From a virus (lineage: Duplodnaviria; Caudoviricetes): 59,010 nucleotides of DNA. The first letter of the stretch is position 1, and each line of letters begins with the position of its first letter. The position numbers and the translations under genes were made by a program. Shown piece by piece: positions 1 to 59,010 of this stretch. The notes below the pieces were generated by a model. That model saw only the letters and a program-made list of their open reading frames with translations, had not been told where the DNA came from and did not search any database. Where the stretch lies: the IMG/VR virus record IMGVR_UViG_3300030330_002105, positions 1 to 59,010 of that record; one strand, given 5' to 3'.

Positions 1-36
1 GATGAAGCAGATAGAGAAACAGATGTTCCAAGTTAA
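1..36 (+). CDS. C-terminal fragment (DEADRETDVPS*) of a LamG-domain gene, likely the end of the 57553 ORF
   Basis: Nearly identical to the C-terminus DEADREEDVPS* of 47..1525. Confidence 0.8.
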   Translation, partial: DEADRETDVPS

Positions 37-46
37 ATAACATATT

Positions 47-1525
47 ATGAGTAAGTACTATAGATCTGTATTAAATGTTTTAACACCAGCTTTTAGCTCT
101 ACCAAGTCTATGGCTTTTGATGGAGTTGACGATTATATAGACTGTGGTAATATAAGTGCTTTAAATGGTGTTACAGAAGCTACTTGGATGGGGTGGTTTA
201 ATAGAAGTGGTACTTCAAATTATTACTTATTTGGAACTTGGGGAACTACAGCTGGAGAAAAACAATTTGTTCCTCTACAAAATGGTGGCGTTACGGGTTC
301 AATTGTGGTTTATATGGCTACTTCAACTGGTGTTCAAAAAACAATGTATAAACACACTTATGATGTTACTGCAACCATTGGCAATTGGCATCATTATGCT
401 TTTGTATATAATGAAGCAGAAGCAAGCGATGCAGATAAAATGAAAGTTTATATGGATGGAGTTGAATTAGCAAATACACTTTCAGGTGCAGCTTTAACTT
501 CTTTAAATTCCTCAACTGCTAGTTTTGAAATAGGTAAATTAGGTGGTTATACTACTAACGAATTTAATGGAAACATTGACGAGGTTGCAGTTTTTACAAG
601 TGCTTTAAGTCCAACAAATATAAGTGCAATTTATAACTCAGGAGTACCAGCAGATTTAAGCAGTTATTCCCCAACAGCTTGGTACAGAATGGGAGAGAAT
701 GGTTCTTGGAAATCTCCTCAGTGGTTACTACCTGAAAATAGTAATGTTGATAATTCAAGATTTTCAAATTATAGTTTTGAATTTGATGGAATTAACGACC
801 AAATAAATTTAACTGATATTCCTTTTGTTAGAGCAGGAGGTCAAAACTTTTCAATTAGTGCTTGGGTTTATTGTAATAGTTCTAGTCAAAATGGTTTCTT
901 TTCAACTGCTGTAAACGCTAGTTTTGCTGGACAAATAAATTTATTGAAAAACAGTAACAGACAAGCTGTTTTTACCATCGTAACCTCATCAACAGGAAAT
1001 ATAGAAATTAGAAGTTCTAACGCTTCGATAACTTCAAACACTTGGCACCATATAGTAGCAACTTTTGATGGAACTCAAGCAATAGTAGCAGACAGGGTTA
1101 ATATTTACGTTAATGGAGTTTTAGATAATGATTATCTATCAGCTGGAACTGCAACAAACCTGCCTTCAGGTAGTAGCTTTATTTTTAATAGAATAGGTAG
1201 AACAGCTTTAGGTGTTAGACAAAATGGAAAGATAGATAACCTAGCAATATGGGATAGCACACTAACTGCTGGAAATGTTACTACTCTTTATAATAGTGGA
1301 AGCCCTGTTGATATTTCAACACTTTCTCCAACTGCTGGATGGAAGTTAGGTGAAGAAGCAACATTCTCAACAGATTGGACTATACCTGATTCAATAGGTA
1401 GCTTTGATGGAACATCAGTAAATATGACAATAGAAGATAGAGTGGGCGAAGCTCCTAACAGTAGTAATAATTCACTATCTTACAATATGGATGAAGCAGA
1501 TAGAGAAGAAGACGTACCAAGTTAA
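47..1525 (+). CDS. Two-LamG (concanavalin A-like) domain tail fibre / receptor-binding protein
   Basis: Two repeats of FDGxxDY...WHH...Y(M/V)xG...F/NGxIDE/N-type LamG motifs; Ser/Thr/Asn-rich. Confidence 0.8.
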   Translation: MSKYYRSVLNVLTPAFSSTKSMAFDGVDDYIDCGNISALNGVTEATWMGWFNRSGTSNYYLFGTWGTTAGEKQFVPLQNGGVTGSIVVYMATSTGVQKTMYKHTYDVTATIGNWHHYAFVYNEAEASDADKMKVYMDGVELANTLSGAALTSLNSSTASFEIGKLGGYTTNEFNGNIDEVAVFTSALSPTNISAIYNSGVPADLSSYSPTAWYRMGENGSWKSPQWLLPENSNVDNSRFSNYSFEFDGINDQINLTDIPFVRAGGQNFSISAWVYCNSSSQNGFFSTAVNASFAGQINLLKNSNRQAVFTIVTSSTGNIEIRSSNASITSNTWHHIVATFDGTQAIVADRVNIYVNGVLDNDYLSAGTATNLPSGSSFIFNRIGRTALGVRQNGKIDNLAIWDSTLTAGNVTTLYNSGSPVDISTLSPTAGWKLGEEATFSTDWTIPDSIGSFDGTSVNMTIEDRVGEAPNSSNNSLSYNMDEADREEDVPS

Positions 1526-1537
1526 GTAGAATTTTAT

Positions 1538-1545
1538 TACCTTTG
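1538..1545 (+). promoter_or_regulatory. Bacteroidota primary-sigma -7 element TAnnTTTG
   Basis: TACCTTTG in intergenic gap; same motif recurs upstream of many + strand genes. Confidence 0.7.
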
Positions 1546-1561
1546 TAAAAACAATTAAATT

Positions 1562-1963
1562 ATGCCAACAATACCAAGCAACGAACAATTTGTAGGAATA
1601 ACCTCAACGGTTAATTTAGCAGAAAAAAAATCTACTGTTTTAAATGATAAAAGAACAGTGTATACCTACGCAGATTTCAAGACAGGAATCCAAGGTGCCA
1701 CACAAACTACAGGTACAGTAATAGCCTTTAATGAGCCATTAATATATAACACATCATCTGCACCAGGTACAGGAAATATAACAAATTCTTTAACAGATGC
1801 TAAATTAGGAATAGTACAAAAGATTTACCATAACGATGGTTCATCTCCTACTGTTCCAGCAGGATGGGTATTGATAGGAAGTGGAACATACACCACCAGT
1901 GCATTAAATATTATTTACGCTGAATGGTGTGGAGGTACACGAGTAGAATATTGGATAGTTTAA
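1562..1963 (+). CDS. Hypothetical virion/tail-associated protein
   Basis: Thr/Gly-rich beta-type composition, next to fibre genes. Confidence 0.5.
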   Translation: MPTIPSNEQFVGITSTVNLAEKKSTVLNDKRTVYTYADFKTGIQGATQTTGTVIAFNEPLIYNTSSAPGTGNITNSLTDAKLGIVQKIYHNDGSSPTVPAGWVLIGSGTYTTSALNIIYAEWCGGTRVEYWIV

Positions 1964-1974
1964 AAATAATAAAA

Positions 1975-2244
1975 ATGGAAGCAAGATTTAATCACTTAGT
2001 ATATGCTATTTGTAATATAGCAACAGATTTACAAAACATTGACTTTAGCCAGGTAGGTGAAAGTTCATCATCAACAATTAGAAGAAGTTTAGATGATACG
2101 CTTTTTGTAATTAAGTATAATGCAGAGCCTACATTTATTAAGGATGGTACCGTTACTCCTTCGCAGGTGTTAACACACGCAGAAGCCCTTGAGCTAATGA
2201 GTACGCCAGCCTGGTCAGAACCAATACCTGAAGAGGTTGAATGA
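1975..2244 (+). CDS. Hypothetical protein (89 aa; start moved to ATG 1975)
   Basis: A-rich leader before ATG 1975 avoids overlap with the upstream gene. Confidence 0.6.
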   Translation: MEARFNHLVYAICNIATDLQNIDFSQVGESSSSTIRRSLDDTLFVIKYNAEPTFIKDGTVTPSQVLTHAEALELMSTPAWSEPIPEEVE

Positions 2245-2370
2245 ACGGTAAAAAAGAAAAAAAAACAAAGAAAAAAAAGAAGACCTAGACGAAGAAGGAT
2301 GCGTAATAAACGCAGAAAAAGAAGAAGTCTGTAATTTTTATGTTTTATAAACGACTTATATTTTTAAATA

Positions 2371-2556
2371 ATGGAAGAAAAAATAGACAGACTAATACAG
2401 GGTCAAATTAAGATTCAAACAAAACTAGAATCTATGGAAGAAAAAACCCATGATCAAGAAAAAAGAATTAGATCACTTGAGACTAAATTCTGGACAGCTC
2501 TTGGAACATTCTTCGTTGGTATTGGCACCTTTATTGAAGGCTTGTTTATGAAGTAG
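2371..2556 (+). CDS. Coiled-coil plus C-terminal TM protein (XhlA-like lysis accessory candidate)
   Basis: Heptad N-terminal half, hydrophobic C-terminus, upstream of endolysin. Confidence 0.5.
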   Translation: MEEKIDRLIQGQIKIQTKLESMEEKTHDQEKRIRSLETKFWTALGTFFVGIGTFIEGLFMK

Positions 2557-2558
2557 CT

Positions 2559-3419
2559 ATGAAAAAACTACTACCCTTAATTATATTCTTACTATTACCA
2601 CTTTTAAATTTTTCTCAAGCCATACTCTTAATGCCTAATGATGGTTTATGGTATACATACACTACAGATAATGCAGTATTATATGATGATGGGTATACAT
2701 TAAATTATGATAACAATGGTTTAGGAGCTTTAACAATATATCCTGTAATAGGTAATTTAGTGGCTACACCAGCTTTTTTTGATGTAGAATACAACTCAGT
2801 CTGTGGCTGGGATGTTTTTGAGGTATATGATGGCGATGACTTTACTACACTAATTGGAAGTTATTGCGGAACAAGTATACCTGCATATTTTGAATCTACT
2901 CACCCTACAGGAGCTCTAACTTTTTTATGGTCCACCGATGGAAGTGTAACCTACCCAGGGTTTGAGATTAGAATAAGTAACACGGGTTTTGCATTACCTA
3001 TAGAGTTGATATCTTTTAACGCAGGATATAACGGAAATGACGTAGTAATAGATTGGAGTGTAGCCTCACAGGTTAATAATGATTACTATAAGATTCAACG
3101 TAGTGTAGATGTAGAGGATTGGCATACTATAGCTACCGTAGAAGGTGGAGGGAGTGTAAATACCCAAGTTGATTATAGGGCTACGGATCAGAATCCTTTA
3201 CTAGGTGTTTCTTACTACCGATTAACCCAAACTGATTATGATGGTACTACCGAAGTTTTTTTTCCTGTATCAGTAGTTATTGAGCCTAAAACTAAGGAAG
3301 TAATAAAAATATTTAATATCTTTGGCCAAGAAGTAACACTAGATTATCAGGGTTTAATTATAAAACTATACCGTGATGGTTCGGTGCAAAAAATAAATAA
3401 TTATGGGAGATCTAACTAA
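2559..3419 (+). CDS. Secreted CUB-domain protein with T9SS-cargo-like C-terminal region
   Basis: Signal peptide; FDVE..CGWD.FEVYDG...GSYCG...STDGSVTYPGF CUB motif; LPIELISF...YYRLTQTDYDG module typical of Bacteroidota secreted proteins. Confidence 0.75.
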   Translation: MKKLLPLIIFLLLPLLNFSQAILLMPNDGLWYTYTTDNAVLYDDGYTLNYDNNGLGALTIYPVIGNLVATPAFFDVEYNSVCGWDVFEVYDGDDFTTLIGSYCGTSIPAYFESTHPTGALTFLWSTDGSVTYPGFEIRISNTGFALPIELISFNAGYNGNDVVIDWSVASQVNNDYYKIQRSVDVEDWHTIATVEGGGSVNTQVDYRATDQNPLLGVSYYRLTQTDYDGTTEVFFPVSVVIEPKTKEVIKIFNIFGQEVTLDYQGLIIKLYRDGSVQKINNYGRSN

Positions 3420-3786
3420 AAACTTTAGTAAGTCTGAGTTTAATTGCAACTGTGGATGTGAGATGCCAGAGGATATACTAGATAATGTAGAGGTTCATGC
3501 ACACAACCTACAAACCATTAGAGATTTCTTAAATACACCCATAAAAATAAACTCAGGTTACAGATGCCCTAGTTACAATGCTAAGGTAGGTGGAGCGTCA
3601 AAATCTGAGCATAAAAATGGAAATGCAAGTGACCTAGCGGTAAGTAGTCATAGCCCTAGTGACCTAGCTGATGTGATAGAGGGATTAATTAGAATAGGTG
3701 CTATAGAAGAGGGTGGATTAGGAAGATATAACACATTTACCCATTATGACCGTAGAGGCACTAAGGCTCGGTGGGATAACACTTAA
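3403..3786 (+). CDS. Endolysin, peptidase M15A family
   Basis: SGYRC..N..VGGA..SEH..G.ASD...HYD zinc-peptidase motifs. Confidence 0.85.
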   Translation: MGDLTKNFSKSEFNCNCGCEMPEDILDNVEVHAHNLQTIRDFLNTPIKINSGYRCPSYNAKVGGASKSEHKNGNASDLAVSSHSPSDLADVIEGLIRIGAIEEGGLGRYNTFTHYDRRGTKARWDNT

Positions 3787-3796
3787 ACAACTAAAA

Positions 3797-3976
3797 ATGA
3801 AAGATAGATTATTTTCAAACTACGTTACTACAATACTAGGTTTATTAATTCTTGTATTCTGTGGTGTAATGATTTTTATGGAAAAAGCCACTATTGAGGA
3901 TATGTCAGGATGGATGACTACAGGGTTATTATTCTTACGTTCAAAAGATTCTTTAATTGCGTTACCTAAGTCTTAA
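3797..3976 (+). CDS. Holin candidate (59 aa, two hydrophobic segments)
   Basis: ATG 3797; located between endolysin and spanin. Confidence 0.6.
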   Translation: MKDRLFSNYVTTILGLLILVFCGVMIFMEKATIEDMSGWMTTGLLFLRSKDSLIALPKS

Positions 3977-4394
3977 AATATTTATTATATTTGCAGCCGT
4001 TTTAGTAGGATGTACTCCACAAAAAAGGCTCAATAGGCTAATTAAAAAACACCCACAGCTATTGCAAATGGATACCATTATAGTTATAGATACCGTAGTC
4101 GTTCCTGAGTACACCCATGATACTACAACATTGATAGAATATCATGACAGTGTAACAGTAATTAACAATGAACGAATTAAAATCAAATACTTCTACGACA
4201 CGCTTCGAGAAACAATCCATCATGAGTACACATGCTATGGCGACACGGTTTTTACGGAGAAAATTATACCGTATGAGAAGGTCGTTATACAGGAGCTTAC
4301 GTGGTGGCAAAAGTACGGTAGTGCGGTAATGATAGGAGGTTTTTTATTATTGTTTTTATTAACATTAAAGAAGTTTGGTAAATTGTTACTATAA
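3957..4394 (+). CDS. Unimolecular spanin candidate
   Basis: N-terminal lipobox (LVGC) plus C-terminal TM helix and basic tail, within the lysis cassette. Confidence 0.7.
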   Translation: MRYLSLKIFIIFAAVLVGCTPQKRLNRLIKKHPQLLQMDTIIVIDTVVVPEYTHDTTTLIEYHDSVTVINNERIKIKYFYDTLRETIHHEYTCYGDTVFTEKIIPYEKVVIQELTWWQKYGSAVMIGGFLLLFLLTLKKFGKLLL

Positions 4395-4399
4395 TTTAT

Positions 4400-4407
4400 T
4401 AACTTTG
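4400..4407 (+). promoter_or_regulatory. TAnnTTTG -7 promoter element
   Basis: TAACTTTG intergenic, upstream of the packaging operon. Confidence 0.7.
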
Positions 4408-4423
4408 TAAAAAACTAATCACA

Positions 4424-4693
4424 ATGGCAAAGATAAGTACATACACAACCGCAACACCAGCATTAACAGATATGGTACCAGGAACTGACACTGGAGAAGC
4501 TAATGCAACAAAAAACTTTACCTTTGAGGCAATAAGAGATTTTATTAGTGCTCAACACGCAGACGTTACAAACGTACCTGCATCAGCTGGTTCTACAGGG
4601 GTAGCTGGTCAATTAGCGGTAGATGCAAATTACTTATATGCATGTGTTGCTACAAATACGTGGAAAAGAGTTGCTATTTCAGGATGGGTTTAA
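4424..4693 (+). CDS. Small fibre-like virion protein
   Basis: G.AGQLAVD.NYLY.CVATNTWKR beta motif common in phage fibres. Confidence 0.55.
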   Translation: MAKISTYTTATPALTDMVPGTDTGEANATKNFTFEAIRDFISAQHADVTNVPASAGSTGVAGQLAVDANYLYACVATNTWKRVAISGWV

Positions 4694-4711
4694 TAATTAA
4701 AATAAAATAAA

Positions 4712-4867
4712 ATGGAAAAAATAAAAAAAGTAGTTACATCACCATTATTCTTAGCAGCAGTAGCTGGGGGAATAGGATTAGCATTATTATTACAGGGTAA
4801 TGTATTGTACGCTGGTATTTCATTTGGTATTGGAATACGAGAATTTTTGTTAGCATTCAAGGGCTAA
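4712..4867 (+). CDS. 51-aa membrane protein (not in ORF track)
   Basis: MEKIKKVVTSPLFLAAVAGGIGLALLLQGNVLYAGISFGIGIREFLLAFKG; A-rich leader. Confidence 0.7.
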   Translation: MEKIKKVVTSPLFLAAVAGGIGLALLLQGNVLYAGISFGIGIREFLLAFKG

Positions 4868-4890
4868 TACTTTAATTAAAATAAAATAAA

Positions 4891-5130
4891 ATGGCAGATA
4901 AAATCACAACAGATGAGCTGGACAGCCTACGCTCACTTCAAAGAAATTTATACGAGTCAAGACTAGATTTAGGGGATGTTCAGGTAGCAATATCTAGACT
5001 TCAAACTAAAAGTAAATCATTAGTATTTGACATTGAAAATCACACCGCAGAGCTTAATAAGTTTAGAGAGGGGTTAGATAAAAAGTATGGGGATAAGAAG
5101 GTTGATCTAATGACAGGAGCTATAACATGA
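4891..5130 (+). CDS. Hypothetical coiled-coil protein
   Basis: ORF with heptad pattern. Confidence 0.6.
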   Translation: MADKITTDELDSLRSLQRNLYESRLDLGDVQVAISRLQTKSKSLVFDIENHTAELNKFREGLDKKYGDKKVDLMTGAIT

Positions 5131-5348
5131 TCATCCGAAAAGTTTCTATAGGGGCAGATTATAAATCTAGCGTAATGCACTATATTGTAGGGCAAGATGT
5201 TCTAAGTGGTTCACATAAAATACACCTAATTCGTTATGATGATGATGGGGTAAAAATATGGATAGAAAGACCACCAGGAGAGATTTTACTTTGGAAACAA
5301 TTTAATCCTAATATGCCAGTTTCTATCGAGTATAATATTGATTTTTAG
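5127..5348 (+). CDS. Hypothetical protein
   Basis: ATGA-coupled ORF in operon. Confidence 0.6.
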   Translation: MIIRKVSIGADYKSSVMHYIVGQDVLSGSHKIHLIRYDDDGVKIWIERPPGEILLWKQFNPNMPVSIEYNIDF

Positions 5349-5349
5349 G

Positions 5350-5517
5350 ATGGATAAGGAAGAAATTATAGAAAAGATAGAGTCATTGAAATCTCAACTT
5401 ACAGGGGATATGATGAAAGATATGGAGGTTAGGGGTATGATTCACAATCTTGAGATGAAGTTAAACGGGACAAAACCAACGGATTCTCATTTTGATTGTA
5501 TAGGTTGTGGGTCATGA
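5350..5517 (+). CDS. 55-aa protein ending in DCIGCGS (not in ORF track)
   Basis: Fills the gap exactly and is ATGA-coupled to the next gene. Confidence 0.7.
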   Translation: MDKEEIIEKIESLKSQLTGDMMKDMEVRGMIHNLEMKLNGTKPTDSHFDCIGCGS

Positions 5518-6098
5518 AGCCTCCATTTCAGTTTCTAGTAAAACCAGTGGGTGGTGTTAGATACAGTCACACTAAAAAAATAGGCGATAAAGATTTTATT
5601 GTAAGCTCATCACAAGAGGACCACAGGTCTACTAATAGATTTGCCGAAGTATTAGAGGTTCCTTATACATACAAAGGAGAAATAAAGAAAGGCGATACAT
5701 TATTAGTACACCACAATGTTTTTAGAAAATACTACGACATTAAGGGTAGAGAGAAAAGTGGACCATCTTTTTTTATGGATAATTTGTTTTTAATTGATTT
5801 TGATCAGTTCTTTTTATACAAAACAAGCGATGGGTGGAAGGCACCAAATCCATACTGCTTTGTAGCACCTGTTAAAAATAAAGACACCTATAATTTTAAT
5901 AATAGTGTTGAGCATGAGCTTGTAGGTGAGATAAGATATCCCAATAAAGAGATGATAGATATGGGGCTAAAAACAGGAGATATTGTTTCTTTTCAACCAG
6001 AGAGTGAGTACGAGTTTAATGTTGAAGGTGAAAAAATATATAGAATGTTTACCAAAAATATTTGTATATTGTTAGACAATGAATATAAAAAAGATTAA
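5514..6098 (+). CDS. Tandem GroES-like domain protein
   Basis: Two copies of a hVxP...(A/G)Eh...hKxGDxh pattern; second ends EYEFNVEGEKIYRM; start moved to ATG 5514. Confidence 0.6.
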   Translation: MKPPFQFLVKPVGGVRYSHTKKIGDKDFIVSSSQEDHRSTNRFAEVLEVPYTYKGEIKKGDTLLVHHNVFRKYYDIKGREKSGPSFFMDNLFLIDFDQFFLYKTSDGWKAPNPYCFVAPVKNKDTYNFNNSVEHELVGEIRYPNKEMIDMGLKTGDIVSFQPESEYEFNVEGEKIYRMFTKNICILLDNEYKKD

Positions 6099-6357
6099 GG
6101 AAGATATAATAAAGGCTGGTGAGTTAGCGGTAAAACAATTAGTAAAGGTAGCTAAGGAAGATATCATTAAGCCTGATCCTGATGATGAACTAGCGGCTGA
6201 TAGATTAAAGAATGCAGCTGCCACAAAAAAGCTAGCTATTTTTGATGCGTTTGAAATATTGAAAAGAATAGAGGAAGAAAAGGCTATGTTGGAAGAAACC
6301 AATACTAACCAAAAAAATAACTCACATGGTGGATTTGCAGAAAGAAGATCACGATGA
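6079..6357 (+). CDS. Terminase small subunit candidate
   Basis: Small helical protein overlapping the terminase large subunit start. Confidence 0.5.
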   Translation: MNIKKIKEDIIKAGELAVKQLVKVAKEDIIKPDPDDELAADRLKNAAATKKLAIFDAFEILKRIEEEKAMLEETNTNQKNNSHGGFAERRSR

Positions 6358-8572
6358 TCTAGACCTATACAAGGTAGTAAATATAGATGTAAGCAAGTCT
6401 ACAATCACAACAAAAAACAAGGCTAAAACCTGGCACTATGGTTACAATGAAAAGTATGACATTGTTGTTATATCAAAGAATGGAACATTAGGAGAGGTTT
6501 ATGAAATAAATGGAATAAAAATCGGCCTACCTAAAACGCCATCTAATATAAAAAAGGGTGCTAATAAATGGGTTGTTAATGAGTACCCAAAAGAACTTAG
6601 TAAGATACGAACAATTTTTGATTGGAACAAGAGAGATAAGTTATTTAAAAATAAGTGGGTAGATTATATTGAGAATGAATTTGACCGAAGGGAGGATGGA
6701 TACTGGTTTACAAACAATGGTAAGCCAACCTATATAACAGGATCTCATTATATGTATCTTCAATGGACAAAGATAGATGTAGGTAAGCCAGACTTTAGAG
6801 AAGCTAACCGTATATTTTATATATTTTGGGAGGCGTGCAAAGCAGACGAAAGAAGTTTTGGAATGTGTTACTTAAAAAACAGACGTTCTGGATTTTCTTT
6901 TATGGGTGCAGAAGAATGTGCTAATTTAGGAACTATATCTAAAGATTCTCGTATAGGTATTTTATCTAAAAAGGGAGCCGATGCTAAAACATTATTTACC
7001 GACAAGGTAGTTCCGATAACCCTTAATTACCCATTCTTTTTCAAACCTATTCAGGATGGTATGGATAGACCTAAAACAGAGCTAGCGTTTCGTGTTCCAG
7101 CTAGTAAGATTACTAAGAAGAACATGTACACCACAGACGATGAACAGTTAGATGGATTAGACACTACTATCGACTGGAAGAATACGGACGACAACTCTTA
7201 TGATGGAGAAAAATTATTACTTCTATTGCACGATGAAAGTGGTAAATGGTTGAAACCAACGAATATATTAAATAACTGGAGGGTTACCAAAACGTGTCTA
7301 CGACTAGGTAGTAGGATTATAGGTAAGTGTATGATGGGATCAACATCTAATGCACTAGATAAGGGTGGTGATAATTTTAAGAAGCTTTATGAAAACTCTA
7401 ATCCTTTTGAACGAAATGCTAATGGTCAAACTAAATCAGGATTATATTCATTGTTTATTCCTATGGAATGGAACTTTGAGGGGTATATAGATGAATATGG
7501 TATGCCTGTATTTCACACCCCAGAAAAACCAGTAAAGGGCGTAGATGGGGCCTGGATAAAAACAGGGGTTATACAGTACTGGCAAAATGAGGTAGACTCT
7601 AAAAAATCGGATGCCGATGCACTAAATGAATTTTATCGTCAGTTTCCTAGAACAGAGTCACACGCTTTTAGAGATGAAAGTAAAGCATCTATTTTTAACT
7701 TAACTAAAATTTATCAACAAATAGATTACAATGATTCATTGATTCAAGGACATTATCTAACCAGAGGTAAATTTTATTGGAAGGATGGAATAAAAGACAG
7801 TGAGGTAATATGGACACCTGATAATGCTGGTAGATTTTTAGTTTCATGGATACCTGAAAAACGATTAAGAAATAACGTAATAAAAAGAAACGGCAAGTTT
7901 TATCCAGGCAATGAACACCTAGGTTCTTTTGGTTGTGACCCATACGATATATCAGGAACTGTAGGTGGTAAGGGATCTAACGGATCATTACATGGGTTAA
8001 CTAAGTTTCACATGGATAACGCACCCTCTAATGAGTTTTTTTTAGAATATGTAGCCAGGCCTCAAACAGCAGAAATATTTTTTGAAGAAATTCTAATGGC
8101 CTGTGTATTCTATGGAATGCCTGCACTTATAGAAAATAATAAGGCACGTATACTATATCATTTTAAAAACAGAGGATATCGTGCATTTTCATTAAACAGA
8201 CCTGATAGAGAAAAAAATAAATTATCTAAAACAGAGAAAGAGTTAGGAGGTATACCTAATACCTCAGAGGACGTAAAACAAGCACACGCATCAGCTATAG
8301 AGTCGTACATTGAAAAGTATGTAGGCCTTGATTTAGAGGACCGTTACAGGGATCCTGATGAAATGGGGGCTATGTTTTTTACTAGAACTCTTATGGATTG
8401 GGCTAGGTTTGATATTAACAATAGAACCAAATATGATGCATCTATTAGTTCTGGACTTGCAATTATGGCAAATCAGAAGCATATTTATACACCAACCAAG
8501 AAAGAGTCAAAAATATCTGTTATCTTTGCAAGATATAGTAATAAAGGAAATATAAGCCAAATTATCAAATAA
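6326..8572 (+). CDS. terL: Terminase large subunit
   Basis: KNRRSGFS Walker-A-like motif, LLLHDE Walker B, GST coupling motif, GCDP nuclease motif; precedes portal. Confidence 0.9.
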   Translation: MVDLQKEDHDDLDLYKVVNIDVSKSTITTKNKAKTWHYGYNEKYDIVVISKNGTLGEVYEINGIKIGLPKTPSNIKKGANKWVVNEYPKELSKIRTIFDWNKRDKLFKNKWVDYIENEFDRREDGYWFTNNGKPTYITGSHYMYLQWTKIDVGKPDFREANRIFYIFWEACKADERSFGMCYLKNRRSGFSFMGAEECANLGTISKDSRIGILSKKGADAKTLFTDKVVPITLNYPFFFKPIQDGMDRPKTELAFRVPASKITKKNMYTTDDEQLDGLDTTIDWKNTDDNSYDGEKLLLLLHDESGKWLKPTNILNNWRVTKTCLRLGSRIIGKCMMGSTSNALDKGGDNFKKLYENSNPFERNANGQTKSGLYSLFIPMEWNFEGYIDEYGMPVFHTPEKPVKGVDGAWIKTGVIQYWQNEVDSKKSDADALNEFYRQFPRTESHAFRDESKASIFNLTKIYQQIDYNDSLIQGHYLTRGKFYWKDGIKDSEVIWTPDNAGRFLVSWIPEKRLRNNVIKRNGKFYPGNEHLGSFGCDPYDISGTVGGKGSNGSLHGLTKFHMDNAPSNEFFLEYVARPQTAEIFFEEILMACVFYGMPALIENNKARILYHFKNRGYRAFSLNRPDREKNKLSKTEKELGGIPNTSEDVKQAHASAIESYIEKYVGLDLEDRYRDPDEMGAMFFTRTLMDWARFDINNRTKYDASISSGLAIMANQKHIYTPTKKESKISVIFARYSNKGNISQIIK

Positions 8573-16898: not shown

Positions 16899-19800
16899 GG
16901 TTAATTAAAAGTTTCATACAGGGTATAATGAACAAAGGCCTTGATGAACGTTTGATACCAGACGGTCAGTATAGGGATGCGTTAAACATTGAAGTATCTG
17001 CATCGGAAGGTGCAGGCGTAGGTGCGGTAGAAAACATCAAGGGTAATACTAATGTATCTAATCAAACATTTACAGGAACAGGAGCTAAAACAATAGGTGC
17101 TATTGCTGATGAGGCTAATAATAATATTTATTGGTTTGTTACAGATTCAGATTTTGATTATGTATTAAAGTACAACGAAATCAATGGTGTTACTACCACA
17201 TTACTAAAAGACACAAAAGGTAAAGTATTAAAGTTTGATTCTAGTTATTTAATAACTGGTGTTAATATTATAGATGATTTATTATTCTGGACTGATAATC
17301 TAAACCCACCAAGACGATTAAACGTAAAAAAATATTATGCACCTAATATTGCCCCTTCTTTTGATTCTTTTTATGAGGATGATATTTCAGTTATAGTTAA
17401 ACCTCCAGTAAATGGTCCTAATATTGAGTTAACAAGTTCAGCGGTTCAGTTTCAAGAAAATAATTTAAAGTACAAGTTTTTACAGTTTGCATGTAGATAC
17501 AAGTATGAGAACGATGAGTATAGTGCTATATCTTCTTTTTCTTCAACAGCATTTTTACCTTCTTCTTTTAATTATGTAATTGGTGAGGATTCATTTGAAT
17601 CAATGACTAATAGTTTTAATGAGGTAGCTGTAGATTATTTTATAAATGGATCTAATCCAGGATCAGGATGGGTTCCAGACCCTAGAATAAAAGAGGTTCA
17701 GTTATTATTTAGAGATACAGCTAGCACCAATATAAATGTTATTGAGTCTTTTAAAATTGAAGATATTATAAATGATCCTTCCTTAGGTATTGATACTAAT
17801 GGTAGGTTTACTAATAAATTTGATAATAGTAAAATATACACGGTATTACCTCCAGATGAGATTACTAGGTTGTTTGATAATGTACCGTTAAAAGCACAAG
17901 CACAGGAACTTATAGGGAGTAGAATTGCATATGGTAACTATCTACAGTTTTATGATATAGAAGATGCTAGTGGTACAGAGATTGACATAGATTATACTTT
18001 AGATATTGAGTCAATACCTTTACCAACTACAACTCCACTTCCTACGTTTAGAAGTGATAGAGATTATGAAATAGGGTTAGTATATTTAGATGAATATAGT
18101 AGGATGACTACGGTATTAACCTCTCCAAATAATACTATTAATATTAAACCATCTGATTCTGATTCTGCTAATGATATTAGAGTGTCTATAAATAATGAAG
18201 CCCCAGCATTTGCTAAAAAGTATAGAATATTTATTAAGCAAGCTAAGGGGGATTATTATAATATATTTTCTTTATGGTATGCACAAGACGGGATGTATAC
18301 ATGGTTTCAAATAAATTCATCAGAGGTTGATAAAGTTCCAATTGGAAGTTATGTAATAATAAAAACAGCCGCAGGATTAGCTACTGAAAGTAATAAACAA
18401 TATAAAGTTTTAGATGTTCAATCTCAACCAGAAAATTTTTTAGATAACGGAGAGACTCAAGTAAAGGGTGTGTATTTTAAACTTCAAGTAGACGATCCCT
18501 CAATATTTGACAGTAATAATATAACCAACTTACCTTATATTAATGAGGGTAGGGGTTCTACTTATGACGATGTAAATGGGGATTGGAAATCTATTCCATA
18601 TATTAGAGGTTTGGATTTCCCCACTAATGGGGGAGCTGGTTTAATTAATTATCCAATATATTACGGAAATTCTAATTCTCATAACTCTATAATACCTCAG
18701 CATGGATTTATACCAGATCCTTTAGATCAAGATTATAGATTAAAAATAATAATTACCTCACCTGGACCAAACAATGTAAATAGATACAGGGTGGATAAAT
18801 TTGAGTTAAACTCTACTGGAGGGGGTTACGTTCCTATGGTACCTGAAACGGATATAACAGCAGCAACTCAAAATGTGTTGGCTTCCCCAGGAAGTACTGT
18901 TATTGTTTATAGTTTTAAATTTCCACAACAAATGTTGCAAGGATATAAAGTGGGAGATTATTGGATTGTAAACATTCATAATGTTCACGGAACAGCTAAT
19001 AGAGGAACTTTAGGTGGGGTTTTAAATAGATGGGAATATAATCAACAATCTCCAATAAACACTTACCACACAGCTATAGCTCAGGGATTAGATTTTTTTA
19101 AAGATGACCAAGGAAACGATATAACAGGATTGCCTCAAGCTCAATACGCTTTACCGATTGTTGACAGACCTATAAAGGCTGGTGCTAGAATAACTATAAA
19201 TGTAAGTGATAAATCTACATCATCAGGTTCTCAAACTATACATTCAACAGAGAATGAATTTATATCTCCACGAGATTATTTAAATATAGAGGAGTGGTTT
19301 TGGGAAAGTGGTGCATATAAAGATTTTAAACAGCTAGGAACTCCTACAGCATTACAGAGTCAGTTAGGAACAATATCTTCTCAGTTTCAAAACGAACTAG
19401 GGGCGGCTAATGTTTTTTTTAGACGAGGATTTACTTTTAACAATTCTTCAACATCAGGATGTAGTCAGAGTAATAGTATTTATCAAAAAACATTTAACGC
19501 AGCAACAGGGCTACCAAACAACCCACCAGGAGCGAATAGTAGTTGGAGTCAATATATCGCTACTGCACCTATTTGGATGATGATAAGAGGAACAGGACAG
19601 CCTGATTCAAGTAGTAATTTAACGGATTGTGTAGGGGCTCCTAGAATAGAGGTGTTTTTTTCACTTAAGCAACAAGAAAATGCTAATGTATTTGAGACTA
19701 CTCCTATAGAGAATCCTGCGGATATATACCACGAGCTTAGTGAGACATTAGATATTGTAAATGGGGCTCATCAGGGGAACTTAGGTGCCGCCTCAAATCA

Positions 19801-22522
19801 AAGCTTAACATCTAATTCACCAGCTGTAGTTAGTTTAAATACCTCAACAAAACCAGGTGCTACTACGTTTGATATTGAAAACAGTATGTATAATGCTTAT
19901 TGCTTTGGTAATGGTGTTGAAGGTCTTAGAATACGGGGGGACTTTAATGCACCTACACTAAAATACTCACCAAGGGTAAGCTCTGTTATAGAGGATTATA
20001 AACAACAAAGAGTAGAGGAGGCTATAACGTATAGCGGTATATATAGAGAAAATACAGGCATAAATAACCTAAATGAGTTTAATCTATCGTTAGCTAACTT
20101 TAAGTACCTAGATAAGTTCTTTGGTTCTATTCAGAAACTTCACGCAAGAGATACAGATATTGTAGCCTTTCAAGAAAACAAGGTGTCTAAAATACTATAC
20201 GGTAAAAACTTACTTAGCGATTCTGTAGGTGGTGGTGCGGTAGCATCTATACCAGAAGTATTAGGAACGCAAATAACCTACACAGGAGAGTATGGTATAA
20301 GTGAAAACCCAGAGAGTTTTGCTACGTGGGGTAATGACATGTACTTCACAGACTCTAGACGAGGTGCGGTAATGCGATTAGGAGCTAATGGTATGTTTGA
20401 GATATCATCTCAAGGGATGAGAAATTATTTTAAGGAATTATTTATTACCAACAGCAGAACACAACACTTAGGGGCTATTGATCCATTTAAGGAGAGATAT
20501 GTACTAGGAACAAATAACACCCTTAATCCACCGTGTGATTTTAAAGTGTCTAGTAGATTTGAACCAAATATCAGTAGTGCAGCAGGCACTTATCAGTTTA
20601 GTGTAGCGTCAAATACTGAATGGACGATTACATGGACAGGAACAGGTATTACATCCGTAAATGGTGTAGGGGCCTCTCCTTATTCTGGCGAAGATTCAGA
20701 GATTGTAGATGTAGTATTTGCAGCTAATGGAACAGGAGCTAATAGAAGTTTTACTATTACATTTCAAGCGTGTGGACAAAGCTATCCATTTACTATTACC
20801 CAGTCAGGTAAAACTAGACTAATTAGAAAAGTAGTTGTAGTTGGAAACAGTGTGGACAGCGGATTAATAGCAAATCAAAAATATGACTTTACTAGTAATA
20901 CTACAGGTGGCGATATAGATTTTGACGGGGTAACTATTTTAAATAACGCATTCGCATTAGATAATAGCTTCAATTCATTTGAAGGGGTTGATTCTATGCC
21001 AGTGTCTGGAGATACTGTAACCTTAAAAGCAGGCGTAACTGGAACGTCAACTATCAAACCATTTAATCCTAACTTTGGCAACTCATTAAGATACTTAGTT
21101 TCTAATGTAGAGTATACCGAGGAGGATGTAAAGACATTAATATCTCTTTCTACTGCTACGGTCCCAGCTATTGTAGGTAGTAACTATGAGGGGTCATTTA
21201 CATTTACTAGAACTACAGAGAAGTTTTTGTATTTAATATATGACTATAGAAATAATATTACCGCACCTGCTACACTTACAAGTAGTGCATCAATTAGTGG
21301 AACGGTTAATTCTATTGTAGATTATACTAATAGAAGAGGTAATGTAACTATTCGATGTACACCATCAGGGGTTAACACCTTTTATGTTAAGTGGAATAAT
21401 AGAATAGTAGGTCAGGCCATTAATATAGCAGTTCTTACAGACATTACTTTCTTTAAGAATGAATTACTTCCTGGTGAAGTAGAGGTTATTGCTGAAGGTG
21501 GAGGAGCCTTTACAGCTCAAGCAGCAGCCAGCACATTAGCATCATTTGCTATAGATACTACTGATGATACCTTAACAAGTGTATGTGCGGCTACTACATC
21601 TCCAGATACTAGATATCACTCAGGAGCCCCTGGATTACCAGCAGTAGGCGATGTGGTATATAATGAGTTAAGTGGATTAAATGCTTATGACGGTAACAAT
21701 GCTTTCCATAGAATAGGTCCTGCACCTACTACGGATTATGCACTTATAAATGATGAGGGAGGAGTATTGACTATAGGTAGTTGTTCTTCGTGTGCTGAGG
21801 TAGCTGTTCCAGTAATTAATCAACCTAACATAACACTAACGGTAGGAGATTCGATAGATTTAAAAATACCTGTCAGTAATAATCCTATTAGTTTTACCGT
21901 TTCTACTACATGTAATACTTATCAATTAAATGGCGGCACTGATGGTGCTATATTTACTACTACCGACTGCACTACAGGTGCGACTGTTACCACTACAGTA
22001 GTTAGTAATTCATTCCAAGAAATATGTACTACAACAGCTCCTGTGCTTGTGTCAGGAACAGGGACATCTTCTTTAACTGGAACTTGTGATGAGGAATCAT
22101 TCCCTCCAGGTATATCCCTTGATAAAGTAAATGGTATATTTAATGGTACTGCAACTACTTCAGGAATTTACACTGTACGAATAACAGCGACTAATTGTTT
22201 TGGAACAAGTGTTATAAATAATATAGTGTTTACGGTTAATCCATCAGTGACTGAAAAAAGGTTTAACATGGACACATCTAATCCAGAAACTACTAGCACA
22301 TTAGCGTGTGGTGTTACACCATCTTACACTGCAATGTATCATAGTGGAGAGGGAGAATACCCAGTAGTAAATGATTTTATTTACGAGATGTGTGATTGTA
22401 ACTTAAAACTATACAAGGGAGGTTACCTATGGTTTATAACTGATCAGCTGACAGGTATTAAGAATAATGTAATAAGAGTAGATGACACAGGACAGGTGGT
22501 TGAAAAAGTAGTGTGTCCTTAA
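16895..22522 (+). CDS. Tail nozzle/stabilisation protein with C-terminal BACON-like, Ig-like and Cys-rich modules
   Basis: GMNKGLDERL...YRDALN N-terminus, LFWTDN.NPPR, EYGIS.NPESFA, YFTD..RGAV motifs of P22 gp10/crAss-muzzle-like proteins. Confidence 0.7.
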   Translation: MRLIKSFIQGIMNKGLDERLIPDGQYRDALNIEVSASEGAGVGAVENIKGNTNVSNQTFTGTGAKTIGAIADEANNNIYWFVTDSDFDYVLKYNEINGVTTTLLKDTKGKVLKFDSSYLITGVNIIDDLLFWTDNLNPPRRLNVKKYYAPNIAPSFDSFYEDDISVIVKPPVNGPNIELTSSAVQFQENNLKYKFLQFACRYKYENDEYSAISSFSSTAFLPSSFNYVIGEDSFESMTNSFNEVAVDYFINGSNPGSGWVPDPRIKEVQLLFRDTASTNINVIESFKIEDIINDPSLGIDTNGRFTNKFDNSKIYTVLPPDEITRLFDNVPLKAQAQELIGSRIAYGNYLQFYDIEDASGTEIDIDYTLDIESIPLPTTTPLPTFRSDRDYEIGLVYLDEYSRMTTVLTSPNNTINIKPSDSDSANDIRVSINNEAPAFAKKYRIFIKQAKGDYYNIFSLWYAQDGMYTWFQINSSEVDKVPIGSYVIIKTAAGLATESNKQYKVLDVQSQPENFLDNGETQVKGVYFKLQVDDPSIFDSNNITNLPYINEGRGSTYDDVNGDWKSIPYIRGLDFPTNGGAGLINYPIYYGNSNSHNSIIPQHGFIPDPLDQDYRLKIIITSPGPNNVNRYRVDKFELNSTGGGYVPMVPETDITAATQNVLASPGSTVIVYSFKFPQQMLQGYKVGDYWIVNIHNVHGTANRGTLGGVLNRWEYNQQSPINTYHTAIAQGLDFFKDDQGNDITGLPQAQYALPIVDRPIKAGARITINVSDKSTSSGSQTIHSTENEFISPRDYLNIEEWFWESGAYKDFKQLGTPTALQSQLGTISSQFQNELGAANVFFRRGFTFNNSSTSGCSQSNSIYQKTFNAATGLPNNPPGANSSWSQYIATAPIWMMIRGTGQPDSSSNLTDCVGAPRIEVFFSLKQQENANVFETTPIENPADIYHELSETLDIVNGAHQGNLGAASNQSLTSNSPAVVSLNTSTKPGATTFDIENSMYNAYCFGNGVEGLRIRGDFNAPTLKYSPRVSSVIEDYKQQRVEEAITYSGIYRENTGINNLNEFNLSLANFKYLDKFFGSIQKLHARDTDIVAFQENKVSKILYGKNLLSDSVGGGAVASIPEVLGTQITYTGEYGISENPESFATWGNDMYFTDSRRGAVMRLGANGMFEISSQGMRNYFKELFITNSRTQHLGAIDPFKERYVLGTNNTLNPPCDFKVSSRFEPNISSAAGTYQFSVASNTEWTITWTGTGITSVNGVGASPYSGEDSEIVDVVFAANGTGANRSFTITFQACGQSYPFTITQSGKTRLIRKVVVVGNSVDSGLIANQKYDFTSNTTGGDIDFDGVTILNNAFALDNSFNSFEGVDSMPVSGDTVTLKAGVTGTSTIKPFNPNFGNSLRYLVSNVEYTEEDVKTLISLSTATVPAIVGSNYEGSFTFTRTTEKFLYLIYDYRNNITAPATLTSSASISGTVNSIVDYTNRRGNVTIRCTPSGVNTFYVKWNNRIVGQAINIAVLTDITFFKNELLPGEVEVIAEGGGAFTAQAAASTLASFAIDTTDDTLTSVCAATTSPDTRYHSGAPGLPAVGDVVYNELSGLNAYDGNNAFHRIGPAPTTDYALINDEGGVLTIGSCSSCAEVAVPVINQPNITLTVGDSIDLKIPVSNNPISFTVSTTCNTYQLNGGTDGAIFTTTDCTTGATVTTTVVSNSFQEICTTTAPVLVSGTGTSSLTGTCDEESFPPGISLDKVNGIFNGTATTSGIYTVRITATNCFGTSVINNIVFTVNPSVTEKRFNMDTSNPETTSTLACGVTPSYTAMYHSGEGEYPVVNDFIYEMCDCNLKLYKGGYLWFITDQLTGIKNNVIRVDDTGQVVEKVVCP

Positions 22523-22532
22523 ATAGTAAGCA

Positions 22533-23495
22533 ATGGCAGAGTCAACAGTAACATACGGAATAGCAAATAGTGGTTGGACATCTTTTCATTCGTACTTACC
22601 TGAATGGATGATAGGGATGAATAGTAACTTCTATACGTTTAAGGGTGGTAACATGTGGAAGCATTATAATAATAACACCCGAAACAATTACTATGGTGTA
22701 CAGTATACCTCTAAGATAACGCCAGTTTTTAATGATAATCCTACGGAAAATAAAATGTTTAAGACCATATCATTAGAAAGTAATGCTGCGTGGAAGACCA
22801 CCGTTACTACTGATCAGTCTAGTGGTTTTATGGAGGCCTCTTACTATCAATTAAAGGAGGGAGATTATTATGCATACATACGAAGGGTAGCAGGTAGCAC
22901 TGACTTAGACCTAATGTCTGCACAAGGTATAGGTAACGTTACCACGGTAACAACTTCTGTAAAGGATTCAGGAACAACAACAGGTACCACAGCTTTTAAA
23001 TTAATTGAAGCAGGTCAAAACTTTGTAACTACAGTAAGTGTAGGAGATACTGTAAATAATACTACAGATGGCACAACTGCAATTGTTACAGCAATAGATA
23101 GTAACACTCAATTAAGTATAGATTGTGATATAATGGTTTCAGGAGAAACTTATACTATCAATGCTACTACCTTAGCTTTTAATTTTACTTTAGATAGTAT
23201 TATAAGTATAGGTGACACAATATATTTTGGGGCTACACCAACGTTAGGTGGTACTATTACAGCTATTGACAGAGTAAATAATGTTATAACTATTAGTTTA
23301 ACAAGTGATGGTTCGTGTGGAAATATAACTGGTACAGCTCCTGTAAATGGAGATTATATATTATATTTAAAAAATGCACAGGCAGAATCTTACGGTGCAA
23401 GGGGTTATTACATGGAGACATTACTTGAAAACGACAGTACTAGTGAGGTGGAATTATTTGCAATTTTTAGTGAAGTATTCAAAAGTTTCCCTTAA
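22533..23495 (+). CDS. Tail protein, likely split C-terminal part of nozzle
   Basis: GWTSFHSYLPEWM...FYTFKGG...K.FKTISLES...RGYY motifs. Confidence 0.55.
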   Translation: MAESTVTYGIANSGWTSFHSYLPEWMIGMNSNFYTFKGGNMWKHYNNNTRNNYYGVQYTSKITPVFNDNPTENKMFKTISLESNAAWKTTVTTDQSSGFMEASYYQLKEGDYYAYIRRVAGSTDLDLMSAQGIGNVTTVTTSVKDSGTTTGTTAFKLIEAGQNFVTTVSVGDTVNNTTDGTTAIVTAIDSNTQLSIDCDIMVSGETYTINATTLAFNFTLDSIISIGDTIYFGATPTLGGTITAIDRVNNVITISLTSDGSCGNITGTAPVNGDYILYLKNAQAESYGARGYYMETLLENDSTSEVELFAIFSEVFKSFP

Positions 23496-23500
23496 TTTAG

Positions 23501-23508
23501 TATCTTTG
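23501..23508 (+). promoter_or_regulatory. TAnnTTTG -7 element, 5 nt before ATG (leaderless candidate)
   Basis: TATCTTTG-tatca-ATG. Confidence 0.65.
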
Positions 23509-23513
23509 TATCA

Positions 23514-23918
23514 ATGAAATTTAATGTTAGGAAGTTAAACGCCAATGATTATGATGATGTTCTGGTAGGTTGGTGGAAGTCTTGGAAATGGACACCTCCG
23601 ACAAGAGATTTTTTACCAGAGAATGGAGAGGGTGGTTTTATGGTTTTAGATGGGGATACTCCTGTGTGTGCAGGATTTGTATACGTAACTAATTCTAAGG
23701 TAGCATGGTGTGAGTTTATTATTTCTAATCCTAACTATAAAGAGCATAGAAAAGAAGCGTTAAGCTTGTTGGTAGAAACTATTAATACCTTGTGTATAGA
23801 ACTAGAAATGAAGTATATATATGCACTACTTAAAAGTAAAAGTTTAATAGATTTATATTCAAACTTAGGGTACCGACAAGCAGATGAATACAAAAGTGAA
23901 ATGATAAAAGTATTATAA
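23514..23918 (+). CDS. GNAT-like acetyltransferase
   Basis: PVCAGFVY...ISNP.Y...LY..LGY pattern; usual podovirus position before ejection proteins. Confidence 0.6.
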   Translation: MKFNVRKLNANDYDDVLVGWWKSWKWTPPTRDFLPENGEGGFMVLDGDTPVCAGFVYVTNSKVAWCEFIISNPNYKEHRKEALSLLVETINTLCIELEMKYIYALLKSKSLIDLYSNLGYRQADEYKSEMIKVL

Positions 23919-23919
23919 T

Positions 23920-24756
23920 ATGGCAGCAGCAACAACAATAATAGCAGGAAGTGCAGCACTAGCGTCCACAGGGTTAGGTATAGGTCAAGCAATAGCAGGA
24001 GCTACTAAAAAGAAAGATGCTCAAGATGCAATAAATCAATCGGTTAAAGAATTACGAACAATGATTAAGCAGGGGCAAGCTAATAGATTAAAGGCTTTAC
24101 AGGTTCCTACTATGGGTGCAGAACTTAGAGAGAGAGCGTTAGCTAGAGGAACAGCAGGACAGGTTGAGGCTATGCAAGAAGCTGGTGCAGCAGGAGTTAT
24201 TGGTGGTGCAGGAAGACTCACTCAAGCAGTAGGTGAACAAGCAGAACAAGAGGCAGCACGTATAGATGCACTGCAATCTCAGAGAGATAGAGCAGTATTA
24301 CAACAAGAACAAGCACTAGAAAATCAACGTTATCAAGGGTTGTTAGGTTTAGAACAAATGGAATTACAAGGTGCGTCACAGGCGGCATCTGATGCTATGG
24401 CACAGCAGCAAGCAGGGGTTCTAGCTATTGGAACAGGATTAGGACAGATGGCGACATTAGGTGCTTCACTTGCTAATCCGTATGGTAATCAACAAACAAC
24501 AACAGATACTAAAACAACAACAGATACTACATTGCAAAAAGTGCAGAATAGGCCAACTGATGACTCAATCATTCAACGAAACCAACCTGATTTTAGAAAA
24601 GCTCGGTTAGATTCACAAGGACGAAACATGTATACTAATCCTGATTTTAATATAAATGACCCTAATGTGTTTGGAGAAAATATGTTCTATCAGTATAGTC
24701 CTAACCCAAACGTGCTTAATTATGCGGCACTTGGTTACTTAGGCGGTAACAATTAA
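23920..24756 (+). CDS. Internal virion (ejection) protein
   Basis: Ala/Gly/Gln-rich with hydrophobic Gly-Ala segments. Confidence 0.65.
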   Translation: MAAATTIIAGSAALASTGLGIGQAIAGATKKKDAQDAINQSVKELRTMIKQGQANRLKALQVPTMGAELRERALARGTAGQVEAMQEAGAAGVIGGAGRLTQAVGEQAEQEAARIDALQSQRDRAVLQQEQALENQRYQGLLGLEQMELQGASQAASDAMAQQQAGVLAIGTGLGQMATLGASLANPYGNQQTTTDTKTTTDTTLQKVQNRPTDDSIIQRNQPDFRKARLDSQGRNMYTNPDFNINDPNVFGENMFYQYSPNPNVLNYAALGYLGGNN

Positions 24757-24768
24757 TAAATTTAAACA

Positions 24769-26445
24769 ATGGCAGATTCATACGCAGGATACGTAAAAAG
24801 ACCAACCCCTATAAATTGGGGTGCAGTAGCAGGAGACATCGTTAATAGAATGGGTGATGTTGAGAAGGAACAAGAAGCGTTCAGAGAAAAGTATGATACG
24901 CTAGCTAATGATTTATATAATAAATTTGGTGAATATGAGGCTGGTAAGGATCAGCAAATGAACCAATTTATTTACAATGGAATAGCAGCTGGTAGAGATG
25001 TTTTGTCGGCACTACATCAAAAATTAAAACGAAGAGAAATATCTCCTGATGATTTTAACAGGGCTACAATGTCGATGAGTTCAGAAATGGATAAGTTAAA
25101 AACATTAACTGATAATTACGATGCAGCTATTGTAGCTACTATAGAGGGTATAGATAATGGTAAATTAGATAATGTTCTTTCTGGATGGGCATTAGAAAAG
25201 TTTGGTAATTTATCAAACCTAGGTGGAAAAAATTTACAGTGGATGCCTGGTCAAGATGGGTATACACCTTTATATGTAAATGAAGAAGGTAAGCCACCTA
25301 CATCTTTAGATGTTGCCACTAATCCTGCCAATTTAATTTTTAACAAGGTAGACCTTATTGAGCAATTAAAACCTGCGACTGGTGCAATAGGCGATTATAA
25401 GATAGCTATAGCTAATGGTAAATTAAACGACCCCACGGCTAGAGCAAATTATAAAAATTTTAGACAAGAACTTATCAATGAAATATTAAGTGACTCAAAA
25501 GCTGTTGCTAGTGTGTTAGCTCAATATGGAGGATATAAACCATATGCAGAAGGAGATAAAGTTCCTAATAAGGGTATTAAAATGCAGATAAGTGCTAATG
25601 GTAAGGAGTTTGATCCCCAGGTTGAAGGCTTAACAAAAACAGCGGAGGGTATAGTAGGAAACTTTATAGACCAAATGGTGGATTATGATGAAACAAAATA
25701 TAAGGTAACACCTTCAAAAACAACTCCTACTTATACTGAAGAAGAGCTTGCATTATTTAGCGAGGGATATAACGCCACATGGAGTGCCACTAATGCTGTA
25801 GACCAAAAAGGTTTTAAATTTATGGATAACAAACGGTACAACTTCGATATAGAGTCAGATAATACTATTACAGTAACTAATAAAGACGGAGAGGTAATGA
25901 TAGAAGGCTTAGAGAGAGGTAGTGCAGAAACGGCTAAAGCATTAGCTCCTTATTACTCAGAAAAATTTGGAGGAACTGGATGGCAGGTAATACATAAACA
26001 GCAACAACGAGCAGAGAAAATTCCTGGTAAGGTGGAAAGAGAAGAATATACTATCAGTTCAGAAGATTTAAACAAGGTTGGTCAGATAACTAAAATGAGT
26101 GAGAAAAAGGGTGAAGACGCATTTGCTATGATTGAAGAAATAATAACAGATGGAAACCCTAAAGCTAAGGTTGATTTTGTTGGTGTAGAATCAGCTGGTA
26201 ACCTTGCTGACAACTATAATCTAACTATAAAGATAGGTGATAAAGAGTATACAATATTAATTGATGAAGGTACAAGTGTAGTAGGTGACTCATATAATGA
26301 GGTATTAGCAAAAAATAAAAAAGAAATTACTAAAGCAATTAATGAATCTTTAGGTGTTACTACTAAAAAAACAATAGCACAACTAACAAAAGAAAACCCA
26401 AACAAAACATCTAAAGAGATTGTTGAAATGTTTAATGCTCAATAA
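24769..26445 (+). CDS. Internal virion (ejection) protein
   Basis: Second of three genes of increasing size. Confidence 0.55.
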   Translation: MADSYAGYVKRPTPINWGAVAGDIVNRMGDVEKEQEAFREKYDTLANDLYNKFGEYEAGKDQQMNQFIYNGIAAGRDVLSALHQKLKRREISPDDFNRATMSMSSEMDKLKTLTDNYDAAIVATIEGIDNGKLDNVLSGWALEKFGNLSNLGGKNLQWMPGQDGYTPLYVNEEGKPPTSLDVATNPANLIFNKVDLIEQLKPATGAIGDYKIAIANGKLNDPTARANYKNFRQELINEILSDSKAVASVLAQYGGYKPYAEGDKVPNKGIKMQISANGKEFDPQVEGLTKTAEGIVGNFIDQMVDYDETKYKVTPSKTTPTYTEEELALFSEGYNATWSATNAVDQKGFKFMDNKRYNFDIESDNTITVTNKDGEVMIEGLERGSAETAKALAPYYSEKFGGTGWQVIHKQQQRAEKIPGKVEREEYTISSEDLNKVGQITKMSEKKGEDAFAMIEEIITDGNPKAKVDFVGVESAGNLADNYNLTIKIGDKEYTILIDEGTSVVGDSYNEVLAKNKKEITKAINESLGVTTKKTIAQLTKENPNKTSKEIVEMFNAQ

Positions 26446-26459
26446 TAAAAAAAAAACTT

Positions 26460-29400
26460 ATGTTTGAAATAAAAGATTTATTTGCACTAACTTTAGATGG
26501 GGCTTTTAGCAGTGAAGAAGAGTTTTTACAATTTGCATCTTCTGTTTCAGATGAAGATTTATATAGTGTATTAAAAGAGGGTTCCTTTTCTGATATTAAT
26601 GAATTTAAGTCTTTAAAAAAAAAAGACGAAACTACGGAGTTGGATTCTCCACAAGAAGAAGTCGTTACTACATCGGATACAGAAGAAGTGGAGACAACTG
26701 GTGTTTCGGATGTTTCCGTTTCAGACGAAGTAGTTGAAACCACACAAGAACCTACCATTGACACTCCAGATATAAAGGAGGTAGAAGTTGAAGAAGAAGT
26801 ACAGGTAGAGGTAGACCCTGATAAATTAGCTCAACAACAATCACAATTAAATCAAGTATTAGACGAATCTTTTAAAGTTAGATCTAATATTACAGAGTTA
26901 AAAAAACAAGATGAAATACCATTATCTGTTCTAGATGTTTATGGTAAAGAAATAATGATGGCCGATAATGATGTAGCCGCAGAGGGTCTTCAAAAGATAT
27001 ATAGAAACCACGGATTCACATTTGAAGATACAGGATTAGGGACGATGACTGTTACATCTAAGAACGGAAATACAACTATGATAGATACTGACACCTGGAC
27101 AGAGGATGGTGCAGTAGAGGAGGCTCAGAAATTAAAATCTTTTTTACAAGCTAATAAAGCGGAATATGAAGATATAACTTTTGAAAGTATTTACGAGGCT
27201 TCAAAAAGAGATGATAAAGATTTTATAAGATATTACGATGAAAAATTAGTAAATCAAGCTATTGATGAAGTTAATACCCAAATAGGTAACTACCAACAGC
27301 AATCCTTAGAGTTTCAAAAAAATGAAAAACAACTAACGGAAGATTATAATAAATTTGTTGATGATTATAATAATGGTAGATTAACAGCTGAACAAATTAC
27401 TATACAGCAAAATTATTTTAAAGAAACCACTGAACAATTAAAACAACAAGCCGCTAATTTAGACCTCACTAAGGATGAGATAGAAAACATGAATGCTAAA
27501 GTATTAGAGGTTACTGGAGAGCATGTTGCTATAGAGGCTACCAAAGGAAACTGGGTAAAGTCTTGGTGGAAAAGTTTCGTAAATACATTTGATGCAAAAA
27601 ACTCTGCTATCACAGGAGGGATAATAGACCTTACAACAAGTTTTATGAATGAAGAACAGTTGGAGTTCTTTATGCCTATGTCGGATGAAAATTTAAAAAG
27701 TACAAAAAAGAGAGACGATGAAACGTTATCTGAGTACAGAGATAGGGTTTCTAAAACATTGAAGGGTCAACTTAAACCAATGATTAGGACAGCACTTCAA
27801 GACCAAATAACAGGTGGGGTTACTAATGAATACCAAGAAAAATTTCAACAAACAACATGGGGTATGGTATCTACAGCAATGGCTGAAATGGCAGCTCATA
27901 TGTTAGCTAGCGGAGGTAGGAAAGATGCTATGGTTGTTTCATTTGGTTTACAAATTAATGATTCTGTTTTTAAGGAAATGGAAAATATAGAGGAGTTTAA
28001 AGATATTCCTGAGTATGAAAAGATGTTTATTGCATCCAGTATATCTACGGTATCGGGTCTTCTTGAATCTTTTGGTGCGTCTAAACTATTAAATAAAACA
28101 GGTCTATCTAAAAGTATTTTACTTAGGGTTTTAGGAAAGGCTGGTCGTAAGACTGGTTATAAAAGCTTACAAAAACTTTTAGAATTAGAGGTAAAAAATG
28201 TTTTAGCAAAAGGAGGTTTAAAAGTAATTGGCGGTGCGTTAGTTGAAGCAGAAACCGAAGCCCTACAAGAAACATCTGAAATTTTAATAAAAAAAATTTA
28301 TAATCAAGCAAAAGAAAAAGAAATGTTTGAGGAGCTTACCTTGGACGCTGCACTAGACCGTATACAACAAGCAGCAAAGGTAGGTTTTTATGCTGGTGGA
28401 GGAATGGGTGGCATGGTTGCAACTGTACAAACGTATAGACAAAAAGCTATAGATAGATTAAATGTTGAACAGTTTGAGTTTGCTAAAAACTTAGTTACAG
28501 ACCCAAAAATGAGGCAGTTGTATACTGATAAATTAAAGGTTGATTTAGCTAGTGGTAAAACTACTAAGAGTAAAGCGGATAAAGAAATAAAAAGAATGAA
28601 TGAAATGGCATCTATTTTTAATCAGATACCCACTGATATAGATGTAGCTGGACAACAAGAAGCCTTTACGTTATTGCAAGAAAAAGCGGCATTACAAGAA
28701 CAAATTGCTGGTAAGAATGAAAGCTTAACTAAAAATGAAAGAACACGGATAGCAGACATTGATACTCGATTAGAGACAATAAGTGAAACTAAAACCACAA
28801 CAGAAGAAGTAGTTACCGAAGAAGTAGTAGAAGAAAGTCCAGTAGAAAAAGAAATAACCGCAGATGAAACTTTAGAAGTATCCGTTAGTGGTCTTTTTGA
28901 TGGCTTAAAAACACAGGGGAAAGAGACTATGGATTTACGAGGTAACGCTAGAGGAAAGGATGGTCAAATAATAGAAACAAAAAATGAAGAAGGTCAAAGA
29001 GTTTTAACCTTAGTAAAAGAAACAATTGATGCTTATGATAGACCTGGATATGTAGGTGTGTCGGTTACTTTGCCCGAAGGAAGTACTCAAACAGCGAATG
29101 ACGTTAAAGCTGAACTAGAAAACCAAATGAATAAACTTACTGATGGAAAAGATATTTCAGGAAAGAAGCTTAATAATATTAATGAATTAAATACATCAGC
29201 TGTAGATGAAATTGTAGAAATTAAAAAAACAGAAACCCCTACTACTGAGGTTAGTGAAGAGGTTGAAGTAAAAACTGAAACAATAGATGATAAAGGAAGA
29301 AAAGCGAAACCAGGGGCAAGATTGTTTAATGATCCAAATCCAGAAACCAAAGAAATATCTAATAAATATAAAAAAGAAAAGGGTATAGATATACCAGAGG

Positions 29401-32400
29401 GTGAAAAAATTAATGAATTAGATATTAATAAATCCATGGAAATAGCAGATGCTTTTGAGGATATGGAAGACGCACCCAATAACCCAGAAGTAAAAGAAGC
29501 TTATGAGGCTTTAGCAGAAGAAACGTTAGAGCAGTACAAAGCCATGACAGACGCAGGATATGAAATAGAAATATATGAAGGTGACGGTGAGCCATACGCC
29601 AACTCTCAAGAAATGATAGACGATGTTAAAAATAATAAACATTTGTATATTTTTTCTACTGAACAAGGATTTGGTGATGAAGGAATAACCGATCAACAAC
29701 GGATCGATAATGCTATGTTAAATGATTCTGGTTTTAAAGATAAGAATAATAAACCTTTACTAATAAATGATTTATTTAGAGGTGTTCATGATTTCTTTGG
29801 ACACACAGAAAGAGGTAATGGTTTTGGTGCTAAAGGAGAAGAGAATGCTTGGGATGTTCATGCTAGAATGTTTACCGAAAAGGCCAGAAGAGCGATGACA
29901 ACTGAAACAAGAGGTCAAAATTCCTGGGTAAACTTTGGCCCTCAGATGAGAAATGATAAAGGGGAAATCATCAAAAAAGGTGAGCCTGGATATATGGGGC
30001 CAAGAGAACGACCTTATGCCCCTCAAAAAATGGGATTACTTCCTACAAAATATTCTCAAATACTCACCACTGAGGTTACTGAAAAGGTAGTAGAGGAAAA
30101 GCCATCTAAAGAAAGAGTAGATAATATTGTGGAAGAAGTTATTACTAAAGTAAGAAACAGAAGAGGTGGTAAAGACACTAACCCACAAGTAATACTAAAA
30201 GCCACTAAAGGATACCTACAAGGTAGCAAACTTTATGAAGAAGCTACAGATATTGAACGAGAAAGTGCTGTAAGAGAAATAAATGAAAAGCTAGGAATAA
30301 AGATACCTAAAGCCCCGTCAGTTAAAAAGATACTAAGAAAACCTAAGAAGAAAAAAGTAGTAGTTGATGAGATGGCTGCACTTAAAGATCAAATAAAATT
30401 AGAAGCTAGGGCTGCTAGAGGTGCGGTAAAGTCATATAAAGATATGTCTAAATCTATAATTGAAGATATAAAAAAACTATCTAACAAAGGGGTTATTACT
30501 TCTTCTCAAGCATCAGTTATAATAAAAAAAGTTTTATCTACTAATATGATGAATCCAGTTATGGTGGATAGATTAACTTCTTATGTAGATGCTGTATATA
30601 AAAAGGCGGAATTGGCTGATAAAATAAATAAATCAAAAAGAAAAGTAAAACAAGCTAAGAAAAACTTAAAGACTAAAATTGGAGCATCTCCCGATCTACA
30701 ACCCGTCCTTGAAGAGTTGTTTGCAATTGATCCATCTTTGATTCCGCTAGATAAGTTTGATTCTTATTTCGAAATATTAGAAAGTTTTGGTCAAAGAAAA
30801 AAAGTTCTTAACTTACCGCAGGCTGGTGAAGTTATGGAAACATCTTCTGATATTATTAATAGTGTAGATACGGAGGTCAATGAAGAGGTTAAAGAATCTT
30901 TACCTAGTAAATTAAACGAAGAAATAGAAGCAGACTTAGACGGATATATAAATAACATAATATCTAATAAAGTTAGTCTTGCAAACACATACAACGAAAG
31001 GGGTAGGAAATTAGGAAAATATTTAAACGATTTGAGTAGGGAGGATTTACTTGGTTTAATTAAAGAAAAGAAAGATGGCACCAAAGACTACTCTAATTTA
31101 GAAAATCTAAAGTTAATAAAAGAAAATATAGCTAATGGTTATATACCTAAGTTTGCTATGGATTTAAAAATACTAGTAGAATCTAACAAATCTTCTAAAG
31201 CAATAGATAATGTAGTATCTAAAGTTAAGGAGACTAGTATATTAACTGGATTTTCAAGACTATATGGAAAAATAAAAGGTTTAATTACAGGTAAAAGCAA
31301 AATGACAGAATCACTTAGGGGAACTCCTACTTTTTATATAGATGATTTGCTAGGTAATTTTAACAGTAAGACAATATGGAATAATACTTTAGGAAAATTA
31401 GGTAAATTATATTCTGAGTTTCAAACAGATTTAGCTAAAAATGTTTCATCTAAAATAGAAGCTGCTGATTCTTTATTGTATAAAACTAAAGTCCCCACCA
31501 TTCAAAGAATGACCAACGCTGTTCAAAAGTCTAAGTACAAAATAATGGCTTATAGATTACAGCGTGAATTTGACTCTAACCCTGGAAGTAAACAAGTAGC
31601 ACCTGCAATTGAATTTATAAATGAAACTATAAACTCCGTAAAAAGAGAAGAAGCAAGTAGTAAATTAAATAAACAAGACATAAAAATATTAGAAGAAATA
31701 AAAAAAGAATTTTCTGTAAATGGAGAAATTAGTTTAGATAAAATAAATAAAAGTTTTACTCCTAATGAAAAGAAAGCACTAAAACTACTTGATGAGGTAA
31801 ATGAATACTTAGAAAGTAAGGCTATATTTACTTCTTCTGTTTTAAGAGGTGATAAAATAAAACCTATAAACAACTACGTTCATCATAGTGTTATAATGAA
31901 AAATCAGTCAACTGATATGAGTGAAAAAACAGACAAGATGGTTAAGCCATCTACTAAAGCTGGGACACTTAGAGAACGTACTCCTGGTGCTAAGGCTATA
32001 AATTTTGATCCCATATCGTCCACATTAAGTGGGGCTACTGAAACATTACTTGATTATCACATGACAGAGGGTGTTAAAACTGTTAATGCTTCTATTGCTA
32101 AAGCAAAAGATAAAATATTTGAGAATAAAAACTCTAGTGAAATATCTCAAGAATCTATAAACGCACTACAAAATTTAGTTGAAGAAGTTTTGAGTAAAAC
32201 TTTTGCAGATTCATTTGTTCAATATGATGCTGGTTCTGCTTTGATTAAAAAAATGCAGAAGTTAGGATATCAAGCAGCATTAGCTTCAATACCTAGAGCT
32301 GGTGCTGAACTGGGAAGTAATATGGTTTACGCATTAACCGTAAATCCACAAGGTTTTACTAAAGGGGTAAAAGATTACGGATCTTTTTCTATGGGTAATG

Positions 32401-33662
32401 AAGGTATAAGTGCTATGGAAAACTTGGGAAGTGCTGAAACCATGAAGTTGTATGATACTAAAAATATGACTGGCAAAATGGCGGACTCAAATGTATTGTA
32501 TGAAGGTGCACCAAAAGCCTCTAGGAGTTTAACGCCTGTAGTAGAAAGAGCTAAATATTTATCACAGTTTACAGGAGTTAAGCAAGTAGGTAATTTAGCG
32601 ACAGGTGTAGCTGATAAACTAATATCAACTCCTGATAAAATGATATCAAGACCTCTTTGGTTTGGTAATTTTGCTGACAGTTTCAAAAAAGAAACAGGTA
32701 TAAAATTAACAACTAAAGACTTTCAGGAAATAGCAGATGGAAGTTCTAAATACTTAGGAGATAAGTATAAGTCGGCTGTTGAAAAATCAACAAATTTCGC
32801 TGACGAACAAACTGTAAAAATGGCATCTAGTACAAACCCATTTAACATTATACCAAAAAATGTAATATCAACTAATGAATCAGTATATAAACAATTTTAT
32901 AAAATAGCCAACTCTTACATGTCTAGGTTTTCTCAGTATGAATATGCTGCGGCAAGAAATGCTATTGTGTCTATGTTTAAATCAGGTAAGATGTCAAAAT
33001 TACAAGCAACTTCTGCTTTAATAGGAATCACCACAAGAATGGCTTCGTATGTAGTTTTATATTCTGTTTTAAATTCGGCTTTTGATTCTTTATTTGGTAT
33101 AAAAGATGATAATGATGAAGAGGATGTAAAATCTTTAATAGCAAGACAATTAGTAGGGGCTCCCCTTTCTTTATTAACGGGTAGAGGATTGGGTAATTTA
33201 CCTAAAATACCTATAAACTACCTATTAGAAATGATTAACGATGAATACTTAGAGGATTTGAGGGATGGCAAGGAATACGATCCTTATAAACATAGTATAG
33301 TTTTTTCTCAAGTAACGCAAGAAGATTTAGAAAAAAAATCTCCTGAAAAGTTATTTTTATATTTAATGAGTGGACCATTATCACCTTTACTTAAATCAAT
33401 ATCAAGAGCCACTACAGTAATTACTAAATCTAAAACTTCTGCCAAGCCAGAGACAAGAGAAAAATATAAGGATGAACTTTTAAATAGAATTACTATTGAA
33501 GCTCTTGGTAACTTTGGAATGATTCCTTTTTATAAAGACATAAGAAGAATGATAGTGAAAGATATGTTTAAAGATTCCAAGAAAAAACAAAAAGAAGAAA
33601 AAGAATCTAAACTAATAAAAAAACGTAGAGTTAAAAGAAAAAGACGTACTAAAACTCGTTAA
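26460..33662 (+). CDS. Large (2400 aa) internal virion / polyvalent-type protein
   Basis: Last gene of structural arm; mostly helical; embedded globular domain with FRGVHDFFGH...GEENAW motif. Confidence 0.6.
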   Translation: MFEIKDLFALTLDGAFSSEEEFLQFASSVSDEDLYSVLKEGSFSDINEFKSLKKKDETTELDSPQEEVVTTSDTEEVETTGVSDVSVSDEVVETTQEPTIDTPDIKEVEVEEEVQVEVDPDKLAQQQSQLNQVLDESFKVRSNITELKKQDEIPLSVLDVYGKEIMMADNDVAAEGLQKIYRNHGFTFEDTGLGTMTVTSKNGNTTMIDTDTWTEDGAVEEAQKLKSFLQANKAEYEDITFESIYEASKRDDKDFIRYYDEKLVNQAIDEVNTQIGNYQQQSLEFQKNEKQLTEDYNKFVDDYNNGRLTAEQITIQQNYFKETTEQLKQQAANLDLTKDEIENMNAKVLEVTGEHVAIEATKGNWVKSWWKSFVNTFDAKNSAITGGIIDLTTSFMNEEQLEFFMPMSDENLKSTKKRDDETLSEYRDRVSKTLKGQLKPMIRTALQDQITGGVTNEYQEKFQQTTWGMVSTAMAEMAAHMLASGGRKDAMVVSFGLQINDSVFKEMENIEEFKDIPEYEKMFIASSISTVSGLLESFGASKLLNKTGLSKSILLRVLGKAGRKTGYKSLQKLLELEVKNVLAKGGLKVIGGALVEAETEALQETSEILIKKIYNQAKEKEMFEELTLDAALDRIQQAAKVGFYAGGGMGGMVATVQTYRQKAIDRLNVEQFEFAKNLVTDPKMRQLYTDKLKVDLASGKTTKSKADKEIKRMNEMASIFNQIPTDIDVAGQQEAFTLLQEKAALQEQIAGKNESLTKNERTRIADIDTRLETISETKTTTEEVVTEEVVEESPVEKEITADETLEVSVSGLFDGLKTQGKETMDLRGNARGKDGQIIETKNEEGQRVLTLVKETIDAYDRPGYVGVSVTLPEGSTQTANDVKAELENQMNKLTDGKDISGKKLNNINELNTSAVDEIVEIKKTETPTTEVSEEVEVKTETIDDKGRKAKPGARLFNDPNPETKEISNKYKKEKGIDIPEGEKINELDINKSMEIADAFEDMEDAPNNPEVKEAYEALAEETLEQYKAMTDAGYEIEIYEGDGEPYANSQEMIDDVKNNKHLYIFSTEQGFGDEGITDQQRIDNAMLNDSGFKDKNNKPLLINDLFRGVHDFFGHTERGNGFGAKGEENAWDVHARMFTEKARRAMTTETRGQNSWVNFGPQMRNDKGEIIKKGEPGYMGPRERPYAPQKMGLLPTKYSQILTTEVTEKVVEEKPSKERVDNIVEEVITKVRNRRGGKDTNPQVILKATKGYLQGSKLYEEATDIERESAVREINEKLGIKIPKAPSVKKILRKPKKKKVVVDEMAALKDQIKLEARAARGAVKSYKDMSKSIIEDIKKLSNKGVITSSQASVIIKKVLSTNMMNPVMVDRLTSYVDAVYKKAELADKINKSKRKVKQAKKNLKTKIGASPDLQPVLEELFAIDPSLIPLDKFDSYFEILESFGQRKKVLNLPQAGEVMETSSDIINSVDTEVNEEVKESLPSKLNEEIEADLDGYINNIISNKVSLANTYNERGRKLGKYLNDLSREDLLGLIKEKKDGTKDYSNLENLKLIKENIANGYIPKFAMDLKILVESNKSSKAIDNVVSKVKETSILTGFSRLYGKIKGLITGKSKMTESLRGTPTFYIDDLLGNFNSKTIWNNTLGKLGKLYSEFQTDLAKNVSSKIEAADSLLYKTKVPTIQRMTNAVQKSKYKIMAYRLQREFDSNPGSKQVAPAIEFINETINSVKREEASSKLNKQDIKILEEIKKEFSVNGEISLDKINKSFTPNEKKALKLLDEVNEYLESKAIFTSSVLRGDKIKPINNYVHHSVIMKNQSTDMSEKTDKMVKPSTKAGTLRERTPGAKAINFDPISSTLSGATETLLDYHMTEGVKTVNASIAKAKDKIFENKNSSEISQESINALQNLVEEVLSKTFADSFVQYDAGSALIKKMQKLGYQAALASIPRAGAELGSNMVYALTVNPQGFTKGVKDYGSFSMGNEGISAMENLGSAETMKLYDTKNMTGKMADSNVLYEGAPKASRSLTPVVERAKYLSQFTGVKQVGNLATGVADKLISTPDKMISRPLWFGNFADSFKKETGIKLTTKDFQEIADGSSKYLGDKYKSAVEKSTNFADEQTVKMASSTNPFNIIPKNVISTNESVYKQFYKIANSYMSRFSQYEYAAARNAIVSMFKSGKMSKLQATSALIGITTRMASYVVLYSVLNSAFDSLFGIKDDNDEEDVKSLIARQLVGAPLSLLTGRGLGNLPKIPINYLLEMINDEYLEDLRDGKEYDPYKHSIVFSQVTQEDLEKKSPEKLFLYLMSGPLSPLLKSISRATTVITKSKTSAKPETREKYKDELLNRITIEALGNFGMIPFYKDIRRMIVKDMFKDSKKKQKEEKESKLIKKRRVKRKRRTKTR

Positions 33663-34774
33663 AACAAATGCGTTAATCTAGAAATCTGGCCATGCTTTTT
33701 ATGGTGAACGAATCCCTCGACAGCTTTAGGATTACCTATGTATCCTGCCTTAGAATGCCACGAGTCACTACCCGATGGACTACGTAGAGATTCACAGGTG
33801 ACACCGCAAAAATCCTTAGATGATTTGTGATGAACATGATGGGTGTATATATACCTATGGTCTGATATAGCCCACTCTTTCTTAGCCTCCTGGGCCATAA
33901 TTAATGGAAGATCAGACATCTTAGCCCCATCCCCGTGTGTAGTGCTAATTAAATTTTTGCCGTACAAAAAATACTTACGGTGACGAATAGAGCAATCAAA
34001 GGTGATGTCCTTGCAGTTTCTAAACCACGCACTAATACAATCCGACAACATGAAACCTGAAATGTAGTCGTGGTTAGATGGGTTAAAAGTAAAATGCACA
34101 GGGGCTACTGCTAGTAACATCTCTAAACACTCTATATATAAACGCTTGGCCGATAAAAATGCCTCATACCACATGCTATCCATGTTTTGATGCGTACCCC
34201 TGGTGGTTGTATTGCGTGGAGTATCTACATGTAAAATATCGTTGCCACCGATAAATAAAATCTTATCTATGTTCCAACCTGATGACTTATCTAAAATGCC
34301 CTGTACGCCTTCCTTAACACGCCTCACGGCTATGCTAGTGTTGTACTCCTCACCCTCTATAGCTCTAGCTAATTTACCAATGTGAATATCCGCAGGATCT
34401 ACTACTAGTAGGTGGCCATCCTTACATGGCTTGCGTTCTATCTTAGGAAACTTAGGCGAGTATTTTTTTAGCTCCTCAATAAGCTCTTCACGTATCTCAT
34501 CATACGTTGGTGACTTGTCACCCTTCAAGTGTATGGAAAAATGTTTACCCTTATACCAGTAATTACTTACATTATCTATAGGTAAACCTTTATGTTCACA
34601 CTCATCAAATAAGGCAGAGGACTTACGCCTGTTAATATACTTAGATATATTCTTTCTTATTTGATCTACACTATTGTTAAGTGATAGTTCTTTCTTTACT
34701 TCTCTAGCTATTTTACTTTTATTTGTTTCTCCATTGTTCCACTTTTCAAAAGCTAGCTCATTGCATGTTTTCAT
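33659..34774 (-). CDS. Calcineurin-like metallophosphoesterase with N-terminal HTH-like region
   Basis: DIHIG, GND.LH, NHD, HGD, HVHH motifs. Confidence 0.8.
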   Translation of the reverse strand: MKTCNELAFEKWNNGETNKSKIAREVKKELSLNNSVDQIRKNISKYINRRKSSALFDECEHKGLPIDNVSNYWYKGKHFSIHLKGDKSPTYDEIREELIEELKKYSPKFPKIERKPCKDGHLLVVDPADIHIGKLARAIEGEEYNTSIAVRRVKEGVQGILDKSSGWNIDKILFIGGNDILHVDTPRNTTTRGTHQNMDSMWYEAFLSAKRLYIECLEMLLAVAPVHFTFNPSNHDYISGFMLSDCISAWFRNCKDITFDCSIRHRKYFLYGKNLISTTHGDGAKMSDLPLIMAQEAKKEWAISDHRYIYTHHVHHKSSKDFCGVTCESLRSPSGSDSWHSKAGYIGNPKAVEGFVHHKKHGQISRLTHLF

Positions 34775-34953
34775 TTCTTGTGTGTTTTTTTAACTTCATT
34801 TAATTTTTTGATCAACACGTCTATAGTTTTTCCCAGCTCCGCATATTCAGAATCAATCATTGACTCGTAAATATCTGAGGTTAATGTGTTAATCTCATCC
34901 ATAGTAAAGTTAATATAATTAAGGGTGTTAACGTCTTTTAGTTTAATAGGCAT
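34771..34953 (-). CDS. Hypothetical protein
   Basis: ATGA-coupled ORF. Confidence 0.55.
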   Translation of the reverse strand: MPIKLKDVNTLNYINFTMDEINTLTSDIYESMIDSEYAELGKTIDVLIKKLNEVKKTHKK

Positions 34954-35025
34954 CGTGATTTTTTTAGCGAAGGGATTACTGGCACCGCTTAGTGTGTAAG
35001 CAGTTTACTATAAGGTTTTTGTAAC

Positions 35026-35208
35026 TCATTCTATTTCAACAAGTTGCTTTACATTTACCTTAAACTTACCCTTGTCTTGGTCCTTGCTGTAGGATACAAT
35101 AGCGTAGTGACTAGTTAAAGATTTAATGTAAATTTTCTTACCATTATATGTAAGCCTTTTTTTCATTATATCATTATTTATTCCGTTTATTTTATCTAGT
35201 ATATTCAT
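35026..35208 (-). CDS. Hypothetical protein
   Basis: Operon-tiling ORF. Confidence 0.5.
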   Translation of the reverse strand: MNILDKINGINNDIMKKRLTYNGKKIYIKSLTSHYAIVSYSKDQDKGKFKVNVKQLVEIE

Positions 35209-35432
35209 TAGTTTAGCTGCATTAAAATTGTTTCATATAACTCTAAATCGTATCCCTGGTCTGTTACTAATCCATCAGGTATATCTATATAGGAAGCGAA
35301 TCCTATACCATCAACAAAAGCAGACCACGCCTCCTGGTAGGTTACGTTGTGTATGCTTGCTATTTCTTTTAGTGTTATCCCCTTTACAACTAGGTCATAC
35401 ACATAATCTTTATCATTCTTAGGCAGCGTCAT
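35208..35432 (-). CDS. Small HTH-like protein
   Basis: GITLKEIASIHNVTYQEAW. Confidence 0.5.
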   Translation of the reverse strand: MTLPKNDKDYVYDLVVKGITLKEIASIHNVTYQEAWSAFVDGIGFASYIDIPDGLVTDQGYDLELYETILMQLN

Positions 35433-35767
35433 GTTATTATTCGTTGGTTATGTTTATTAATTAATATAAGTGATCCATCATTCATAAGGTCTAAATAACC
35501 ATCACTATCAATCTCTTCTAGTTCTAATAAGTCATACTCCCCAGGTTTTTTGCAAAAAAAAGTCCCACCAATATACAAAGGATTTCCGTTATCATCAACT
35601 ATTCTATGTCCTAATATTTTTTTTCCTTTAAATTCATTATCAATAGTTTCTAGTGCATTAAATATTTGGTCGCATATTTTTTCACTGCGTGCCGCTAATT
35701 TAAAAATAACATCTACAGATAAAGATACCCTATTATTCTCCTCTATATATTTCTGTTTTAAAACCAT
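35429..35767 (-). CDS. Hypothetical protein
   Basis: Operon-tiling ORF. Confidence 0.55.
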   Translation of the reverse strand: MVLKQKYIEENNRVSLSVDVIFKLAARSEKICDQIFNALETIDNEFKGKKILGHRIVDDNGNPLYIGGTFFCKKPGEYDLLELEEIDSDGYLDLMNDGSLILINKHNQRIIT

Positions 35768-35975
35768 TGTTTTTTAGTTCTTTAATACGATACTGTTGCA
35801 GTTCAGATACTTTACCGTTCTTTGTTTTTATTTCAGAGAAGATAACATCGGCATCTTTCTTTATTGCTATCAAGTCAGGTATACCATTCTTATTGGTCTT
35901 TATTAACTTAAGAACATAGTATCCCTGATCCTCTAACTGTTTAATTCTTTTTCTTTGTATGTCCTGCTCTTTCAT
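35733..35975 (-). CDS. VRR-NUC domain nuclease (resolvase-like)
   Basis: E..IQ...GIPDL...F.EIK...G..SELQ. Confidence 0.85.
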   Translation of the reverse strand: MKEQDIQRKRIKQLEDQGYYVLKLIKTNKNGIPDLIAIKKDADVIFSEIKTKNGKVSELQQYRIKELKNNGFKTEIYRGE

Positions 35976-35981
35976 GAGTTA

Positions 35982-37214
35982 TTACAAAGTTAGTAAATCC
36001 CTTTTAAAGTGTGAGACGGTGTAGTTTTTCTTTTTGTTTACGGCCTTGTAGATTTTATGTTCTATTCCTCCCTTACTAAACACCCAGTAGATTTTATTGT
36101 TTAACCTGGTCTTGGTAGTCATTCGATCCCTACTCTGCCAGTAGCTGGTAGCACTGAAGTCTATATTATAATAGATTATGTATTTAGCCTCCTTTAAGGA
36201 TATCCCTTCTCTACCACTTACTATCTGTAGTGCAATAGATTTGTTTGTAGTGTTAAACTCCTCCAGGTCCTCAGTAAGTTCATCCTCAAAGACTGACTTC
36301 AGTGCCTTTAACTCAGCCTTGAACTTGTAGAATATAGCAATCTTCTTGCCATAGAAGTTATCGTGTATAAACTGTGCCTTTGTGTCATCAAGCACTGCCG
36401 ATTTGCCACTCTCAAATATAACCGTACCGCTATACATCTGGTGTAATTTTTGCATTAGCTTTACCGATGTGTCGGCTAGAATGGTTTCCTGTTTACCTTC
36501 TAATACTAAAGACTTCTGCAACCTTTTGCACATACTGTACGTCTTAGCAGACATATCCACCTCCAACACTTCCTCCTCAATAACAGATTTAAAGCCAGCC
36601 TCCTTTTGTGTATATGATATCATGTAGGGTTGCATAGCAAATAATATCTTAGTTTCTATACCTTTAGAGTAGTCATTAACATACTGACTGTTGATATATC
36701 TCTGTGTTACATTTACGTAATCCTTAGCCCACGTATAAAAGTTTTTATATCCAGCAAAAGGATTGTTAGGGTGGCCATATACCTGGTGGTACATTTGTGA
36801 GAAACTTTCAGGGGTTGGCGTTCCTGACATAAGTATTAATTTACACTTGTGTTTAGATAATAACTTCTTTACCATCTTAGCCCTGTTGCTAGCCCTAGCA
36901 AACGCCCCCATACTGTGTGCCTCATCACATATAATAACGTCCCACTTTCTGTCAGATATTTTGTGTAAGCTTTCGTAGTTTATAATCTCTATCTCAAAGA
37001 TTGGGGCCATCATGTAGTAGTCGCTTTGAATAGATGATATGGCTTTTTTCTTTGTAATAAACAATACGTTACTTGCCTGTACCCCTTCACATATCCCTAG
37101 ACTGGTGAGTGTCTTACCAGTACGAACCTCCATTGATAGATATAGTAATCCTTTGTCTAATAAAACTCGACATCCTTTTTCAATAATATCTAATTGATAA
37201 TCTCTAAATTCCAT
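35982..37214 (-). CDS. SF2 (SNF2-like) helicase
   Basis: RDYQ, TGKT, DEAH, SGTP, QSRDR motifs. Confidence 0.9.
   Translation of the reverse strand: MEFRDYQLDIIEKGCRVLLDKGLLYLSMEVRTGKTLTSLGICEGVQASNVLFITKKKAISSIQSDYYMMAPIFEIEIINYESLHKISDRKWDVIICDEAHSMGAFARASNRAKMVKKLLSKHKCKLILMSGTPTPESFSQMYHQVYGHPNNPFAGYKNFYTWAKDYVNVTQRYINSQYVNDYSKGIETKILFAMQPYMISYTQKEAGFKSVIEEEVLEVDMSAKTYSMCKRLQKSLVLEGKQETILADTSVKLMQKLHQMYSGTVIFESGKSAVLDDTKAQFIHDNFYGKKIAIFYKFKAELKALKSVFEDELTEDLEEFNTTNKSIALQIVSGREGISLKEAKYIIYYNIDFSATSYWQSRDRMTTKTRLNNKIYWVFSKGGIEHKIYKAVNKKKNYTVSHFKRDLLTL
35985..35992 (-). promoter_or_regulatory. TAnnTTTG -7 promoter element
   Basis: TAACTTTG on - strand 9 nt before VRR-NUC ATG. Confidence 0.55.
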
Positions 37215-37216
37215 AG

Positions 37217-37324
37217 TTATCCTGCTAGTGATGTTAAAAGTATAATGAAAAATCCTGCAAATATGTAGAACGATAAAATAATCATTGCTAATATTAATAT
37301 TATGTGTAATATTTTTTTTAACAT
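37217..37324 (-). CDS. 35-aa single-TM microprotein
   Basis: MLKKILHIILILAMIILSFYIFAGFFIILLTSLAG; tiles the gap. Confidence 0.5.
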   Translation of the reverse strand: MLKKILHIILILAMIILSFYIFAGFFIILLTSLAG

Positions 37325-37716
37325 TTATATAGACCGTTTACTTTTTTTCTTATTACCTGATAATCATCCCTTACTAACTTGTCGAAATCAATTAAATCTT
37401 TTACTTTCCTAACCGCATATATAAATGTAGTCCTGTCTAGATTAAATAATCGTGATACCATGTGGTCCCTTAGGTGTGGATAATCACAGTGTATAATATA
37501 CATAGCTATGTACTTAGACATTATAACCTGTCTTAGCCTACTTCTTGATTTAGTGACATCTTCCACATTAGTCTTGTAGTGGTCACATATTACGTTTATT
37601 ATTTTTTCTGCTAGATCATCACTATACTCAGGAAGATATGGATGTCCTGTTTTTTTTAGCTTATCATGTATTTTATTTATACCGTTTCGGTTCAATATGT
37701 GTGCGTATCTATCCAT
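37318..37716 (-). CDS. DnaA C-terminal (domain IV) DNA-binding protein
   Basis: IINVICDHY...SR.R.V....IAMY......LFN.DRTT.IYAVRKV matches the DnaA domain IV HTH pattern. Confidence 0.75.
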   Translation of the reverse strand: MDRYAHILNRNGINKIHDKLKKTGHPYLPEYSDDLAEKIINVICDHYKTNVEDVTKSRSRLRQVIMSKYIAMYIIHCDYPHLRDHMVSRLFNLDRTTFIYAVRKVKDLIDFDKLVRDDYQVIRKKVNGLYKC

Positions 37717-37727
37717 AGTTTTTAAAT

Positions 37728-37814
37728 TTATTTATACATTTCTTTTCCAACTAGTATACCTATTATAAAGGCCATAACAAATGCTAGTGTTAGTAATAAA
37801 AAATATGCTGTCAT
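37728..37814 (-). CDS. 28-aa single-TM microprotein
   Basis: MTAYFLLLTLAFVMAFIIGILVGKEMYK; ATGA-coupled. Confidence 0.5.
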   Translation of the reverse strand: MTAYFLLLTLAFVMAFIIGILVGKEMYK

Positions 37815-37882
37815 CTTTTTCTTTTCTTTTTAAGTATAATCATTAGCGTTACTAAGATTATGAAATTAACGTATCCTCTCAT
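37811..37882 (-). CDS. 23-aa hydrophobic/basic microprotein
   Basis: MRGYVNFIILVTLMIILKKKRKR; ATGA overlap at both ends. Confidence 0.45.
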   Translation of the reverse strand: MRGYVNFIILVTLMIILKKKRKR

Positions 37883-38067
37883 TTACTTTTACTTTTAAGT
37901 TTCCTTACCTCTCTACCTAGATCAGTATCATTTGGATATTTAGCTATCAACTCATCTATGGTTATAGTTTTTTGGTATTCTTTTTTTAGGTTTAGTTTGG
38001 GTTTATATACCACATCCTTTACCTGTCGTAGTTCGTTTAGTGTTCTATTTTTTTTCATACTATTCAT
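37879..38067 (-). CDS. Hypothetical protein
   Basis: YPNDTDLG.EVR motif; operon-tiling. Confidence 0.55.
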   Translation of the reverse strand: MNSMKKNRTLNELRQVKDVVYKPKLNLKKEYQKTITIDELIAKYPNDTDLGREVRKLKSKSK

Positions 38068-38068
38068 T

Positions 38069-38167
38069 TTAATTATACTTACAAAACAATAGTGTTACTA
38101 AAAAAATTATTATCGCAAATATTGCTAGGCCGTAACACTCTAAAAATTCAATTACTTTCTCTCTCAT
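38069..38167 (-). CDS. 32-aa single-TM microprotein
   Basis: MREKVIEFLECYGLAIFAIIIFLVTLLFCKYN. Confidence 0.45.
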   Translation of the reverse strand: MREKVIEFLECYGLAIFAIIIFLVTLLFCKYN

Positions 38168-38390
38168 TTTTTTTATTTTTTAATTTTATACATTTTTCAA
38201 ACTCATCTAGGTCAGCGAAGTATTCTATCAACGCATCTAGATCTTTTATCTTTGGTGGGTAGTCTACATCATGGGCGAAAAACACCACACCATCATGTAT
38301 TAAATCCTCTACATTTTTTTCTCCTACTATTATGCTGTAAGAGTTACGCATGGCTAAATCAAAGTTATTTAAAATATCTATCTCATTCAT
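38148..38390 (-). CDS. Hypothetical protein
   Basis: Coupled to primase gene. Confidence 0.55.
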   Translation of the reverse strand: MNEIDILNNFDLAMRNSYSIIVGEKNVEDLIHDGVVFFAHDVDYPPKIKDLDALIEYFADLDEFEKCIKLKNKKNERESN

Positions 38391-40777
38391 ACCTCAAGCT
38401 CTAGTTGTTCATCCTTTGGGTAATCAATAATTATATACCTTCCCGTGGAGTCCCTCCCCTGAATAGGTTCTACTCCTGCAATATAATAACTATAAGACTT
38501 TACCCATTTGTCAAACATTTTACGTGACAACTTTCTACTGTAGTCGGGGTATTCAGTAACAAAGTCATTGTAAAGATCCGACTTATAGTATGACCTACCC
38601 ATTATTATATTCTCATCATCTGTTACCCACTCAAAAAAGTCATGGTTAGTTTCAGCTATAAACTTTCTAGTGGTTAAATTTTTAAACTTACTCTTAACAA
38701 ATCCTTTATTCATGTAATACTTAATGTTATTAATCATGTAGTTGTCAAATCTACACCACTCATCAGTATCCCAGTCATCAAATAGTAACCTACCAAAATC
38801 ATCGTAAGGAGTAAATCCTGAGTGATAATGCCTGGTTAACTCTAGCTCCCACTTACGTCTTTCGAATGATGAACCCTTACCTTTGATTGCGTAGTTGGTA
38901 GTAATAACAATCTTAGGCGACATCTCATATGGTATCTTAATAGCGTCCTTGTTTTTTTTCTCCAAGGTAATCCCTTCAGTAATAACACTGAACAGATTCT
39001 CAAAGTTAAAGTTTTTTCTTACATCATCAAAGGTTAACACCTGGGTATCAGCTGACACTAACTGATAAGCAAAAGATTTATCGAAAGAAAACTCCTTACC
39101 ATTGATAACAATGTTCTTCTTCATCTCCGATATTCCCTGTATCAATAACCCCTTACCTGTTCCACCTTCAGGGTTGTCAGAGATAACCTCATCGTTTACA
39201 ATTACCGCAGGGCAGAATGACTTATCCTTGTGGCCATGTAATAGGAATCCAATAGTACTGCGTACAGAGTTTATTCTATCCTCATTCTTGTTACAAATGT
39301 TTGATAGAAAAGTTTTATAGTCACAACTAGTAGAGTCACACAACATAAACTCACGGGATATAATCTGATCCTTCCATACATAACCTCCTAAATTTTCGTA
39401 CTGAATAACCGTTACCTCATGATTACTAACCTTTACCGCACAATTTTTGTAATAAATATAACACTCTCTCTTGGTGTCGTTTAGGAATGGTACGTTCTTT
39501 GAATCTAACATAGTTAAGAAATCTTCCTTAAAAAATCTAGTCTTATCAGCAAAGTAATTGTAAATGGTTAAGTCATCAAGTTGCTCTAAATGTTTTAATA
39601 CATCATCCTTTATATTCTCCTCGGTAGCATTATCTACGATGTTACTCTTGACCTTTATAAATATAAAGTTGTTACCACCATCAGGGTAATACCTGTAATA
39701 ACCCAGGTCATGTAGGAATGCCTTAAACATAAAGTGTATAACGCTTACAACACCCCTGTCGTTCTTGTTCCAAAACTTTAGGGTGTTTGACTCGTTCTCT
39801 TTCTCAGCAATAACAGAGTCGGCTACATCGCCCTCAACACCAGCGTCAACAAGTTGAGAACGTATTTCTTTTTTTGATACACCTGCCCTTATTTTATCCC
39901 TTACTGAATTAACCCTGTCCTTATCCTCAAAGAACTTACTGTTAAAGTTATGTACCTTATCGTAGGCACTATCTATTACCGCAGTAATCTCACTCTCAGG
40001 GAACCCCTTCATTCTAAATCGTCTAAGAATATATGAGGCTAGGTCCTTGTTTACACCAAAGTCATTGAAGGCAGAGGCTAGTATGTAGGCGTTGTTGTTT
40101 CTTTCCCCTTCATTCATGCCGTAATTTTTCTGCCACCACATGGTTAAGCGTCTAATTATCTCATCCTGGTCATCAACCTTTATGGTTACACGCCCACTAG
40201 TATTACTTATATGTTCATGGTTATCCTCAACGATCTTCTTCCACTCACTACTCTTTGGGTTAACATATATTTTTGGATCGTAGCTTTCATAACATACCCT
40301 TGAAATATTTTTACAGGTAGTATCAAAATACTCACAGTCATAGTATTCCTCTAGTGAAAGAAAGTAATTCCTGTGGTTGTCTTCATCCTGTGGTATCTTC
40401 ACAATTACCTTTAACCCATTACCGCTTGGTGATGTGAACACTGCCATGCTGTACTTATCCTCCTGCAACTCCTTGCGTTTTTTATTTAGCTTAGACTCAG
40501 TATCAAAGTTATCAAAGTCCAAACATATTAAACCACTGTGTCGAACTAATGATGCATCCTTACGCTTGTTAAACTCACCCGAAAAACAAATCGCTGGCAG
40601 GCCTTTCTTTAAATCATTACGCTTAGTTTTATCTTTAGTGTTGCGGATTTTTTCTATCAAATCTACCGACTTACCTTCCTTGATTCGTTTAAATATTAGG
40701 TTTACATCCACAAAGAATGGTGTTGAGGTGTCTTGAATATTTTGAAAAATAGTTATTTTGTGTGTGTTTTTTTGCAT
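38387..40777 (-). CDS. Primase-helicase (VirE-N/BT4734-like primase, PriCT, SF3-like helicase)
   Basis: K..LP...SG.F, CLDFD, SPSGNGLK, GERNN, GGTGKG, LTFDD, ITTN. Confidence 0.85.
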   Translation of the reverse strand: MQKNTHKITIFQNIQDTSTPFFVDVNLIFKRIKEGKSVDLIEKIRNTKDKTKRNDLKKGLPAICFSGEFNKRKDASLVRHSGLICLDFDNFDTESKLNKKRKELQEDKYSMAVFTSPSGNGLKVIVKIPQDEDNHRNYFLSLEEYYDCEYFDTTCKNISRVCYESYDPKIYVNPKSSEWKKIVEDNHEHISNTSGRVTIKVDDQDEIIRRLTMWWQKNYGMNEGERNNNAYILASAFNDFGVNKDLASYILRRFRMKGFPESEITAVIDSAYDKVHNFNSKFFEDKDRVNSVRDKIRAGVSKKEIRSQLVDAGVEGDVADSVIAEKENESNTLKFWNKNDRGVVSVIHFMFKAFLHDLGYYRYYPDGGNNFIFIKVKSNIVDNATEENIKDDVLKHLEQLDDLTIYNYFADKTRFFKEDFLTMLDSKNVPFLNDTKRECYIYYKNCAVKVSNHEVTVIQYENLGGYVWKDQIISREFMLCDSTSCDYKTFLSNICNKNEDRINSVRSTIGFLLHGHKDKSFCPAVIVNDEVISDNPEGGTGKGLLIQGISEMKKNIVINGKEFSFDKSFAYQLVSADTQVLTFDDVRKNFNFENLFSVITEGITLEKKNKDAIKIPYEMSPKIVITTNYAIKGKGSSFERRKWELELTRHYHSGFTPYDDFGRLLFDDWDTDEWCRFDNYMINNIKYYMNKGFVKSKFKNLTTRKFIAETNHDFFEWVTDDENIIMGRSYYKSDLYNDFVTEYPDYSRKLSRKMFDKWVKSYSYYIAGVEPIQGRDSTGRYIIIDYPKDEQLELEV

Positions 40778-40970
40778 TTTATTCCACTTGTATTAGTTAT
40801 ATTCCACTTATATTCCACTTATATTCCACTTACGAGAGTCATAACTTATTGATTATCAGGGCGGTGACAGATATGACACATATTTTCTTACGTATACGGA
40901 AAAAAATAATATATATACTATTAAAATATATATAGTAATAGGGGGCTGTTTTTTTGTATTATGTGACATA
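40778..40970. repeat. Ori-like element copy 1 (11-bp iterons, IHF-like site, hairpin, AT-rich tract)
   Basis: TATATTCCACT x3 tandem plus one upstream copy; diverged direct repeat of 50712-50905. Confidence 0.7.
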
Positions 40971-40993
40971 CCCCCTATACATTGGCAAAAGAC

Positions 40994-41281
40994 CTAGAAG
41001 GGTAGATCAGGTGTAGACTCTTTCTTAGCCTCCTTTGGCTCATCCTTCTGAGCTAACTCAACCGTACCATCTGTCCACACTACCTTACCATTACCTACGT
41101 AATTTTTCTTTTCCTTGCTTTCTCTTTCGTCCTTAGACTGTGTTTCATACACGCCTACGTTCTGACCAAACTTATTCGTTTCATCATTAATTGAAACTGT
41201 GATGTCTAAATATTTTCCATCCTTTAGTTTCTGTTTTGTAATCTTTGTCACATCAAGTGACGCACTAACTAATGTTGCCAT
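40994..41281 (-). CDS. Single-stranded DNA-binding protein candidate
   Basis: Small beta protein ending PDLPF, next to recombinase and exonuclease. Confidence 0.65.
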   Translation of the reverse strand: MATLVSASLDVTKITKQKLKDGKYLDITVSINDETNKFGQNVGVYETQSKDERESKEKKNYVGNGKVVWTDGTVELAQKDEPKEAKKESTPDLPF

Positions 41282-41292
41282 AGTTTTAAATT

Positions 41293-42051
41293 TTAAAGTG
41301 TTTTGTTAATAAAAAATTGATCTATATCTTCCGTGGGACTTTCCCCGAAAAATGTGTTATATACCTCTAGGGCACGCATAACCTTTTCTCTACCTGAATC
41401 CAGGAACTGCTCTGAGCAGTCGTACATTCCCATACGACAGGAGCCTTTCTCTATAGCGATAAACACTACAGGTCTTTCAAATAATTGTTCATATATCCAC
41501 GCCTGACTGTCGTAGTTGTATTTCCTTGCGGATCGATGGAAGTCATCTATCCTGCTAGTAGTTTTTAAATCCACCACTAGGTCACTACGTACTATGTCTG
41601 CCTTTCCCTTCCACAGCTGACCACCAATCTTACCTACGGCAGGCTCCTCAAATATATTACCTTGCTCATAGATAATCTCACTAAGTATGACGTTACTCTT
41701 TAGTTCTGATGTCATTTGGTTCAACTCCTCTACCTCCTTCGCTAGTAGTACAATATCTTCACCTGTTTCTGCAAGAATATCCTTGTATATCTTAGCGGTA
41801 CGGGATGATGAGGAACATATAATAAAGTCATCTAGTTTTTCAGGCTCAAGCATAGCGGTATGAAAGTAACTACCCTTTAACATTTCTGTTGATGGCTTGG
41901 TGTACTTCTTAAACATACGTGGGTTGTTTAGTAGTGTAGATATATCTGAGTTAGATAAAAACTTCTTACCAAACTTACCGTAGTAGTTCTTGTCACTACG
42001 CAGTTTATCTATCAGGTTCTTACTTAGCTTATTTACTTCCTCTAACTCCAT
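41293..42051 (-). CDS. RecE/exonuclease VIII-like PD-(D/E)XK nuclease
   Basis: LS.S.I, GS.FH..MLEP, KGKAD, DLKTT, Y..QA..Y. Confidence 0.8.
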   Translation of the reverse strand: MELEEVNKLSKNLIDKLRSDKNYYGKFGKKFLSNSDISTLLNNPRMFKKYTKPSTEMLKGSYFHTAMLEPEKLDDFIICSSSSRTAKIYKDILAETGEDIVLLAKEVEELNQMTSELKSNVILSEIIYEQGNIFEEPAVGKIGGQLWKGKADIVRSDLVVDLKTTSRIDDFHRSARKYNYDSQAWIYEQLFERPVVFIAIEKGSCRMGMYDCSEQFLDSGREKVMRALEVYNTFFGESPTEDIDQFFINKTL

Positions 42052-42673
42052 CGCTTATTGCTTTTTTAAGTTCTGTCTTTATCTCTGGTGTAATGTCGTA
42101 CTTAACGCTAAGGTTTTTAACAATCTTAGTAAGCCCTAACTTCTTGTTCTCTACCACGTAGTGTAGTACCTTCTGCCAATTCATATCGCCTATGTCAAGG
42201 GTATATATCTTAGGTTTAAGCGACTCTTCCTTCTCAGCTGAGGGTAGGTCCTCACCTGCGTAAATATAATGCCCTAATCCAAACATTGCTAGGTTCTTAA
42301 CTAAACACCTCATGATAGCTGTGTTGATATCAAACATAGTAGCAGACTCACAGGTCTTAACACCATACCTAGTCTTGTACTCGTATGGTCTGTCTTTCAT
42401 TGCCTTGTTAGAGTTATCCATTACAGGTAGGTGCATAGGGATTGTTTCCTCATTAATTGTAACACATGTGGATACCATGTAACCCAGGTTTGGATCGTAT
42501 AGGTATGGTTTTCCATCATACTCGGTTACCACATAACTAGCCTGTGGATAGTACTGCTTTACTATTCCCCAAGCCCAAGCCCAGGATAAGTACGTTAGGT
42601 TGTTCTTCTTTTCTACCTTATCATTTACATTGATAGCAGATAGTGTTTCAAATGTTGTTTTTTCTTTTTTCAT
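42029..42673 (-). CDS. sak: Sak (Rad52-like) single-strand annealing protein
   Basis: LTYLSWAWAW, LPVMD..N, IN.AIMRCLVK..AMFGLG.YIYAGEDLP. Confidence 0.85.
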   Translation of the reverse strand: MKKEKTTFETLSAINVNDKVEKKNNLTYLSWAWAWGIVKQYYPQASYVVTEYDGKPYLYDPNLGYMVSTCVTINEETIPMHLPVMDNSNKAMKDRPYEYKTRYGVKTCESATMFDINTAIMRCLVKNLAMFGLGHYIYAGEDLPSAEKEESLKPKIYTLDIGDMNWQKVLHYVVENKKLGLTKIVKNLSVKYDITPEIKTELKKAISDGVRGSK

Positions 42674-42674
42674 T

Positions 42675-43157
42675 TTATTTTATTTTACTATAGTGATTCC
42701 TTATTTTTTTTATGACATTTTTTCTACGGGTTCTAGACTTCTCTAGGAGTTCATCCTTGCCTGTGTCTAGGTAGTGTCGTATAGCATCGTTTAGATCGTC
42801 TAATCTAATCTCTAGGTAGTCAATACTTAGCATGTGTGTACCCTTTAAAAAACCATGACGCACTAGTGTTAACTCCTCACGTGGTCCAATCTTTCGGTAA
42901 AGATCTGCGTTGCCTCTAGTATTATAAACTACCACATCCCCATCGTTCATTCGCTCAATCTTGTATCCGTTCATAATGTAAAACTGTGAGTAAGTGGTTG
43001 TACACTTGCCGGTAATTTGTTGGGATAGTAGATGTTCCCACACGTCATTTAAGTCTTTCATAGTGCGTTCTAGTTTATAGATTTGTTGGGGTTGTGACAG
43101 CTGATTATATACAATATACTCCTGTTCCTGTATGAAAATATTCTTTGTTCGTCCCAT
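42675..43157 (-). CDS. Hypothetical protein
   Basis: Operon ORF. Confidence 0.55.
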   Translation of the reverse strand: MGRTKNIFIQEQEYIVYNQLSQPQQIYKLERTMKDLNDVWEHLLSQQITGKCTTTYSQFYIMNGYKIERMNDGDVVVYNTRGNADLYRKIGPREELTLVRHGFLKGTHMLSIDYLEIRLDDLNDAIRHYLDTGKDELLEKSRTRRKNVIKKIRNHYSKIK

Positions 43158-43184
43158 GTTTTGTGTGTTTAAGGGTGTGCTAAT

Positions 43185-43574
43185 TTACTGAATATATACG
43201 TCTTCTCCAACTACAATTTTAAATTTATTTACATCGTATCCGTAGTCCTGTAGGTATCTAGTTAACCTATCGTAGTACTCCTTGTTGGTGCGTCCACCCT
43301 TACATATTGGTCCACATATTTTTGATCCATCGTAACGCAATTCAGAGTCAATCATAACACCCTCTACGCCTAGTTCTAGTAACACCTTATACTTCAGCTG
43401 ACGCATGAACTTCTGTATCTTAGGGCTTAGTATGTCCTTGGATATTATTTTCTCTACCTCATTGATTACCTCCATCATACCAAAGCCGATGTTACGCATG
43501 GACTCATTAGGTTTGGATGTGTATGAGGTGGCTTTGTCTTTTAACTCATTTAGTTTTTCGGATATTTCTTTCAT
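43185..43574 (-). CDS. Hypothetical protein
   Basis: Operon ORF. Confidence 0.55.
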   Translation of the reverse strand: MKEISEKLNELKDKATSYTSKPNESMRNIGFGMMEVINEVEKIISKDILSPKIQKFMRQLKYKVLLELGVEGVMIDSELRYDGSKICGPICKGGRTNKEYYDRLTRYLQDYGYDVNKFKIVVGEDVYIQ

Positions 43575-43594
43575 TTGTTTTATTGTTTTTTTAT

Positions 43595-43819
43595 TTATAA
43601 ATCCCAGGAAACGTTTGTTTTATTGTTGGTATCTGTTTCGTTTAATATTTTTTTTATTCCGTTAATACTTTCGGACTCACACTTCTTTATGTATAGCTCT
43701 ACTGCCTTAGTTAACATCCAAGATAGTGTGGTGCCGTCCTCTCTCTTTTTGTTCTTTAAGAATTCCTCTTGATAATTCGTCAGGTTAATCTTGTATGTCT
43801 TCCAATTATTTCTATTCAT
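43595..43819 (-). CDS. Ribbon-helix-helix-like regulator candidate
   Basis: Alternating strand KTYKINLT then helix-G-x-T-x-S-helix pattern. Confidence 0.5.
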   Translation of the reverse strand: MNRNNWKTYKINLTNYQEEFLKNKKREDGTTLSWMLTKAVELYIKKCESESINGIKKILNETDTNNKTNVSWDL

Positions 43820-43831
43820 CTTCTTTTGGTT

Positions 43832-44059
43832 TTAATATTTAGATGTTTCAAGTATTTCTACCGTCTTTTTGTTTACATCTTTTAATAAATCATTAAAGTA
43901 CTGCTTTGCTAGGTCTTCATTGAAACTAAGACTCCCAGGAACCAAATCATACCTATTAAGGGTTTTATCTAATGACTCAGTATAATAAACCGTTTCTTTT
44001 CCTGTTGTAGTTTCGTTTACCTCTTTTACTAATCTTAATGTTGGTTTGCTGTCTTTCAT
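43832..44059 (-). CDS. Hypothetical protein
   Basis: Operon ORF. Confidence 0.5.
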   Translation of the reverse strand: MKDSKPTLRLVKEVNETTTGKETVYYTESLDKTLNRYDLVPGSLSFNEDLAKQYFNDLLKDVNKKTVEILETSKY

Positions 44060-44418
44060 AATTTTATTTCTTTATTATTTTCTAAATCGTAAATTGCTAG
44101 TTGCTGTCTTTGGTGGGCAATATCTAACGCTTTGTCTAATGTTATCGATCCCTTGTCGAATATCTCTGAGGTATCTAGGTAGTACTTACCGTCATTCTCC
44201 CACCCACCTAACACTATATTATCTTCCATTAAATCATCGATGTTTTCTACAATGAACTGTCGTATCTCTGTGTCGGTAGGTAGGGTGTTATATACCCTCT
44301 CTGTTGCCTTTGTTTTAGCGATACTGTAGCAGGGTAGCCCTGACACATCCCCCATTCTCATGCTCCAGGAAAATCCTCCCTTTGCTAGTTCAGGTCGTAA
44401 GTCATATAAGTTCTTCAT
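44056..44418 (-). CDS. Conserved-type phage hypothetical protein
   Basis: LGGW...YLD.S...A...Q.AIYDL motif. Confidence 0.55.
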   Translation of the reverse strand: MKNLYDLRPELAKGGFSWSMRMGDVSGLPCYSIAKTKATERVYNTLPTDTEIRQFIVENIDDLMEDNIVLGGWENDGKYYLDTSEIFDKGSITLDKALDIAHQRQQLAIYDLENNKEIKL

Positions 44419-44429
44419 AGTCTTTAATT

Positions 44430-44546
44430 TTAGTATCCGAATATTTCTATTAGGATAAATGATACACCTGTGATCGTTGCCATTACACTACTAGCTAGTA
44501 CTAAGTATGTAAGGTCTTGTTTGATTTGATTGATTGCTTGTTTCAT
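44430..44546 (-). CDS. 38-aa single-TM microprotein
   Basis: MKQAINQIKQDLTYLVLASSVMATITGVSFILIEIFGY behind ECF-like promoter and conserved leader. Confidence 0.6.
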   Translation of the reverse strand: MKQAINQIKQDLTYLVLASSVMATITGVSFILIEIFGY

Positions 44547-44578
44547 AGTTGTTTGTTTTTATTGGTTATGTATTGTTA

Positions 44579-44604
44579 TACGTAAGGTAGTGTAAAAGGT
44601 TACA
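44579..44604 (-). promoter_or_regulatory. ECF-like promoter TGTAAC-N16-CGTA
   Basis: Motif read on - strand. Confidence 0.75.
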
Positions 44605-44609
44605 TTTTT

Positions 44610-44969
44610 TTACATTTTTTCGACCAATGGCTGTTTTTTGTCGACCAATTGTATTAACGTAACGACATTGTTATATACTATATTTTGGTTAAATGACTTG
44701 GGGATGTTCATGCCTGTAATCTGTTGCACCCTATCGACTGCCTCGATCAAATAGTTCCAATCGTTGTGGTACTTCAGTACGGAACGGTGTCCAATAAATT
44801 CTGCGATGAGCATATTTTTTTGGTGAGTATTTAATTCTATATCATAAGACTTACTGTCTTGATTATTGTGAACCACCATTATCTGTTCATCTGTACTGTC
44901 ATCTATGTAGTACTCATAATCTCCTATGGTTATATATACTACCTTGTCGTTTCTTATATCTATTTTCAT
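44610..44969 (-). CDS. Hypothetical early protein (C-terminal half paralogous to 45795..46067)
   Basis: N.LIAEF.G...YH..W..L motif. Confidence 0.55.
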   Translation of the reverse strand: MKIDIRNDKVVYITIGDYEYYIDDSTDEQIMVVHNNQDSKSYDIELNTHQKNMLIAEFIGHRSVLKYHNDWNYLIEAVDRVQQITGMNIPKSFNQNIVYNNVVTLIQLVDKKQPLVEKM

Positions 44970-45070
44970 TTGATTAGGTTTTTAATTGTGTTTACATCTG
45001 TTGTTCCGTACTTCTGCTTGATATATCTTAAGTACTTCTTACACTCGGTTATTTTTTCTAGTTCGTTCAT
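44966..45070 (-). CDS. 34-aa hypothetical protein
   Basis: Coupled to both neighbours. Confidence 0.45.
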   Translation of the reverse strand: MNELEKITECKKYLRYIKQKYGTTDVNTIKNLIK

Positions 45071-45333
45071 TATAAATGCCCTCCATAATTACCCTCGCCA
45101 TATTCAAATCTCCACTCGCTATCTGAACTAGGTTCAGTCCAATTTATGTCATTATCGCACCCGTTACCGAATATATATTCTGCCTTACTTATTTTATCAT
45201 CTATTTCATCTGTGTATAAATGATCGTTGTCAGTTAGATATTCGTGTATGTCATTACACTCCATGTCAGGGACATCTATTTCTACTTCTGCGTACCTGTG
45301 GTACACTTGTCTTGTTTTAATTTTTACTTTCAT
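45070..45333 (-). CDS. Acidic hypothetical early protein
   Basis: Conserved leader and promoter upstream. Confidence 0.6.
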   Translation of the reverse strand: MKVKIKTRQVYHRYAEVEIDVPDMECNDIHEYLTDNDHLYTDEIDDKISKAEYIFGNGCDNDINWTEPSSDSEWRFEYGEGNYGGHL

Positions 45334-45356
45334 AATTTCTAAGTTTTATTTGGCTG

Positions 45357-45383
45357 TACGTTTATTCTTGCTTCAGGGTTACA
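45357..45383 (-). promoter_or_regulatory. ECF-like promoter TGTAAC-N17-CGTA
   Basis: Motif read on - strand. Confidence 0.7.
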
Positions 45384-45592
45384 TCCTGTATATACATTCT
45401 TAATGTTTTTTTATCTATGTTACCCTTCTCATCTATTAGTCCTGAGTCTATAAAATTCCTTGCCTGTCTTCCATATACACCTTGCATTGTCCACACCCTA
45501 CCTGATTTTATTAACTCACTAAATAGTTCGGCTTGTTCAGAGAGTACTAACTCCCCACATTCATATCTTATAATTAAATCTACTATATCCAT
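45362..45592 (-). CDS. Hypothetical early protein
   Basis: LI.SG..W.MQG.YGR.A...I..G.I motif. Confidence 0.6.
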   Translation of the reverse strand: MDIVDLIIRYECGELVLSEQAELFSELIKSGRVWTMQGVYGRQARNFIDSGLIDEKGNIDKKTLRMYIQDVTLKQE

Positions 45593-45612
45593 AATTTCTA
45601 TTTGTTATTTAT

Positions 45613-45789
45613 TTATTTTTGTATTGATTCAAGAATTTTAATTTTTTCTTTTAATTCTTTTAATTCTTTAATTACATCTTTGATTGATTCTACTGCAACA
45701 CCTACCTCATCATCATCCTCATACATATTCCATTTCCAATTTTCGATTACTACAATAGAATCTTCTAAAATTTTAATTTGTTCTTGCAT
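45613..45789 (-). CDS. 58-aa hypothetical protein
   Basis: ATG follows the conserved TAGAAATT leader. Confidence 0.55.
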   Translation of the reverse strand: MQEQIKILEDSIVVIENWKWNMYEDDDEVGVAVESIKDVIKELKELKEKIKILESIQK

Positions 45790-45794
45790 AATTT

Positions 45795-46067
45795 CTATTT
45801 GTTTAATTGTTTTATAAATTCTACTACTGCTTTATAGGTTATGTTTATGTCACATTCCTCAAGGGCATAGTATACCACATCAAAATACTCTAATTGGTTC
45901 TTTTTTCTACATTTCTGTAATACTGGCATAAGCCAATCCCATGAAGTGTGGTATAGTAAGTTCTCTAATGAATATCCTTTGTGTTCTGATACATGATATA
46001 CTCCTGCTTCATTTGGGATAATACCCATAAATTCTGCTATTAATTTGTTATTTTCTTGTGTGTTCAT
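45795..46067 (-). CDS. Hypothetical early protein
   Basis: NKLIAEFMG...YHTSWDWLMPV motif. Confidence 0.6.
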   Translation of the reverse strand: MNTQENNKLIAEFMGIIPNEAGVYHVSEHKGYSLENLLYHTSWDWLMPVLQKCRKKNQLEYFDVVYYALEECDINITYKAVVEFIKQLNK

Positions 46068-46097
46068 CTTATTTAGTTTTATTGGTTTATATTCTTG

Positions 46098-46124
46098 TAC
46101 GTAAATTAGTTATCTAGGGTTACA
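46098..46124 (-). promoter_or_regulatory. ECF-like promoter TGTAAC-N17-CGTA
   Basis: Motif read on - strand. Confidence 0.7.
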
Positions 46125-46125
46125 A

Positions 46126-46335
46126 TTAATGTGAATTTTCTTTTTCAATTTCCATTCGCATATCTCCAATGTAGTCCTTCATCTGCTCATCATCCATCTG
46201 ATAATTTCGATCCTCAAGCTCTGACTGTATGCCCTCTAAAAATTTGATTGCCTTAGTTAGTTCTGTGTCAAATTCTCTGTGTGTATCTTCATTGAACCCA
46301 TACAAATTATCTATTATTTTTTCTAACTCATTCAT
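46126..46335 (-). CDS. Acidic hypothetical early protein
   Basis: Conserved leader. Confidence 0.55.
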   Translation of the reverse strand: MNELEKIIDNLYGFNEDTHREFDTELTKAIKFLEGIQSELEDRNYQMDDEQMKDYIGDMRMEIEKENSH

Positions 46336-46340
46336 AGTTT

Positions 46341-46580
46341 CTATTTGTTTAATTGGTTGAAATGATTTATCAGTAGGTCCTCACTTTCATTCAAGTAGTC
46401 TATGTAATAGTCTGCGTAATCAGAATCGATAATGCCCTGAACCTTGTCTTCCTTCATCCACTCTCTCATATCTTGAATGTTGTTAAGTGCTTCACTAAAA
46501 TCTTGATATATTATAGTTTCTTTTTGTGTATTACAGGATACTCCCATCAGTAATGCTATTGGTATTAATAAATTTTTCAT
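46341..46580 (-). CDS. Small lipoprotein
   Basis: MKNLLIPIALLMGVSC lipoprotein signal. Confidence 0.65.
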   Translation of the reverse strand: MKNLLIPIALLMGVSCNTQKETIIYQDFSEALNNIQDMREWMKEDKVQGIIDSDYADYYIDYLNESEDLLINHFNQLNK

Positions 46581-46585
46581 AGTTT

Positions 46586-46780
46586 CTATTTGTTTTGGTT
46601 AAATAATTCTCTTGCTTTAATCATTGCGTAGCTTCTCTGTTGGTAATAAGTGCCACATCTTTGACCTCTAGGTAATTTAATTACCATATCTTTTGAGCCG
46701 TAAATTGTGTCCCCTCTTAATATTCCATTTGCTATTCTCTCAATTTCTTGTAGTTCTTTTTGTGCTTGTTGTTGTGTCAT
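46586..46780 (-). CDS. Hypothetical early protein
   Basis: Conserved leader. Confidence 0.55.
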   Translation of the reverse strand: MTQQQAQKELQEIERIANGILRGDTIYGSKDMVIKLPRGQRCGTYYQQRSYAMIKARELFNQNK

Positions 46781-46794
46781 AGTTTCTAGTTTTT

Positions 46795-47013
46795 TTATTG
46801 GTTTATATTTGTTATGTCAATACACTTTTTTACTCCTAGTCCATCTGTATCCATTTGCTCTAGCTCTTGTTCGCAAATCATATCTACAATTTCATTGGCA
46901 AGTTCTGTATCTTTGAACTGTCCGTTGTCATCTAGTAAGTCTGACTTGTTTTCAAGTTCAACCTCTACCGTTGTTGTGTACGTTCTCTCTACTGTTATTT
47001 GAAATGTTTTCAT
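46795..47013 (-). CDS. Acidic hypothetical early protein
   Basis: Conserved leader. Confidence 0.55.
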   Translation of the reverse strand: MKTFQITVERTYTTTVEVELENKSDLLDDNGQFKDTELANEIVDMICEQELEQMDTDGLGVKKCIDITNINQ

Positions 47014-47040
47014 CGTTTCTAGTTTTTTATTGGTTTATAT

Positions 47041-47217
47041 TTAGTCGGGTATTATATCTTCGTCATAAGTGGTAAATACTTCATTCGATATATGTCTACC
47101 TAATTCCTTATAAAATTCTTCTACTTCTGAAGATGTGTAATCTTCTTTTAATGAATTAGCAAAGTCTATAATTCCTTCTACAAATTCTTTGTTTATTGCG
47201 TTATCCCATGCATTCAT
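47041..47217 (-). CDS. 58-aa acidic hypothetical protein
   Basis: MNAWDNAINKEF...; promoter and leader upstream. Confidence 0.6.
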   Translation of the reverse strand: MNAWDNAINKEFVEGIIDFANSLKEDYTSSEVEEFYKELGRHISNEVFTTYDEDIIPD

Positions 47218-47250
47218 AATTTCTAGTTTTTTATTGGTTTATATTTGTTT

Positions 47251-47276
47251 TACGTTGATTATTTTAAAAGGTTACA
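47251..47276 (-). promoter_or_regulatory. ECF-like promoter TGTAAC-N16-CGTA
   Basis: Motif read on - strand. Confidence 0.75.
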
Positions 47277-47512
47277 ATTTCAGTTCCATCTTCGAGGTAG
47301 TGGTAGTCATCATCTAATTCTTCCCATTCTGTCCAATAGTAATACTCATCATTAAATGCTTCATCTAGTGTTTTGTATCCTACGCTTTCAATATGTTTAA
47401 GCATTTGAGATTTATTTTTTATGTACATTTCACCGTCATTAATGCAGTAACCCTCATTCATTCCTTCGCCTGTCACATCGCATTTCCTTGCATATTTTTT
47501 TGATTGATTCAT
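47264..47512 (-). CDS. Hypothetical early protein
   Basis: ARKCD.TG.GMNEGY...YYWTEWE motif. Confidence 0.6.
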   Translation of the reverse strand: MNQSKKYARKCDVTGEGMNEGYCINDGEMYIKNKSQMLKHIESVGYKTLDEAFNDEYYYWTEWEELDDDYHYLEDGTEIVTF

Positions 47513-47542
47513 TGTCTTTAATTTAGTTGGTTTATATTGTTC

Positions 47543-47568
47543 TACGTTGGTTATTTTAAAAGGTTACA
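47543..47568 (-). promoter_or_regulatory. ECF-like promoter TGTAAC-N16-CGTA
   Basis: Near-identical to the 47251 copy including spacer. Confidence 0.75.
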
Positions 47569-47817
47569 ATTATAATAATAATATTCAAATTCATTTCTAA
47601 TATCTCTGCCTAATCTAGTATTAAAACCGTAGCTGTGAGTATGTAAATTATTAATCGGGGTTTGCTCTATCATAAAATGAAATACTTCTACTGGTTTGCA
47701 TTTATATATTTTAGATATTTTTTGACAAGCTATTTTTAATTTAGTAGGTTCGTGTCTTAATTGTCCGTAATTATTTATTAAATAATTTTTAATTCCTTTG
47801 GATGTTAAATATTTCAT
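47551..47817 (-). CDS. Hypothetical early protein
   Basis: Conserved leader. Confidence 0.55.
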   Translation of the reverse strand: MKYLTSKGIKNYLINNYGQLRHEPTKLKIACQKISKIYKCKPVEVFHFMIEQTPINNLHTHSYGFNTRLGRDIRNEFEYYYYNCNLLK

Positions 47818-47836
47818 AGTTTCTAGTTTTTAGTTA

Positions 47837-48049
47837 TTAATCGAAAATAAAATCTGTTAAGCCTTTCATCCCTACAAAGGGCAATTCTTTTTGAACCTCT
47901 GCCGGACATTTTATTTTGTCGTATCCCTGTACTTCTTCGATCAAAATTAATTCTTCATTGCTTTTAATTGTTCCTTCTTTTTTGTTGGTGTAGATAAAGA
48001 TTGCTTTACCATTTGCCAATTCAATTTGTTGTTTGTTGTATCCTTCCAT
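47837..48049 (-). CDS. Hypothetical early protein
   Basis: Conserved leader. Confidence 0.55.
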   Translation of the reverse strand: MEGYNKQQIELANGKAIFIYTNKKEGTIKSNEELILIEEVQGYDKIKCPAEVQKELPFVGMKGLTDFIFD

Positions 48050-48071
48050 AGTTTCTATTTATTTAATTGGT

Positions 48072-48467
48072 TTATAACTTATTGTTTTTCCTAATTATTT
48101 CTTCAGCCACCGTTACTCTACCGACCAAAGAAGAAACCTCATCATAATAGTCTGCGTGCTTGATGTAGTGTTTTTTCTCATCTATCTTTTTGTACTCAGG
48201 CTCAGGCTCGTTTAGTTTAAGGTGTTCTAGAATTCTTTTCGACCTCTCTAATTCTATTTCAATCTCTTCGATAGGTGTTTCAGAATACACCCATTTCCAA
48301 TATCCCGTAGCTCCCATCATAATATACAACGCTCCCTCTAACCCAGATAGATATCCTAAATCGTACAAAGAGTCTTCTGATTGGTGAAATCCACCATGCT
48401 CTTTAACTATCCTATCCTTTTGCCGTTGAATTCTTTTCATTAATTGAAGTTTCTTAAGTTCATCCAT
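48072..48467 (-). CDS. Hypothetical early protein
   Basis: Conserved leader. Confidence 0.55.
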   Translation of the reverse strand: MDELKKLQLMKRIQRQKDRIVKEHGGFHQSEDSLYDLGYLSGLEGALYIMMGATGYWKWVYSETPIEEIEIELERSKRILEHLKLNEPEPEYKKIDEKKHYIKHADYYDEVSSLVGRVTVAEEIIRKNNKL

Positions 48468-48469
48468 AA

Positions 48470-48562
48470 CTATTTATTTAATTGGTTTATAAATTCTTTT
48501 AGTTTTTTAGTTGGTTCGTTACTATTGAGTAAGTCTTCGATTTGTTTCTGTATTGTGTTCAT
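48470..48562 (-). CDS. 30-aa peptide ending NQLNK
   Basis: ATG 9 nt after the CGTA of the upstream promoter. Confidence 0.4.
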   Translation of the reverse strand: MNTIQKQIEDLLNSNEPTKKLKEFINQLNK

Positions 48563-48571
48563 ATATTGTTT

Positions 48572-48597
48572 TACGTTGGTTAATTTATTTTGTTACA
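48572..48597 (-). promoter_or_regulatory. ECF-like promoter TGTAAC-N16-CGTA
   Basis: Motif read on - strand. Confidence 0.75.
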
Positions 48598-48602
48598 TTT
48601 AT

Positions 48603-49181
48603 TTAAAATTTATTTCTTATTGATGACCAAATAATCGCCTGATATTCGAAGCCCTTTAACCCTAGCTTATCGGCTTTCTTGATGGTTAATTTTTGTATCT
48701 GATTGTATGCTAATTTCCCACAGCTAGCCATAGTTTTATTAAAACACGCTCTCAGGTGCCAAACGTCAGTAGTTACAAAGTTGTTATCTAAATGAGCAAT
48801 ATTGTTTACAAAAGCAAATGTTTTTTGACTGTCAGCTGAGATTACTTTGTTTCCTTTGGCAATCTCGAAGGCTTTAAACTTGTTCGTGTGAAACGTGCAG
48901 ACCTTAATATCATTAGCCTCCTTGCCCTCTTGTACTGCCTGAAATACTTTGTAAGCGTCTTTTATGTTTTGTTCCCATTTGTTACGTGGACTTAGTGCTG
49001 ATATTACACTTGCACCAATCAACTCTGTTGTATTAAACTTTTGTGCAATATCTTTGCAAATCTCATTTGCTTTTTTGTACCACTCCAACCCCTCTGAAAT
49101 TTCTTCTTTGGTCGCTAGATTAAACCACTTATCCAAGTTCTTAGATATTTTATTTAGTTGGTATTTAGTTAATTGCTTCAT
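48603..49181 (-). CDS. Conserved phage protein, possible HhH-glycosylase-like fold
   Basis: WY..A, ISALSP...W..N, K..AF..NI, VT.D.WH, QA.IW motifs. Confidence 0.5.
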   Translation of the reverse strand: MKQLTKYQLNKISKNLDKWFNLATKEEISEGLEWYKKANEICKDIAQKFNTTELIGASVISALSPRNKWEQNIKDAYKVFQAVQEGKEANDIKVCTFHTNKFKAFEIAKGNKVISADSQKTFAFVNNIAHLDNNFVTTDVWHLRACFNKTMASCGKLAYNQIQKLTIKKADKLGLKGFEYQAIIWSSIRNKF

Positions 49182-49213
49182 AATTATTGTTTATTGGTTT
49201 GTTTGATTAGTTA

Positions 49214-49239
49214 AACGGAGTAGCCAAATAAAGGTTTCA
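49214..49239 (-). promoter_or_regulatory. ECF-like promoter variant TGAAAC-N16-CGTT
   Basis: Motif read on - strand ahead of conserved leader. Confidence 0.6.
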
Positions 49240-49246
49240 ATTATTT

Positions 49247-49513
49247 CTATTTTTTAGTCGTTAATAATTCGTTTAATTGATTTTCTAACAATTCTGTTTT
49301 CATATCGTTAATCGTTTTTTTCTTTAAAATTGTTAGTAATTTATTTTCCTTATGTAAACCTCTAACCGTTTTATCTAATTCCATATTCAAAATTTGACCC
49401 CTTTGATTATAACCATTTTCAAAAGCTATACTTGATTTGTTAAATGATAAATTGTGTAAAAACCATTCGTGTAATTCTAAATTTTTCTGTTCTGCTTTGC
49501 TTAAATCTGTCAT
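49247..49513 (-). CDS. First gene of the - strand arm, hypothetical
   Basis: Conserved leader. Confidence 0.55.
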   Translation of the reverse strand: MTDLSKAEQKNLELHEWFLHNLSFNKSSIAFENGYNQRGQILNMELDKTVRGLHKENKLLTILKKKTINDMKTELLENQLNELLTTKK

Positions 49514-49586
49514 AATTATTGTTTATTGGTTGTTTTGTTTGATGTTGCTAATGTAACTATAAATCCAAATACAATGTTTCAATTTT

Positions 49587-49637
49587 TAGACGAACCCCAG
49601 CAGATTTTCGACAAATTGTCTTTATTAATCGATAAAC
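49587..49637. repeat. Three 9-bp direct repeats at 21-bp period
   Basis: TAGACGAAC, TCGACAAAT, TCGATAAAC at 49587, 49608, 49629. Confidence 0.65.
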
Positions 49638-49925
49638 ATCAATTGACACATAATGACACAATTTAAACTCAATGCAACTCGCTGAAAATCAGTAACTTAT
49701 AACGATATCTCTAGTGTTGAGTACGTGAAATGTCTTCTACCTTAAAATAAGAGAGGGGGGGTTATTCCTTTGTTAGGTGTATCTAATAAAGTTTTTAGTC
49801 TTATCTAAATATAAATTTAGGCGTGTCTAAAAATAACTATCTAGAATATTAGTCAGTAATGACTAGACTATTTGTATTGTTAACTAGATGTAGAGTAATA
49901 TGTTATGTATGCATACTATTATTTG

Positions 49926-49998
49926 CAGATAAACATCAAAAAGTTTGTAGACCAATACAGTTAAACCATAGACCAATACGCCAAAAGAATAGACGAAC
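49926..49998. repeat. Four 9-bp direct repeats at 21-22-bp period
   Basis: CAGATAAAC, TAGACCAAT, TAGACCAAT, TAGACGAAC at 49926, 49948, 49969, 49990. Confidence 0.65.
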
Positions 49999-50163
49999 CG
50001 TACAAAAAAAGCCAAAAAATCCGAGTGCGTAGGTCAAAACAGTACCCCCCTTCGATTGACAGGTCGTTTTCCTTTAAAGGTGGCAGCACGTATATTAGTA
50101 TATAACCCAAACCCCCTGTATATGTGATATATATTTATGCCCTACATTTTGTATCTTTGATAT

Positions 50164-50268
50164 ATGTTAGATCTACCTATATAGGTGGGGAAGGCTCAGG
50201 CTGTACCCTACCAGGAGAGACGAGCAGTTTTGGTTAGAGCCCAATACTGGTTAGGGGTACGGTCTTTA
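50164..50268 (+). ncRNA. Candidate structured ncRNA
   Basis: TATCTTTG promoter at 50152; GC-rich, no useful ORF; long stem 50199-50214/50247-50264. Confidence 0.45.
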
Positions 50269-50305
50269 TAGAAATAATTATTATCTTTGTATAAATAAAG
50301 AAATT

Positions 50306-50506
50306 ATGAAACTAACAGGTAATCCAAATTACGATCATGACTACACGGTAAAGAATGGTAGGTTGATCAATAACGCACCACCTCTTGAGATGGGTATCAC
50401 TAAAATGTGTAACATGAAAAAATCTAAGAAGAGGATGGAAAAGATACTTATGAAGGTCGAGGCTGATGAGATAGCCGAAGAGAGAAGACGCTTCATGGAT
50501 AGATAA
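50306..50506 (+). CDS. Hypothetical protein
   Basis: TATCTTTG at 50282 upstream, hairpin downstream. Confidence 0.6.
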   Translation: MKLTGNPNYDHDYTVKNGRLINNAPPLEMGITKMCNMKKSKKRMEKILMKVEADEIAEERRRFMDR

Positions 50507-50527
50507 AAAGTTTGTGTGTTCCATAGT

Positions 50528-50572
50528 ATAGGGAGGGTGGCAGCTGGTCTGTTGTTCTCCCTATTTTGGTTT
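50528..50572 (+). terminator. Long hairpin / terminator
   Basis: ATAGGGAGGGTGGCAG / CTGTTGTTCTCCCTAT followed by T-rich tract. Confidence 0.65.
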
Positions 50573-50598
50573 ATATAGTTCTTAACAAGGAAAAGTTT

Positions 50599-50637
50599 TG
50601 TCACAGAAATGTCACAGAAATGTCATGAAATGTGGAG
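50599..50637. repeat. Tandem TGTCACAGAAA repeats (two perfect, further degenerate)
   Basis: tgtcacagaaa tgtcacagaaa tgtcatgaaa tgtggag. Confidence 0.7.
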
Positions 50638-50711
50638 TAAGTAAAAAATTACGTCTAACTGTTAAGTGAAAATAAACGTTTATAACCGTTTAAAAACGGA
50701 TAAATAGGTAA

Positions 50712-50905
50712 AATATTCCAGATACAAGGGGTATATTCCAGATAGATTCCAGATATATTCCACATAGAAGAGAGCTAACTTGCTGATAATCAGAGGGATG
50801 TCACTTATGTCACTTATTTTCCTTACGTATAGGGAAAAAAAAATATTTATAGTCTATAAAAAGTATAGGGTAATAGGAGGTGTTTTTTTTGGATTATGTG
50901 GAATG
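50712..50905. repeat. Ori-like element copy 2
   Basis: Iterons at 50712, 50732, 50743, 50754; same architecture as 40778-40970. Confidence 0.7.
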
Positions 50906-50990
50906 GCTACTTTTTAAATTATTTTAGGAGGGTGCACTTTTTGTACAAAATAAATATATATATTTGCTGGTATAACTAAAATCTAATTCA

Positions 50991-52574
50991 ATGATAGTAA
51001 AACAAGTAAGCTTCGATAGCGAAGCAAGGCAAGATCTAATAGATGGCATTAACGTACTTGCCGATGCCGTAAAGAGTACACTAGGGGCTAGAGGTCAAAC
51101 GGTCCTTATAGAATCAGAGAATCATACTAAGGGTATAACGGTTACCAAGGATGGGGTAACGGTGGCTAAGAGTATTAACCTACTACACCCTACACAGAAC
51201 CTAGCGGTGTCTATGATGAAGGAGGCCGCTGATAAGACGGCTATATCCGCAGGGGATGGAACAACTACTGCTATTGTTATTACACAGGCGATTGTGCTAG
51301 AGGCACAGAAACGTATTAAGCCACATATGAATATAACCGATATTATCCGTGCTATACAGGCTAGTAGTGAGTACGTGGTGAAGGAGCTAGGGAAAAAAGC
51401 TAAGAAGGTAAATGGGAAGAGATTGTTAGACGTGGCGACTATATCATCAAATAATGACAAGGAGCTTGGGGATATTATTGCTAAGGCATACCAAGAGGTT
51501 GGTGATGACGGGGTGGTAACGGTAGAGAATGCTCGTGGGGCATATACCTACTCAGAGATAACTAACGGTATGAAGATTGACCGTGGGTATAGTAGTAAGT
51601 ATTTTATTACCGACCATAAGAAGGCCGAGTGTGTACTGCATAACCCGTATGTGCTGGTTACCGACCAGGAAATAAACCACCTTACAAATATTCCAGAGCA
51701 TGTGCTAAAGGCAGTAATTAGCTCTAACAGGCCGTTATTGATTATTGGGACCTTAACCCCACAGGCATTAAATTCGTTCAATGTGAACGTAGCTAAGGGT
51801 ATAATAAAGGGTTGTAGCATCATCCCTCCGCAGTTTGGGTGGAAGTCACACGAGCTAATGGAAGATATTGCTACCGCTACAGGGGCTACCTACTTCTCAG
51901 AGGATACAGGGGATAATCTGGAGGTAATACAGGTATCTGACCTTGGAAAGGCTAAGAAGGCTATTATATCACAGGAAGGGACCGTCCTGGTGAAGAACGA
52001 TGAGCAGAACATACACGTAGAGAATAGAGTGGCCGACCTATGGGAGGAGTATGAAACACACACCATTGAGGACCAGAAAGAGTTCCTGAAGGAAAGAATA
52101 GCTATTATGACAGGCGGTGTAGGGGTAATACACGTAGGGGCTAAGTCAGATATTGAGCAGAAAGAGAAAAGAGATAGGGTTGATGATGCCGTGTGTGCTA
52201 CACGAGCCGCTATTGAGCAAGGAATCCTACCAGGCGGTGGTATCGCACTACTTGAAATTGCTTCGGACCTCGCTGGGCGAGGTAGTAGTGAGAGTGAGAG
52301 GGTTGCTAATGCTATACTAGCGGATGCTATAAAGGCCCCGTTCCGACAGATTCTAACCAATGCAGGACTCGATGCTAAAGATATTGAGCCTAATTTAGAC
52401 CCAGGTGTAGGGTATGATGTAAAGGCCGATAGATATGGGAACATGATTAAGCTGGGGATCATAGACCCAATGAAGGTTACTAAGAACGCCCTAGAGAATG
52501 CCGTATCGGTAGCGACAACCATAATGTCAACTAATGCAATAATAACAAATGTGAGAGACTATGAAAGATCATAA
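50991..52574 (+). CDS. groEL: Chaperonin GroEL
   Basis: TLGARG, TKDGVTVAK, AGDGTTTA, GILPGGG, GIIDP.KV...AL.NA.SVA. Confidence 0.97.
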   Translation: MIVKQVSFDSEARQDLIDGINVLADAVKSTLGARGQTVLIESENHTKGITVTKDGVTVAKSINLLHPTQNLAVSMMKEAADKTAISAGDGTTTAIVITQAIVLEAQKRIKPHMNITDIIRAIQASSEYVVKELGKKAKKVNGKRLLDVATISSNNDKELGDIIAKAYQEVGDDGVVTVENARGAYTYSEITNGMKIDRGYSSKYFITDHKKAECVLHNPYVLVTDQEINHLTNIPEHVLKAVISSNRPLLIIGTLTPQALNSFNVNVAKGIIKGCSIIPPQFGWKSHELMEDIATATGATYFSEDTGDNLEVIQVSDLGKAKKAIISQEGTVLVKNDEQNIHVENRVADLWEEYETHTIEDQKEFLKERIAIMTGGVGVIHVGAKSDIEQKEKRDRVDDAVCATRAAIEQGILPGGGIALLEIASDLAGRGSSESERVANAILADAIKAPFRQILTNAGLDAKDIEPNLDPGVGYDVKADRYGNMIKLGIIDPMKVTKNALENAVSVATTIMSTNAIITNVRDYERS

Positions 52575-52734
52575 GCTAGAAATTGTAAGGTACGAGTACG
52601 ATGGTGAAAATATTGTTATAAAAATGATAAAGCTATTGGATGAAAATGATAAATATGTTAAGTTCGTCAAACTGAAAGATGTGGTGCCTTACTTATCAAA
52701 AATGAATGTAAAATTTAAAAAACAAATAAAATGA
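52561..52734 (+). CDS. 57-aa hypothetical protein
   Basis: Overlaps groEL end, ATGA-coupled to next gene. Confidence 0.55.
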   Translation: MKDHKLEIVRYEYDGENIVIKMIKLLDENDKYVKFVKLKDVVPYLSKMNVKFKKQIK

Positions 52735-53066
52735 AAACACTAAAAGATTTAGGTAAAAAACATTATGAAAAAATACACTACTCATTTGATATACACTATT
52801 ACCCAAACAGGGATGAGGATATGTATGTTGGTATTTTGAAAAATATCATGGAAATAAGAGGGTATGAAATAAGATTAAAAGATCTAACAATTGAGGGCTT
52901 GGTTAAAAAGGCAGATGATTTTTTAACTATGTGTAAATCAATAAGAGTAAATCGTGAAGGAATGAAATTTCAAGTAATTCAATGGAATCTTGATAATCCT
53001 GAAGATATGAAATTTTCTTTAGAAACTTATAATGATCTAAAAACAAAAAAGGCAGTTAACCAATGA
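52731..53066 (+). CDS. Hypothetical protein
   Basis: Between groEL and groES. Confidence 0.55.
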   Translation: MKTLKDLGKKHYEKIHYSFDIHYYPNRDEDMYVGILKNIMEIRGYEIRLKDLTIEGLVKKADDFLTMCKSIRVNREGMKFQVIQWNLDNPEDMKFSLETYNDLKTKKAVNQ

Positions 53067-53320
53067 AAGCGGTAGGTAAGTATATAATCATTGAAAACCT
53101 CAGCGAGGAGGTAACCACGGGGAGTGGATTAATTCTAACGGGTGATGATGTAAGTAAGCTAAGATATAGAAAAAGTAAGGTAGTAAGTGCAGGCACGGAT
53201 GTGGATTGTGTGAAGGATGGTGACATCATATACCACGACTCACGAGCTGGACACAAGGTGAAGCTGGAGGATAATGTATATGGGGTAATACTAGAGAGAG
53301 AGGTAGTGATAAAAATGTAA
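53063..53320 (+). CDS. groES: Co-chaperonin GroES
   Basis: T.SGLIL mobile loop, VVSAG, VKDGD.I. Confidence 0.9.
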   Translation: MKAVGKYIIIENLSEEVTTGSGLILTGDDVSKLRYRKSKVVSAGTDVDCVKDGDIIYHDSRAGHKVKLEDNVYGVILEREVVIKM

Positions 53321-53340
53321 TTTATTATTACCTTTGTAGT

Positions 53341-53607
53341 GTGGCACTAGGACGTACAGCAAAATATTACAGGGACAACCCAGAGGCTAGAGAGAAAAGG
53401 CTAGCATACCAAAGGGATTACAATAAGAAAAACGTAAAGTACCGACAGCGACTTAATAAGTTCAACAGGCAGAAAGGTACATACGGAAACGGTGATGGAT
53501 TAGATGCGTGTCATAAAGAGGTTAAGGGTAAAATAAAAATTGTTTTGTGTAGGATGAAAAAAAATCGTGCCGACAAGAAACAAAGAAAACAACAATCTAA
53601 TGGCTAA
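53341..53607 (+). CDS. Small basic protein, HNH-like remnant possible
   Basis: GDGLDACH...NR; GTG start 4 nt after TACCTTTG (53329-53336). Confidence 0.5.
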   Translation: MALGRTAKYYRDNPEAREKRLAYQRDYNKKNVKYRQRLNKFNRQKGTYGNGDGLDACHKEVKGKIKIVLCRMKKNRADKKQRKQQSNG

Positions 53608-53773
53608 AAATAATAAGATATGTTCATCTGGACTAAATTGGCTTGATGGTAAAAAAATTGGAGGACAAAAAGTTTTTCGTGGTAAAGACGGAAAGTGGAA
53701 CAATTGGTCTGCTAGAGCTGCACAGCTAGCTTCAAAATATTGCAAAGACCCTAACTTTGGTAGAAAAAAATAA
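53600..53773 (+). CDS. Small basic protein
   Basis: Start moved to ATG 53600. Confidence 0.55.
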   Translation: MAKNNKICSSGLNWLDGKKIGGQKVFRGKDGKWNNWSARAAQLASKYCKDPNFGRKK

Positions 53774-53785
53774 AAAAAATAAACA

Positions 53786-53920
53786 ATGGCTGAAAAAAAA
53801 TTTAAACCACACATGATGTATAAAGGCTGTAAAGGAGAAATGGCTTTTAAATTAAAGGATCATTTACGACTAGAAAAAAAAGGTTACGGTCACAAAAAAA
53901 GTAAATCTTGTAAAAAATGA
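53786..53920 (+). CDS. 44-aa Lys-rich protein
   Basis: MAEKKFKPHMMY...; tiles the cluster. Confidence 0.6.
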   Translation: MAEKKFKPHMMYKGCKGEMAFKLKDHLRLEKKGYGHKKSKSCKK

Positions 53921-54039
53921 GTAAACTAACTAATAGACAAAAGAAAATAGCTAAAATGGCTCCTCCTTACAATGTAATAACAGGGGCTGATTTTAAAATG
54001 TTAAAAAAAAATAAAAAGTTAAAAACCAAAAAAAAATAA
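53917..54039 (+). CDS. 40-aa Lys-rich protein
   Basis: MSKLTNRQKKIAKMAPPYNVITGADFKML...; ATGA-coupled. Confidence 0.6.
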   Translation: MSKLTNRQKKIAKMAPPYNVITGADFKMLKKNKKLKTKKK

Positions 54040-54044
54040 AAGTT

Positions 54045-54197
54045 ATGCCAACAGTAAAAACAAAAGAAGGTAAAAAAACATTTCCATACAATGCCGTAGG
54101 TAAAGCCCAGGCGGATTCATTTGCTAGAATGACAAAAGGAAAGATTAAGTATAATCCTGGTTACGGAATGGATAAAAGCACTAAATCTAGCTACTAG
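54045..54197 (+). CDS. 50-aa basic protein
   Basis: MPTVKTKEGKKTFPYNAVG... Confidence 0.6.
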   Translation: MPTVKTKEGKKTFPYNAVGKAQADSFARMTKGKIKYNPGYGMDKSTKSSY

Positions 54198-54433
54198 TGG
54201 GTAAATTAAAAAAATGGGCTGAACAGAAATGGGTTAGGATTGGAACTGATGGTTCCATACTTGGCCCATGTGGTACAGGAAAAAAGACAGGTAACCCTGA
54301 CCGATGTTTACCATTAGCTAAAGCTAAGAGTTTATCCAAATCTGAAAGAGCAGCTACGGCCACAAAAAAGAAACGATTTGGTAAAAACAAACAGGTTGTT
54401 TCTAATACTCCAAAAGCAAAAGTAAAAAGTTAG
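54197..54433 (+). CDS. Small basic protein
   Basis: LKKW..QKWV...C...CLP..KA..LS..ER motif. Confidence 0.6.
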   Translation: MGKLKKWAEQKWVRIGTDGSILGPCGTGKKTGNPDRCLPLAKAKSLSKSERAATATKKKRFGKNKQVVSNTPKAKVKS

Positions 54434-54434
54434 T

Positions 54435-54725
54435 ATGGCTAGTAAAAAAGATATGCCCTGTAATAAACCCAGACCTTCTACTAGGCCTGGTAAAAAACAA
54501 ATGGTAAAGGCGTGCCAGGGAGGTAAAGAAAAGCTTATACATTTCGGGGCTAAAGGGTATGGTCATAACTACTCAGACGCTGCACGTAAAAGCTTTAGGG
54601 CACGACATAAATGTGCATCAGCTACTAACAAATTATCGGCTAGGTATTGGGCCTGTAAAAAACTATGGGCTGGAAAGGGAGGATCCACTAAGTCATCACC
54701 AAAGGGTAGACAAGGTAAATACTAG
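54435..54725 (+). CDS. Small basic protein
   Basis: K.IHFG..GY....AARKSFRARHKC...SARYWA...LW motif. Confidence 0.65.
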   Translation: MASKKDMPCNKPRPSTRPGKKQMVKACQGGKEKLIHFGAKGYGHNYSDAARKSFRARHKCASATNKLSARYWACKKLWAGKGGSTKSSPKGRQGKY

Positions 54726-54726
54726 C

Positions 54727-55098
54727 ATGAAGATAAACGAGGATACAGAGGTTAAGTTAGACCTAAAGACGGTGGTAAGTATAATTACCATAACCGCTGC
54801 TTTTGTGGGAATGTATTTTACGTTAAAGTCCGATATTGAGGAGGCTAAAGATTTACCCATTAAAAGAATAGAGTACGATCTCCAGCACATGTCAATACTC
54901 GAAGATATAGACGAACTAGAGTTTCGTTTAGAACAATCCGAAGAATTAATAGAGACTATGTTTAGATTAGGCATAGAGTTAGACAAGGAGCTACATAAGA
55001 TTGACAACGACTATGAGAGTAACATGGACGATAAAATAAAACAATTAGAGGGTAAGATAAATTCTTCTAACAATAACAAGAGAAAGAAAAGAAAATAA
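54727..55098 (+). CDS. TM plus coiled-coil protein
   Basis: Start moved to ATG 54727; one TM then heptads. Confidence 0.6.
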   Translation: MKINEDTEVKLDLKTVVSIITITAAFVGMYFTLKSDIEEAKDLPIKRIEYDLQHMSILEDIDELEFRLEQSEELIETMFRLGIELDKELHKIDNDYESNMDDKIKQLEGKINSSNNNKRKKRK

Positions 55099-55123
55099 TT
55101 ATTACCTTTGTAAAAAATAAGTT

Positions 55124-55336
55124 ATGAATAAATATCAAGACAAGGAAGCGGCTATGGATGATTACTCTCACGAGAGAAAATTAAGAATAGACGGGAGATA
55201 CGAGGCGGCACATGGAAAGATGGCAGCTGCTAGACAAGATTTTGATCATGCTCACGCATTAAAAAAAGATGCAAACTACGACCACGAGTCTAGAAAGCAA
55301 TTTGACGATCATATACATAAAATGTTTAAAAGATAA
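55124..55336 (+). CDS. His/Asp-rich small protein
   Basis: TACCTTTG at 55103 upstream. Confidence 0.6.
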   Translation: MNKYQDKEAAMDDYSHERKLRIDGRYEAAHGKMAAARQDFDHAHALKKDANYDHESRKQFDDHIHKMFKR

Positions 55337-55363
55337 TAGTATAAATTATAAAAATTTTTAAAA

Positions 55364-55576
55364 ATGCCAACAGTAACATATAAACAAGGATATAACGACA
55401 GATTAGATGAGTCTTTAGGGGGTAAACACAAAGGACCTCATAGCCAATCATTAAAAGACAGAAGAGATGAATCTAAGGCGATGTCTAAAAAGATTTATGG
55501 TCATGCTTATGGTGGTGATCATGGGATGAAGTATGAAGGTGCTATCTCACATTTAAGGAAAATTATAAAAAAATAA
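55364..55576 (+). CDS. Small protein
   Basis: QGYNDRLDESLG...QSLKDRRDESK.M motif. Confidence 0.6.
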   Translation: MPTVTYKQGYNDRLDESLGGKHKGPHSQSLKDRRDESKAMSKKIYGHAYGGDHGMKYEGAISHLRKIIKK

Positions 55577-55577
55577 T

Positions 55578-55709
55578 ATGCCATTTAAAAAGGCTAATAA
55601 AGGCAAGTGTAAGGGTAAGTATGTAAGTCCACGTAACAAATGCTTTACTAAAAAACAGGTCGCTCTTTATTATGCTACAGATGGAACATTTAAAAAAAGT
55701 AAAAAATAA
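55578..55709 (+). CDS. 43-aa Lys-rich protein
   Basis: MPFKK...Y.SP....FTKKQV.LYYATDG. Confidence 0.6.
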   Translation: MPFKKANKGKCKGKYVSPRNKCFTKKQVALYYATDGTFKKSKK

Positions 55710-55715
55710 AACGTT

Positions 55716-55913
55716 ATGGCAACAAAAATGACAACAGGGAAAGGGCAATGTCCTTTAAGTAAAATTAAAGGAAAAGATGGAAAGTACATGAGAAAGATTA
55801 TGGTGTCTGGAAAATGTGTAGACCCTACTACCGTAAACCTAAGAAGAAAAGGTTCAGAGGAGTTAGGTAGACAGAGATCTCTCCAAGCAAAATTTGATAA
55901 AGAAAATAAATAA
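55716..55913 (+). CDS. Small basic protein
   Basis: Cluster-tiling ORF. Confidence 0.5.
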   Translation: MATKMTTGKGQCPLSKIKGKDGKYMRKIMVSGKCVDPTTVNLRRKGSEELGRQRSLQAKFDKENK

Positions 55914-55916
55914 TTT

Positions 55917-55942
55917 TGTAACATTTTTTTATTTTATGCGTA
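55917..55942 (+). promoter_or_regulatory. ECF-like promoter TGTAAC-N16-CGTA
   Basis: Directly upstream of 55975. Confidence 0.75.
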
Positions 55943-55974
55943 TAGGTTAATGTATTAACCAAAAAAAACGCACA

Positions 55975-56382
55975 ATGAAAAAACTAACATTATTATTTAA
56001 TTTGCTTTTATCAATAGGTATTTTTTCTCAAAATTCTAATTTACAACTTGAATTAATTAAACCATTAAAAAAGGCTTGTAAAAAAGGAAATCATTTTAAA
56101 CTTGAAAAGTTTTTTGTAAAAAAACATGGATGTAAAAAGTATGTCCTTGACGGTTATGAAATTTTTAAGAGTGATTACTTAGAGGATTACAATTATGTTT
56201 TTAGTAATATATCTTCGGATAAAGATTATTATAAAACAGTTTATTATGCAGTAACTAAGTTACTTAATCCTAAACAAGAAATTACTTATGAAACACATCC
56301 AAAATTTACCGCTATACATCAAATAGATAAGGAAGATAATTACCACGTGGTTTTTATTCTGGCCGATTTACCTCGGAATTAA
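55975..56382 (+). CDS. Secreted hypothetical protein (moron-like)
   Basis: Signal peptide MKKLTLLFNLLLSIGIFSQ; own promoter. Confidence 0.6.
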   Translation: MKKLTLLFNLLLSIGIFSQNSNLQLELIKPLKKACKKGNHFKLEKFFVKKHGCKKYVLDGYEIFKSDYLEDYNYVFSNISSDKDYYKTVYYAVTKLLNPKQEITYETHPKFTAIHQIDKEDNYHVVFILADLPRN

Positions 56383-56842
56383 ATCTTCGTATAGCGTGAC
56401 GATATATTTTATCCGTAGAGTTACATGTTCTATTGTTAAAGATAGGATTTCTTCGTGGCTCTTCGGATATTTTTTCTTCACCTCTTAGCTTTTTATATAT
56501 AGAATTAATTAGTTTCTTACCCTTATAGGATAACTCATATAGAGCCGCCTCTTTCCATGTTTTTTGTCTCCATTTTTTTAACCACCCATTCCTAAGTAGT
56601 TTATCAAACCGTTGCTTATCCCAACTCATTAACATACCATAGTGTTGACACTGAAGCCTAGTGAACAATCCCTCACTATATAAAAACAATAACATATCTA
56701 GATCAGCGGTGGTTAATTCATACTTAGCCTTTGCCCAGTAACGGACCACCCTCCAGTGCTTGAGATAATTAAATTCAGGTTCATACCTATCGTATACTTT
56801 TACGGGAGGTTTTCGTGTGCGTCTTTTTTTATATACCTTCAT
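56354..56842 (-). CDS. MarR-like winged-helix protein
   Basis: LT.ADLDMLLFLY...F..L...GWL......YELSYKGK; lone - strand gene in the + arm. Confidence 0.6.
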   Translation of the reverse strand: MKVYKKRRTRKPPVKVYDRYEPEFNYLKHWRVVRYWAKAKYELTTADLDMLLFLYSEGLFTRLQCQHYGMLMSWDKQRFDKLLRNGWLKKWRQKTWKEAALYELSYKGKKLINSIYKKLRGEEKISEEPRRNPIFNNRTCNSTDKIYRHAIRRFNSEVNRPE

Positions 56843-56847
56843 TATTT

Positions 56848-56876
56848 CAAAGATAGAAATTTTATTATTATCTTTG
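56848..56876. promoter_or_regulatory. Divergent pair of TATCTTTG -7 elements
   Basis: - strand 56848-56855 and + strand 56869-56876, 5 and 4 nt from their ATGs. Confidence 0.65.
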
Positions 56877-56880
56877 TCCT

Positions 56881-57072
56881 ATGAAATACGATAAATCACT
56901 AAATACTCAGAAACATCAAAGTCGTGGACTAGGAGACTCTATTGAAAAGTTTACTACAGCCACAGGAATAAAAGCTATAGTAGAAAAAGGATCTAGGGCT
57001 TTAGGAAAAGACTGTGGGTGTAAAGAAAGGCGTGATAAATTAAACGAGTTGTTCCCTTGGGGGAAAAAATAA
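56881..57072 (+). CDS. Small protein
   Basis: GLGD.IEK.T.ATGIK...DCGC..R...LN..FP motif. Confidence 0.65.
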   Translation: MKYDKSLNTQKHQSRGLGDSIEKFTTATGIKAIVEKGSRALGKDCGCKERRDKLNELFPWGKK

Positions 57073-57083
57073 AAAAATAAAAA

Positions 57084-57551
57084 ATGGCATATCAAAAATT
57101 ACAAGTAAGTAGGGCGATAGATGTTATAGCGAGTGCTACAGTAAACATTCCAAACCCAGGTGCTTTATCAATATCTAGTACTACTGATGGTGCTTCTGCT
57201 TTAAAGTTAATTGACTCAGCAGGAGATTTTATTAACAAGGGAGTAAAGGTAGGCGATATCGTTTATTCAGGATCTATTGCTGCACATGTTACATCTATTG
57301 ACAGTGCTACACAGCTAGGTGTTACTACTGCTGTAGCTTCAGGACAGGCATACAAAGTTTTTAGATCTACAGAGAATCCAAATAATGGGTGTGTATTATA
57401 CATAGGAGGTGCTGGAAATTTAGAGGTGCTAACTGCTGGAGGAGATACAATTGTATTCACAGGAGTTTTAGCAGGAACTTTTTTACCTGTTCAGGTAGTA
57501 AGAGTTTTAGCTGCAAGCACCACAGCGACAGGAATAATAGGCCTCTGGTAG
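57084..57551 (+). CDS. Virion structural protein
   Basis: LYIGGAGNL.V...G....F....AGTFLPVQV.RV beta-rich pattern. Confidence 0.6.
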   Translation: MAYQKLQVSRAIDVIASATVNIPNPGALSISSTTDGASALKLIDSAGDFINKGVKVGDIVYSGSIAAHVTSIDSATQLGVTTAVASGQAYKVFRSTENPNNGCVLYIGGAGNLEVLTAGGDTIVFTGVLAGTFLPVQVVRVLAASTTATGIIGLW

Positions 57552-57552
57552 T

Positions 57553-59010
57553 ATGTACATAGCTATTGGAAATATGATCACTTCATCGTCTCAAATGAAT
57601 GCTGCTGCTGCCTCTGGAGGTGGAGGTGGAGATTTTGAAAACGTATATTCTATGGCGTTTGATGGGGTAGATGATTATGTTGACGTTTTTGATTCTGTAA
57701 CTGTTCCAACTGCTTTTCAATCAATAGGCAATAGTAACTCTTATTCAATTAGTGCGTGGATAAAAACAACACAAAATGCTGTTGGTAAGTCCTTTTGGTT
57801 TAGTGGTGCAACTATTATAGAATTAAGAAATGAATATCCTGCTGGTTCTCACGTTCCTTTTAACTTTGGTATATCTTTTAATCCTAGTGGTGGTTATAGT
57901 TTTTTAACTTTTGGTAGAAGTAATAATTATTTAAATAGTGGTTATGAAGTTGTTTTTTCAACTGCTGATGTTAATGATGGTAACTGGCATCACGTAGCAA
58001 TTACAATAGATGTTAATGATTATATTTTCTATGTTGATGGCTCAACTGCTGGAAGTGGTACTTTCTCAACAGCAACAGGTGATTGTAGTGTTTCAACAAT
58101 TACTTCAAATATGCAAATAGGCTCAAGGTCAAGAGATGGTGGGCAAAAGGATAGAAATTTATTCGATGGACAAGTGGATGAACTTTCTATATTCAACTAC
58201 AAGTTAACCTCTGGAAATATAACTTCTATCTATAATTCAGGAGTTCCCAACAACCTCAACGATTTAACTACACCTCCAATAGCTTGGTATAGAATGGGTG
58301 AAAATGGAGTTTATAAATCTCCACAGTGGCTACTACCTGAGAATAGTAACAAGGATAAGGTGAGTAATTATAGTTTTGAATTTGATGGTGTGGATGATTA
58401 TGTAGATACTGGTGCAATAGATTTAGGTGAAACTAATACTATTTCTTTTTGGTTTAAAAACAATTCTGCAAATACAGGAAATGCAATAATTGGAGATGCT
58501 AACGATAATGTAGTTTATTTTCAATCTTCAAATTTATATTATTATCCTACAGGAAGCATAACAGGAAGAAAATTATTCTCAAGTACTAATATTTCAAGTG
58601 CTATGTCAGATACTACAAACTGGCACAATATAATATTTATTAGAAAAGCACCCACTAACGGAACTAATGGATATAATGATTTAGCTTGTTATTTAGATGG
58701 AAATTTAGAAGGAACTTTTGCGGATGTATATACTGCAAACATTAATTTAATTCCTGTTTATATTGGTAAAAGTGGAGCAGGGTTCCCATTATATGATGGT
58801 AACATTGATGAAGTTTCCTATTATAATAATGACCAAAGTAGCAACGTAAGTTCTATATATAATAGCGGAGTACCTACTACAATAACAGGAGCAGTAGCAC
58901 ATTATAAAATGGGTGAAGAAGCAACATTTAGCACTAACTGGACTGTACCTGATTCAGTTGGAAGTGCAGATGGAATTTCAGCAAATATGACAATAGATGA
59001 CAGAGTAGGT
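57553..59010 (+). CDS. Two-LamG domain fibre / receptor-binding protein, 3' truncated (not in ORF track)
   Basis: MYIAIGN...SMAFDGVDDY...AWYRMGENG.YKSPQWLLPENSN...ANMTIDDRVG; paralog of 47..1525. Confidence 0.85.
   Translation, partial: MYIAIGNMITSSSQMNAAAASGGGGGDFENVYSMAFDGVDDYVDVFDSVTVPTAFQSIGNSNSYSISAWIKTTQNAVGKSFWFSGATIIELRNEYPAGSHVPFNFGISFNPSGGYSFLTFGRSNNYLNSGYEVVFSTADVNDGNWHHVAITIDVNDYIFYVDGSTAGSGTFSTATGDCSVSTITSNMQIGSRSRDGGQKDRNLFDGQVDELSIFNYKLTSGNITSIYNSGVPNNLNDLTTPPIAWYRMGENGVYKSPQWLLPENSNKDKVSNYSFEFDGVDDYVDTGAIDLGETNTISFWFKNNSANTGNAIIGDANDNVVYFQSSNLYYYPTGSITGRKLFSSTNISSAMSDTTNWHNIIFIRKAPTNGTNGYNDLACYLDGNLEGTFADVYTANINLIPVYIGKSGAGFPLYDGNIDEVSYYNNDQSSNVSSIYNSGVPTTITGAVAHYKMGEEATFSTNWTVPDSVGSADGISANMTIDDRVG

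Follow-up and report, generated by a model that had tools for sequence, protein, structure and literature searches.

Phages normally begin on the primary sigma factor of the host or bring a polymerase or sigma of their own. The stretch of DNA analysed here (59,010 nucleotides, hereafter the window) raises the question of which factor reads a set of nine promoter-like sites, seven of them spread along an array of small genes, in a phage for which a preliminary description had reported no recognisable sigma. The window is a podovirus genome, 94% complete, that encodes crAss-type tail proteins and has Elemovirus and Cellulophaga phages as its kin. This 59-kb phage is a marine phage, presumably of Flavobacteriaceae. 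Parts of the window are also present, as contigs, in one RNA run. Two blocks of leftward genes concern us:

44430..49513, minus strand: about 18 ORFs in an array, all small (38-192 aa) and almost none with a known function
33659..44418, minus strand: replication/recombination module, downstream of the array on the same strand

We presume the small-ORF array to comprise early genes. The module encodes a Sak annealing protein, a PDDEXK exonuclease, a primase-helicase and a DnaA-C-like protein, together with an SNF2 helicase, a VRR-NUC nuclease and a repair exonuclease, and contains no ECF-type site.

Two promoter-like elements in the window

We scanned the window for TGWAAC-N16/17-CGTW; a regex scan and a six-frame pattern search gave the identical result of exactly nine matches, seven on the minus strand and two on the plus strand, and these are the nine sites that the preliminary description had listed. 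They are given here with a terminator-like element that lies beside one of them:

49214..49239, minus strand: ECF-type site TGAAACC-N-CCGTT; the ATG of 48603-49181, the DUF7178 gene, follows at 32 nt
48572..48597, minus strand: ECF-type site TGTAACA...ACGTA; the ATG of a 30-codon ORF follows at 9 nt, and 48072-48467, the gene listed next, is 104 nt away
47543..47568, minus strand: ECF-type site; the ATG of 47264-47512 follows at 30 nt, and the site overlaps the upstream ORF by its final 18 nt
47251..47276, minus strand: ECF-type site; the ATG of 47041-47217 follows at 33 nt
46098..46124, minus strand: ECF-type site with a 17-nt spacer; the ATG of 45795-46067 follows at 30 nt
45357..45383, minus strand: ECF-type site with a 17-nt spacer; the ATG of 45070-45333 follows at 23 nt
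44579..44604, minus strand: ECF-type site that closes the array; the ATG of 44430-44546, an ORF of 38 codons, follows at 32 nt
14420..14445, plus strand: ECF-type site immediately past the stop of 13677-14417
14496..14520, plus strand: terminator-like G+C hairpin (14496-14513) followed by seven T
55917..55942, plus strand: ECF-type site overlapping a TAATTTTG box; the ATG of 55975-56382 follows at 32 nt

All nine sites face the next gene, as had been claimed, and all lie at gene starts. Against these nine matches, 300 dinucleotide-preserving shuffles gave 0.59 on average and never more than 3, and the pattern read backwards has no match in the window. Intergenic DNA makes up 5.75% of the window (93-ORF gene list) and is touched by every site, six lying fully within it and three overlapping the final 13-22 nt of an upstream ORF. 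Looser matches, lacking the leading G or TG, number 27, all but one of them intragenic. The distance from CGTW to the annotated ATG is 23-33 nt in seven of the nine sites, the exceptions being 48572 and 14420. ORF 55975-56382, downstream of the rightmost site, has a signal-peptide-like N terminus.

Alignment of the nine sites leaves T, G, AAC and CGT as the columns without variation. The -35 box, TG(T/A)AAC in all nine, contains AAC and in its TGTAAC(C) form is often trailed by a run of T; the -10 box, (A)CGTA, reads CGTA in eight sites and CGTT in one, and the spacer is 16 nt in seven sites and 17 nt in two. Bacillus subtilis promoters of the SigW/SigX type, which are read by ECF sigmas, have AAC at -35, CGT at -10 and a spacer of 16-17 nt. 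The window sites share these boxes and this spacing, although the likeness is to other phyla and involves no phage.

No terminator-like sites were found between the seven minus-strand sites or 3' of 44579..44604 on that strand, and this last site therefore probably also feeds the replication module. At the rightward site 14420, the hairpin at 14496-14513 intervenes before the next gene, so that transcription from the site would run into the hairpin. Ahead of 49247-49513, with which the array opens, stands a degenerate site from which CGT is absent; the lack of a CGT-bearing site at this gene counts against reading of the array by a host ECF sigma, as does the incompleteness of the window (94%).

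The rightward genes carry a different element. Eleven intergenic TAnnTTTG boxes lie within 150 nt upstream of genes, all before plus-strand genes and none before minus-strand genes, in agreement with the preliminary description, which had assigned the structural genes to this element:

1538..1545, plus strand: TACCTTTG box before 1562-1963
4400..4407, plus strand: TAACTTTG box, 17 nt before 4424-4693
11017..11024, plus strand: TAACTTTG primary-sigma-type -7 box, 22 nt upstream of 11046-12185, with which the head (capsid) gene block opens
14523..14530, plus strand: TACCTTTG box, 29 nt before 14559-14843
15220..15227, plus strand: TATCTTTG box, 17 nt upstream of 15244-15978, an adaptor-like gene
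50959..50966, plus strand: TATATTTG box, 25 nt upstream of 50991-52574, which encodes the phage GroEL
ending at 23508, 50289, 53336, 55110 and 55918, plus strand: other boxes of the TAnnTTTG kind

Search for a reader encoded by the phage

Neither a sigma nor an RNA polymerase was detected by any search of the window. Pfam returned no sigma among the 93 ORFs, or at E values up to 10 for 17 candidates; a PHROGs search, six-frame searches with Sigma70_r2 and r4_2, and HMMs of phage sigmas found none in the window either, and comparison of an ECF profile with the listed ORFs of 50-450 aa by hhalign gave a best probability of 1.6%. The absence of a recognisable sigma, and of sigma regions 2 and 4 in any ORF, thus held up under Pfam, custom HMM, six-frame and hhalign searches alike. 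Sigma70_r2 was likewise not found in the 99%-complete sister genome G073, and neither phage yielded a gene with regions 2 and 4 or an RNA polymerase. Two candidates were considered individually. ORF 42675-43157 occupies the slot that holds a sigma in a relative, but its conserved core is strand-rich by eye and not sigma-like. DUF7178, the best-placed candidate, has a high-confidence predicted fold with an all-helical domain, whose look-alikes are weak and consist of DNA glycosylases alone.

A phage-encoded factor could nonetheless read or enable the sites, as an undetectably divergent sigma, a protein redirecting a host sigma, or one releasing a host ECF sigma from its anti-sigma. About 60 window ORFs (93-ORF list) belong to no family, and jumbo Bacteroidota phages carry the same motif ahead of every one to three accessory genes, with at least 37 exact copies in one 148.5-kb record; ECF-sized sigmas are encoded in three of the five jumbo-phage records searched, all of which are fragments. 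The window phage and G073, its sister with a completeness of 99%, encode none and are podoviruses of about 60 kb from a different lineage. The jumbo-phage loci share with the window only head, terminase and chaperonin proteins and early ORFs of sister contigs, apart from a short match (41% over 56 aa) between early ORF 45795-46067 and jumbo-phage locus L028. We consider a phage-encoded factor unlikely. Podoviruses of the phiEco32 / 7-11 group resemble the window phage in having a second promoter class beside that of the host primary sigma; an ECF-like sigma encoded by those phages serves their middle and late promoters (PMC8948821). There the sigma is phage-encoded and acts on later genes, whereas in the window none was detected and the second class serves the small-gene array.

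Because crAss-type tail proteins are present, we also looked for a phage RNA polymerase, the finding that the preliminary description had said would change its interpretation. A virion-delivered or phage-encoded polymerase using the motif, as in crAss-like or N4-like phages, would sit well with the crAss-type muzzle proteins encoded at 16895-22522 and 22533-23495, with a TerL distantly akin (23% identity) to that of crAss-like phages, and with a 2400-aa protein of unknown function in the virion block. That protein, however, matches only PHROGs of unknown function, contains neither DFDxD nor DxDxD, has no Pfam family and matches no solved PDB chain in sequence, and sequence comparison revealed no T7-like polymerase domain. 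In phage phi14:2, early transcripts of the virion polymerase had no common upstream motif (bioRxiv 10.1101/2020.03.07.982082). A two-box AAC/CGT motif shared with host genes points instead to a sigma-dependent holoenzyme, and we regard a virion-delivered or phage-encoded polymerase as having only the slimmest chance of being the reader.

The motif in host genomes

Comparison with host DNA argues for a reader supplied by the host. Each of the 30 Flavobacteriaceae genomes compared at rpoD, 29 of them chosen independently of the motif, has TGTAAC-N16/17-CGTAtaa no more than 160 nt upstream of this gene. By this conservation, which was found in the present analysis, the element is on comparative grounds a genuine host promoter class. 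It resembles the phage sites in its TGTAAC, T-rich stretch, 16-17 nt spacer and ACGTA, but differs in an invariant TAA that follows, in a longer leader, and in occurring once per genome as against nine times in 59 kb of phage DNA. The texts consulted gave no answer as to which factor reads this rpoD promoter. In Streptomyces, the ECF sigma ShbA drives the principal sigma gene hrdB, a precedent, from another phylum and without a phage, for an ECF sigma governing a housekeeping sigma gene.

The exact motif TGTAACCTTTT-N10-ACGTA defined a set of 120 bacterial stretches that hold it. Sixteen have it 24-50 nt before the ATG of a 287-aa primary sigma gene, all from Flavobacteriales by title, and one further copy is cut. 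In 11 of the 120, from assorted non-Bacteroidota phyla, an ECF sigma gene lies just downstream, which, judged from sequence, is the usual self-regulating layout. Further host copies precede Band-7/SPFH genes. A variant, GTAAC-N16/17-CGTC, stands ahead of two conserved ECF sigma genes per genome in both Flavobacteriaceae genomes examined, for which 30 of 36 matching loci were covered. The ending of these ECF promoters in CGTC and not CGTA counts against the host-ECF reading, as does the scarcity of near-consensus sites in host genomes, which number 1-5 each, not above the reversed control. The phage sites are closer to consensus than most host sites.

The comparison with ECF promoters of Flavobacteriia that the preliminary description had proposed also gave a fit to the SM6 promoter class of Flavobacterium psychrophilum. 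In Guerin et al. (2021, PMC9723704), SM6 is a CGT-box class assigned to ECF sigmas, has two Band-7 proteins and an ECF sigma/anti-sigma pair among its downstream genes, and is induced at low nutrients. The likeness covers CGT at -10 and the genes downstream, since in other Flavobacteriaceae the motif of the window precedes Band-7 genes and, in the CGTC form, ECF sigma genes; SM6 is a host regulon with mapped starts, whereas the window sites are predicted promoters of a phage. The leaders implied by the phage sites, 23-33 nt from CGTA to ATG, would fit the median 5' UTR of 24 nt given for F. psychrophilum (PMC9723704).

Host polymerase might instead act here with a non-ECF sigma, either the primary sigma or the second RpoD-like paralogue present in many Flavobacteriaceae, bound in an unusual way by which rpoD would also regulate itself. 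The site at rpoD is the only universally conserved near-consensus site in the hosts, two or three RpoD-like genes occur in 31 of 61 genomes, and many rpoD sites are preceded by a T that yields TTTG, which PMC7366714 quotes as the -33 word of the primary sigma. Yet TAnnTTTG, the primary sigma's -7 element, is absent from the seven minus-strand sites, only three of which have TTG at the -33 place; the paired AAC and CGT boxes 16-17 nt apart are the ECF signature, the CGT class being assigned to ECF sigmas in PMC9723704; and ECF sigma genes of other phyla are preceded by the exact motif. We therefore rate a non-ECF sigma as quite improbable, and think that the array is probably read by a host alternative sigma of the ECF type, one of the two options that the preliminary description had put forward and the one to which the rpoD sites (30/30), the ECF genes (11/120) and the fit to SM6 lend comparative support. 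We infer that the sites fire, that their reader is an ECF factor, that the genes are early and that their expression depends on host state.

Variation among related phages and its consequences

The sites are better conserved than their surroundings. In five comparisons of matching sites, changes affected 3 of 60 box positions, always within the allowed letters, and 8 of 71 spacer positions; the corresponding figures for the flanks are 91 of 300 and 59 of 150, ungapped counts that are inflated by indels. Sister phage G073 has six TGWAAC-N16/17-CGTW sites, several at positions matching the window, and its counterpart of 46098..46124 differs only in the spacer. Sites 44579..44604 (L081) and 55917..55942 also have sister-phage counterparts, and 14420..14445 is retained in two related contigs, L005 and L012.

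Beyond these close kin, no comparable array was found in 25 related phage loci, in MW202828 or in five cultured relatives. The early-gene elements vary: palindromes occur in L265, L288 and MW202828, other short repeats stand before early genes in L274 and L277, and in the record holding L282 a 254-aa divergent sigma adjoins the recombinase gene. Distant relatives thus have other elements, palindromes or a sigma of their own, at positions matching the window sites, and the early arrays are mosaics. The lack of an array in relatives, one of them with its own divergent sigma, counts against the host-ECF reading, and lineage-specific elements of this sort are predicted equally by a phage-encoded reader. 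Identity of the motif with a universally conserved host promoter nevertheless makes a new reader unnecessary.

The same variation bears on whether the sites are promoters at all, since operator-like palindromes at equivalent positions, mosaic arrays, and intergenic cassettes that recur as blocks with their downstream AACAATATAAACCAA stretch would suit regulator binding sites or boundaries of cassette exchange. However, the sites have a strict two-box layout with fixed spacing, variable spacer sequence and no dyad symmetry, they are oriented with the gene in every case, and the motif stands at the expected distance before host rpoD and ECF genes. A non-promoter role is accordingly very improbable in our judgement.

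Under reading by a host ECF sigma, the nine sites would be ECF-type promoters recognised by host RNA polymerase together with a sigma of the class acting on the conserved rpoD promoter of Flavobacteriaceae, the phage supplying no sigma. Seven close-set promoters would drive the leftward small-gene array, with transcription probably continuing into the replication and recombination genes, while the rightward genes (chaperonins, tail, head and lysis) would use ordinary primary-sigma TAnnTTTG boxes. ECF sigmas are usually kept inactive, so reliance of the first genes on one would need basal activity or induction triggered by infection. A further proposal, which we advance tentatively and with some doubt, is that this virulent, sigma-less phage has placed its whole opening programme on the promoter class that Flavobacteriaceae keep for rpoD, a small 'sigma of the sigma' circuit under an ECF-type factor, so that its take-off follows host state and its mode of starting is an exchangeable cassette within an abundant group of marine phages. 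If so, take-off would be tied to conditions that raise the ECF factor, such as the nutrient poverty of seawater or the envelope insult of infection, and sister podovirus lineages would have swapped the early module for palindromic elements or a sigma of their own.

Opening genes that depend on a host alternative sigma would couple the success of infection to host physiology, which matters in marine Flavobacteriaceae because these bacteria turn over algal carbon. The compact, near-consensus phage sites may serve as probes for the factor that reads the Flavobacteriaceae rpoD promoter, and could be turned into strong, regulated promoters for work on the genetics of Bacteroidota, a group in which the standard tools fail. 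The differing early elements of sister phages would offer a natural experiment on the exchange of transcription strategies.

Placement of nine ECF-type sites in the phage genome

The window (59,010 bases, the whole record) has an estimated completeness of 94%, and its genes are arranged as follows.

1 to 33.7 kb, + strand: lysis, terminase, portal, head and tail genes
44.4 to 33.7 kb, - strand: Sak annealing protein, exonucleases, primase-helicase, SNF2 helicase and VRR-NUC nuclease
49.5 to 44.4 kb, - strand: about 18 small ORFs, hardly any assigned to a family
49.9 kb onward, + strand: small ORFs, GroEL, GroES and lectin-like tail proteins

This layout points to the small-gene array as the early region. 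TerL shares 72% identity with MW202828 (an uncultured freshwater podovirus), 45% with Flavobacterium Elemovirus phages, 37–40% with Cellulophaga phages phi19:3, phi46:3, Calle_1 and phi38:1, and 23% with crAss-like phages. A megablast comparison of 20 kb of the window with the phage collection gave no match, and Rfam and tRNA scans of the window found nothing.

To locate ECF-type sites we scanned both strands with a regular expression, which returned exactly nine matches to TG(T/A)AAC-N16/17-CGT(A/T); a whole-record pattern search recovered the same nine, at the coordinates reported in the preliminary description. Seven lie on the - strand, from 44579 to 49239, and two on the + strand, at 14420 and 55917. 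Dinucleotide-preserving shuffles (n = 300) gave a mean of 0.59 and a maximum of 3 matches each, and the pattern read backwards, the control, has no match in the whole record. Intergenic DNA makes up 5.75% of the window (93-ORF list); six of the nine sites are wholly intergenic and the other three overlap just the last 13–22 nt of the upstream ORF, while looser matches without the leading G or TG (n = 27) are all intragenic but one. The sites are also correctly oriented, as had been claimed: the next gene is the target of all nine, with 23–33 nt between CGTW and ATG in seven. Columns T, G, AAC and CGT are invariant across the nine aligned sites, a T-rich stretch lies 3' of the -35 box in six, and the array sites have the leader AACAATATAAACCAA in common. 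With sites so placed and oriented, we regard it as very improbable that they are not promoters.

The array's first gene (49247–49513, - strand) is preceded by a degenerate site alone, TGAAAC-N16-TAGT, and TAGA(C/T)AC(G/A)CCTAA occurs twice at 49773–49829 (- strand), within the 345-nt divergent region that separates two gene blocks. Assembled contigs of marine metagenome runs from seven studies contain the window's stretch, and eight of these entries may be where it came from. In the metatranscriptome run X20, parts of the window recur at 85–99% likeness (contigs only), and one of these contigs covers site 46098 with three changes, none of them within the two boxes.

The earlier proposal that structural operons use the TAnnTTTG box of the Bacteroidota primary sigma was borne out, as 11 intergenic boxes lie within 150 nt upstream of genes and all 11 precede + strand genes; the intergenic DNA in the 150 nt ahead of - strand genes contains none. 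Between 43.5 and 50 kb the sigma-70-type consensus is rarer than in shuffles (19 vs 31.7), and no terminator-like sites were found on the - strand of this interval.

Site 14420 (+ strand) sits after the stop of a head-block gene and before a strong terminator-like hairpin.

14496–14513, + strand: terminator-like hairpin, followed by seven T

The predicted RNA from site to hairpin would measure about 70–75 nt. The stretch 14420–14520 folds better than shuffles (z -2.5), and two short related contigs (L005 and L012) retain both the site and the hairpin; the stretch may encode a small RNA, or the site may be a stray one.

Other elements of the window are listed below. The iteron-like repeats (core TATTCCA(C/G)) form two clusters of four in opposite orientation and, together with the ATGTCAC repeats, are likely replication-origin elements. 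The same chaperonin-type pair is also found in MW202828 and Elemovirus.

5496–6098, + strand: second protein, 200 aa, with a GroES-like C terminus, adjoining the terminase gene
50991–52574 and 53063–53320, + strand: phage GroEL and GroES
40780–40831, - strand: iteron-like cluster directly upstream of the primase-helicase gene
50715–50766, + strand: iteron-like cluster in the gap before GroEL
50609–50813: short repeats ATGTCAC

Searches for a phage-encoded sigma factor or RNA polymerase

The phage had been described as lacking a recognisable sigma factor, and Pfam, PHROGs, six-frame, HMM and hhalign searches of the window agree. No sigma or RNA polymerase family was found among the 93 ORFs with Pfam or in PHROGs, nor were sigma or polymerase Pfam families found at E up to 10 in 17 candidate ORFs. 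Six-frame searches of the window gave no match to Sigma70_r2 or Sigma70_r4_2, and HMMs built from four phage sigmas and from a relative's sigma returned nothing credible. An hhalign comparison of an ECF profile (13 sequences) with the listed window ORFs of 50–450 aa reached a best probability of 1.6%.

Individual candidates were also set aside. ORF 34771–34953 matched a four-sequence sigma HMM (E = 0.0016) but at 60 aa is too short, and it was not among the best 15 hhalign rows against the ECF profile. ORF 42675–43157, which occupies the slot of a relative's sigma, has seven homologues only, and their alignment is unlike a sigma. The best-placed candidate for a hidden sigma was the DUF7178 protein.

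48603–49181, - strand: DUF7178 protein, 192 aa, second gene of the array

DUF7178 has 998 homologues, mostly from marine metagenomes. Its fold, predicted from 25 sequences (the one ORF folded), is a confident nine-helix domain (pLDDT 93.8). Foldseek found no match to this model in the PDB at E ≤ 0.001, and every one of its best-ranked rows, weak as they are, is an HhH-GPD 8-oxoguanine DNA glycosylase (E about 0.4, TM 0.40–0.47). The absence of a sigma among these weak look-alikes of the predicted fold argues against a hidden sigma. DUF7178 is absent from five motif-bearing jumbo-phage records.

Matches to muzzle proteins had raised the suspicion of a crAss-like virion polymerase.

16895–23495, + strand: crAss-type muzzle domains PF25731 and PF25729, in two proteins
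26460–33662, + strand: 2400-aa protein without family; counterparts in relatives have 3,694 aa and 3,859 aa

The 2400-aa protein lacks the DFDxD catalytic motif, and its sequence matches no solved chain in the PDB. For crAss-like phage phi14:2, the accessible part of a preprint describes virion-polymerase early transcripts without a common upstream motif (bioRxiv 10.1101/2020.03.07.982082). That a phage polymerase uses the sites is, in our estimation, extremely unlikely.

The same motif in genomes of the host family and other bacteria

A scan for the exact form TGTAACCTTTT-N10-ACGTA, with each prokaryotic species represented by one genome, yielded at least 120 stretches, many of them from Bacteroidota. 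Among the matches listed, 16 precede a 287-aa primary sigma gene, all in Flavobacteriales by record title, and one further cut copy precedes the primary sigma gene of a Bacteroidales MAG (L234); the motif at this gene lies 24–50 nt before the ATG and TAA always comes next. Eleven of the matches listed precede an ECF sigma gene, in several other phyla, and nine, all Bacteroidales, precede queA with the motif 40–136 nt upstream (L128, L133, L152, L158, L179, L182, L205, L223 and L238). In eight of the nine queA loci the gene upstream has a long open frame, and the motif falls inside it.

An rpoD query was found in 61/61 Flavobacteriaceae genomes. TGTAAC-N16/17-CGTAtaa occurs within 160 nt upstream of rpoD in each of the 30 loci listed of these 61 (L291–L320), 29 of them selected without regard to the motif. 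Two Flavobacteriaceae genomes, of whose 36 Sigma70_r2-matching loci 30 were read, each have GTAAC-N16/17-CGT ahead of rpoD and ahead of genes from two conserved ECF sigma families; at the ECF sigma genes the site ends in CGTC. Band-7/SPFH genes and the gene of a small membrane protein also have near-consensus sites ahead of them in host genomes. Strict forms (TGTAACC-N15/16-CGTA or TGTAAC-N16/17-CGTAT) show no excess over the reversed control in ten host genomes, suggesting that the host regulon is small or degenerate.

Judged by sequence, the motif appears to be a host promoter class, and the host sites fit SM6, a mapped promoter class of Flavobacterium psychrophilum. As far as the accessible text goes, SM6 promoters have a CGT box at -10 and are switched on when nutrients are low; the authors of the map attribute the class to ECF sigma factors and name, among its genes, an ECF sigma/anti-sigma pair, parts of type IX secretion and two Band-7 proteins (PMC9723704). 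Band-7 genes thus lie downstream in both SM6 and the host sites described here; rpoD is not named in the accessible main text (PMC9723704). A promoter map of B. thetaiotaomicron includes a second motif, PM2, according to the part available (PMC7366714). One or two extra RpoD-like genes (50–84% identity) occur in 31 of the 61 Flavobacteriaceae genomes. Beside the published assignment of SM6, a host reader other than an ECF sigma seems to us distinctly improbable.

Related phages and a proposed mode of early transcription

A few large viral records contain the exact motif in many copies (at least 37 in one of 148.5 kb; 12, 10 and 8 in others). They are fragments, 14–45% complete, and sigma factors of ECF size are encoded by three of the five that were searched. 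The sister phage G073 (59.9 kb, 99% complete) has early proteins 60–93% identical to those of the window and six sites, vs 0–1 for the reversed pattern, and gave no Sigma70_r2 match. Its sites correspond to window sites 46098, 44579 and 55917. Five comparisons of matching sites show box differences at 3/60 positions, each of them to a letter that the pattern allows, and spacer differences at 8/71; the flanks differ at 91/300 and 59/150, an ungapped count inflated by indels.

Farther away the array is absent: 25 more distant loci sharing DUF7178 (29–75% identity) have 0–2 matches each, at most one per strand, MW202828 has no ECF-type sites, and five cultured relatives have 0–3 matches, the same as the control. 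Array-equivalent positions in MW202828.1 (L004, 44.5–50 kb) and in the related loci L265 and L288 are occupied by perfect 14–16-bp palindromes, candidate operators or hairpin promoters, about 20–40 nt before each early gene and in 4–8 copies each, and some further relatives have other short repeats there. One relative from the same podovirus group encodes a divergent sigma-70-family protein of 254 aa (L290:1396–2157, + strand; E = 5e-5 for region 2 and 0.018 for region 4), whose gene immediately precedes that of an ERF recombinase; in the early region of this relative other words, TGCTATACAC and TGATAATATA, are repeated. Such lineage-specific elements keep alive the main alternative, that a phage protein reads or unlocks the sites, which we nevertheless consider unlikely.

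The most economical reading is that an ECF-type sigma of the host reads the sites, and we think this probable. Host polymerase carrying this factor would start at the sites; the small genes would be transcribed strongly and additively from seven promoters without terminators between them, and read-through from the array would transcribe the replication module too, with the rightward genes using the primary sigma. Because the factor would serve rpoD, it may be active during growth or starvation; damage to the envelope on infection may also release it.

The promoter class itself is already known. Among the papers listed from the accessible open-access literature, we found no report of phage early promoters read by a host ECF sigma, and no paper on a GTAAC/CGTA ECF motif in Bacteroidota by title or abstract. 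What would be new is that a small phage with no detected sigma uses an ECF-type class for its opening genes, and that the promoter class of this phage appears to be the one to which the promoter conserved ahead of rpoD in the host family belongs.
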